Of a stretch of DNA of 64,000 nt, positions 1 to 64,000 are shown in pieces. Origin of the DNA: Schmidtea nova (Eukaryota); NCBI GenBank assembly GCA_044892505.1, contig CM097883.1:42036001-42100000 (forward strand), given 5' to 3'. The position numbers were made by a program, and so were the translations under genes. The notes below the pieces were generated by a model. The model did no database searches and was not told the origin of the DNA. It was given only the letters and a program-made list of their open reading frames with translations. Position 1 is the first letter of the stretch, and each line of letters begins with the position of its first letter.

Positions 1-1242
1 TAGATTATTCAAATTCAACTTTATAATCGTTTGTATTCTATTCACTGTCTATTACAAGCGTAATTAGGATAGGAAAAGTATAAAATTGTAAGTTGATGAG
101 ATTAATTGAATTAAATTTTTAATAGGAAATCTTTCAAAAATATAAAAGTGCTTAATAAAATTGAAGAAAGTTGATACTTTAATTCAGTTTTTAATAACAA
201 CTCTAAATTTATTAACAATCCTAATAATATTTTACTCTAAATCTTTAAAATGTTTTATGTTGTAATTTATATTTTTTTTAAGCTAAGCATTTAAAATTTC
301 TAATAATTGATATTTAATTTCAATTATTAATTTAAATAATTAACGAAGTTATAATTTATTACTTAAGAAATTTTATTAAAATTGAAATCATTATGAATTG
401 TTTATATTGAATAATAAATAAACTTAATTTATAGAAAACATTCAAAAACTAATTATAATTTAATATTTTAATTGGTTTTGGAAATCGGAATAAGTTGGTT
501 TTTAAAATGTTAATATATAAAATTTCAATAATATTAGAATAAATGTTATATTATTTATACTTAGTAATTAATAGACTTATATAACAGTGTTATGTAAATG
601 GACTAATCATAATTTTGACACTTAATTGAAATATTTTCCAATAAAATATTTTAAGTTTTAAAAAATAATTTGATTAAATATATTTATATTTAATATGTTT
701 ATTTAACTTTCAATAAATTAATAAAAAAATTATTAAGGTTTTATCATATGTATTTTGGTTTGTCTGTAAAAACGATATCACTACAAGAAACCTAATAGTA
801 TTGTTACTTCATCTACAAAGTTTAGGAAATATATCTTAAAAAATAAAAATAAGTCAATTGAAAAATTGGCTTTTACAAATCAAGGAAATTTTTATATAAT
901 TTAGGTTTATAAATTTACAGAAATATTTTCTAATATAGTATTTAATATTATTAGTCAGTAAAATGTGGAAAAAATTATCTTTCAAGAAACATTGACATGA
1001 TAATATTTTGTATTTGATAAATTGGTTTAATTGAAAGCCGATATCGAAGATTCTCTCAAATGATATTAGATTTTCAACAAGTCATTTTAATGACGATTTA
1101 ACTCGATTTAGTAAAAAAATAATATAAAATTTTAAACTGTTATTAGATTTTAAACTGTTATTAATATCCTGGTGCATAAACATTTTTTTTGTTTGACTAT
1201 ATTGTATAAATATTTTGATTTAAAAATATATAGTTTTGAGAG

Positions 1243-1746
1243 TTGATCCAAATTCATTCAAATTCTTTGAAATATGAAATGTTATCTTTTTCTCCTTCTA
1301 GCATTTGTGTTTATCGAAATATTATTTGGTCAACAAATGATTTTAAAATAACAAAAAGCGATAAATTTCCACATCATATCGATCAAGACTTTTCCATAAA
1401 TATTTATCATCCAAATTTAGATCACATTTTTGCAGTTTATGTATTGAAAGTGGATCATAGTTTAACCAATGAAAAACAAACACATTATATCTATCCAGGC
1501 TTTCTTCCGAAATTAGATCGAAGATTAAAAGAGAATTTTTTTCATATTATGAATTTTAACGAGTCTAAATTCAATACAGAAATTATCGTAAGGTTCTATA
1601 GAGAAGCTAACAACGCATTGTGGAAAATTGATTATTCAACAAAGGGCGCCGGTAATTTGCACATTCAAATACCACCAGACATGCTGAGGATTTATCAGGA
1701 GAGAATTTATCTCTATCGGCCACCGATTTTACCATTGATTATTTAA
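1243..1746 (+). CDS. ORF or exon of unknown function
   Basis: 504-bp open frame in very AT-rich DNA with protein-like composition. An AG acceptor-like site (ttttgagag) lies just before it; the first ATG is at 1279. No family recognised. Confidence 0.4.
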   Translation: MIQIHSNSLKYEMLSFSPSSICVYRNIIWSTNDFKITKSDKFPHHIDQDFSINIYHPNLDHIFAVYVLKVDHSLTNEKQTHYIYPGFLPKLDRRLKENFFHIMNFNESKFNTEIIVRFYREANNALWKIDYSTKGAGNLHIQIPPDMLRIYQERIYLYRPPILPLII

Positions 1747-2128
1747 TCAAACGATGGTCATAAATAGGGACTCAGCGAGAATATGAAATCCATTATCACT
1801 TGCACATCTGAGGACGGGCTGCCACACCCACCAAAACTAATTTCATCAAATTAGTAGAGTTATTTGATCGGTCCGAGAATGCGCCTCTTTTAATTGATCG
1901 AGCACGTAAACTTCTGTTGATGGTCATACAAATTATTAATAATAATAAAATTTTAAATAAATCAACAAAACCCAGAAAAATAAACTAAAATGGAATAAAT
2001 TTATAAATAAAATAAATTATATGAAATTGTTACTAACTGGGTTTATTGGACAAATAAGATCTGATTAAAAAAAGGTAAAGCAGTAAAATTATATAAACGA
2101 CGATAATTACGAAATTATGCCAGCTGAA

Positions 2129-2150
2129 ATATATATATATATATATATAT
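2129..2150. repeat. (AT)n microsatellite
   Basis: Pure AT dinucleotide run. Confidence 0.9.
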
Positions 2151-2578
2151 TTGAATTCAATCTAATTATAATGTATGAATTAAATTGTTGTTGAATAAAA
2201 TCTAAAATAAATCAAAACAGTCACAAAACCACATCAACCCGAATATGTGATGAGTTTCATTTTTTACCTGAAAAATCAGAAAAATACATTTTTAAGACAC
2301 CAATAGTAAGGTGACATACAATTTCTCGGACAAAAACAATATTTTTTAACGATTTATAAAAGAATACAAATAAGGAAAAATGTACACGAACACATAAAAA
2401 TATATTAATACATCAAAAATAATTAAATGTTAATAATCCTAATTTATGATTGGTCGGAATTAATGCCATCTCACAATGGGGCTAATACTGTCCTTCGCTA
2501 AACTAACAACTTCAGAATATTAAATTTATTGCTTTATTGTCATCAACATATTATAAAATGTGAACTTAATTAAAATTA

Positions 2579-3161
2579 AAATTTATTAACTTTTAAAATA
2601 ATTTATTTATAAAAATTAAAGTAATAGTGGTATACAAACTTTTTCGACATTAGTTCTTAATAACAAATAATTCTATTTGAAGCCGGTTTATTTTTTTAGA
2701 TTAAATAGAGAAGCGATGCCAATGTATTTACATGTTTCTAAATTTCAGAAAATCGATGAGATATTGAACAGATTTGTTTTTAGATTTCTCTCTAATAGAT
2801 TACTTTAACAAAACACTATTCTGAATTTTGATCAATCTAACAGTAATTAAATAATCAACTATAGAAGTGGTGAATAAATAGAAAATTCATGTTAGAACTC
2901 AAATTATCAAAAAAATCTATAAATCATTCTTATTTTCTATATCAGTCATTTCAAATGTTAGAGAAAGTGTAATTTAGCATCATCTATAAGTTATTTAATA
3001 ATATAAATTGATTAGGTTCACATTTTATAATATGTTTAATCTAAAAAAATAAACCGGCTTCAAATAGAATTATTTGTTATTAAGAACTAATGTCGAAAAA
3101 GTTTGTATACCACTATTACTTTAATTTTTATAAATAAATTATTTTAAAAGTTAATAAATTT
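2579..3161. repeat. Inverted repeat with 127-bp arms (2579-2705 / 3035-3161) and 329-bp spacer; foldback or MITE-like
   Basis: The arms are exact reverse complements by manual comparison (aaatttattaac...ttttagattaaa). No TSD identified. Confidence 0.9.
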
Positions 3162-4083
3162 AAATGTGCTTAATAATTTATTTTGGATTTTTTCATTTTT
3201 AATAAAAATTGTTGTGATTTTATGTTAGTTGAATGCTGATTGTCGGGTTGCAGTTTTTGATGAAAGATAAAAAAATATATAAGAATTGTAGCTTGTTTAT
3301 CTTAAGTAATAAATAAATTTAAGTTTTAGAATAAAGTCAAAAATATGATTTGATATTTATATTTATCAATTCGATTTTTAAAGTTGGATTAGTGAATAAC
3401 TTTTTTTAAATTTTGTTACAGAATTGGTTATACAAATTAATCATGTTTTACCTGCCTAAAATGAAAAAAATCAAATAAATATACTTGAAATGCGTTTGTA
3501 CAGAAATGAATGAGAAATATAATTTTCATCTTTTTACTATTGAGACTGTAATGATTATTGAACGGCCAAATATGAAAACTAGTTTCAACGATTTCGTGAA
3601 TTCGGTCCTTGATACATCATATCTAGTTAGAATGAATTTCATTTTTGCCTTAAAATCATTCCACAGCTTATAGTTTCATAAATATCAGCTTGAGAATTCA
3701 GTTTCCGTAATTTTATTAATCATTTTAAAACAAATTTAGACTTATATTCAAAATTTTACAAAAATTTACATCATTTTATTTTAAATATTTATTGTAAGAA
3801 ATATTTTTAAAAATTGAATTCTTCATCTATTTATTATTAACAAAACATTTACATGGAAAACTGCAAAATAAATTTTTATAATTTGAATTTGTAAACCAAA
3901 GTTTTTTAACCAAAAGTAAGAATATCAACCTGGCTCTTTTGTAATACAATTCTCTTTTTTACCCTCGACTATTCTGTGCTCTATTTCAGTTTTTGTCTGA
4001 AATAGCATTTGAGCATTTAATGTAATTTAATTAAAAATTTTTAAACGCTTTATTAATGCTGGACAAAATCCAAGCGTATAGAC

Positions 4084-4105
4084 CAAGGGTACTCAAACCT
4101 TTTGA
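4084..4105 (+). mobile_element. Orphan hAT (Charlie/Buster-like) terminus
   Basis: caagggtactcaaacctttt resembles the left end of the 9022 MITE and is preceded by gtatagac. No matching right end found. Confidence 0.35.
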
Positions 4106-4339
4106 GAAGTATCACATATGATTTTTTCCTGAATTGGTATGGACAGTTAAAATTTGTTTTCATTACAACTCTGGGTTTTCTGCCTATTGTGTTGGTAAAA
4201 TTTAGAGATGTTCATGTTCCTGATGATCTAACCTATTTGCATCTTACCAAAGTTATTTTCAAAATTGTATGATCCTATTCTTATCTGTATTAATTTGTTT
4301 GTATTAAAACAGTCATCACCTTTCGTTTTTATATCATAC

Positions 4340-4545
4340 TGTTAGGGTTTGCCTAAAAAGGTACAAAAATGAAATTTTGCGGAGGAAACTGGCATGAGGG
4401 AAAGTCAAATAATGAGGCAAATTTAAATATAATAATATAAAATCAATGCGGGTTCCCCAGAAATAAATATTAAGTAAATAATTAATATTAAGTAATAATT
4501 AAATAAATTACCTAACGAAAGCCCCAAGCTAATGGGTGGGTTATT
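4340..4545 (+). mobile_element. Eroded 5' fragment of the TGTTGGG...CCCAACA LTR family
   Basis: Shares gaaactggcatg...tcaaataatgag, ggttccccagaaa and gccccaagctaatggg motifs with 58773-59120 and 50451-50760. Confidence 0.5.
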
Positions 4546-4619
4546 AGCAATATGCGAAAACTAATTACTATGGCTCCATCTCCAAAAACCTCGCATATAA
4601 ACATTGAATAACCATATGG

Positions 4620-5500
4620 CTGCCCGTTACATTGTAATGTTAGTCCTGCAACAAATGGGTGGACATTCGCAAAAAGTGAGCACTGACTGATTCAGAACTA
4701 TAACTGACCGAATGTCTCGGGTCGGTTCACGGGCGACCATTAAAGATACTTTGTCCATTTTCACCCCTCCTTTATCCAACTATATACATTTTCTGGCATC
4801 ACTATCATTCATTTTTCCTAAACTACTTAATTTCAAAAAAAGAACTTTTGATTTTACTCTATTAACTATTTCTGACCATATAATTCAGATCAATTGTGAA
4901 TAATTTTTCTTGAAAATTAATTAAAATTTATAGTTAATTGAAACAATAAAAAATAAATACCACCAAAAATATGATAAATAAAACAAATTGCAATCATTAT
5001 AACAATAATGTGCATTATCACCAAAATTGTTATAACATTTACGAAATTTTAATGTTCGTATTTGAATTATTCTGTGGTCAGGTCGACAGTGGCTGATATT
5101 ATTATTTTTAGCTGACTCGTTGGTCTAGCCTCTTGTCGGGGTTTGTGGCGGGTTACTTAGATTGAACTTTTTGGTGGAAGGTGGATTTGTATTTGTTTGA
5201 CTTGGTTTTCCAGTCAAGTTGCAGGGAACAATTCTAAAGATGTCGAAGATGCGGAAGGTAACACCGCCATTACAATATCAAAATCAACTTGGTATTTCAC
5301 TAGCCGAGCCTCTCGCTCTCTAAGTGTCACCTTTAATTCATGATGAAAGCACTCATTCACAAAATTCATTTAACACATTTCATCATACATTTTGACCAAC
5401 ACAACTCGAACATTTATCGATACCACGATGAACTTCTCTTTAAATGGTTGGTCTTCATATAATTATCAATGTCAGGCTTCGTCTACCTGGGAAGGTATTT
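4620..5500 (-). repeat. Diverged repeat D, copy 1, carrying a decayed ORF
   Basis: 4620-4770 aligns with 6822-6970. The minus strand translates to ...LVKYQVDFDIVMAVLPSASSTSLELFPAT*. Confidence 0.55.
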
Positions 5501-5992
5501 CAAATAATACTAAATGGCGACTAAAATTCTATCTTAATTCATAAAAAAGAAAAAACAATTGTTGGTTGGACTTCAGCATTTGATTCAAATCTAGGTAATC
5601 ATTGCAGTTCTCTAGATTCAGAACTTTAATTCCAAAATAAGTTGAAGCGAGGACTTAATTTAACCATTATAGAGCATTTTCCAAATTTTAATATTAGCAA
5701 TTTGGTGTATTTTCCTTTCGAACAACTATTAAAGGGGAGGGATGTAGTTAAAGAGATGAACGAATCTCATAAAAAGAAAATTTATACATTTATTTTAAAA
5801 ATTAAAATTTTAAAGATTTTGTGGTTAGCCGTAATTTGGTAACGGTCATATATGGTTAAGGTTTGGATCTTGATTCCACATGCCTACTAGTCAAACGTGT
5901 GTTATGAACAACTCATATTCGAGGAAAATAGCTTCTGCCATCAAAGTGAAATTCTATTGGACTGATTTTATTATGGGTACAATTTTCCATAG

Positions 5993-5994
<2 letters not shown>

Positions 5995-6028
<34 letters not shown>
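5995..6028. repeat. (AT)n microsatellite
   Basis: Pure AT run. Confidence 0.9.
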
Positions 6029-6031
<3 letters not shown>

Positions 6032-6304
6032 CTTCTTGATTCTATTTTTAGAAACTTGGAATTCCCCAATTCAGTGGTAAATCTCGTGAACTTCCATCGA
6101 ATTTTTATCAAGTTAATCGTTTTATATTATATTATAAATATTGCTTCTTCTGCTATTACCTCATAATTTGCCAACTCAATTCACCAGTATTCTGGATCAT
6201 CGTAGAAATCCTTTCCTGTTTTGGGAAATAGTTTATATAGCAGTGGATACTCGTTCAAGTTTTGTTTGTTTCTCGGGGAAAACATTTATTTAATTTCTCT
6301 GAAG

Positions 6305-6305
<1 letters not shown>

Positions 6306-6344
<39 letters not shown>
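6306..6344. repeat. (AT)n microsatellite
   Basis: Pure AT run directly next to the rDNA fragment. Confidence 0.9.
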
Positions 6345-6348
<4 letters not shown>

Positions 6349-6360
6349 TTGTGTTTGTTA

Positions 6361-6740
6361 GGTACATTAACCAGATGTTTGGTTCATCCACCATCACAAG
6401 TTCTACTTACCAAAAATGGTCCACGAAACATTTGTATTAAAAGTACATCTTCAATAAAAAAGACACACCTCGAACTCATTTACAGTTTGATAATAAGTTA
6501 AGAAAATTTCGTTCCTAATACTTCTAATCATTCGCTTTACCAGGTAAAACTACAATATCAAATGCCAGCTATCATGAGGGAACTTTGAAGGGAACCAGCT
6601 ACTAGGTGGTTCGATTAGTCATTCGCCCCTTTACTCATGTCCGACTATTATTTTGTGCGTCAGAACCGCTGCGGTCCTCGATCAGAGTTTCCCTTCACTT
6701 CAACCTGCACAAGCATATTTCACCATCTTTCGGGTTCGAT
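6361..6740 (-). pseudogene. 28S: Degenerate 28S (LSU) rRNA gene fragment
   Basis: The reverse complement reads aacccgaaagatggtgaaatatgcttgtgcaggttgaag...gactaatcgaaccacctagtagctggttccc...gatagctggc...gtaaagcgaatgattagaag...tggtaagtagaac, matching the conserved eukaryotic LSU core. It has many substitutions and no other rDNA flanks it. Confidence 0.93.
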
Positions 6741-6821
6741 GTTGAGTGAAACTGTTTCTATAAGCAAAAAACGTGCCACGTATCCCTTACTAAAATAAAT
6801 CTTGGGGTAATTTCGCTATTT

Positions 6822-7650
6822 TGCCCGTCACAACGTAACGTTGGTAATGCAAAAAATGGGTGGATGTCCGCAAACAGTGAGCGTCGAAAAATCGAAACTA
6901 TGATTGACCGAACATCACAATGGGTTCAAGGGCTACCGATAGAAGGTTTAGTACCTATTTGAGTCCTTTAATATTATTTATCACGCCATTTACTCTAATT
7001 ATACTCAAGTGAATGTCGTTATCGGAGTTCTGAGATCGATTTAGCTAAATTCATATAATTGTTTAATTACGTTTATTATAATAACTGATAATAAAGAAAA
7101 TAAATTTATACGCAAAGAAATTATAATTTTACAATACTTATGACACAAAACAGTTTACACAATGAGCAATCTACATATACAGACACATACAAAAGTTCAT
7201 CACATTTTTTTATGAATTGTTTACAATATGGTGAGATCAATCGACTCGAGATTAAATTTTCGAACCTGGGCCAGCATGCGAGCTTCTTTTGTCCGTTTTA
7301 GGCATGTTCGAGCGCCTTTACTGGGCTTCCATCGCTTTAGTCGGATGGAACATTGAGTGATCGGTACCTAATCTTCAGCTCGAACAGGAAATAATTCTAA
7401 TGCGGGTAAGTGGTTCTTGGACAGTACGGCTGAGAAAATACCTCTTTCCACCTGCATTTTGGAAATTATTGTTTATTTATCCCTGACAAGCATTTTTATT
7501 GCCTTTAATTGTATGGCATCTTCTGTGGCCTGTTGTTGGAGGACTTGAATTTTTTCAACGATCAACATACTGCTTCATACCCTGCAAACGCATTATTCAT
7601 AAACATAATTCTTTAATAAAATTGTACACCACTCAATTCGGGAAAAAGTT
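6822..7650 (-). repeat. Diverged repeat D, copy 2, carrying a decayed ORF
   Basis: Paralog of 4620-5500. The minus strand translates to ...ISKMQVERGIFSAVLSKNHLPALELFPVRAED*. Confidence 0.55.
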
Positions 7651-9021
7651 CGGGAATAATTAATTATTATTAATTTTGCGTCTATGTAGGTGTTATTTTC
7701 ATGATTTTACGCTATAAAAATTAATTATAAAGTAGAAAAAATTTTAATTCCAAATTTTGAATTTCCACCGAGGCCTTAGCAACGGTAATTGAAAAATTTT
7801 CACAAAATTTTTATTTTCAATAGGTGAGAATTCCTCTGTATACTCATTTTACAACTTAAATTTCTTTAACAGGAAGAATTATATTATGGGTTTAAATTTA
7901 GACGACCCCTCCCCTATTGTTTGATGAAGATAATGGGAACTCAACGAAATCTATATAAACAGTTTTGCAGGTGGAGAGCAGAAATAAATGAGCCTGATTT
8001 GTTGGTTATATTATGAAACTTTTATCACTATATTATAATTATTGATTTTACTGTAACCAGAAAATTCAAAAATTCTGGTCAATTTAAATTGTTGGAAAAA
8101 GAGTAACTTCTATATTTTACCCGTTCATAATTATAGGTTATTTGAGGGGATCTTGTTTTAGCTGTATCTCATTGATTAGTTATCCCAACCATATTGTAAC
8201 CATTTTGTAACAATTTTTAAAATTCGTTCTGATGGTCAGTTTATTTTATTTCAAAGTATGATTATTATTATCAACATCCTCTTTTAGTTGCTAATACTCT
8301 CTCTGCTTGTGCTACATACAGGCCAGCTCTGGAAATTCTATATTCATCAAATTGAGGATTTACTCACAGATGCCGTATGATGGCAAATACTCAAATTTCC
8401 GAATTTTATTGTTACTAATCTCGTGCTCAATTCATGTTTCTCTCTTCCTCGATTTCCCTCTATGCAACGATTTCTGAGATGATTCACAGTATATGTGGAC
8501 CTTATCGCTATTCTTTGTAATAAACGTCTCCCCAAACTTTCAATTCAGTCGGATGCAAAACGGATTTATAACTTTACAATAATGTAATATGATTTATATT
8601 TGAGTATGAGATTTTGTCGAATTCCTCCAACCCAGTTTATGCCCCAATAGTAGATTTTATTTCAATAAATTTTTATTGTCAAGTCTTTTTAATCATTTAA
8701 TAAAAATGTAATACAATTATTTTCGACGGCTTAGCCTTTTTAATACAACTATCACGTGTGGCACCTTCTAAGGGTTCATCGTGATGAAAAATTAAAATAT
8801 GATCTAATAAAATTTATTAATAAATGTATATAGTAGATTTTATGATAGCTGATCTGACGAGTATGTCCGTATAACGATGAATTCCAATGTAGCTTACGTG
8901 AATTCTTCTGGATGTGATGTGTTGTGTAGGTAATGTAAATGGGTGAGGGTGATTAAATTGACCGCAAACAGGTGTAAAAGCTACTAATGTAGATCTTTAT
9001 AAAAATTTTGTTGGTGTAGAC

Positions 9022-9328
9022 CAGGGGTGGCCAACCTTTTTGGAAAAAGGGCCATTATAATATTTTTGAACCATGCGGCGGGCCGCAGGTTTGAAAGGCG
9101 TAAATTTTTATCTCATGCTTCTGAGCTAATTCCAATGTTTTTTGATAAAAATTTTTAGTTTCTATTGCAATTATTTACTATATATTCATTGTGTTGTATT
9201 TATTACAAATATTTTTTTTGTATCATTTTCGTATTTTAAAAAGTTTTTAAAAATTTTTTTTCTATTTTTGAAATATTAAAACATTGCGGGCCGCAAACGG
9301 CCCGCGGGCCGCCGGTTGGCCACTCCTG
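9022..9328. mobile_element. hAT (Charlie/Buster-like) MITE, 307 bp
   Basis: TIRs caggggtggccaacc / ggttggccactcctg, 8-bp TSD gtgtagac / gtatagac, and GC-rich subterminal gcgggccgc motifs. Confidence 0.92.
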
Positions 9329-9469
9329 GTATAGACGGTGTTAATGAATAAAACGATACAATTAATTGTACTGAAGGACGTTTAGTTCAATATGGTGTTA
9401 TTGACTGTAAATAAGATGATTAATATTGTGTGATAGTGTCGATTGCTAGAGAACTAGTTAATGCGTTGG

Positions 9470-10290
9470 GATGTTAATAACTGTAAATAAGATATTTACT
9501 GGTATATGATTTTATGAGTTTAATTATAATGATCATTATGATTGGATGTTATCATTTGCAAATAAAACCATTAATATGATAGAATGTTATGAGCTGCAAT
9601 GAGCTAGATAAAGCTGCATGTTATCATAAATTACAAGTTAGTTACAGTCGTTGGATGTTAATTGTTGCGATTAATTTATATTATATGATGTTGTGAGTGC
9701 AAGATACTTTATTAATATTATAGGATGTTGTGAGCTACAAGCAATGCATATTATCGGGTTTTGTGAAGTGCAAGCTAACTTAATATACTTTTGTGGATTA
9801 ACTAATAAATTTTTGAGTGGTGGTTGACTGTGGGTGATGTAAATTTAATGAACTGTAAGACTTTATAAGTGATAGGCCTGGTTTATGGATTCCAGTGAAG
9901 GAAAGAATTCTTTTTGGATATATGGGGTGTTATCGGATGAAACGATAATTTTCTTTGCTGTAAGAAGGGAGATGAATTTTTTCTTTTACAAGTGGTAAAT
10001 TAGATATTATGGGTTTTGATGAATGAAATTTTGTATAGATTCCCTGGATGCAGCATGCTGTTGGTGAGTGTTAATGAGTGAAACGATATAACTTATATGA
10101 AATTATAGATAAATGAATTTTTGGGGATAGTATTAGATGCAGATGATGATTGTTGACTGAAAGAATTTTATTAATTGTGAATAGGGATGTTGTGAGATGC
10201 AAGTAAATTATGTTAATGGATGTTGCGATTCGCAAGTATTTATATTGTGAGATGTTGTAGTTTGCGAGTTGGTAATTATATATACTTTTA
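9470..10290 (+). repeat. Eroded G/T-skewed minisatellite, about 33-bp unit (ggatgttgtgagntgcaag core)
   Basis: The core motif recurs about ten times with strong strand skew. Similar skewed sequence lies inverted at 12670-12790 and 15700-16140. Confidence 0.55.
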
Positions 10291-10519
10291 TGGATTAAAA
10301 AATTAGTTTTCAGTGTGGTAATTTGATGCGGTGACTTTGTTTAATGAAACGATGTAGTTTATTGCAACTATAGATGAATGAAATTTTTTGTAGATTTCCT
10401 GAGTGTGATATTAGACATAGGTGATGCTAATGAGTTATAAAGATGTATTAGTCTGCAAATATGGTTTTATGGATTACGACAAAGTTTTAAGAGCTGTAAT
10501 TTGTAAAATATACGTGTTG

Positions 10520-10900
10520 GGAAAAAACTGAGGTTTGTTTAAATGGCGCAGTAATACAGCGTGTAGAGAGCACGCAAGAAATAGATTTAAAATTCTGTAA
10601 ACCAAAACACCAGGTGAGGCACAGTAACAGCAGAACACCTGAAATAATTGATTAAAACACGTTTAAAAATTTAAACGAACAAAAGCGCATTGAGTGTACA
10701 CGTGAAAAGACACATGTATAACGTGAGAACATCAATTGTGTAATGGAATAGTACACTAGGAAAAATTAACATCTTTCAGGAGGAAATTTTCGAATTTTAG
10801 TGTAAAAATTCAAAAAATACGAAAGAAAATTGTTTTGGTTAGAAATTATGATAAACTAATTAAATTAGGCAAAACTTTGATTTAAAAATGAAATTTTAGA
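10520..10900 (-). repeat. Dispersed repeat family E, copy 1
   Basis: The reverse complement aligns with 18580-18910, 20040-20290 and 62480-62800 (ttttaaattyacttcttgcg...tgtattac...aaacaaa). Confidence 0.7.
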
Positions 10901-10984
10901 TCAAAAAAAATTATTTAAAGTTTTTTTAAGATTTTATGCTAAAATAATAATTCAATTTTGCGTAAAATAATTGAAATTAATTTT

Positions 10985-11270
10985 CAAGAATTGGAAAATT
11001 CCTTCTAGAACAATTTGTTCAAATGCATCAACGAAAATAACAATTTGAGCAACTATATATACCGCCATCAAAATGGATTTCATCAGAATTTGCCAGAATT
11101 TGCTCTGAATTTTGTTGCTAAAAATTTTGAAACGTTTTTAGCAGTAAAATATTTAAAAGAGAACTTTGCTTAAAATTGTTTGAGAGAATTTTCGGAAGCG
11201 AACCCCTCGAAAGATTTCTAGAAATTGTTTCCGAACCAAGCAGAGAAGCTATTCGATTATGTAAGGATTA
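10985..11270 (+). pseudogene. Possible BTB/BACK-junction pseudo-exon
   Basis: Translates to NLFKCINENNNLSNYIYRHQNGFHQNLPEFALNFVAKNFETFLAVKYL with in-frame stops and ends at a gtaagg donor. The motif resemblance is weak. Confidence 0.3.
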
Positions 11271-12573
11271 TGAATTTTATGTTATGCGGGTTAGCAATCA
11301 TGCCTTGTTACCCTGCCGTAGGTATTCTTATCTGATTTTTATTTTTATTTAAAGTTTGATAATGTATTATCTTATGGTTAAATATGTAATGATTATTATA
11401 ATTTTCTATTCAAGTTTTATTTTTACTTTGATCATATTTTCTCACAACCTAACATCCTTATATTGATATTCATTTATTTATTTATATACATATTTATATT
11501 TTTTATAATAAAACCATTTCTATACGTCTGATGATGGTCCACTTAGTCGTTGTACCGTCATTAGTCGCTTTGGTGAATCATCAGTTTGCTGGAGTTCTTT
11601 CAGTGTTCTGATTCATATTTTCATCGAAGTTAGCGCAAACATCCAATCTAACTTCATCTCATACCTGGCTATATGAAGAGTAGTGGATTGGCCAAGCGCA
11701 AGGTCTGTTCAAAATAATTAATGTCTAGAATCCTATTACATTTTTTTGAAATGCAATATGGTATTAAAAGACGCAAATGAATATTTAATTATAGTATTGT
11801 ATTTATATTTATTTACATCAAATTATATAACTCTTATAACTATATAAAATGCGAACATAATAAAAATGAATCAGAAATATGCATTCGTCTCGTCAATCGC
11901 CTTCTCTCAATAAACGTCGTCTTTACTTCACTATGAAAGAAAAGCTCGTAAATGACCGCTCAAAGAGTAGTAAAAATGTTATATTGAATTATGCTTACAT
12001 ATTGTGCTCGATATTATTCCGTTGAATTATTACTCTAAATCGTTAACATCATCGATGAAAACTTCTAAGAGTTACACATAGAGTTTTGAATATTAGAGAT
12101 CGCCAAAAGAACCGTCTTGAAATTTTATACATACTTTATTTTTAGAAATTCATATATGAACGGGAATAATTTTTGTAAAAAATTATAATTTACTTTTAAA
12201 GATAATTTAATATAAAAAAAGTTTTTTTAGATTGAATTATTAGATTATGAAATTTGTGAATAAAATTTTTATTATTGTATGAATTTTATAGAATATCATA
12301 TTTGGTTATAAAAATAAAATTTATTTCTATAAATAATATATTATGTAAAAATTAAAATATAAAAATTATAAATTAAAATTTTCCTTGAAAATAAAAATTA
12401 TAAATCAAAACTTATATTAGAATGTAAAATTAGAAATTAAAAATTTTTATTATTATATTACAATATAAAAATTTTAAATCAAAAATTTTATTATTAATTT
12501 ATAAAATTCTAAATTTGAAATTTAAATGGGAAAAATTATAAATACTAAAATTATTATTTCATTGTTAAAATTG

Positions 12574-12574
<1 letters not shown>

Positions 12575-12653
<79 letters not shown>
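12575..12653. repeat. (AT)n microsatellite, about 39 units
   Basis: Pure AT run. Confidence 0.95.
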
Positions 12654-12657
<4 letters not shown>

Positions 12658-13080
12658 TTAATTTTTATAAATACTCCATCACGATATCACGAAAATCATA
12701 ATACATCCATATTTGCAAAATAATACATCCATATCATTCATTAACACCATCCATACCTAATACCACATACAAAATTTAGTTGACTATAATTAGGCTTGCC
12801 AGGTGTACGTTATTTGAACGTACCGTAAGTTATTTTGGCTTACAAAATAAGAATGTACGTTATTTACGGAATTAGTGAAAACGTACCTAAAGGTACGTTT
12901 AATTACTGATTATATTTTAAGTCGCACACATTTTTTAAAAATTGTTGTAATTTAAATCAAATAGTATAAAAAATACGCGAAAAAGAAAACAAAAATCAAA
13001 CATTTACACATTAAGAATATAGTTTCGTTTATATTATGCTGCGTTTTTGTTTAAAGGGGAAAATTTACCATTTGTTTAAA

Positions 13081-13421
13081 TTCAACTTTACTGAAGCAGC
13101 GTTTATGTATTTTTAAAGTATTATTTCTGGAATATTTGTTAAAAAAAGTATTTAAATGTAAATCTTCTTTTAATTTTATTTAAGATCTATATATGATGGA
13201 AAAAGAAATTGGTGTTTTTTGAATTTGTGCCATAAAATTAAATATTTAAATTTTTTGATTTGTTTTGTTATAATATAATTTTTGCCCAGTTCAACTTTAA
13301 TGAAGCAGCGTTTTTGTATTCTTAAAGTATTATTTCTAGAATATTTGTAAAAAATAAAGTATTTAAGTGTAAATCTACTTTTAATTTTGTTTAAGATTTA
13401 TATATGATGGAAAAAGAAGTT
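13081..13421 (+). repeat. Direct duplication of about 130 bp in the hAT 5' UTR (13081-13211 / 13290-13421)
   Basis: ttcaacttta(c/a)tgaagcagcg...tatatgatggaaaaagaa occurs twice. The second copy supplies the transposase ATG. Confidence 0.85.
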
Positions 13422-15329
13422 GATACTGACAGCAGCGAATACAACACGGAAGATGAAAATCAAAATATTAGCGGAAAATCAAAAATAAAAAGACAACGTC
13501 GTATAAATCATTTTAACGATGAGTGACCAAAATCTTATCAATGGCTGGTCAGAGTAGCAGCAAAACCCAATGCTGCCAAATATATTCACTGTCGCACAGA
13601 ATTTAGCATTGCCGTATCTGGAATTCGAGATGTGAAACAGCACATCAAAACAATAAAACATGTAACCAACTTAAAAGCAGCATCAAGTTCCAATAGCCTA
13701 ACATCATTTTTTTCAGCCTCGTCAACAATAACTTCATTAGGTAAAAAGATTAGCGCTGCAGAGGCTACCTTTGTATATCACAGTATTCAGCATTCGCATA
13801 GCTTCAATTCATCAAATTGTACCAGTGCTCTATTGCATACTTTGTTTCCTGATTCAAAAATAGCATCCAATTTCACTTGTGGCCGTACTAAATGTTCAAA
13901 AATAGTAACAAATGTATTAGCAAAAGAATCCCAAAATTCTATTATTGCTAATATAAAAAGCAAAAATCTTCCTTATAGTATTTCTACAGACGCATCTAAC
14001 AAGGGAAATATAAAAATTTTTCCTCTAGTACTACGATATTTTTTGAAAGATGTTGGTGTTCAAACAAAGCTTTTAAAATTTTTTGAGAGCTCAAGTGAAA
14101 CATCACAGCATATTGCTAGTTCACTAATTAGTTATCTAAATAAAGCAGATTTAGATCCAAAAAGCATAATAAGCTACTGCGGTGATAATGCTAACGTCAA
14201 ATTTGGTCGCCATCAAAGTGTTTTTACTGAGCTCAGAAAAATAATTCCAGAAATTATAGAAGTAGGATGTTTGTGCCATATGCTGTCAAATGCTGTTAAA
14301 AAAGCTTCAAATTTACTGAAATTTGACTTAAAATGTATTATTGTTAAAATATATAATGAGTTCAGCTCTCATACGAAAAGGAAGCAAACGCTAATGGAAT
14401 TTTATGATTTTTGCGATATGGAATACACAGAAATGTTACGCCATGTTCCGACAAGGTGGTTATCTCTTGTGCCGGCTATCGATCGCCTTTACAAAAATTT
14501 TGAGCCAATAAAATCATATTTCAATTCCAAATCTTCACCACCGGCTTTAGTCATAGATTTCTTAAACAACGAGTTGTCAGAAGCGTATTTAAGTTTGCTA
14601 TCCAACATTGGGTCAATTATTAAAACTGTAATATTAAAGCTAGAAGCTGAAGGTCCTGCAGTAATAGAAGTGTATGACTTGTTTGACTTGTTTGAGAATT
14701 TAAGGAATTCGTTAAAAACAAAGCTACAGCAAACATTTTATGGTACTATAGCACAACAGGCATTAGAAAAATGCAATAATGATACTGAAAAAACATTATT
14801 TCTCAAAAGAGCTTCTGCATCTTTAGAACAATTGATTCAATATATTGAAAAAAGATTTGATTTCATTAATAATAAGTACAAAGCTCTAAATGTTTTTAAA
14901 TTGGTAGAAGTTCCTGTTTTTGAAGATTTATTAAATGTACTGAAGGTATTTCCTATAAAAAATATTGACGTATATGGTTTATTTGAAGAGTACATAATAT
15001 TTAAAGAAATTATACCAGATCCAGATATACAGAAATTAACATATGAAGAAAAATGGTTAAAAATATTTAAAACATTTAATTCTCCAAATACGCTTAAAAT
15101 TGTAGAATTTATTTTTGCGTTACCTCATTCCAACGCGATGAGTGAACGCATGTTTAGTTTAATGTTTTATGCTTGGAGATCAGATAGAAGTCGTCTCCTT
15201 ATAAAAAATATAGAAGCTGAAATCCTCGTGAAGCATAATTTTAATATGAATTGCAAAGAGTTTTACAAATATGTGATTCAGAAAGATGAATTATTAAAAA
15301 AACTTAAAGGAAATAAAAAATATACCTAA
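13404..15329 (+). pseudogene. hAT transposase with one in-frame TGA (13524-13526); the ORF-track part is 13632-15329
   Basis: ATG 13404 is in frame with the 565-aa ORF. N-terminal Zn-finger region FNDE*PKSYQWL...YIHC...DVKQHIKTIKH; catalytic STDAS, GDNAN and SNAMSERMFS; CLCH and TRWLS motifs. Confidence 0.93.
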
Positions 15330-16892
15330 TCAAATTAAGTCCTTGTGATTTATTTTTTAAATTGTTATACTATTAATATAATTAAGTTTTTTTAAGGGCA
15401 GAATTAAAGTCCTTGTTATTTATTTTTTAAATTGTTATACTATCATATAATTAATTTTAATATTTTATTGAAGTGATATAATTAATTTTTTGTTAAAGCA
15501 GAATAAAAGACCTTGTGATTTATTTTTTAAATTATTTTATTTTTTAAAATAATTTTATAATTTTATATATAACATATTTACTGATAATTATAATAATAAA
15601 AAAATTACATAACATGTATCTTTAATTGTTTTCTTTTTTATGCTGATCAATTTTTGTATGTACGTTTTTTTCGAAATTTTTATCTGGCAAGCCTAACTAT
15701 AAAACACACACTTTATCATTTCATTCAATAACATCTATCTACATCATACATCCAGAATTTATACAGGCACTCACTTCATCTCATTGATCATTGAATTTCC
15801 TATTTCCCCCAACATTCTATACAGCATACCATCACCTACAATTATTACAATGAAAATTCAAAATAAACTTGTAAGAGTATAAAAACATACAAACTTGCCA
15901 TTATTGTATCCCACATCACACATAAAAATTCATACATCCAACAAAACAATACAAAAGTTTGATTCATTCACATTTCATCTTTAGATTACCTATTTCATTC
16001 ACAACATCATCCATGCCCAATACTACATAAAAGCTTTATTCATCCATTTACCCATCCAAACTTTATAACCTCATTCTTTAACATCACACATCTCCTCAGA
16101 CATTGTAGCTCATCTACCAAGACCTATCGAAAAAAATACTTATAAACTTAAAAATCGTGGAGAATAAAAAATTAAAGATGATAATTTTTTTTATTATAAA
16201 TATACAAAATCTAAATTTGAAAAAGAGAGATAAGTCCAAATTTATTATTACCCAACCGTTTACAATAACGAAATATTCAATAACGATTTAGGCTTTTTTT
16301 GAGTCGATTGGACAGATTCCCGGTTTGGCGAAAATTGTACTCCAGAATGAGAGATCGTCACCAAAAATAAAAAACCAAAAGGGACGCTGGAGTGGGAGAT
16401 AAGTAATTCCAACGATTTGGACAATAATTGTAAAATAGGCGATTTTTGTTTTGTTTTCCTTTCCGAACTAGAGTATGATGATTGTTGAAAATATTCGTTC
16501 GTGGTTGGTATTGGAGAGAGTTGAAAATCCAAGAAGATTGTAATAGAATTGGGTGTTTTGAGTTCCTCGAAGCGATCCCGATATGCATTCTGAATAATTA
16601 AAATATGAAATTAAAATTTTGAGAATTAATTAGAAGATTACCGAAAAAAATCATCATGAAGGGGAAAACAGATTTTCTGAAATTGAATTCACAAAATCAA
16701 TAAATTGCTAATAACAATTAACCAATAATAGTGATTTAATTTTGAAATCCGTTTATATAGATTTCTTTATAATTGAAATTTTGCCTTTTCAAAGGGTGAG
16801 GGAGCGGGGTAAATCCTTATTTTTTAATATAGAATTGAAATTGCTATCTCCTCGCATTTGCATATATGGAAATTTTGAGTTCTGACAGACCC

Positions 16893-16943
16893 ATGTTTTC
16901 AATTTTGGTACTAACTATAACCGTTGCCGTTGTCAATGCCTCA
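16893..16943 (+). CDS. Putative first exon encoding a signal peptide
   Basis: ATG-MFSILVLTITVAVVNAS followed directly by a gtaaga donor. Downstream exons not resolved. Confidence 0.3.
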
Positions 16944-18579
16944 GTAAGAGTTTCAAATTCAAATATGTTAAAATTTCGCTAAAATATTAAATAAGTTTTT
17001 AGGAACAAGATAGACACTAGGTATAGGGGATTAAATTTTTTTTTGATTAAAATTTTGATATAAAATTACAGAAATCGAAAATCTTGCAATCAATAATTAT
17101 TTAGACAAAAATAATTGCTATTAAATATGTCCGAAAAATACATGTTTTGGTTGAGATTAAATTTAGATTAAATGATTAAATTTGAATTTTATAATGTTTC
17201 CGACATAATTATGATAAATTTTAGTCAATGCATTTTGAATTTTATAAAGTAGACATGAAAATTATATTTATGGTTTTTATGATATTGTGAGTTTCTGGGA
17301 TTTTAGGTAATTTAAGGTGTATTTATTTTTCCAGAGACATAATTTTTATAATTTTTTCTACGAGGATTTAAATTTAAAATTTCATAAAATTTATATAATA
17401 AAAAAATCTTTAGATTTGTAATTTTTCTATTCTAGTAGTTCAATTTAAATTTTCAATTTTACATATTATTTTAATTTCAATAATATAATTATACATTTAT
17501 AAAAAGAAATTTTGAATCGTATGCGAATTTTCCAAACAAAATATACATAATATTTTCAAGGTAATTTATTTGAAATTCTGCATACCCAAAATCTTTGATC
17601 GAAAAATTAAAGATTTATAGGAATGATCCTTCGATTAAGGTAAAGTTCGACTGAATAATATCAAATACTAATCATTCTTATACATTCGATCTTCTAAATG
17701 ACTGTGATGTTTTTCGTGATGAGATGAAGAAGGTGTTCATGTGAGCGATGATGACTTACGAGATGGATGCACATTTTTCGATGACTTTTATTGTGTTAGA
17801 GCTTCTGGATAGTTGTGAGTGTTATGTAGATTGGTATCAGTGTATATACAGATACTATATTATAACGAATTATTAACTTGCATCTTTGAGTATCATATCG
17901 CATATAAAACATGTAATGAGTTATATAATTCAGATAAGAATCATTATTATAATTCGATATCACTAATATAGCAACCTTGTCCTTGGCTAAGCCACAATTC
18001 CCCAACATCAACGTATGGGATGAAGTGATTATGGATAGGTGGGCTTCACCTTGAATAGAAATATGGGCTGGCTCGTTGATGGGCCTCAAATGAACAGCAA
18101 TCTACTCAGGCTACTTCCGTCAGCACAGCTCATGGGCGGAACTGATTTCAGATAGTATGGAAGAAAAGACAATTTAATTTAACTAATATAAGGATTTACT
18201 AATTTTTATGGGAAAATGGTGACTAGAATGATTTTCTTGAATAAAAATAATAATGAAAAAATTATATTGCTAAAATGAAAATATTATTATTCATCATATT
18301 ACAATAAACATAATTAATTATGACATTACAATTAAAATATACGAGTATAGTAAAATATCAAACATAAGCTAAAGTACCTCGCATGAGTTATCAGGGGACA
18401 TGACCCATCAACTCACGCGTGCAAAATAGATTCTTCCAAAATTAAATTTAACAATTTTACGCAAAATTAAATAATTATTTTTGTATAAAATTTTAATAAG
18501 ACTAATAATAATTTATTTTTAATACAAAATTTACCTTTTGAATTATTATTTTTTCTAATTTAGTTTAATTTACTAAATT

Positions 18580-18910
18580 TTTATCTAAAACAATTTTCTT
18601 TCATATTTTATGAGTTTTTAAGATAAAAATCGAAATTTTCTTTCTAAAAATATGCTAATTTTTCCTAATTTGTAATTTTATTCCATAATTGATGTTTTTA
18701 TGTTATGTCTGTGTTTCAGGATGTATATTTGATGTGCTTGTGTTCATTTATTTTTAAACGTGTTTTATTTAATTATTTCTGTGTTTTGTGATTACTATGT
18801 TTTATTTGGTGTCCTAGTTCATAGAATTTTAAATTTACTTCTCGCACTCTTTCTACGTACTGTATTACCGCTTTATTTAAACAAATCTCAGATTTTGCCT
18901 AACATGATCA
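18580..18910 (+). repeat. Dispersed repeat family E, copy 2
   Basis: Aligns with 62480-62800 and with the reverse complement of 10520-10900. Confidence 0.72.
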
Positions 18911-20039
18911 ACATTGATGCGCAAAAAAGCTTTTTTGAATTTTCGAAATTTCATTTAACGAAATTTGTGGTTGAACTTTTAATAGACTCTTTATTTGTTG
19001 TGCTTTATGTAGGTAAATTTAAATTGATACAATATTATAAATACTAATATAATTATTTTGAAAATGCCTTGCTTTTGGTCATGTCATCGTTCTCTAAATA
19101 TCTTTTCAAAGAATGAAGCGGAGGAGATTATGTAAGTGTTGTCATTATAGATGGAACTAGAAGTAGTATTATGCTACTGCCCGACAAGCTTCAAAGGCAA
19201 CTTAGTCGATACTAGACTCACTATGCTCATGTCCAGAATCAACATCAGAAGGTATGGGAGTGATTTAATAATAAAAAAATTATAAATTATTATAGTGAAA
19301 TTTTAATTGCAGTAGTGATTTTAGGTAAATTCAAAAATTCGAAATTATGAATAGCATTTTATTAAAAAATGATAATTTTAAAATATAATGCATAAATATT
19401 GATTAAAGCATAACTTAAAAAGAACATAATGAATAAAATATTGACTTAAGTGTAAACACAAAGAAAATAAAATACCCAGCGTAGTGCGATCGTGTCATGA
19501 TCGGATCGTGCCATAAATCAATAAATGGCTCATACATCTTCTTCTAACGTGGGCTTGAATGAATGCAAATCTAGTTAGCTTGTTTTCTTTCGATGGATCG
19601 CTGATCACGTCGAGTTTCAAAATTGAGTTTCAGTTTAATATCAAACAAATTGCAGTAATAATTATAGAAGTTGAATGGAAATGGAAATAGTTGTGAGAAA
19701 ATGTGTTAGCTTGTTCGAATTGATTCCCGTTTTTATATTACTTTTCGCTATACTTCCTCGTTGATGCAATAAAACAAAATTTTCAAGGTTAAATTTCTTG
19801 ATTTTTTTGAAATTAAATCTTTTTATTTTTAAGAAAATTAAATTAATATTTTCGCATAAAATTTTAATAAAGTTTCAAATAAATTATTTTTATTTAAAAT
19901 TTTTATTATTAATCAAAGTTTTTTTATCAATTCAACAAATTATAATCAATTTTTATTCAAATCATTTTTCTTTTACATTTTATATTTTACATGTTATCAT
20001 TTATTCTTGTATAAATTGAAATATTTTCCCATAAAACAT

Positions 20040-20290
20040 TTAAATTTTCTTAATTTGTGGTTAATTTTTTGTAATAAGTATTTTTATTATATTTCTGTGT
20101 TCTTGTGCTTACTTAATTCATTTTGTTACTTTTAATTTTTTAACGTATTTTAATTAAATTGTAATGTCTTTTGTTTATTTGGTGTTTTGTGGTTGATATT
20201 TTAAATTCACTTCTTGCGCGATCTCTGCGTGTAGTATTACTGCTAAAATCATACAAGACTTGGTTGGGTTCTGTCTTTGCCCATATTAGA
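20040..20290 (+). repeat. Dispersed repeat family E, copy 3 (more diverged)
   Basis: ttttaaattcacttcttgcgcgatctctgcgtgtagtattactgc matches the E core. Confidence 0.55.
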
Positions 20291-21349
20291 AAACCCGGAC
20301 AGTTTGGAAAATCTGAGTTCAAAATAAAGTAAATGAATTTATGAAGTAAAATAATTAAAGCTATGAGGGAAACCCGAACCCAAAAACAAAATAATTATAT
20401 TGCGAAGGATAAATAAAATTTATGGAAATTTTGGAAGAGAAGCAAAGTCAAATCTAGAAACAATTTAATTTGTTACAGAAAAAACTCCTGGTAAAAAAGA
20501 AAACTCTACTTGGATGACAAGATCAAATTAGGAGAACTCAATTAATGATATGTATAAACATGAAAAGGGTGGCAAATCCCTAAATTTCGCTAGTTGATCG
20601 AAGAAAGAAGTAAAAAGAATTAATTAAACATAAGAAAATTCAAGTTAGTTGTGAGTAAAAACGATAAGAATAAAGTACAATCAATCAAGTCAAATTAAGC
20701 ATTTCATCCACTTTATTGCTTAACTTCAAAACGAAAATGTAGACAAAGGTGAAAGTGTTATTGCCAAATTGAAGTAATTGTAATGAACTTCAAATAAAAG
20801 TTATTGTTTCGGGTGTTTTTGATTTTTTTTAATGAAGTGCACGAAGTGTTACTGGGTATTACCAATTTTCATTATTAAACACAATAAAAAGAATAATTGG
20901 AAATGTATCCCGTTCTGCTTGTTCTAACTTTTGGAAAAAGAAGGGTCATAAAAGTCTTATAGTAGAAGGGCTGGACTAGTTTAACGTCAAACTTTCTATC
21001 GGACGCTATCATTCAAATATGTAATTCATAACCATAATAATATTGACAAACCAATGATTTATTAAATCTTGGCTAATAAATGTATAACCATAGTCCCCAC
21101 AAGAGAAAGGGCTGATGGGGCCTTTGCCGATGACCAAGTTGCAAGATAGTCAAACACCGATCGAATTTACAAAATTAGTTTTTTAATATTTGTTACAAGA
21201 TCGATCAGTTCCGTTTAGCTTAGTACTTCAGACTTTCAGAAAGGTATTATTTACGGATGTTACTTTTGTGGAAAAAGCCAGAGTGAAACTGCTGTATTGA
21301 CTGGCCATCCCAAAGGAACTGTTAACTACTTCCTGAGGAAGTACAGCCA

Positions 21350-21715
21350 GGAGATGAAACATGTCAACAAGCAACGTTTAGGCCACTCTAAATTTCTGAG
21401 CGTCCGTACACAACTGCAGCTGAAATGACTTGTGGTGGTTCATCGTCGGTTCCCCTTGTCCAAGTTAGTGTACACATTTAACACTGGTCCTGTGTATGCC
21501 AGCATGTCCACCATTCGACGCGCATTACATTTCCATGGTTTATATGGTAGATAGTGCGCAAAGAAGCCTTTGATTACAGAAAATATTCTTCGTCGTCGCT
21601 TGAAGTGGTGCCGGGAGAGAAGGAGTTGGACAACAGAACAATGGCGCTCAGTATTTGGAGTGGTGATTCACGTTTCACTCTTTTCAAATCTGATGGACAG
21701 CAGTGCCGAAATATT
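21350..21715 (+). pseudogene. Tc1-family transposase remnant
   Basis: Translates to SMSTIRRALHFHGLYGR*CAKKPLITENILRRRLKWCRERRSWTTEQWRSV(fs)IWSGDSRFTLFKSDG, the Tc1 second HTH/linker and first catalytic motif. Confidence 0.88.
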
Positions 21716-21914
21716 GTGTACTTAACAACCAAAGAATTCTGATCTTTAGTCATACAATTATGAAAATAATTGATATAAATATTATCATTTTATTTATTTA
21801 TCTCATTTTTTAAAATTATTTTATATTAATAATTTTATTTATTGTTTAACTTATTTATTATTGTTACCATTTTTTATTTAATTTTTGTTCATTTTCATTT
21901 TCTTTCTCATTATT

Positions 21915-22458
21915 NNNNNNNNNNNNNNNNNNNNNNNNNNNNNNNNNNNNNNNNNNNNNNNNNNNNNNNNNNNNNNNNNNNNNNNNNNNNNNNNNNNNNN
22001 NNNNNNNNNNNNNNNNNNNNNNNNNNNNNNNNNNNNNNNNNNNNNNNNNNNNNNNNNNNNNNNNNNNNNNNNNNNNNNNNNNNNNNNNNNNNNNNNNNNN
22101 NNNNNNNNNNNNNNNNNNNNNNNNNNNNNNNNNNNNNNNNNNNNNNNNNNNNNNNNNNNNNNNNNNNNNNNNNNNNNNNNNNNNNNNNNNNNNNNNNNNN
22201 NNNNNNNNNNNNNNNNNNNNNNNNNNNNNNNNNNNNNNNNNNNNNNNNNNNNNNNNNNNNNNNNNNNNNNNNNNNNNNNNNNNNNNNNNNNNNNNNNNNN
22301 NNNNNNNNNNNNNNNNNNNNNNNNNNNNNNNNNNNNNNNNNNNNNNNNNNNNNNNNNNNNNNNNNNNNNNNNNNNNNNNNNNNNNNNNNNNNNNNNNNNN
22401 NNNNNNNNNNNNNNNNNNNNNNNNNNNNNNNNNNNNNNNNNNNNNNNNNNNNNNNNNN
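21915..22458. other. Assembly gap (544 N)
   Basis: N run. The three X-filled ORFs over it are artefacts. Confidence 0.99.
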
Positions 22459-22577
22459 TTGATAAAAACCACTTTTTAATTTTTTTTGATGATTTCGTGC
22501 GTTTGAATTATTTTTGATTTTTGGACTTTAACCCCCCCCCCCATAGTACTTCTGACACCAGTTATTATGATCTAAAT

Positions 22578-22944
22578 CAGGGCTTTTTAAACTATGAGTC
22601 GAGACCCCAAACTGGGTCGCTTAACAAAATCCTGGGGTCGCGAGATTTAAATATAAAATATTTAAATACAAGAATTTAAAATAAAATTTAAATGTTTTAT
22701 TACCAAAACTGAAATTTTGATGAAAAATACAGCATTTAATTTTTCTAACTATAATAAATACAATTTAACGTTTTGTTCAATTTTTAATTTTATATTTTTT
22801 TATATATTTCTAAACAAATTCTAAACCTAATCAATAAATCATCATAAAATATTCATAAATCTTTATTTTTTATTTATATTGGGTTATTAAAAAAATCCAC
22901 AATCATAGATGGGGTCGTGAATGAAAAATTTTTAAGAAGCCCTG
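22578..22944. mobile_element. hAT (Charlie/Buster-like) MITE, 367 bp
   Basis: TIRs cagggctttttaaa / tttaagaagccctg, perfect 8-bp TSD atctaaat, and subterminal ggggtcg motifs. Confidence 0.93.
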
Positions 22945-23809
22945 ATCTAAATTATCGTTAGAAAAGTTGTAATTGTAACGATATTTATTTTATGTTATTT
23001 TATTGAAAGTGTATTGAGAAATTGTAGAGTCGAGCAGAGTCTCCTGTAAAAGTGTATCTGGACTACTAGGGTGAATGGTATTTTATAATGTGGTGTGTGA
23101 ATACGTGTCTGTATGTGTGATTAAGTGTTTGTATAAATGAGTGAATAATTACAACAAAATATAATAAAACAGATTTTTATAGTAACAACTTTATTATCGT
23201 AACTGATACTCACGTATTATAAAGTTTTGATCTTCAAAAAAATACTTAGGACAATTACTTTTCAACTTCTTTAATTTAATTATATTCTTTTCAGCAATAG
23301 AGTATTTGGTTAATGGTTTTCTTTTAAAATTGTTTTGAAACTTGTTGGATGAGCTTACCAAGGATATTAATTTTCAATTTTCATTAATTTGTTGTTCTTC
23401 TGTATTTGTTTTGGTATTTTATTTCGGCTTTCAGCTTTTTAAATTTTAAGTTTATTTTTTTAAATTATTTTTTTTATTAATTTTAAATTATTTTTTTTTG
23501 AATTTATTATTAGCATTTTATGCTAATAATAATTATTAGCAAAATAATAATTATTATTAGCGATATAACGACAATAAATAAAAATTTTTAAAATAATGAT
23601 TTTTTTTATTTTTGATACCACAATCCACGCAATTACAAAAATGATTTATACTCATTAAGTTAAAGGGCCGTAGTCAGGGGACAGGGAAGAAAAGTAAGCC
23701 TTCTGTGGCGGTCCTATAAATTTGAAAATTAACAGTCATTTGACAATAAAAGACTCCTTCTAAAATTTCGCTTTTAAGAAAACAGGAAATTGAAGTTATT
23801 TTATTAATT

Positions 23810-24042
23810 TGTTGGGGTTTTGTCTAGACAAGCACGTAAAAAAGCACAAAAGTAAGTGCAAATCAAGAAAAATTTGAATATAATTAAAGTGCAAACTTAA
23901 TTAATTGGAAAATTAATAATTAATATTTTGCTGGGGACTAGTACTGGCGGATGCCAAATAATGAGACGAAACCAAATATAATAATTTAGAATCAAAGGTT
24001 GGTGACTAGAAAGGAATATTTAAAAAAATAATTAAAAATTAA
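23810..24042 (+). mobile_element. 5' portion of a TGTTGGG...CCCAACA family LTR
   Basis: Starts tgttggggttt, aligns with 58773-59030 and 50451-50680, and is cut off by the foldback arm. Confidence 0.65.
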
Positions 24043-26694
24043 TTACTTAAAAGATGGCTCATATGTGATTTGTAAAATAATAAAGTTTTAAGTGAACATT
24101 TTAAACTAAATGACTGGCCTATCAATACCCTTGTATCAAGAAAAAGTTCGCCCAACTAAGGATAAAAATCAATTACAATTTTTAATTTTTAAATATATTT
24201 TAAGAAATATTATTTTTATGTATCTTTTATTAAAATTGAAAAAATTATTCATAAAAATATGGTTGATAATACCCTCGTTCTGGTGCTTTATTTGTGAATA
24301 ACTATAGTTTACAGACATCGCACAATCATTGAACATGTTACTCAGTAAATTACTTCTCCGCATCCATATCCGGTAATTGTGAAATAAACGTAATTTATTA
24401 AACAGTACTTTCTACTCAGCTCTACGAGGAGATGCCCCAATGTCACGGCGAGTGACAAGCACTCATGTTCACATCGAATCACAACTATCAACCACATTTA
24501 TCATGTTTCTTATATATATAAATGCGAATATTGCGCTTTGATAACTGAAAATAATGATTTGCATCATCCTTTTGAGAAATTGAATTTCTGAAAATAAGCT
24601 TTTCTTAACAGGTTCACTTCTAGACGAAATTCAAATAAATGATTGAAATAAATATTATAAATAAAAATACAAGAATAAATTTGTATATATTTCGTTTTTT
24701 TATTCGTTCTACTGATTAATTAATTAGTAGTATTGACTTTATTTAATTTCCACCTGACAGCTTTTAATTACTTCCGATGATGGCGAAAAAGAAAATGCAA
24801 AATTGAGAATGAACATATGCGCTCTTCAGGGCCACAATTTATTATTGGAAAATGTTCTAAAAGATTTTAGATTATGAAAGAAATTGATTTAAAAAAGAAA
24901 ACAACCGAAAAAATGACAAAAAGATATTTAAAAAGAGATTGAAAAGTTACAAACACAGATCCAAAAAACAGAGAAAAGATTTGCGAATGATAAATGGTCT
25001 TTGTTAGGATCACAATTGATGATTGTGTACAAAAATTGTGCAATCAATTAAAACTAAGAATGTTTTTTTAAGTTAGTTTGTATATTTTATTTTATTTTTT
25101 ATATCGATTTCTTTCATCATATAAGTTATGTTAAGAATTACAAAATCTAAATCTTTATACATAGATATTTTAAATAATTTGTTGTTTGAATAATTGTTTT
25201 TTAGTGAATAAATATTTAAATTTAAAGTTAGTTCTTTTTTTGATATAAGGATGAATGATTTAGAAAACTCCATAACTGGTGACCACTCCGAAAATATTGA
25301 TTCAGTATCTAAAGGATAAACTAAATGTTTCTAGAATCACTGTCGAAACAAGCTCGTAGCATGCTTGACTTCAATGTGCGTAAATACGATGGAATAAGTA
25401 CTACAGAAGCAGAAAAGTGGCTGCAAGACATTATTGATCGGCTGCAAATAGAAAACCAGAGCCTGAAAAGTACTTTAGATATTTTATTGAAGGACGAAAC
25501 TTTTATTTTATGAAAATCTGTTAAAGACAGTTGTACAACAGACGATAAAGCAAAAAACTGGTTTATTGACGTCTTTACCATTAAGAAGGACTTAACAAAA
25601 CAAATAATGGATTTGGGTTCAATTCGACAAAGCCCTAACGAGAGATTTGCAACTTTTGAGATAAGAGTGCGCAATCTTGTCAAAGCAGTTTTTAATTCTG
25701 GAATGACTGAAGAAGATATTGTTCGTGATGTCAAATCCCATAAAGTGCGTGAAGATAGAAATAAAGATGTCTGCTTGTATCTTTTCAATCTCTTTTTGAA
25801 TCTCTTTTTGTCACCTTTTCGGTTGTTTTCGCTTTTAAATCGATTTCTTTCATCATCTAAAATTTTTTAGAACACTTTTTCGAATCATAAATTGTGGCCC
25901 TGAAGAGCGCATATGTTCATTCTCAATTTTGTATTTTCTTTTTCGCCATCATCGGAAGTAATTAAAAGCTGTCAGATGGAAATTAAATAAATTCAATACT
26001 ACTAATTAATTAATCAGTAGAAAGAATTAAAAAACAAAATATATACCAATTTATGCTTGTATTTTTATTTATAATATTTATTTCAATCATTTATTTGAAT
26101 TTCGTCTAGAAGCGAACCTGTTAAGAAAAGCTTATTTTCAGAAATTCAATTTCTCAAAAGGATGATGCAAATCATTATTTTCAGTTATCAAAGCGCAATA
26201 TTCGCATTTATATATATAAGAAACATGATAAATGTGGTTGATAGTTGTGATTCGATGTGAACATGAGTGCTTGTCACTCGCCATGACATTGGGGCATCTC
26301 CTCGTAGAGCTGAGTAGAAAGTACTGTTTAATAAATTACGTTTATTTCACAATTACCGGATATGGATGCGGAGAAGTAATTTACTGAGTAACATGTTCAA
26401 TGATTGTGCGATGTCTGTAAACTATAGTTATTCACAAATAAAGCACCAGAACGAGGGTATTATCAACCATATTTTTATTGTAATTTTGAATAATTTTTTC
26501 AATTTTAATAAAAGATTAATAAAAAGAATATTTCTTAAAATATATTTAAAATTAAAAATTGTAACTGATTTTTATCCTTAGATGGGCGAATTTTTTCTTG
26601 AGACAAGGGTATTGATAGGTCAGTCATTTAGATACAAATGTTCTCTTAAAAGTTTTTTATTTTACTAATCACATAAGAGCCATATTTTTAGGTT
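24043..26694. repeat. Foldback structure: inverted arms of about 920 bp (24043-24958 / 25768-26694) built on module A, with a spacer of about 810 bp
   Basis: Continuous reverse-complement match including atcggaagtaattaaaagctgtcag and tgtggccctgaagagcgcatatg. The same 64/71-aa spurious ORF appears on opposite strands. Confidence 0.92.
25325..25740 (+). pseudogene. Ty3/gypsy gag fragment with one in-frame TGA (25511-25513)
   Basis: ORFs 25325 and 25607 are in the same frame. FNVRKYDGISTTEAEKWLQDI and IRQSPNERFATFEIRVRNLV are retrotransposon-gag motifs. Confidence 0.75.
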
Positions 26695-26735
26695 AGGAAA
26701 TAAGAATAAGTCTCACAGAGTCTGATCTGGAAAAT

Positions 26736-27754
26736 GGTGATCTAGCACAGAATTGGTGACAAATGAAATTATGACGGAAACAGAGTTAGAAAGTGTACAG
26801 TTAGATTCGAAATGAAAAATGTGCAAATTTGAGAAAGAATGAATAGATAGTTAATTTATCCATAGTGAATGTTGAAAACGGGACAGGTATAGATTAGCAA
26901 ATGGCGAAGAACGTGGTGATTATGAATCGGTCAGAAAATGTTTAGAAAGATCGAAAAGCATGGAAGTGCGTAAAAACAGAAAATCATTATTAATTAATTA
27001 ATTGGCTAATGGATAACCAGAGCTAATGGGAAACATGAGAGAATGGAGAACCCGAGAGATGAAGGAAACTCGGGCTCAGCAAACAAGGAGAGTAAACAAA
27101 GTTGATTTCGGAAAGGTCATAATCTCGACATTATGAGTAATGGGAGTAAACAAAATTGGTTTTTACGAAAGGGTAACAGAATTAATATTAGTTAGTAACT
27201 AATTAATATTAGTTCTTAGATGACATTTAAGAAAACCAATTGTCAACGCGTTGTCAGACAGAAGAGATTTAACCGAAACCTAATTAATCAAAATGAGTAT
27301 TTTAGTATATAAGGAAACTCAGAATATAAAATAATCCCCAATTTATATAAGTTAGAGAGAAGAAATAGAGATTAGATTGAAGGAAAGAGAATTAGAAGAA
27401 TTAGAAACGTTTATGGAAGCAGTTAATTTAAAGGAAATAGTTAAAGAAAACAGTAGAGAAATTGAAGAGTTAAATTCAAGGAATTTTAAAATATTAGAGA
27501 AAAGGAGTTCAATCAAGAGGAAACCAGTGTATAAGGTGATTATTATTATAAAGCGCACGAGATCAAAATATCCCACAAAGGAACTCGATCAAGTAATTGA
27601 GACTTTCTATCATAGGTGTGTAATTTTTGAACTGTAAAAAGATTATATTGATTTAAAATAAATATACGTTTGGAGTGTTATTAGTTGCTGATTTACAGAG
27701 CGCGAGGAGACAGAGATAGCGACGATTATTTTATGATTTAATTAAAACCCAACA
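26736..27754 (+). mobile_element. 5'-truncated gypsy LTR of array unit 1 (repeated in units 2-4)
   Basis: Ends aaaacccaaca directly before a PBS. Shares gctaatggg repeats and the aaataaa...gaggag-cag...cccaaca 3' end with the solo LTRs at 50451 and 58773. Confidence 0.8.
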
Positions 27755-27762
27755 TATATTTT

Positions 27763-27780
27763 TGGTGAGGCCGACGTGAT
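27763..27780 (+). promoter_or_regulatory. Primer-binding site, tRNA-Trp type (also at 31840, 35917, 39982)
   Basis: tggtgaggccgacgtgat is an 18-nt TGG-start motif 8 bp after the LTR end. It differs at 2 positions from the canonical animal tRNA-Trp PBS tggtgaccccgacgtgat. Confidence 0.85.
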
Positions 27781-27799
27781 CTAAAGTCGGCGGAGAATT

Positions 27800-29255
27800 A
27801 ATGAAAATATTTTGGTAAAGGAATATTAAAAAAGAAATGTGAAGAAAAAGTTGAAACTTTCAAAGTTATTGAAAATTATGGAAAAGTGATTGATTTATCA
27901 AATAGTTAAAAATTACCGGTGACTCAATATGGAGCAGATCTGGTAGAGGTTGCTTATTTTTTAGGTGATTATTATATGTACGCTTCTACCTATGGATGGT
28001 CTCAAGCCATTATGATTCAAGAATTTTCAATAATAACTAAAAAGAGCTACAAATGAAGCTTGGCAGCAAGTTGATAAGAAGACCGTTGGAAATAATTGTG
28101 CCAAATAAAAAGATGCAGTGGCGATGAAATTGGTTGGATGAGATATTAAAAGAATAATGCGGCAAAGGTTTACAATCGCCTATCATTTAACCACTTTAAC
28201 AGATAAAACTTTCGAAGCAAAGGCTGAGCAAGTTGAAATGGTAAAATAAGTTAAAGAATTGCTTCAAGATCAGTTTTTAACGGCAGCTCGTCCTGAAATA
28301 AAAAGATTTCTAGTGTTACGTGGATATTTCGAATTTTAATGAATTGGCGAAGAAAGAAATTAAGATAGAATTAAATTTAAAGCACCCGAAAGTCATGTAT
28401 ACCGCCGTCAATGCCGAGAAACGAGAAAGGTCAATAACTCCAGTAAAGAAAGAATGGGAATCAAAGAATCCAATCCATCCAAACCGCTCTCCAAGATTAT
28501 GTAATAAATTTGAAGTTAATAAAGCAACCTTTAGTAGTCAGATCAACAAGAGATCGAATATTATTGTATGCGAGTATTGCAAGAAGGTCGGACATTATTC
28601 AAGTTAATGTTGGTTCATAAATGCCAGAAATGTTAGTCCTAAAAGAAAATATATGGAAAACAAGCCAAACAATGGTGACATCAAATGCAGTCGATGTAGA
28701 AAAATTGGCCTTATTAGCAGAAAATTTTTTTTCACCATCCACATCTCCGTCATCGAAACGGGATAAAGTGAATGCCAATGGACAAATTCAATGCCATTCA
28801 TGCAAAAGTTACAGTCACATATATCGATCTTGCTCAAGAAATTCAGATAGATTTGGAAGCCCAATTCTAAAGAAAACAATTAGATTTCAAGACGAATCGT
28901 CCAATTCCAATGTAGCTTATGCTGAAAAAGACGAGTTTAAAGAAAAAATGGAAAATGAATTTCGGGAAATGAGACAGAAATTAAACAAGTTGATGTTGAA
29001 ATTCGAATCAGATGATGATGCAGACTCCTTTACGGTATATGAAAATGTATTAGAAGTGAAAGGAAACTTGCTAATAAAGTAAAAATGACTTGTTGAACGA
29101 AAAGACTACGTTGTTGATAAAGAAAGTGGAAGGATAGCTAGCAAGGATGAAAAAAAAACAATCTTCGATTGAAGGAGTGGATGACAGAGCTAAGCCGAAT
29201 GCCACTCAATGAAAGAAAATTGAAAAGTATATTTACCTTATGTGCTAAGTCCTAC
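27800..29255 (+). pseudogene. Decayed gypsy gag with two CCHC zinc knuckles (unit 1; identical copies at +4077 and +8154)
   Basis: QDQFLTAARPEIKRFL, CEYCKKVGHYSS*C and CHSCKSYSHIYRSC, with several stops and frameshifts. Confidence 0.82.
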
Positions 29256-30069
29256 AAAGGTTGGAAAATGTAAAATTTACAATAGATAAATAAGTACAAA
29301 AGATTAATTAAAAATTGATATTTCGTGAATGAAATTGGTATTTACAGGCGGCAAATGGAGAAACGAGTAGGAATATGATAAAAAATATCAATGTTATTTG
29401 CATTTTCCGTGTCGATTTATCGTAAAATTCCTTTACTAGAGCACGTACTATTCTCTCAGTTTTATTTAAGCTATTCTGATCTCTTTCCTCTTGAAGTCTT
29501 TGTTCCATTTCACATCTTATTTCATTGACACTTTAAACTTGAATTCTTCCGAAATTTCATGACTTTTATTATATCTGCATTAACAGTATAGTACAACAAA
29601 AGCTCGATGAAAAATAAGAATTTTTTTAAAGAAAAACTTACGTTAATCTATGTTTTGGGTATGGCATACACACGCACCACGAATGCTCTTGTAGTAACAA
29701 TATGAATAAGAAAGAAGCACAAGTATAACAATTATTTCTTAATTTCTTTTACTGAACTACTCTTTACATCATCAGAGACACACACACGAACTTTTAGACA
29801 CTGCTGATTCAATTTTTACTAACAATTCGATTTTACAGAAAATTCTACAAAAAGTTTATGAAGTCATTTTGTAAGCTTTTTGAAAATAATTGCCTTGAAG
29901 ACGTTAAATATTTTTTTTTCCAATTAGTTCATTGAAATCTATGTAAGTGTCCAATGAAAATTGTTTTTCATAAATCCCTTTCCAAATAAGTACCAAATCA
30001 CAATAATAGCACTATTTTGTTTGACAATTTAATATTCTTAACATTTACACTCTGATTGTAAACATCAAG
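29256..30069 (+). repeat. Module B (local repeat; also in units 2-3, at 48470-49275 minus, 55518-56335 plus, diverged at 49752-50340 and 54820-55050)
   Basis: Near-identical copies share the 66-aa MEQRLQEERDQ ORF and are always joined to the 5' end of module A. Confidence 0.9.
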
Positions 30070-33000
30070 TCAATACTACTAATTAATTAATCAGTAGAAC
30101 GAATTAAAAAACAAAATATATACAAATTTATGCTTGTATTTTTATTTATAATATTTATTTCAATCATTTATTTGAATTTCGTCTAGAAGTGAACCTGTTA
30201 AGAAAAGCTTATTTTCAGAAATTCAATTTCTCAAAAGGATGATGCAAATCATTATTTTCAGTTATCATAGCGCAATATTCGCATTTATATATATAAGAAA
30301 CATGATAAATGTGGTTGATAGTTGTGATTCGATGTGAACATGAGTGCTTGTCACTCGCCATGACATTGGGGCATCTCCTCGTAGAGCTGAGTAGAAAGTA
30401 CTGTTTAATAAATTACGTTTATTTCACAATTACCGGATATGGATGCGGAGAAGTAATTTACTGAGTAACATGTTCAATGATTGTGCGATGTCTGTAAACT
30501 ATAGTTATTCACAAATAAAGCACCAGAACGAGGGTATTATCAACCATATTTTTATTGTAATTTTGAATAATTTTTTCAATTTTAATAAAAGATTAATAAA
30601 AAGAATATTTCTTAAAATATATTTAAAATTAAAAATTGTAACTGATTTTTATCCTTAGATGGGCGAATTTTTTCTTGAGACAAGGGTATTGATAGGTCAG
30701 TCATTTAGATACAAATGTTCTCTTAAAAGTTTTTTATTTTACTAATCACATAAGAGCCATATTTTTAGGTTAGGAAATAAGAATAAGTCTCACAGAGTCT
30801 GATCTGGAAAATGGTGATCTAGCACAGAATTGGTGACAAATGAAATTATGACGGAAACAGAGTTAGAAAGTGTACAGTTAGATTCGAAATGAAAAATGTG
30901 CAAATTTGAGAAAGAATGAATAGATAGTTAATTTATCCATAGTGAATGTTGAAAACGGGACAGGTATAGATTAGCAAATGGCGAAGAACGTGGTGATTAT
31001 GAATCGGTCAGAAAATGTTTAGAAAGATCGAAAAGCATGGAAGTGCGTAAAAACAGAAAATCATTATTAATTAATTAATTGGCTAATGGATAACCAGAGC
31101 TAATGGGAAACATGAGAGAATGGAGAACCCGAGAGATGAAGGAAACTCGGGCTCAGCAAACAAGGAGAGTAAACAAAGTTGATTTCGGAAAGGTCATAAT
31201 CTCGACATTATGAGTAATGGGAGTAAACAAAATTGGTTTTTACGAAAGGGTAACAGAATTAATATTAGTTAGTAACTAATTAATATTAGTTCTTAGATGA
31301 CATTTAAGAAAACCAATTGTCAACGCGTTGTCAGACAGAAGAGATTTAACCGAAACCTAATTAATCAAAATGAGTATTTTAGTATATAAGGAAACTCAGA
31401 ATATAAAATAATCCCCAATTTATATAAGTTAGAGAGAAGAAATAGAGATTAGATTGAAGGAAAGAGAATTAGAAGAATTAGAAACGTTTATGGAAGCAGT
31501 TAATTTAAAGGAAATAGTTAAAGAAAACAGTAGAGAAATTGAAGAGTTAAATTCAAGGAATTTTAAAATATTAGAGAAAAGGAGTTCAATCAAGAGGAAA
31601 CCAGTGTATAAGGTGATTATTATTATAAAGCGCACGAGATCAAAATATCCCACAAAGGAACTCGATCAAGTAATTGAGACTTTCTATCATAGGTGTGTAA
31701 TTTTTGAACTGTAAAAAGATTATATTGATTTAAAATAAATATACGTTTGGAGTGTTATTAGTTGCTGATTTACAGAGCGCGAGGAGACAGAGATAGCGAC
31801 GATTATTTTATGATTTAATTAAAACCCAACATATATTTTTGGTGAGGCCGACGTGATCTAAAGTCGGCGGAGAATTAATGAAAATATTTTGGTAAAGGAA
31901 TATTAAAAAAGAAATGTGAAGAAAAAGTTGAAACTTTCAAAGTTATTGAAAATTATGGAAAAGTGATTGATTTATCAAATAGTTAAAAATTACCGGTGAC
32001 TCAATATGGAGCAGATCTGGTAGAGGTTGCTTATTTTTTAGGTGATTATTATATGTACGCTTCTACCTATGGATGGTCTCAAGCCATTATGATTCAAGAA
32101 TTTTCAATAATAACTAAAAAGAGCTACAAATGAAGCTTGGCAGCAAGTTGATAAGAAGACCGTTGGAAATAATTGTGCCAAATAAAAAGATGCAGTGGCG
32201 ATGAAATTGGTTGGATGAGATATTAAAAGAATAATGCGGCAAAGGTTTACAATCGCCTATCATTTAACCACTTTAACAGATAAAACTTTCGAAGCAAAGG
32301 CTGAGCAAGTTGAAATGGTAAAATAAGTTAAAGAATTGCTTCAAGATCAGTTTTTAACGGCAGCTCGTCCTGAAATAAAAAGATTTCTAGTGTTACGTGG
32401 ATATTTCGAATTTTAATGAATTGGCGAAGAAAGAAATTAAGATAGAATTAAATTTAAAGCACCCGAAAGTCATGTATACCGCCGTCAATGCCGAGAAACG
32501 AGAAAGGTCAATAACTCCAGTAAAGAAAGAATGGGAATCAAAGAATCCAATCCATCCAAACCGCTCTCCAAGATTATGTAATAAATTTGAAGTTAATAAA
32601 GCAACCTTTAGTAGTCAGATCAACAAGAGATCGAATATTATTGTATGCGAGTATTGCAAGAAGGTCGGACATTATTCAAGTTAATGTTGGTTCATAAATG
32701 CCAGAAATGTTAGTCCTAAAAGAAAATATATGGAAAACAAGCCAAACAATGGTGACATCAAATGCAGTCGATGTAGAAAAATTGGCCTTATTAGCAGAAA
32801 ATTTTTTTTCACCATCCACATCTCCGTCATCGAAACGGGATAAAGTGAATGCCAATGGACAAATTCAATGCCATTCATGCAAAAGTTACAGTCACATATA
32901 TCGATCTTGCTCAAGAAATTCAGATAGATTTGGAAGCCCAATTCTAAAGAAAACAATTAGATTTCAAGACGAATCGTCCAATTCCAATGTAGCTTATGCT

Positions 33001-36000
33001 GAAAAAGACGAGTTTAAAGAAAAAATGGAAAATGAATTTCGGGAAATGAGACAGAAATTAAACAAGTTGATGTTGAAATTCGAATCAGATGATGATGCAG
33101 ACTCCTTTACGGTATATGAAAATGTATTAGAAGTGAAAGGAAACTTGCTAATAAAGTAAAAATGACTTGTTGAACGAAAAGACTACGTTGTTGATAAAGA
33201 AAGTGGAAGGATAGCTAGCAAGGATGAAAAAAAAACAATCTTCGATTGAAGGAGTGGATGACAGAGCTAAGCCGAATGCCACTCAATGAAAGAAAATTGA
33301 AAAGTATATTTACCTTATGTGCTAAGTCCTACAAAGGTTGGAAAATGTAAAATTTACAATAGATAAATAAGTACAAAAGATTAATTAAAAATTGATATTT
33401 CGTGAATGAAATTGGTATTTACAGGCGGCAAATGGAGAAACGAGTAGGAATATGATAAAAAATATCAATGTTATTTGCATTTTCCGTGTCGATTTATCGT
33501 AAAATTCCTTTACTAGAGCACGTACTATTCTCTCAGTTTTATTTAAGCTATTCTGATCTCTTTCCTCTTGAAGTCTTTGTTCCATTTCACATCTTATTTC
33601 ATTGACACTTTAAACTTGAATTCTTCCGAAATTTCATGACTTTTATTATATCTGCATTAACAGTATAGTACAACAAAAGCTCGATGAAAAATAAGAATTT
33701 TTTTAAAGAAAAACTTACGTTAATCTATGTTTTGGGTATGGCATACACACGCACCACGAATGCTCTTGTAGTAACAATATGAATAAGAAAGAAGCACAAG
33801 TATAACAATTATTTCTTAATTTCTTTTACTGAACTACTCTTTACATCATCAGAGACACACACACGAACTTTTAGACACTGCTGATTCAATTTTTACTAAC
33901 AATTCGATTTTACAGAAAATTCTACAAAAAGTTTATGAAGTCATTTTGTAAGCTTTTTGAAAATAATTGCCTTGAAGACGTTAAATATTTTTTTTTCCAA
34001 TTAGTTCATTGAAATCTATGTAAGTGTCCAATGAAAATTGTTTTTCATAAATCCCTTTCCAAATAAGTACCAAATCACAATAATAGCACTATTTTGTTTG
34101 ACAATTTAATATTCTTAACATTTACACTCTGATTGTAAACATCAAGTCAATACTACTAATTAATTAATCAGTAGAACGAATTAAAAAACAAAATATATAC
34201 AAATTTATGCTTGTATTTTTATTTATAATATTTATTTCAATCATTTATTTGAATTTCGTCTAGAAGTGAACCTGTTAAGAAAAGCTTATTTTCAGAAATT
34301 CAATTTCTCAAAAGGATGATGCAAATCATTATTTTCAGTTATCATAGCGCAATATTCGCATTTATATATATAAGAAACATGATAAATGTGGTTGATAGTT
34401 GTGATTCGATGTGAACATGAGTGCTTGTCACTCGCCATGACATTGGGGCATCTCCTCGTAGAGCTGAGTAGAAAGTACTGTTTAATAAATTACGTTTATT
34501 TCACAATTACCGGATATGGATGCGGAGAAGTAATTTACTGAGTAACATGTTCAATGATTGTGCGATGTCTGTAAACTATAGTTATTCACAAATAAAGCAC
34601 CAGAACGAGGGTATTATCAACCATATTTTTATTGTAATTTTGAATAATTTTTTCAATTTTAATAAAAGATTAATAAAAAGAATATTTCTTAAAATATATT
34701 TAAAATTAAAAATTGTAACTGATTTTTATCCTTAGATGGGCGAATTTTTTCTTGAGACAAGGGTATTGATAGGTCAGTCATTTAGATACAAATGTTCTCT
34801 TAAAAGTTTTTTATTTTACTAATCACATAAGAGCCATATTTTTAGGTTAGGAAATAAGAATAAGTCTCACAGAGTCTGATCTGGAAAATGGTGATCTAGC
34901 ACAGAATTGGTGACAAATGAAATTATGACGGAAACAGAGTTAGAAAGTGTACAGTTAGATTCGAAATGAAAAATGTGCAAATTTGAGAAAGAATGAATAG
35001 ATAGTTAATTTATCCATAGTGAATGTTGAAAACGGGACAGGTATAGATTAGCAAATGGCGAAGAACGTGGTGATTATGAATCGGTCAGAAAATGTTTAGA
35101 AAGATCGAAAAGCATGGAAGTGCGTAAAAACAGAAAATCATTATTAATTAATTAATTGGCTAATGGATAACCAGAGCTAATGGGAAACATGAGAGAATGG
35201 AGAACCCGAGAGATGAAGGAAACTCGGGCTCAGCAAACAAGGAGAGTAAACAAAGTTGATTTCGGAAAGGTCATAATCTCGACATTATGAGTAATGGGAG
35301 TAAACAAAATTGGTTTTTACGAAAGGGTAACAGAATTAATATTAGTTAGTAACTAATTAATATTAGTTCTTAGATGACATTTAAGAAAACCAATTGTCAA
35401 CGCGTTGTCAGACAGAAGAGATTTAACCGAAACCTAATTAATCAAAATGAGTATTTTAGTATATAAGGAAACTCAGAATATAAAATAATCCCCAATTTAT
35501 ATAAGTTAGAGAGAAGAAATAGAGATTAGATTGAAGGAAAGAGAATTAGAAGAATTAGAAACGTTTATGGAAGCAGTTAATTTAAAGGAAATAGTTAAAG
35601 AAAACAGTAGAGAAATTGAAGAGTTAAATTCAAGGAATTTTAAAATATTAGAGAAAAGGAGTTCAATCAAGAGGAAACCAGTGTATAAGGTGATTATTAT
35701 TATAAAGCGCACGAGATCAAAATATCCCACAAAGGAACTCGATCAAGTAATTGAGACTTTCTATCATAGGTGTGTAATTTTTGAACTGTAAAAAGATTAT
35801 ATTGATTTAAAATAAATATACGTTTGGAGTGTTATTAGTTGCTGATTTACAGAGCGCGAGGAGACAGAGATAGCGACGATTATTTTATGATTTAATTAAA
35901 ACCCAACATATATTTTTGGTGAGGCCGACGTGATCTAAAGTCGGCGGAGAATTAATGAAAATATTTTGGTAAAGGAATATTAAAAAAGAAATGTGAAGAA

Positions 36001-39000
36001 AAAGTTGAAACTTTCAAAGTTATTGAAAATTATGGAAAAGTGATTGATTTATCAAATAGTTAAAAATTACCGGTGACTCAATATGGAGCAGATCTGGTAG
36101 AGGTTGCTTATTTTTTAGGTGATTATTATATGTACGCTTCTACCTATGGATGGTCTCAAGCCATTATGATTCAAGAATTTTCAATAATAACTAAAAAGAG
36201 CTACAAATGAAGCTTGGCAGCAAGTTGATAAGAAGACCGTTGGAAATAATTGTGCCAAATAAAAAGATGCAGTGGCGATGAAATTGGTTGGATGAGATAT
36301 TAAAAGAATAATGCGGCAAAGGTTTACAATCGCCTATCATTTAACCACTTTAACAGATAAAACTTTCGAAGCAAAGGCTGAGCAAGTTGAAATGGTAAAA
36401 TAAGTTAAAGAATTGCTTCAAGATCAGTTTTTAACGGCAGCTCGTCCTGAAATAAAAAGATTTCTAGTGTTACGTGGATATTTCGAATTTTAATGAATTG
36501 GCGAAGAAAGAAATTAAGATAGAATTAAATTTAAAGCACCCGAAAGTCATGTATACCGCCGTCAATGCCGAGAAACGAGAAAGGTCAATAACTCCAGTAA
36601 AGAAAGAATGGGAATCAAAGAATCCAATCCATCCAAACCGCTCTCCAAGATTATGTAATAAATTTGAAGTTAATAAAGCAACCTTTAGTAGTCAGATCAA
36701 CAAGAGATCGAATATTATTGTATGCGAGTATTGCAAGAAGGTCGGACATTATTCAAGTTAATGTTGGTTCATAAATGCCAGAAATGTTAGTCCTAAAAGA
36801 AAATATATGGAAAACAAGCCAAACAATGGTGACATCAAATGCAGTCGATGTAGAAAAATTGGCCTTATTAGCAGAAAATTTTTTTTCACCATCCACATCT
36901 CCGTCATCGAAACGGGATAAAGTGAATGCCAATGGACAAATTCAATGCCATTCATGCAAAAGTTACAGTCACATATATCGATCTTGCTCAAGAAATTCAG
37001 ATAGATTTGGAAGCCCAATTCTAAAGAAAACAATTAGATTTCAAGACGAATCGTCCAATTCCAATGTAGCTTATGCTGAAAAAGACGAGTTTAAAGAAAA
37101 AATGGAAAATGAATTTCGGGAAATGAGACAGAAATTAAACAAGTTGATGTTGAAATTCGAATCAGATGATGATGCAGACTCCTTTACGGTATATGAAAAT
37201 GTATTAGAAGTGAAAGGAAACTTGCTAATAAAGTAAAAATGACTTGTTGAACGAAAAGACTACGTTGTTGATAAAGAAAGTGGAAGGATAGCTAGCAAGG
37301 ATGAAAAAAAAACAATCTTCGATTGAAGGAGTGGATGACAGAGCTAAGCCGAATGCCACTCAATGAAAGAAAATTGAAAAGTATATTTACCTTATGTGCT
37401 AAGTCCTACAAAGGTTGGAAAATGTAAAATTTACAATAGATAAATAAGTACAAAAGATTAATTAAAAATTGATATTTCGTGAATGAAATTGGTATTTACA
37501 GGCGGCAAATGGAGAAACGAGTAGGAATATGATAAAAAATATCTATGTTATTTGCATTTTCCGTGTCGATTTATCGTAAAATTCCTTTACTAGAGCACGT
37601 ACTATTCTCTCAGTTTTATTTAAGCTATTCTGATCTCTTTCCTCTTGAAGTCTTTGTTCCATTTCACATCTTATTTCATTGACACTTTAAACTTGAATTC
37701 TTCCGAAATTTCATGACTTTTATTATATCTGCATTAACAGTATAGTACAACAAAAGCTCGATGAAAAATAAGAATTTTTTAAAGAAAAACTTACGTTAAT
37801 CTATGTTTTGGGTATGGCATACACACGCACCACGAATGCTCTTGTAGTAACAATATGAATAAGAAAGAAGCACAAGTATAACAATTATTTCTTAATTTCT
37901 TTTACTGAACTACTCTACATCATCAGACACACACACACGAAATTTTAGACACTGCTGATTCAATTTTACTAACAATTCGATTTTACAGAAAAATTCTACA
38001 AAAAGTTTATGAAGTCATTTTGTAAGCTTTTTGAAAATAATTGCCTTGAAGACGTTAAATATTTTTTTTCCAATAGTTCATTGAAATCTATGTAAGTGTC
38101 CAATGAAAATTGTTTTTCATAAATCCCTTTCCAAATAAGTACCAAATCACAATAATAGCACTATTTTGTTTGACAATTTAATATTCTTAACATTTACACT
38201 CTGATTGTAAACATCAAGTCAATACTACTAATTAATTAATCAGTAGAACGAATAAAAAAACGAAATATATACAAATTTATTCTTGTATTTTTATTTATAA
38301 TATTTATTTCAATCATTTATTTGAATTTCGTCTAGAAGCGAACCTGTTAAGAAAAGCTTCTTTTCAGAAATTCAATTTCTCAAAAGGATGATGCAAATCA
38401 TTATTTTCAGTTATCAAAGCGCAATATTCGCATTTATATATATAAGAAACATGATAAATGTGGTTGATAGTTGTGATTCGATGTGAACATGAGTGCTTGT
38501 CACTCGCCATGACATTGGGGCATCTCCTCGTAGAGCTGAGTAGAAAGTACTGTTTAATAAATTACGTTTATTTCACAATTACCGGATATGGATGCGGAGA
38601 AGTAATTTACTGAGTAACATGTTCAATGATTGTGCGATGTCTGTAAACTATAGTTATTCACAAATAAAGCACCAGAACGAGGGTATTATCAACCATATTT
38701 TTATTGTAATTTTGAATAATTTTTTCAATTTTAATAAAAGATTAATAAAAAGAATATTTCTTAAAATATATTTAAAATTAAAAATTGTAACTGATTTTTA
38801 TCCTTAGATGGGCGATTTTTTTCTTGAGACAAGGGTATTGATAGGTCAGTCATTTAGATACAAATGTTCTCTTAAAAGTTTTTTATTTTACTAATCACAT
38901 AAGAGCCATATTTTTAGGTTAGGAAATAAGAATAAGTCTCACAGAGTCTGATCTGGAAAATGGTGATCTAGCACAGAATTGGTGACAAATGAAATTATGA

Positions 39001-40039
39001 CGGAAACAGAGTTAGAAAGTGTACAGTTAGATTCGAAATGAAAAATGTGCAAATTTGAGAAAGAATGAATAGATAGTTAATTTATCCATAGTGAATGTTG
39101 AAAACGGGACAGGTATAGATTAGCAAATGGCGAAGAGCGTGGTGATTAGGAATCCGTCAGAAAATGTTTAGAAAGGTTGAAAAGCATGGAAGAGCGTAAA
39201 AACAAAAAATCAATAATAAATTAATTAATTGGCTAATGGATAACCAGAGCTAATGGGAAACATGAGAGAATGGAGAACCCGAGAGATGAAGGAAACTCGG
39301 GCTCAGCAAACAAGGAAAGTAAACAAAGTTGATTTCGGAAAGGTCATAATCTCGACATTATGAGTAATGGGAGTAAACAAAATTGGTTTTTACGAAAGGG
39401 TAACAGAAGAGTGTAATCAATTAATACTTGTTCTCAGATGACATTTAAGAAAACCAATTTTCAACGCGTTGTCAGACAAAAGAGATTCGACCGAAACCTA
39501 CTTAAACAAAATGAGTATTCTAGTATATAAGGAAACTCAGAATTGAAAACAATCGCCAATTTATTCAAGTTAGAGAGAAGAAAAAGAGATTAGATTGAAG
39601 GAAAGAGAATTAGAAGAATTAGAAACGATTATGGAAGCAGATAAATTAAAGATAATAGTTAGAGAAAACAGTAAAGAGAAATTGAAGAGTTAAATTCAAG
39701 GAATTTTAAAATATTAGAGAAAAGCAGTTCAATCAAGAGGAAACCAGTGTATAAGGTGATTATTATTATTAAGCGCACGAGATCAAAATATCCACAACGG
39801 AACTCGATCAAGTAATTGAAACTTTCTATCATAGAGTTGTAAATATTGAACTGTAAAAAGATTGTATTGATTTAAAATAAATATACGTTTGGAGTGTTAT
39901 TAGTTGCTGATTTACAGAGCGCGAGGAGACAGAGATAGCGACGATTATTTTATGTTTTAATTAAAACCCAACATATATTTTTGGTGAGGCCGACGTGATC
40001 TAAAGTCGGCGTAGAATTAATGAACAATTTTTAGTAAGT

Positions 40040-41110
40040 CAAATTTATAAATACATAATTCATGATGGGATATTGAAATGCGTGAAAAATGATAAGGTAT
40101 TAATTATGATCCCAGTGAAAGATAGAGATTCATTAATGATACAATATCATAATGGAGCCTTAAGAGGACATTTATCGGCGAGAAAATCTTTATCCAGACT
40201 AAAATGGAAATAATACTGACCATCGACGGAACAAGATGTCAAAGATTGGTGCAAAAGTTGCAAAAACTATATTACTTGACAAAATACAGAAGGAAATATT
40301 AAAGTACCTTTAAATCCAATGCCAGCTCCAACCGCGCCAATGGAGATGATAGCAATGGACATAATTGGACCATTACCTGAACCAATAAAAGGAAATAGAT
40401 GCATTGTAGTATTTTGTGATTACCTTACAAGGTGGCCTGAAGCTTATATAATACCAAATCAAAGGACCGATACAGTAGCCAAAATATTTGTTGAGAACAT
40501 TACTTTTAGATATGGCACTCCTAAGAAGCTACTAACTGATCAAGGTTCAAATTTTCAAAGTGAACTGTTTAAATCAATAACAGAGTTATTTGGAATATGG
40601 AAGTTAAACACTCCCCCTATCATTCACAGACTGATGGGTTGGTTGAAAGATTTAATGAGACATTAATGACTATGATCTCTTCTATATAAAATCTTATACA
40701 AAATTTTGTTTATTTGTGCACCGGAATGCCGTCAATCCAAGTACAGATGAGAGACCTTTTTATTTAATGTATTTAAGAAGGAATAACATGCCGATTGATT
40801 TACAATTCCAAGCAACAGTATTGAAATATATGGAAATTCCAGATTTCAAATCAATTATGCAAGAAAGAATGCAATCTGTGTGGAATAAAGCTTGGTTAAC
40901 AATAAAGCACAATCAAGAAAAGTATAAAAAATCTTAGGACAAGAAGGCACATGCCCACGGAATAAAAATCGGAGACTTAGTATATCTCAATATGCCAGAG
41001 CCACTCAAAGGCATGTCGCCTAAGTTACAGAAACCATTTAAAGGACCATATAAAGTGTGCGACACAACCGAAACAAATTTAAAGTTACTAGCATTCAAGA
41101 GTAAAAATGC
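40040..41110 (+). pseudogene. Ty3/gypsy integrase remnant (HHCC, DDE core, GPY/F)
   Basis: YHNGALRGHL...WCKSCK; AMDIIGPLP...CDYLTRWPEA...LTDQGSNFQS (ORF 40319-40666); frameshifted PYHSQTDGLVERFN; KPFKGPYKV. Confidence 0.95.
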
Positions 41111-41451
41111 TAACCCTATAATACTACTTTTGACATTGTGGTCAATATCTGAAAACTAATCAGTAAAGGAACATTACTTTTCAAGTTATACTGGCTAGAC
41201 ACTTGAACTTCTGATGCAAAGTTGGACATCAGGACAAGGTATGTGCTTTCTTCAAATTATTATCAGATAAATTTTGGCATAAAAAGCACTAGGGTAGGGC
41301 TAACAAACGTGGATTACAACAGTAGGAGCTACAATAATAATAAATAATAAAAATAAAATCAATTAGCAAAGAAAACCACTACTGAGTTATTAATAATCGA
41401 ATTGAAATTGTGATTGAGATTGATATTCTGATAATATAATTATGATAAACA

Positions 41452-41784
41452 TAAAGATCACAGTATACATTGTAAAAATTCACAGAGTTCGATTTGATAA
41501 TATAGGTTTGACCGGAATGTTTCTGCAGTTAGAAAAATTAATGCCATTCAAGTTTCTGCAGTTACATTGATCAATGAATATATATTTAACAAAGACAAAT
41601 AATTTTATGAAGCAAATTAATCATCCATATCATCGAGGAACTCTAAATAGTTTCCACCATGCGGGATGCAACGTTGCCAACGTGCAGGGAGCTTGTTAAT
41701 GCCAGCTGCGAAGAAATTTTCATTTTTATTCTCTAAAGATCACAGTATACATTGTAAAAATTCACAGAGTTCGATTTGATAATA
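41452..41784 (+). repeat. 51-bp perfect direct repeat (41452-41502 / 41734-41784)
   Basis: taaagatcacagtatacattgtaaaaattcacagagttcgatttgataata occurs twice. Confidence 0.9.
41635..41725 (-). pseudogene. Mariner transposase C-terminal fragment
   Basis: NENFFAAGINKLPARWQRCIPHGGNYLE matches the mariner end motif GIxKLxxRWxxCxxxxGxY. Confidence 0.8.
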
Positions 41785-41946
41785 AGAGTGTATCATATTA
41801 AGAAAATAAAATAGTTTAATAAAAGATCCTGCGACGGTATTCTCAGTGGCAGTGAGGGAGTCATTTTAAAACAGAAAATATTTATATAATATTTATTCAA
41901 AGTAAAATTAAAGAAAATTACCTAATTTTCTTGAAAAATAAAATTT

Positions 41947-42706
41947 TCAATTTTCAGATTTAGGGAAAGGAAAAGAATAATGACAAAATATTCTATTCAA
42001 ATCAACAGATTTTGTCGTCTTGTTGTTATACTTCGTTATGATATCTCTACTGATTATTAGATTGATTTTATCTGGTCTGCAAACTGACATAAAACTGTTT
42101 TCATTTAGAACATGGTTAATTCTTTCACGGTACAACAAATTTAATGCTGTTCCATTCTTGTTTGTTCTCTCGTAATTGTAGTAGAATATCCTCCTAATAT
42201 CTCGAAGTTGGTCAATTTTAGAAAGCTCGGTACAACTCTAATCCCTACACTTTCTGAGTTTCAGCCCTTAATAAACTGTCTCTTGATAGTTTCTTGTCCC
42301 GTAAGTATCTGAATATTGTTAAAGACAATATTGATCATTTGGAAATATTCTCTGGAACTCTTCAAAATTGTAGTTGACAATTGTATCGATATTTCAACAT
42401 TGTTGATTGTATAGCTTTCAACAACTTCGCCTAAGTGCCATTTGGATATAATAAACAACTGTCTTCCGTCAAAACAAAATCTTTGACTGTTGTTTTTACT
42501 GTAAACAAGAACCAATAGTAACTCTAATTTAGTACAAATGCTAATACTATATCGTACATGTGAAATGGACTATCGACTTTTATGTTGAAATTAGCATAGA
42601 ATGATTTCAGATTGACTACTCTTCCATCTTCCTTGACTTTATTGGTAATTGTATTGGGATGTAGAGCAGATTCAATAATTGGAATAATTTAGAATGTTTC
42701 GGCCAT
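41947..42706 (-). pseudogene. piwi: PIWI-clade Argonaute pseudogene fragment (N domain, L1, start of PAZ)
   Basis: Joining frames gives KEDGRVVNLKSFYANFNIKVDSPFHMYDIV / RFCFDGRQLF...YFQMINIVF...TGQETIKRQF...EILGGYSTTI / NGTALNL...INHVL...IITKYNNKT. These are the FDG, QxxNI, GYxTxI and TxYNNKT landmarks in the correct order and spacing, with 2 stops and 2 frameshifts. Confidence 0.8.
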
Positions 42707-43024
42707 GATTTTCTGAGAAGAAAATAAAAAGTGAATTTTATATGATTATTTAAACAAGGATTTTTTATAAAAATTATTTAATTTAATAACACATTAATAA
42801 TTTAATTATTAAATTAATGTAAATTTTAAATTGGAATGTCTGATGCAGTACAATAAAATCCCACCAAAGTACGCAGAGCGTCTCTATGGACTGAAAAAAT
42901 GGAAGGTCATAATCAAAGAAATATTGAGGGATTTGAAGTGCTCTTTGAGAAGTAAATGGAAGATTGTCTTGAGGAGGTTGGATATTAGGCGTGTTTGTAA
43001 AGGTCGTCAGTTGTTTCGTGTCTT

Positions 43025-43805
43025 CTAGAATGTCTTTATCAATGACATTCTCTTTTGTGATATGATTATTTGGCGCTTCGTCGTGCTCGAGAGTAAAAAC
43101 GATGGTTTTAATCTTGTAAGGTTGACCATAATGTGATTATTGTAAATATCAAGTCTCGTTGTGTTTTTGTACAGTTTGATGATGTGGAATGGACATTTGT
43201 ATCTACGTTTGAGGTTTAATGAGTCGATTGTTTTCATCCAAGAGTGGGTTGAAGAAGAAAGCGATTGTGGTATATACGGTTTGTATGATGTAGAGTATGT
43301 GAATGACGGATTTGTGTCAAGACTCAAATACTTTTGCGTGTGAGGTTGATCTAGTCTAGTGGTGAATTGTTATAGAGATCGATGAGTTCGTTAGGCATGA
43401 AGGTGTTAGTGAAGGTGACACACCTCTTGAGCAATTTGTTGTGTTGTACCATCCTAATAAAATGAAAGGTAAAGTTTTTGCCCATGAAGTTGACGTTGAG
43501 AGATTTCTGAGCGATTATTTCAAGGTCCAGTGAGCGAGTTCAACAAGACCATTTGTTTGCAGGATATAGGCACTTGTGTGCAAATGTTTGAGGCGGAGAC
43601 TGTTTGTAAGATGATCGAAAAAATCTGATTCGAAGCTCTGATTCGAATTGTGTCCCTTTGTCCGTTTTTGTGGTGATGTCAAAAATTGGAATGGCCTCGA
43701 ATCAGCGTGTTTTGCGATCAATCATTGTCTGTATGTAACAGAATCCGTCTTCTGTGGGGAGTTTGCTTGCTAGGTCGGTGTGGAGTATGTCAAATCTTGA
43801 ACAAT
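43025..43805 (-). pseudogene. Gypsy integrase remnant, CsRn1-like
   Basis: RFDILHTDLASKLPTEDGFCYIQTMIDRKTR*FEAIP...TDKGTQFES...TSAYILQTNGLVELAHWTLK...THSWMK...YKCPF...VNLTRLKPSF. Confidence 0.85.
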
Positions 43806-43887
43806 TCAAATTTTGATTTTTAGAATTAATTAAAGAAATAATATTTTTTTATTTAGTTCAATGAACTCTATGGAAAATTGTAAAAGT

Positions 43888-44630
43888 TAATACTACTAAT
43901 TAATTAATCAGTAGAAAGAATTAAAAAACGAAATATATACCAATTTATGCTTTTATTTTTATTTATAATATTTATTTCAATCATTTATTTGAATTTCGTC
44001 TAGAAGTGAACCTGTTAAGAAAAGCTTATTTTCAGAAATTCAATTTCTCAAAAGGATGATGCAAATCATTATTTTCAATTATCAAAGCGCAATATTCGCA
44101 TTTATATATATAAGAAACATAATAAATGTGGTTGATAGTTGTGATTCGATGTGAACATGAGTGCTTGTCACTCGCCATGACATTGGGGCATCTCCTCGTA
44201 GAGCTGAGTAGAAAGTACTGTTTAATAAATTACGTTTATTTCACAATTACCGGATATGGATGCGGAGAAGTAATTTACTGAGTAACATGTTCAATGATTG
44301 TGCGATGTCTGTAAACTATAGTTATTCACAAATAAAGCACCAGAACGAGGGTATTATCAACCATATTTTTATTGTAATTTTGAATAATTTTTTCAATTTT
44401 AATAAAAGATAAATAAAAAGAATATTTCACAAAATATATTTATAAATTAAAAATTGTAACTGATTTTTATCCTTAGATTGGCGAACTTCTTCTTGAGACA
44501 AGGGTATTGATAGGTCAGTCATTTAGTTTAAAATGTTCTCTTAAAAGTTCAATATTTTACTAGTCACATATGAGCCATCATTTTAAGTTAGGAAATAATA
44601 AAAAGTCTCACAGAGTCGGATCTGGAAAAT
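43888..44630 (+). repeat. Module A, stand-alone copy
   Basis: Aligns end to end with 25993-26735, ends at the same tctggaaaat, and truncates the adjacent mariner. Confidence 0.93.
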
Positions 44631-45396
44631 ATAGCGGATGGGCAAGCAATTCGTCATGTAATTCCACTAAGCTTGCTGTTGCAATTACCCTTTTGTGTGT
44701 TGCCGTGATGAAAAATCATTTTTTGTGGTCGACAGCGGTCATTTTGCTTTGAGTTTATTTGTTAAACGATCCAGCAGTGCTGGACAGCATTCACCAGTAA
44801 TTGTTCGACACTTTTGAAGATACTAGATGTGTATTATCCAATGTCCATCCATAAAAACAGTTGCTATCGCTTTTCTAGCCATTGTTTTCATTATTATGTT
44901 AGCTCTGTTGTGTAGTAGTCAATCCGTGTTTCATCAACCGTTTGTATCGCCGTACAATTTCATGTGGATTACGTTGAAACAGCTTTAATCATCGCTGTGA
45001 ATCATCAACTCGTTGTTTTTGATCATTAGTTAAAGAACTCGGCACCAACCTTGCAATCAGCTTTTCATATACAAGTGTTCATGAACGATGTCGAAATCAA
45101 GTTCAGTCGAGATGTTTGTAATCTTGGCTATCTCACGGATCTTCACTTTGCAATCGTTTTGAATTCATTCGTGTAATTTCTTATGATTTCGGAATACTTG
45201 ATTCGTTTGGACGACCTCTGTGGCCATCATCTGAATGGCTCCTTCGATCATGTTTAAATTCATTATACCAATAAATAACAACTGTTTTTCTGTGTAGATT
45301 TCTTTTAATGTTTGTCAAGCGATTCTCTTGCTTATACCGTATTTTTTCAGATTAAAGAACAATATTTCATCAACACAAAAAATTCACTTTTTTCAT
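44631..45396 (-). pseudogene. Mariner transposase remnant, irritans (Himar1-like) subfamily
   Basis: MKKSEF/VLMKYCSLI*KNTV, EFKHDRRSHSDDGHRGRP, ARLVPSSLTNDQKQRVDDSQR, ATVFMDGHWIIHI*YLQK. The 3' part is lost at module A. Confidence 0.88.
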
Positions 45397-46496
45397 TTTT
45401 CTAGTAATAGAAAAAGTTGTTTAATTTAAATGGTTGTAAATATTTGAGACATCGATCTGAAAATATAAATTTAATTTTTGTGAGATTGTACTTCTTACAG
45501 ATCACACTATTGGGTTATTGGTCGGTGGTACACATGAGTCATCGTGTCCTTTAATTTATATCAAAATCAATAATGTCCGACACAGAATATTTTTATGTGG
45601 TTGTCATCAAAAAATACAATTCGTCTTTGATACAAATTTGTTTAATTGTTGCAATTTACGATATTTCAATAATGAATGGCAGCGATCCCCAAACATTTTG
45701 GAACCACCACCCACTTAATTCGAAAAGCCTTTCAAAAACGCTACTCCCACAAACGTAATCAGAATTGCGAACTGCCTGACCCAGTCACGAACATAAAAAA
45801 AATCAAAAAACAATAACTTGAATCACATATTTATTTATTAAAGTATTACAGTGATCTTTAACTTCGATAAAATTGAACTGATTGAAAATATGATTGACTT
45901 TATCATCAAATTTTTCACTTGTTGATTTGCCCATACATTGTATGGGAAGTAGGAAAGTCTCAAAATAAGGCTAACATCTTTAAGGTAATTATTTTCACAT
46001 TACATACAATATGAATTCGTAAACCTTTTAAAAAGCTTTTCTATAAAATAAAATTGATAAAAAATTGAATCAGCAGTGTTTAAAATTTCGTGCTATTCAC
46101 AAAACAGAACTATGATCCGTAGCCAAGGAAGAGGAGGAGGTTAAAATCCTTGTCAGAAACAATTTTATTCCTCTTCATATTCTGGCTCATATTTACGCCG
46201 GGTCACAGACGGGGATAGACAGGACCAATTCCCGGATCCCAGAAATTTCAGTGACCGGCTCAGGTGACAAGATTTTACCAATTTGACTGTCAAGAATATG
46301 ATATAGAATCTGAAGATAAATAAACTGAAAATGAAAATAGATCAATGTATTAAAAGACTTGTCTAATGTAAATTATTAATTAATTTATTGCTATATATTT
46401 AATGATAGACACGAGGCATCAGATCAAAATGCACATTCCAATTATTGATTATAAAACACTTATCAAGCACTTTCACTTGTATAGATAATCGCTAAG

Positions 46497-46964
46497 ATGC
46501 ATGATTGGTCCTTGGGGATGTTCATATTATTAATTGCGACCCCACTTGCCGTTTCATTGGATTTTAATTCAACTTCTCAGAGTTGGTCAGCTACAATCTT
46601 GATCACGGCTATTGTGGTGTTTGTGATTTTTCTTGTTGTGCTTGTTGTCGTTTTATATCGCTTTTGTGGATGCATATGCTCATTTTCACAAGGTATTCAA
46701 AGGAGAAACGCAGTAGGAACTCAAGGTCCCTCAAGTATTTCTGTCATAAGTAACAATCAGATTTTCCATATGCCCTCCCAGAGCTCTAATATTGAACATC
46801 CGGTTGGATCTCTTCAAGAAATGACAGATAACAGAGAGCAACCACCGAAGTATTCAGATATTATTTTCTACACAAATGACTCCTATGAGCCAATTGACGA
46901 CATTTTGTCTTCTGAAATGGCTTTAACTGAAAATATCGAAAGGCCGCCATCTTATGAACCATAA
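46497..46964 (+). CDS. Single-pass type I membrane protein with signal peptide, Cys-rich juxtamembrane segment and two PPxY motifs (WBP1/VOPP1/Shisa-like architecture)
   Basis: Intact 155-aa ATG-to-TAA ORF: hydrophobic N-terminus, NST sequon, 20+ aa TM, FCGCIC, PPKY and C-terminal PPSY. Confidence 0.8.
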   Translation: MHDWSLGMFILLIATPLAVSLDFNSTSQSWSATILITAIVVFVIFLVVLVVVLYRFCGCICSFSQGIQRRNAVGTQGPSSISVISNNQIFHMPSQSSNIEHPVGSLQEMTDNREQPPKYSDIIFYTNDSYEPIDDILSSEMALTENIERPPSYEP

Positions 46965-47667
46965 TATTTTGACAGGAAATTCAGTTTTGAGGAGAAATTA
47001 CAATGTTATTATCATCAAATGAACTTATAATTATATTATTAATACTATTATTATTATACTTTTGCAGATGAGTATTGATCAAATGTGCAAATATTCGAGT
47101 GCAAATCATAAAAAATGTTGTAAAATTAATTTATACAAAATATTAATTAATTAATTAAAAAATCGTGAAAGCAATATTATTTAGAGAGGGAGTGTAACAG
47201 TGTAAAAATGAAATAAAATTATTTTTATTCGATGGATAAAATTTGTTAAATTACATAATAATTAGTTAATTAATTAAAAGTTTGTTAATGACAATAATCA
47301 ATTCAATAGAAAAACAAAATTTACGATTATGTGAATCATTTGGAAATTATCGTATAAACCAATGATGGTGATACGCCTAGAATTATTGTTCGTAAACAAT
47401 GATTGCATGCTTGTACAGAGATGAATGTAAGGGCGTGGCCATCATAAAAAAGTTACTTAACCCAACTTAAAAAAATGATAAGGTTTTATGAGGTTCAACA
47501 TGTGTCAATAGGTAGCAGCAGGCGCATCAAGTCAGCCTCGAATTGAAAAAAAATTAATTTTATTTCTTTTATTTTGTTAATTTTTGCTTTCCCACCTTCT
47601 TGTCCAAGTTTCAGAGGATTGTCTCATTTATCCTACCGGTTTTCCTCTAATTAATTTAATAAGTTAA

Positions 47668-47900
47668 CCCTTTCGCCCCTATTGGGACAATACGTCCCAG
47701 AAACTTTCATCATGATCCTACTGGGATATTTTCAAAGCAATTTGCGGTGTTAAAGTTTATTTTCAGTGTTTCATTGTTCTAGGATATTCAGAAGCGCCAC
47801 GATTACAAAAATGAGAATATTTCATATTTAGGTCAATATTAACAAGTTCCAATATATAAATTTAGCATAGTGTCATTAGCGGAAAGTCGGTGTGAAAGGG
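47668..47900. mobile_element. piggyBac-type MITE, 233 bp
   Basis: TTAA|ccctttc ... gaaaggg|TTAA. The paralogous arm near 56895 has the empty single-TTAA site. Confidence 0.92.
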
Positions 47901-50450
47901 TTAAATATTTTTTTATTTTAATGTTATTATTTAAATATCCTCAACAAATATATTTCTTTTATTAATATTAAAAAAATATTCAAATTTACAATAAAAATAT
48001 GGTTCTGGTGCTTTATTTGTGAATAACTATAGTTTACAGACATCGCACAATCATTGAACATGTTACTCAGTAAATTACTTCTCCGCATCCATATCCGGTA
48101 ATTGTGAAATAAACGTAATTTATTAAACAGTACTTTCTACTCAGCTCTACGAGGAGATGCCCCAATGTCATGGCGAGTGACAAGCACTCATGTTCACATC
48201 GAATCACAACTATCAACCACATTTATTATGTTTCTTATATATATAAATGCGAATATTGCGCTATGATAACTGAAAATAATGATTTGCATCATCCTTTTGA
48301 GAAATTGAATTTCTGAAAATAAGCTTTTCTTAACAGGTTCACTTCTAGACGAAATTCAAATAAATGATTGAAATAAATATTATAAATAAAAATACAAGCA
48401 TAAATTTGTATATATTTTGTTTTTTAATTCGTTCTACTGATTAATTAATTAGTAGTATTGACTTGATGTTTACAATCAGAGTGTAAATGTTAAGAATATT
48501 AAATTGTCAAACAAAATAGTGCTATTATTGTGATTTGGTACTTATTTGGAAAGGGATTTATGAAAAACAATTTTCATTGGACACTTACATAGATTTCAAT
48601 GAACTAATTGGAAAAAAAAATATTTAACGTCTTCAAGGCAATTATTTTCAAAAAGCTTACAAAATGACTTCATAAACTTTTTGTAGAACTTTTCTGTAAA
48701 ATCGAATTGTTAGTAAAATTGAATCAGCAGTGTCTAAAAGTTCGTGTGTGTGTGTCTGATGATGTAAAGAGTAGTTCAGTAAAAGAAATTAAGAAATAAT
48801 TGTTATACTTGTGCTTCTTTCTTATTCATATTGTTACTACAAGAGCATTCGTGGTGCGTGTGTATGCCATACCCAAAACATAGATTAACGTAAGTTTTTC
48901 TTTAAAAAATTCTTATTTTTCATCGAGCTTTTGTTGTACTATACTGTTAATGCAGATATAATAAAAGTCATGAAATTTCGGAAGAATTCAAGTTTAAAGT
49001 GTCAATGAAATAAGATGTGAAATGGAACAAAGACTTCAAGAGGAAAGAGATCAGAATAGCTTAAATAAAACTGAGAGAATAGTACGTGCTCTAGTAAAGG
49101 AATTTTACGATAAATCGACACGGAAAATGCAAATAACATTGATATTTTTTATCATATTCTTACTCGTTTCTCCATTTGCCGTCTGTAAATACCAATTCCA
49201 TTCACGAAATATCAGTTTTTAATTAATCTTTTGTACTTATTTATCTATTGTAAATTTTACATTTTCCAACCTTTTATTGATTTGACCCCAGTCTCCAAGA
49301 TGGTGTTTTTAATGTCCTCAACATATTGATTGAGAGGAAGTATTAAAAAATAAATAATAAAGCTGTCAGATGGACATTATAATATCAGATAAAATTTATT
49401 CCATCAGAAATACAGCATTTCTAAATTCATTCTGCTGTAAGCAGAAATATATGTAAGTAATTCGAAACATGCATGCATACAAATTTGTAAAATGAGTTCA
49501 AATGCATGAAACAGCTAGATAAACAAATAATAAATACATCCGGGTCTATTTACATCTGTCTAACTTACACATGAACTGTCTTAAGTATTAAATCATCTCC
49601 TTTATATCACTTCAAATATTACGTGAGTAAGACGTAAATATTTATCTTTTTAGCAGATTGAATTTAAAAATGGTGCATTAAACACAAATGGAAAATTTAC
49701 CAATTCAAAATTTGATTTTTGAAAGTAAATATTGAAAAATTATATTTTTAATTAGTTCATTGAAATCTTTATTAAACTGTCTTCTGTACCAATAAAACTG
49801 TTTCTCATAAAACCTTCCAAATAAAGTACCAAATCACAAGGTTTGTTGTGAGAAAAGATATTTTGATAATTTGTTTTAATAAAGCGATAACCCCATAGGT
49901 AGAGAACGCGCAAGATTTCATTTTTAACCTTAGCTTCCATTAAAAATCCAACAATTAAGTGGAAAACACCAAAAGGTGAAGTGGAATCAAAACACATCAA
50001 ATTCTTTTCAACGGTTGCTCTTTGCTATTGGTAACACATACCCATTGAATATTTTGTCGTTTGTGTACAATAGTGCTGAACTTGAATTCTTCCGAAACTT
50101 CATGACCTTTATTATAGCTGCATTAACTGTATATTACATCAAAAGCTCAAGAAAAATAAGAAATTTCTTTTTAAAACAAGTATAGGTTAATCTATTTTAT
50201 GGGTATGGCATACATACGCACCAAGAATGCTATTGCAGCAACAAAATGAATTAAAAACATGCATAGGTTTAATAATTTTGATCTTTATTTCTTTTACTCA
50301 ACTGCTTTTTACACCATGAGACACACGCACATGGAGTTTATTTGTCATGAGCATAGCTTTTGCAGATTTTTGCTCGGTGTTCAATGCATCGGGGCTTTTA
50401 CCCATGAACTCTTTCTATTTTTCTCGCTGGTCTTTTGGCAAATTAAGTCT

Positions 50451-51264
50451 TATTGGGGTTTAATTAAAATTAGTCATATACAAAAGTAAAAAGCATAAAA
50501 ACTTAGTAAAAATCAATAAAAGTATAAAATTTTGAAAATTAATTAAAATTTGAGAAAATTTGAAAATATGGATTTAGTGGTGGAAATTGGTATGGGTGGA
50601 TACCGAAAATTGAGACGAATCCAAAAATTATAAAATAAAATTAATGGGGGATCCCCAGAAAAAGGAATTAATTAATTAATTAATTAAAAGTTAGTTGATT
50701 AATGGGAAGCCTGAGACAATGAAGAGCCGGAATAGTGTGGGAAGCCTGGATGAGCAGTATGACAGGTAATTATCCCTGAGAAAATTAATTTTAAGGGAAA
50801 CCCGAAGAACATCGTTGACGGAGGGATAATTGGCAGTTTTGGAAATATCAAATAGGGAAACACCGCCAGAAAGTTTCATCAGATAGTGGAAATCCATCAA
50901 AAGGAGCACTATAAAAAGGAGATGCAAAATACCAAAGTTTGCCAGAGTGGTCGAAGACAAAAAGTGAGTAAAGGATTATCATCGAGAAAACAAAGTAAAC
51001 GAGTTAGAAGGAACAGTTAAAAGAGGTGAAGTTGAATTCATTATTCACGTCATAGCAGAAAGGGAGATCTTCTTTTGGAAGACTTATCCCTGCGCTAAGT
51101 TAGAAAAGCAGTTCAATGTTATACATAGACTTGTTGTCAGAAATATATCAAAGATTTGTGCTAATTCTAGTTTCGAATAAATTATTCTGTGTTTGGTTAT
51201 TTTATTGAATCAATCTTAAGAACACCGAGGAGTCAGTGCCAACTAATTAAATAAATACCCAACA
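50451..51264 (+). mobile_element. Solo LTR, TGTTGGG...CCCAACA family
   Basis: tattggggttt ... aaatacccaaca, internal aatgggaagcc repeats, possible 4-bp TSD gtct/gttt. Confidence 0.7.
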
Positions 51265-51449
51265 GTTTTATCATATTTAATGACTTTTGTATTGACTTCA
51301 TAGCCTAATATATCAGTTCCATCTGCATTTAATATTTTATCTACTTGTCTACAAAGTGGTAAGCTGCGTTTTCAGGATCGCAAAATGATATTCGTGCTAT
51401 CTAGCAACACTTTTGCATAGGTAAGTGAAACGAATGGAGCCATAATTAG

Positions 51450-51900
51450 TTGCAATATGAATAAGGTTTGAAAATATCGCATATATCTTACGCCACCATT
51501 TTATTTAAAAACCATTCATTTTTTTCAAAAATGTCAACGCCTGACTTGTTGCGATTATATTCTAAAACTGTTGTTTACTTTTGGTTGACCAAAGAAGTGA
51601 GTATAACGCGATGTAAAATGTAAATCGGCAAAACTAAATTTGCTCATTTATCCCAGAAAGACACAACTACTACGTTTTTGCCATCATACTTCTTTTTGGT
51701 GCCCTTTTGTACTCTTCCAAGTATTGATGGCGAAGCTGGTGTCACTTTGTGACTGTTAAGCCGAATCGTTCTAATATAAGAAATGCGCTGCTGTTTCATT
51801 TCATTGACGACCTGGAGCTTCAACATGGAGTCAAAATTTTGAGATGGTATTTTAGACGTGAGTGATACCTTCTTCGTATTTCTACTGTCTTCTTGATAAA
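51450..51900 (-). pseudogene. Heavily eroded mariner-like transposase remnant
   Basis: KGTKKKYDGKNVVVVSFWDK resembles the mariner KxMxxVFWD motif; the rest is frameshifted. Confidence 0.4.
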
Positions 51901-52378
51901 AACAAAAAGGCTTCCTAGAGGAAAAGAAGACGACAAATGGATGTCAACATCTTCAGAAACATAATTCTAGGTCACATGTTGCCAAAGTAATAACCAACAT
52001 GTTGTGAGGTTTTCTTTTTAATTTTCTACCTCATCCTCACCAGCTATGGCCATCAAATTTCTTTCTACTCTTGCCTTTTAAAAACTTTAATCAAATTTAC
52101 AATAAAATATTATTGATAATAAACTCGTTTTAAAGCAGTGGTAGACAACATTTTTTAAGAGTGGGTAAATTACAATATTTGTGCTTCTCTATGGGGTAAC
52201 TAAGTAAAAATTTACTCAGTATTTTTTATTAATTTTTTATTATAATATTACATAATATGTTATAAAAAGTTATAAAAAGTTTAAAATATTAATGATTGAT
52301 GACTTCCTTGATGTTGAAACTCTTTGCACAATTTTTATAAATTAGGTTGGTATTTTGTTAGTTTCAATATGATGCAGG

Positions 52379-53321
52379 TGTTGAGGATACCTAAATAAAA
52401 AATTTATAAATAAATAAATAAAATTACCTGGGGGAAAATCGTCATGACGAATGAGACGGTTAATGAGAACTCGGAAAAAACGGAAATAAAAAGAAATGAG
52501 AAATGAGAAAGAGGAATCAGACAAGAAAACAAAAACAAAGGTCAGCACTAATTAATAAGTACAAAAGGAAAAGGAATTTAAGAATCGGGAAAACAGAAAC
52601 AACAACACTATACTTATCTCGACAATTTGTCAGAGATAACGGGAACAAAAAAACAGGCCGGAGCGGCAAAAAGGAAAAAAATAAATTAGCCCAAGTGCCG
52701 AGCTGTCAAAGACAGCATGAGAGCTGTAAAAAGTATGGGAAATGCCAGATGCAGAAATAGAAAAAAACTAATTAGTCCGAGTGCCGAGCTGTCAAAGACA
52801 GCATGGGAGTTCTAAAAAATTATGGGAAATGTCAGAAGCAGAAATGGAATAAAAACAAGTTGTCCCGAGTGCCGAACTGGCAAGGGCAATATGGCAGTTT
52901 TAGAGAGAAAATTGAAAATGCCAAATACAGGAGTGGCAAAGGCGAAGCGGCATGAGTGACGGACGATGGCAAACTATAAAAGGCGAAAGCAATCTAAACC
53001 AAATCAGAAGTAAAGTCGGAGAAGTAAAATTGGAGAAACAAAGTTGGAGAAGCGAAGTGGTAACTAAAATTTGAATTAGAGAAGTTGTACGATATTTGAA
53101 AATTAAAGTGGAGAATTCGAGTGTAATTGGAAAGTGAATTTGAAGAAATTTGTATTTGAGAAATTAGAGTTACGTGATATTGTTGAAAACCGATACTGAG
53201 ATAATAATTAAACGTTGTAACGGAATCTGAATTGAATAAAAAGAAGTCAGATTATATTTAATAAAGTCAAGTCAAAACAAAAAAACAATCGCAACTAATT
53301 TACCCAATTATTGCATCAACA
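52379..53321 (+). mobile_element. Solo LTR of a second family, with three tandem repeats of about 87 bp
   Basis: tgttga...tcaaca ends, possible TSD cagg/cagc, repeats at 52690, 52776 and 52864 (cc-agtgccga-ctg-caa-gaca), TATA-like ctataaaagg at 52974, aataaa downstream. Confidence 0.65.
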
Positions 53322-53577
53322 CAGCGGCTAGTGATTGTTAGAATATTTGGTTATTATACACTTGGAGCTATTCCTCACGAAGTGTCGCAATAAGCTCCGT
53401 ATAATTGCCTTCTTGAGTGTTGAATCGATCATGTTATTATAATTCGTGTAATTAATGAGATAATCAATAAACGTTTATATTGTCAGAGAATTGTTATTTT
53501 GTGGAGCAAATAAAGCACGCTTTGTAGTCTTATATTTGATTGGTAACTTTTACCATTTCACCAACAATCTAATAACC

Positions 53578-53720
53578 CTACATCGGTACCTGAGTCAATT
53601 TGTTCCTCATTGAATTTAAAACAAATTTCATTTGGGAAAATATTTGTTCACAACTATAGTGGGAACCAAAAGCCGATAACAGAGCAAACCCAGAGCTGCT
53701 AGAAAATATTTTGCTTTCTT
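53578..53720 (-). pseudogene. hAT transposase C-terminal dimerisation-domain fragment (Charlie/Buster-like)
   Basis: LLSAFGSHYSCEQIFSQMKFVLNSMRNKLT matches the FGSTYxCEQxFSxMK...RxxLT motif. Confidence 0.85.
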
Positions 53721-53959
53721 CCTTAAACTTTTGAATGTAATTTACGACTTCCAATTGGGTTTTCAGTGCAATATTCATACAATAAAAAATATAAAATTTA
53801 GAAAACAATTTTTTCAAAAACAAAAAAAATCCTAAGTAAGGTACTTGGCAGGATTGGGTAATTGAATATATAGACAGGGGTAAGGGGTTGACTATCAATG
53901 TGCTAGAGCTTATATTAGATATCTCACAATCTAAGTAAATTACTGCCAGGTATTCTTAC

Positions 53960-54220
53960 GCGGTAATTGCGAAATAAACGTTATTTATTAAACAGAACTT
54001 TCTACTCAGCTCTACGATGAAAGCGACAAGCAGGAATCACTTCTCTCAATCACGTTTACTACGTTCCTTATTCATATAAATGTAAACATTGTGCTTTGAT
54101 AACTGAACATAATACTTTGCATAATAACTACAAGAAACCTAATTTCTGAAAAGAAACTTTCCTTAACAGGTTCATTTCTAGCCGAAATTCAAATAAATGA
54201 TTGAAATAAATATTATAAAC
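53960..54220 (-). repeat. Old, diverged partial copy of module A
   Basis: ggtaattgcgaaataaacg...tctactcagctctacga...ccttaacaggttcatttctag aligns with A but has many substitutions and deletions. Confidence 0.75.
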
Positions 54221-54616
54221 TAGGTTCTTCTAAGGCGCCAAGGCGCCCCCTTAGTCAATTTTTTACTTTTGGCAGTTACATTTTTTAGTATTAAATAATT
54301 GAAAAAAAATAAATGTTTTTTTTAAAGTTGTTAACTTTTAACTTAGAATTTTATTCAACTTATTATGACATGGCCTAAAGAATTTCATTGTACACAATGT
54401 TTCGTGTGAATACACGATCGTCACCTAACAAATATTAATTATAATATTAATTATAATATTAATTAAATATTAATTACAAAAAATATTAATTATAATACAT
54501 ATGTATATATATATAAATATATATATGATATCATATTTAATATATCATATTTAATTTAAAAGATATTGAATATAATAATAATTATTAGCTACTTATTATA
54601 ATAATTTGCAAACTTT

Positions 54617-54771
54617 NNNNNNNNNNNNNNNNNNNNNNNNNNNNNNNNNNNNNNNNNNNNNNNNNNNNNNNNNNNNNNNNNNNNNNNNNNNNNNNNNNNN
54701 NNNNNNNNNNNNNNNNNNNNNNNNNNNNNNNNNNNNNNNNNNNNNNNNNNNNNNNNNNNNNATATCTTGTT
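54617..54771. other. Assembly gap (155 N)
   Basis: N run. Confidence 0.99.
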
Positions 54772-57329
54772 TTTTAATTCGTTCTACTGATTAATTAATC
54801 AGCAGTATTGACTTGATTTTTACAATCAAAATGTAAATGTCAAGAATATTAAAACTTTTCTTTTGACATTCATTGCTAAATGTCAAACAAGATAGTGATA
54901 ATATTTAAAAAAGAAATTTTGATCAAAATATCTTTTCTCACAACAAACCTTGTGATTTGGTACTTTATTTGGAAGGTTTTATGAGAAACAGTTTTATTGG
55001 TACAGAAGACAGTTTAATAAAGATTTCAATGAACTAATTAAAAATATAATTTTTCAATATTTACTTTCAAAAATCAAATTTTGAATGGGTAAATTTTCCA
55101 TTTGTGTTTATAATGCACCATTTTTAAATTCAATCTGCTAAAAAGATAAATATTTACGTCTCACTCACGTAATATTTGAAGTGATATAAAGGAGATGATT
55201 TAATACTTAAGACAGTTCATGTGTAAGTTAGACAGATGTAAATAGACCCGGATGTATTTATTATTTGTTTATCTAGCTGTTTCATGCATTTGAACTCATT
55301 TCACAAATTTGTATGCATGCATGTTTCGAATTACTTCCATATATTTCTGCTTACAGCAGAATGAATTTAGAAATGCTGTATTTCTGATGGAATAAAATTT
55401 TATCTGATATTATAATGTCCATCTGACAGCTTTATTATTTATTTTTTAATACTTCCTCTCAATCAATATGTTGAGGACATTAAAAACACCATCTTGGAGA
55501 CTGGGGTCAAATCAATAAAAGGCTGGAAAATGTAAAATTTACAATAGATAAATAAGTACAAAAGATTAATTAAAAATTGATATTTCGTGAATGGAATTGG
55601 TATTTACAGACGGCAAATGGAGAAACGAGTAGGAATATGATAAAAAATATCAATGTTATTTGCATTTTCCGTGTCGATTTATCGTAAAATTCCTTTACTA
55701 GAGCACGTACTATTCTCTCAGTTTTATTTAAGCTATTCTGATCTCTTTCCTCTTGAAGTCTTTGTTCCATTTCACATCTTATTTCATTGACACTTTAAAC
55801 TTGAATTCTTCCGAAATTTCATGACTTTTATTATATCTGCATTAACAGTATAGTACAACAAAAGCTCGATGAAAAATAAGAATTTTTTTAAAGAAAAACT
55901 TACGTTAATCTATGTTTTGGGTATGGCATACACACGCACCACGAATGCTCTTGTAGTAACAATATGAATAAGAAAGAAGCACAAGTATAACAATTATTTC
56001 TTAATTTCTTTTACTGAACTACTCTTTACATCATCAGAGACACACACACGAACTTTTAGACACTGCTGATTCAATTTTTACTAACAATTCGATTTTACAG
56101 AAAATTCTACAAAAAGTTTATGAAGTCATTTTGTAAGCTTTTTGAAAATAATTGCCTTGAAGACGTTAAATATTTTTTTTTCCAATTAGTTCATTGAAAT
56201 CTATGTAAGTGTCCAATGAAAATTGTTTTTCATAAATCCCTTTCCAAATAAGTACCAAATCACAATAATAGCACTATTTTGTTTGACAATTTAATATTCT
56301 TAACATTTACACTCTGATTGTAAACATCAAGTCAATACTACTAATTAATTAATCAGTAGAACGAATAAAAAAACGAAATATATACAAATTTATTCTTGTA
56401 TTTTTATTTATAATATTTATTTCAATCATTTATTTGAATTTCGTCTAGAAGTGAACCTGTTAAGAAAAGCTTCTTTTCAGAAATTCAATTTCTCAAAAGG
56501 ATGATGCAAATCATTATTTTCAGTTATCAAAGCGCAATATTCGCATTTATATATATAAGAAACATGATAAATGTGGTTGATAGTTGTGATTCGATGTGAA
56601 CATGAGTGCTTGTCACTCGCCATGACATTGGGGCATCTCCTCGTAGAGCTGAGTAGAAAGTACTGTTTAATAAATTACGTTTATTTCACAATTACCGGAT
56701 ATGGATGCGGAGAAGTAATTTACTGAGTAACATGTTCAATGATTGTGCGATGTCTGTAAACTATAGTTATTCACAAATAAAGCACCAGAACGAGGGTATT
56801 ATCAACCATATTTTTATTGTAAATTTGAATATTTTTTCAATTTTAATAAAAGAAATATATTTGTTGAGGATATTTAAATAATATCATTAAAATAAAAAAT
56901 TATTTAAATTAATAAATTAATTAGAGGAAACCTGGTAGGATAAATGAGACAATCCTCTGAAACTTGGATTGGAAATTAAGTAAAAAGATTATTTTTTATG
57001 ATTATTTTTTATGATTATTTTTATGCGTCTAGTGAGTAAATAATGATGAAATTAATATTGAGAATGTCAGATTTTTGTCCTAAAGAGAGGAAAAGTTACA
57101 AATAAATGTAATGAGACTCATTTAAAAGGTTGTTCAAAAGAATGTGTCACTTATAAAAGAAAAATCAATGACAATATTACTGCTGATCACGTCTTAATCA
57201 GCTGATATAATTTTCTGGGGACCCAGAAAAGAAGGTGCTACCTACATTAAAAAAAAGTATAAGATAAACAGTTTTAAAGTAAGTCTTTATAAGATTAAGA
57301 GTAAAAGACTTTGCAGTGACATTCTAATA

Positions 57330-57900
57330 TGGTAAGAGAGTGCCTTTGCTAATGTTAATTATTAAATTGAGGGCATTAAAGGTCTCCGCATCGCACAACT
57401 AAATAAATTTGATTTCGGAATTATCTAGTTTTGTGGTGATATATTTTTTTATTGAACACTCGCATTAAACTCTAGAAGCTGTTTATCTATAGTCAGCCTT
57501 TGATACGTATCAGTTAGGTCCAATCAGCTTCTTGTTAAAGACTTAAGTTATACTTCTGCCAGGAGCCAACCTATCTTACTTATATCTTCATAATTGGACG
57601 TCGAATCGAAATATTGGTTTAATTTGAAGAAAACTCTTCATAATCATCGTTACTCTGCATATAGATAATCTATCTCAGACAGACCATAGTTCCTCAACCT
57701 TTTTATATCTGGCCCCCGTAATTATTAACAAACCAATGAATGTTTAAAGTTTATCCAGTACAATCATTTTCCATTTCTTCTTTCTCTTGTTATTGCTGTT
57801 GTTGCATTTCGCAATACGCCTTTGATCTTGAAAATTTATGTAGTACTTTGTATCCTGAAAAATAACATCTTAAAACATAAACACTTCTTCGCTTTTACTA
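57330..57900 (-). pseudogene. piggyBac transposase remnant
   Basis: TFIGLLIITG...EELWS...RVTMIMKSFLQIKPIFRFD...DRLAPGR...LTIDKQLLEF...YITTKLDNSEIKFI*LCDAETF follows the PGBD motif order. Confidence 0.88.
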
Positions 57901-58772
57901 GATGGGTTAACAGCAAAGACAGGACCAGTGCGGAAATTGATTACATTGTGTATAGAGTGACGAGCTCAGCTTGTTGGAGCAGTAATTGATCAAGATGTAC
58001 CAGAAGATGAAAATTAATCTTTTTCTATGTGGACACACCTTCATCATTCCTGTCACTGTTAGAATATACGTTTGTTAGGCAACAGTCTTATCATCATTGT
58101 TACTGTCACCATCAGATTTATAGCCATTTGCAGAATCTTTGCAGATCCTTTTTGAATGAATGTTCATTTCTGAGCCGCAAGAGTTGATAAATGCAATCTT
58201 CATAATAATTTCCCAATACTTTTTCATATATTATAAATTTTTTTAATCTAAAATAATAATTTCATATCGCAGGAAATATGCAGAGAAAAATATTTCTCTA
58301 ATAGCAATCATTTTTTACAGTTACGAATGATATTAATACAAGTAATCTTGGACAGTCAAGGAACTTGAAACGATGCAAATATTATTTCTATTAAAACAAC
58401 TTTTTCAATAAAAAATTGAAATCTTGACTATAACATTCTTGATAAAGTTATAATATAGTTAGTCTATTACCTTTGCAATGAGCCGCATAAATTTCTAATT
58501 GACAACATTGGATTATTGAATAATGGGTAAGCCATATCCATAACATGGGTAATACCTGATTTATTTTCACGATGGATAACAGTTATGTTAACAGTATGTC
58601 AATAAATAAAAAGTGTTTATTTCAATATTTTTACCACCAATCAGAGATATATTTAGGTTGGAACATGCCTCTGGCACAGACGAAAATATTTGGCCCTTCA
58701 AAAAATGAGAGACGCGAAATAAAAATACATGTTAGCCATTTTTTTGCATAAAATAAAATTATTATGTACTAT

Positions 58773-59678
58773 TGTTGGGTTGCTTGAACAGGCATGAAAT
58801 AAAAAGAAAAAGCACAAATTTATGTGCAAACAATGATAAAACACATAACCTAAAAAATGATAATTAAAGTACAAAAATTAGTTTAAAATTTTGAAAAATA
58901 AAGATTTAATCGGGGAAACTGGTATAGGAGGATGTCAAATGATGAGACGAATTCATATATAGTTATATAAAATTAAAAATGGGTCCCCAGAAAAATATAT
59001 TCGATAAATAAAAATTAATTAAAAATTAATAAATAATTTATTAGTTAAATAGAAAACTCGAGCTAATGGGAAGCCCAAGCTAATCGGAAGCCCGAGCTAA
59101 TTGGAAACCCGAGCGATCTGGGAAACGCGGTCGTCAACAAAATAATTAGATTATCCAAGAGAGTTGCATGATTAAAAGATGCCTCGGGAAAAGCCGAAAA
59201 ATCAATTTGCCCAAAACAAATTAAACCTGGAGGCAAACCCCAGTCATAGGACAATTTGATTATTTTGTTTAGAAAACCTTAAAAGCAATTATAAAAAATT
59301 AAATTAAAGCGACAGGCTGAAGTGGTAAAGTTACTATATAAACTCAGTGTGAGTTTCCAGAATCACCAGTATGGTTGAAGATAAAAATTTGTAATTCGTA
59401 GTAATAAATCAGAAACGACAGAAAGAAAACTTAAAAGAAAACTAAAAGGTAAAGTGTCGGTTTAACCAATTTTTTTGTGTATCAGAAAGGAAGTGTTGTT
59501 TATTGGGTTGACTACCCTAAAGCTAGAAGAGTGCAGAAAACATTTTATAACTTGGTATAATTGAAATTGTGTTTGATCAATTTGAAAATAAAGATTATTG
59601 TGTTGGGTTTAATTCATTATTGTCAAAGAAATAACAAAGGAGTCAGATACCAATCAACTATTCGTAAATAACCCAACA
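58773..59678 (+). mobile_element. Solo LTR, TGTTGGG...CCCAACA family, 906 bp
   Basis: Perfect 9-bp terminal inverted repeat tgttgggtt / aacccaaca and four gagctaat-ggaa-ccc repeats. No clear TSD. Confidence 0.75.

Positions 59679-64000: not shown

What the first reader, a model, noticed from the sequence alone, without database searches (positions are those of the whole stretch)
41947..42706. Hidden PIWI pseudogene in the middle of a transposon graveyard
Two short anonymous ORFs plus flanking frames join into about 250 aa of a PIWI-clade Argonaute (N-domain YDIV/FDG, L1 GYSTTI, PAZ ITKYNNKT). No intron is evident over 760 bp, and it is truncated at the 3' end within PAZ. That argues for DNA-level duplication or capture rather than a 5'-truncated retrocopy. 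It lies antisense to the array, among gypsy, mariner and hairpin-forming repeats. If this block is transcribed as a piRNA/siRNA source, it could produce small RNAs against the parent piwi mRNA, a feedback on the silencing machinery. That last step is hypothesis only.
Basis: partly seen in the sequence, partly recalled or inferred. Interest (0 to 1): 0.75.

Follow-up and report, generated by a model that had tools for sequence, protein, structure and literature searches.

The report
Broken, apparently multicopy planarian piwi-1 fragment
This is a dead copy of the first third of the flatworm stem-cell gene piwi-1, lying right behind a retrotransposon remnant; read depth suggests the genome holds tens to over a hundred similar pieces, which raises the untested possibility that a mobile element captured and spread part of the gene that silences it.

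Summary
Window 42679-41989 (minus strand) matches planarian SMEDWI-1 residues 25-258 in three colinear pieces (61-68% identity, E 7e-73), with two frameshifts and an in-frame stop. It decays neutrally: 26 of 100 conserved versus 25 of 88 variable sites changed. It belongs to the piwi-1 lineage of a dugesiid planarian.

The 'no intron' argument is empty, because smedwi-1 has no listed intron between residues 60 and 665. A strong splice acceptor 6 nt before an ATG does support an unspliced template.

New: contigs of four public runs (one study) pile up on three coding sites at about 30-165 times single-copy depth, from up to 41 distinct contigs per site. This points to a multicopy family. The piece lies directly downstream of a same-strand Gypsy integrase remnant, but no shared junction was shown.

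This copy is about 15-19% diverged, the range where Drosophila captures gave almost no piRNAs. There are no RNA data.

Verdict: a dead passenger fragment of an amplified family. Capture by a transposon as anti-silencing cargo is possible (about 0.2) and testable.

The parts
41947..42706 (-). Whole pseudogene fragment of piwi-1 (N domain, linker 1, start of PAZ), ATG to last stop
   Evidence: tblastn E 7e-73 to SMEDWI-1; 150/219 aa identical to SMEDWI-1, 145/219 to DjPiwiA, 89-90/219 to the three PIWI-2-type proteins
42542..42679 (-). Piece 1, SMEDWI-1 aa 25-70; ends at a deletion of about 10 nt with frameshift
   Evidence: other contigs carry extra bases at 42543-42544 (table 4)
42168..42542 (-). 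Piece 2, SMEDWI-1 aa 74-198, with an in-frame TGA at 42263-42261
41989..42165 (-). Piece 3, SMEDWI-1 aa 200-258 (start of PAZ), after a 1-nt frameshift; homology clear to about 42010 and then fades
   Evidence: 16 contigs of run X1 hold the extra base at 42166
42713..42731 (-). Splice-acceptor-like site (15 of 16 pyrimidines + CAG), 6 nt upstream of the ATG; inferred 3' end of piwi-1 intron 1
   Evidence: one of only 4 such sites on both strands of the 64-kb window; smedwi-1 intron 1 lies between -21 and +176
42730..42850 (-). Very AT-rich stretch (10-18% GC): intron remnant or start of an LTR; at least its piwi-proximal part is shared with other copies
   Evidence: GC bins; variants at 42740 in 22 contigs and at 42758/42760 in 9/7 contigs of X1
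42850..43850 (-). Decayed Gypsy-type integrase 3' region, same strand and directly upstream of the piwi piece; a polypurine-tract/LTR-start-like junction near 42851 is my reading from recalled patterns, not tested
   Evidence: 43028-43369 resembles integrase C-terminal families (MLVIN_C, score 0.96); no meaningful Pfam hit for 4 of 4 pieces; no relevant PDB hit for the 1 piece tried
40004..41156 (+). Integrase region of the large plus-strand Gypsy remnant (context)
   Evidence: Pfam rve E 8.9e-11 at 40280-40663; weak Integrase_H2C2 and SH3_Tf2-1 hits
25987..40037 (+). Local tandem array, 4077-bp unit, about 3.5 copies, 96-100% identical (context)

Best explanation
It is a non-functional 5' fragment of the planarian piwi-1 gene (smedwi-1/DjpiwiA lineage). 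SHOWN: identity, lesions, neutral decay, retained acceptor-like site, and position directly behind a same-strand Gypsy integrase remnant. INFERRED from contig depth: it is one of tens to about 150 diverged piwi-1-like copies in this genome. INFERRED mechanism: a piece running from the end of intron 1 into the long coding exon was copied from genomic DNA or unspliced RNA, lost its 3' two thirds, and was spread passively as a passenger of a mobile element or of repeated segmental duplication. The adjacent Gypsy is the leading candidate carrier, for example by insertion into intron 1 and read-through transduction; this step is a guess. This copy makes no protein and is probably too diverged to be an efficient source of piRNAs against piwi-1 mRNA, so it is most likely inert today.
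For: Homology and lesions. Changes are as frequent at sites invariant in five triclad PIWIs as at variable sites (26/100 vs 25/88, Fisher p 0.74), whereas the intact control Dendrocoelum PIWI-1 shows 10/101 vs 42/90 (p < 0.00001). The terminal branch is 0.41 against 0.05-0.10 for the two intact orthologues. The acceptor has 15/16 pyrimidines and is 1 of 4 such sites in the window, where smedwi-1 has intron 1. Summed contig depth at three coding sites is 105-166 times the depth of perfectly matching unique flanking contigs in X1, and 28-87, 34-79 and 30-81 times in X2-X4. One site is covered by 41, 22, 24 and 25 contigs, and variants with their own internal deletions or replacements occur at single-copy depth (joints 42383-42554, 42153-42249, 42317-42359). 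As a rough calibration, a segment with 8 copies in this window gives 6-12 times in X1. Divergence: at least 65 base changes over 189 codons, about 15% per replacement site, and 62 differences over 334 nt to the longest piwi contig listed. In Drosophila, captures at 79-82% identity gave almost no piRNAs on the host gene (PMC13534243, passages).
Against: The tool states that summed contig depth is no copy number. The four runs are one study with library type not on record, only 40 of 1228 variant rows were shown, and the baseline may be haplotype depth, which would inflate the estimate 2-3 fold. Depth is much lower at the deletion site 42544 (4-26 times) and upstream (4-81 times), and the 8-copy control scatters from 1 to 34 times in X2-X4. 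No listed contig bridges the Gypsy-piwi junction or the 3' junction, and Gypsy sites are only 5-29 times single-copy, lower than the piwi sites, so co-amplification is not shown. Whether the 3' part of piwi-1 is equally abundant was not tested. An environmental piwi-1 is called as two ORFs with a break at aa 101-109 (P0016, P0011/P0012); if that is an intron shared with this host's parent gene, the window copy, which is continuous there, would be processed. Three stretches of 11-12 identical residues remain, and 6-15% of 30-mers would have at most 2 mismatches, so pairing with the parent mRNA is not excluded.
Confidence: 0.55

Rival explanations
1. Anti-silencing cargo: a Gypsy (or other) element family captured the piwi-1 5' piece and spread with it. 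piRNAs made against the element then also cut piwi-1 mRNA, as for piwi/aub/nxf2 captures by Drosophila telomeric elements. The window holds an old, decayed member.
For: Same-strand position about 140 nt behind the integrase end. High depth runs through both parts. Similar divergence from other family members: 49-56 differences over about 330-400 nt for the Gypsy part and 62 over 334 nt for the piwi part (table 8). An excess of piwi over internal Gypsy depth would fit an LTR position with solo LTRs (inference). Precedent in PMC13534243; planarian Burro Gypsy elements carry host-like domains (PMC6431247). SMEDWI-1 is part of the neoblast post-transcriptional defence (PMC8532177).
Against: No bridging contig was listed, there is no second (LTR) copy of the piwi piece in the window, and there are no small-RNA data. 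The piece is about 700 bp against 140-235 bp in Drosophila, and this copy's identity is in the range that did not work there. Planarian Seed clusters are depleted of antisense genic sequence (10.64898/2026.01.28.702291).
Confidence: 0.2
2. The host has a large array or family of full-length piwi-1 genes (birth-and-death), and this fragment is debris of one, truncated by neighbouring insertions or deletions. The depth then reflects whole genes, some of them functional.
For: FLiwi genes are expanded in S. mediterranea: eight genes collapsing to five, possibly transcribed pseudogenes (PMC8191739). The retained acceptor fits gene duplication, and at least 16 contigs keep the frame at 42166.
Against: The known expansion is under ten genes, not tens to hundreds. 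The protein searches returned only single piwi-1 clusters per named species. Several variants carry their own deletions.
Confidence: 0.12
3. Processed retrocopies: piwi-1 mRNA is abundant in neoblasts, the heritable cells, and was reverse-transcribed many times; this is a 3'-deleted retrocopy.
For: smedwi-1 is highly expressed in neoblasts (PMC8544814). There is no intron in the copied coding part. The two-ORF environmental copy may mark an intron at aa 101-109.
Against: A strong acceptor and AT-rich upstream DNA are retained and shared with other copies. The 5' part is kept and the 3' part is missing, the opposite of LINE-type truncation (established knowledge).
Confidence: 0.06
4. A lone or low-copy pseudogene; the depth signal is an artefact of summing short overlapping contigs at 80% likeness in an AT-rich, heterozygous or polyploid genome, or of RNA in the runs.
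For: The tool's own warning, the unknown library type, the wide scatter between sites and runs, and the fact that only 14-27% of the sampled words were found in these runs.
Against: The mid-coding sites are not low-complexity, and 19-41 contigs agree on the same alternative base at 93-100% of depth (42289, 42424). Unique flanks give long, perfectly matching contigs at low depth. Only about a fifth to a quarter of depth at 42166 shows the frame-keeping base, which does not fit one dominant mRNA.
Confidence: 0.07

Closest known systems
SMEDWI-1 (Q2Q5Y9) / DjPiwiA (D2Z0D8), planarian piwi-1, FLiwi group
   Same: Colinear over aa 25-258, 66-68% identical; an acceptor where smedwi-1 has intron 1
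   Different: Two frameshifts, stops, no MID/PIWI domains, most of PAZ missing, no purifying selection; apparently one of many copies
FLiwi expansion in Schmidtea mediterranea (PMC8191739, passages read)
   Same: Extra piwi-1/2-like genes, some possibly pseudogenes
   Different: Eight annotated genes there, against tens to over a hundred inferred diverged pieces here
piwi/aub/nxf2 fragments captured by Drosophila telomeric non-LTR elements (PMC13534243, passages read)
   Same: A piRNA-pathway gene fragment next to retrotransposon sequence and apparently amplified
   Different: There the fragments are 140-235 bp, about 90% identical, embedded in defined elements, with piRNA evidence. Here about 700 bp with an intron end, 81-85% identity, an LTR-type neighbour, the carrier unproven and no RNA data
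Burro giant Gypsy elements of Dugesiidae (PMC6431247, passages read)
   Same: Planarian Gypsy elements with host-like cargo
   Different: Burro cargo consists of in-frame polyprotein domains (BIR, MATH, ankyrin), and the passages mention no PIWI; the neighbour here was not assigned to Burro
Planarian Spread piRNA clusters (bioRxiv 10.64898/2026.01.28.702291; abstract, section 6 and passages read)
   Same: Pseudogene-like loci can yield piRNAs
   Different: They are mostly sense-genic and low-output; nothing shows that this locus is a cluster

Membership tests
Planarian piwi-1 (FLiwi) lineage, by descent | Closest to SMEDWI-1/DjPiwiA rather than PIWI-2, PIWI-3 or AGO | tested here: met
   150/219 and 145/219 vs 89-90/219 identity; the PIWI-2-type clade is set apart with support 99, but nodes around the window copy have only 33-47. 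PIWI-3 and AGO were not in the tree; neither appeared in the searches
Planarian piwi-1 (FLiwi) lineage, by descent | The N-terminal region of the family is PIWI-clade | tested here: met
   The profile of four intact relatives hits 11 PDB sequences, all PIWI proteins
Functional PIWI protein | Intact ORF with PAZ, MID and PIWI domains | tested here: not met
   Frameshifts, stops, ends early in PAZ, no 3' part in the window
Functional PIWI protein | Purifying selection | tested here: not met
   26/100 vs 25/88, p 0.74; control 10/101 vs 42/90
Unprocessed (duplicated) pseudogene | Retains intron sequence of the parent | tested here: inconclusive
Processed pseudogene | Spliced junctions, poly(A) tail, target-site duplication, 5' truncation | tested here: not met
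   Acceptor retained, 3' end missing, no poly(A) at the 3' junction on reading the sequence; target-site duplications were not searched for
Transposon-captured piRNA-pathway gene fragment (TART-like anti-silencing) | Fragment fixed inside copies of one element family (shared junctions) | tested here: inconclusive
   Adjacent same-strand integrase and high depth, but no bridging contig among the pieces shown
Transposon-captured piRNA-pathway gene fragment (TART-like anti-silencing) | Multicopy | tested here: inconclusive
   About 30-165 times baseline depth and up to 41 contigs per site; an indirect measure
Transposon-captured piRNA-pathway gene fragment (TART-like anti-silencing) | Identity to the host gene high enough for targeting (about 90%) | tested here: not met
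   This copy is about 81-85% by indirect estimates; other copies are unknown
Transposon-captured piRNA-pathway gene fragment (TART-like anti-silencing) | Antisense piRNAs with ping-pong or phased piRNAs on the host mRNA | not testable with these tools
   No RNA holder listed
Planarian piRNA cluster (Seed or Spread) | Dense single-strand piRNA production; chromatin marks | not testable with these tools
   No small-RNA data; transposon remnants lie on both strands

The most novel reading that the evidence does not exclude
A planarian Gypsy-type LTR element captured the 5' third of piwi-1 together with the end of its first intron and amplified it to tens or hundreds of copies. Element-directed piRNAs would then also knock down piwi-1 in neoblasts. 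This would be transposon counter-defence by piwi capture outside Drosophila telomeres, in an LTR element and in adult somatic stem cells.
Probability: 0.2. Interest if true: 0.8.

Novelty: new variant of a known kind. Interest (0 to 1): 0.5.

Why it matters
A single dead piwi fragment is ordinary. A family of tens to over a hundred piwi-1 pieces was not found in my literature searches (open-access library only, and the 2020 review by Kim et al. was not read). It would matter in practice for piwi-1 read mapping, qPCR, RNAi and piRNA annotation in this animal. If the pieces ride in a Gypsy element, the conflict between transposons and the piRNA pathway that is known from Drosophila telomeres could be tested directly in planarian stem cells, where RNAi and PIWI immunoprecipitation are routine.

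Tried and rejected
No whole genome is held for this window, so copies and junctions could not be counted directly.

Pfam found no Argonaute family in 3 of 3 pieces, and the PDB gave nothing for 2 of 2 pieces. This reflects decay plus the divergence of planarian PIWI N-termini: even intact SMEDWI-1 scores below the ArgoN cut-off. The second hit of the representative search, P0006, is a repeat-rich stick-insect protein and was rejected as spurious.

The metagenome scan gave 5 loci, none planarian: 4 distant PIWIs at 22-27% and 1 short match. It covered only 19 of 64 parts. The viral scan gave none. The search for shorter proteins gave 2 hits among 290 candidates and no set of fragments from this host.

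No RNA holder was listed; this is not evidence either way. Runs X2-X4 held only 14-17% of the words.

I considered reading the 760-bp segment at 43870-44630 as the 3' LTR of the plus-strand Gypsy, which would enclose the piwi piece. I rejected it because the segment has 8 local copies with different flanks, no clear LTR ends and low depth. I also considered that most copies share the 42166 frameshift, since only about 18-27% of depth shows the extra base. I left this open because contigs whose alignment stops at the gap may also count in the depth.

The species was not determined: at 31 sites where SMEDWI-1 and DjPiwiA differ, the copy follows SMEDWI-1 at 13, DjPiwiA at 8 and neither at 10. 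Earlier scan findings: 5 look-ups, nothing. No fold or complex job was run, because it would not change the reading of a dead gene.

Full report
OBSERVATION. The window is AT-rich eukaryotic DNA (19-33% GC), full of repeats. No genome is held for it. The middle piece of the finding (42144-42569, stop read as X) found 2 proteins among 134 candidates: SMEDWI-1 of Schmidtea mediterranea (E 6e-43, 68%) and DjPiwiA of Dugesia japonica (E 8e-41, 64%). The 3' piece independently found SMEDWI-1 among 1.84 billion representatives (E 2e-11); the other hit was spurious. tblastn of SMEDWI-1 against the window gives three colinear minus-strand pieces, aa 25-70, 74-198 and 200-258, joint E 7e-73, and nothing else below E 0.39. 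The lesions are two frameshifts (near 42543 and 42166), a TGA at 42263-42261 and a TAA five codons after the ATG at 42706. The pieces do not reach any Argonaute Pfam model on their own.

IDENTITY AND DECAY. With X at the breaks the peptide is 150/219 identical to SMEDWI-1, 145/219 to DjPiwiA, 109/218 to Dendrocoelum PIWI-1 and 89-90/219 to three PIWI-2-type proteins. In the tree the PIWI-2-type clade is separate (support 99), but the nodes around the copy are weak (33-47). The host is therefore most likely a dugesiid planarian; the species was not determined. The copy has changed 26 of 100 sites invariant in five triclad PIWIs and 25 of 88 variable sites (p 0.74), while intact Dendrocoelum PIWI-1 gives 10 of 101 and 42 of 90. 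It has decayed without selection on the protein. At least 65 base changes are needed over 189 codons, about 15% per replacement site.

TEMPLATE. Table S1 of PMC8544814 (six rows seen) lists primers flanking smedwi-1 intron 1 and intron 2. Mapped on the protein, they put intron 1 between -21 and +176 of the CDS and intron 2 between aa 671 and 741; the computed second product, 251 bp, equals the table's value. Three environmental piwi-1 ORFs stop at aa 715, which fits intron 2. If the authors' numbering covers all introns, aa 60-665 is one exon, and the absence of introns over most of the copy says nothing. The informative feature is upstream: a tract of 15/16 pyrimidines plus CAG ending at 42713, 6 nt before an ATG. 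It is 1 of only 4 such sites on both strands of the window, and it is followed upstream by DNA of 10-18% GC. One result points the other way: an environmental piwi-1 is called as two ORFs with a break at aa 101-109 (P0016 and P0011/P0012; both clusters list an 8,948-bp contig). That break may be damage or a lineage-specific intron.

COPY NUMBER. Four public runs of one organism and one study hold 14-27% of the words of the stretch. Their library type is not on record; I take them for DNA because they give millions of contigs and long, perfectly matching contigs over unique non-coding flanks. Laid on 38000-47000 at 80% likeness, unique flanks give contigs of depth 35-36 (X1), 7-15 (X2), 8-9 (X3) and 9-16 (X4). 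At three coding sites of the piwi piece (42166, 42289, 42424) the summed depth is 105-166, 28-87, 34-79 and 30-81 times that. At the deletion site 42544 it is only 4-26 times, and at two upstream sites 4-81 times (using 11 displayed sites and 1 bin; the variant table showed 40 of 1228 rows). Site 42289 is covered by 41, 22, 24 and 25 contigs that carry the same other base. Some variants have their own internal deletions or replacements at single-copy depth. A segment with 8 copies in this window gives 6-12 times in X1 but scatters from 1 to 34 times in the other runs. The tool warns that summed depth is no copy number, and the baseline may be haplotype depth, so I claim only an order of magnitude: tens to perhaps 150 diverged piwi-1-like sequences. 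Whether the excess extends to the 3' two thirds of the gene was not tested.

CONTEXT. About 140 nt upstream of the acceptor, on the same strand, ends a decayed integrase region (43850 to about 42850). Its ORF 43028-43369 matches integrase C-terminal clusters (score 0.96); Pfam and the PDB gave nothing useful for its pieces. A polypurine-tract/LTR-start-like junction near 42851 is my reading from recalled Gypsy patterns. Gypsy sites have 5-29 times baseline depth, lower than the piwi coding sites, and no listed contig bridges the junction. Downstream lie mariner-like remnants (label recalled; no Pfam hit) and then the plus-strand Gypsy integrase (rve E 9e-11) at the end of a 4077-bp tandem array. 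The piece is thus antisense to the array but sense to its nearest element. In S. mediterranea, Seed clusters are transcribed antisense to LTR elements and are depleted of antisense genic sequence (10.64898/2026.01.28.702291; abstract, section 6 and passages). A transcript antisense to the large array would be sense to piwi, and only one antisense to the nearer element would be antisense to piwi. Nothing shows that the block is transcribed.

MECHANISM. Best reading (0.55): a piece from the end of intron 1 into the long coding exon was copied from an unspliced template, truncated in PAZ, and spread passively with a mobile element or by segmental duplication; this copy is dead and probably inert. 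Rivals: anti-silencing cargo of a Gypsy or other element (0.2); debris of a large family of whole piwi-1 genes (0.12); depth artefact with few copies (0.07); processed retrocopies (0.06). On the regulatory idea: in Drosophila, telomeric elements captured 140-235 bp of piwi, aub or nxf2; captures at about 90% identity give piRNAs on the host gene, and those at 79-82% gave almost none (PMC13534243, passages). This copy is about 81-85% identical by indirect estimates (62 differences over 334 nt to the longest piwi contig listed). It keeps three runs of 11-12 identical residues, and 6-15% of 30-mers would have at most two mismatches. Planarian SMEDWI-3 cleaves well-paired targets and only binds poorly paired ones (PMC6824462, passages), and pseudogene transcripts can be turned into piRNAs (PMC10954484, passages). 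Weak activity is not excluded, and younger copies could matter more.

COMPARISON AND NOVELTY. By descent it belongs to the piwi-1/FLiwi lineage; it is not a functional PIWI. Known FLiwi expansion in S. mediterranea amounts to eight genes, some perhaps pseudogenes (PMC8191739, passages). Burro elements carry other host-like domains (PMC6431247, passages). Passages of PMC11410931, PMC8532177 and PMC13563047 mention no piwi fragment family. Ten library searches (listings only unless named above) turned up no report of many piwi-1 fragments, or of piwi capture by a transposon, in planarians. The library is open-access only, the bioRxiv supplements were closed and not seen, supplements of the genome papers were not searched, and Kim et al. 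2020 was not read. Membership of the TART-like capture class is not established: shared junctions and copy number are inconclusive, identity is too low in this copy, and piRNAs could not be tested.

VERDICT. A real, neutrally decaying 5' fragment of planarian piwi-1 from an unspliced template. It is ordinary as a single locus, but apparently one of a large family and sits where a Gypsy passenger would sit. New variant of a known kind; interest 0.5. The capture and anti-silencing reading has probability 0.2 and would deserve 0.8.

Noticed in passing
window 46497-46964 (+): Intact single-exon ORF of 155 aa with hydrophobic N-terminal and transmembrane segments and two PPxY motifs, at single-copy depth. 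It resembles TMEM52/WBP-1-like small membrane proteins (score 0.93, family uncertain). Probably a real host gene inside the repeat block.
   Followed up: partly
window 25987-40037 (+): Tandem array of a 4077-bp Gypsy-containing unit; the first three units are about 99-100% identical. A very recent amplification or an assembly artefact.
   Followed up: partly
window 24045-24961, 25766-26735, 30064, 34141, 38213, 43870-44630, 47949-48467, 56326-56901: A segment of about 500-900 bp present 8 times in both orientations, with low depth in the runs, so a local rather than genome-wide repeat. A 2-kb inverted duplicate (47901-49877 vs 54909-56907, 98%) points to a locally rearranged block.
   Followed up: partly
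window 13527-15329 (+): 600-aa open frame with a weak hAT dimerisation hit at its C-terminus (E 0.026); possibly an intact hAT-type transposase.
   Followed up: no
window 41452-41502 and 41734-41784: Exact 51-bp direct repeat flanking a mariner-like C-terminal remnant (label recalled) just 3' of the piwi piece; one contig of X1 skips 41492-41790.
   Followed up: no
P0016 and P0011/P0012 (environmental proteins, 8,948-bp contig listed): A planarian piwi-1 called as two ORFs with a break at aa 101-109 and an end at aa 715; either an extra intron or a damaged copy in another species.
   Followed up: partly
window 21915-22458 and 54617-54761: Two runs of N (544 and 145 bases); the overlapping 200-aa 'ORFs' listed near 21833-22527 are artefacts of the first.
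   Followed up: yes
window 43117-43252: Very high depth spikes (up to about 154,000 in X1) inside the integrase remnant; a short stretch shared with a very abundant repeat family.
   Followed up: no
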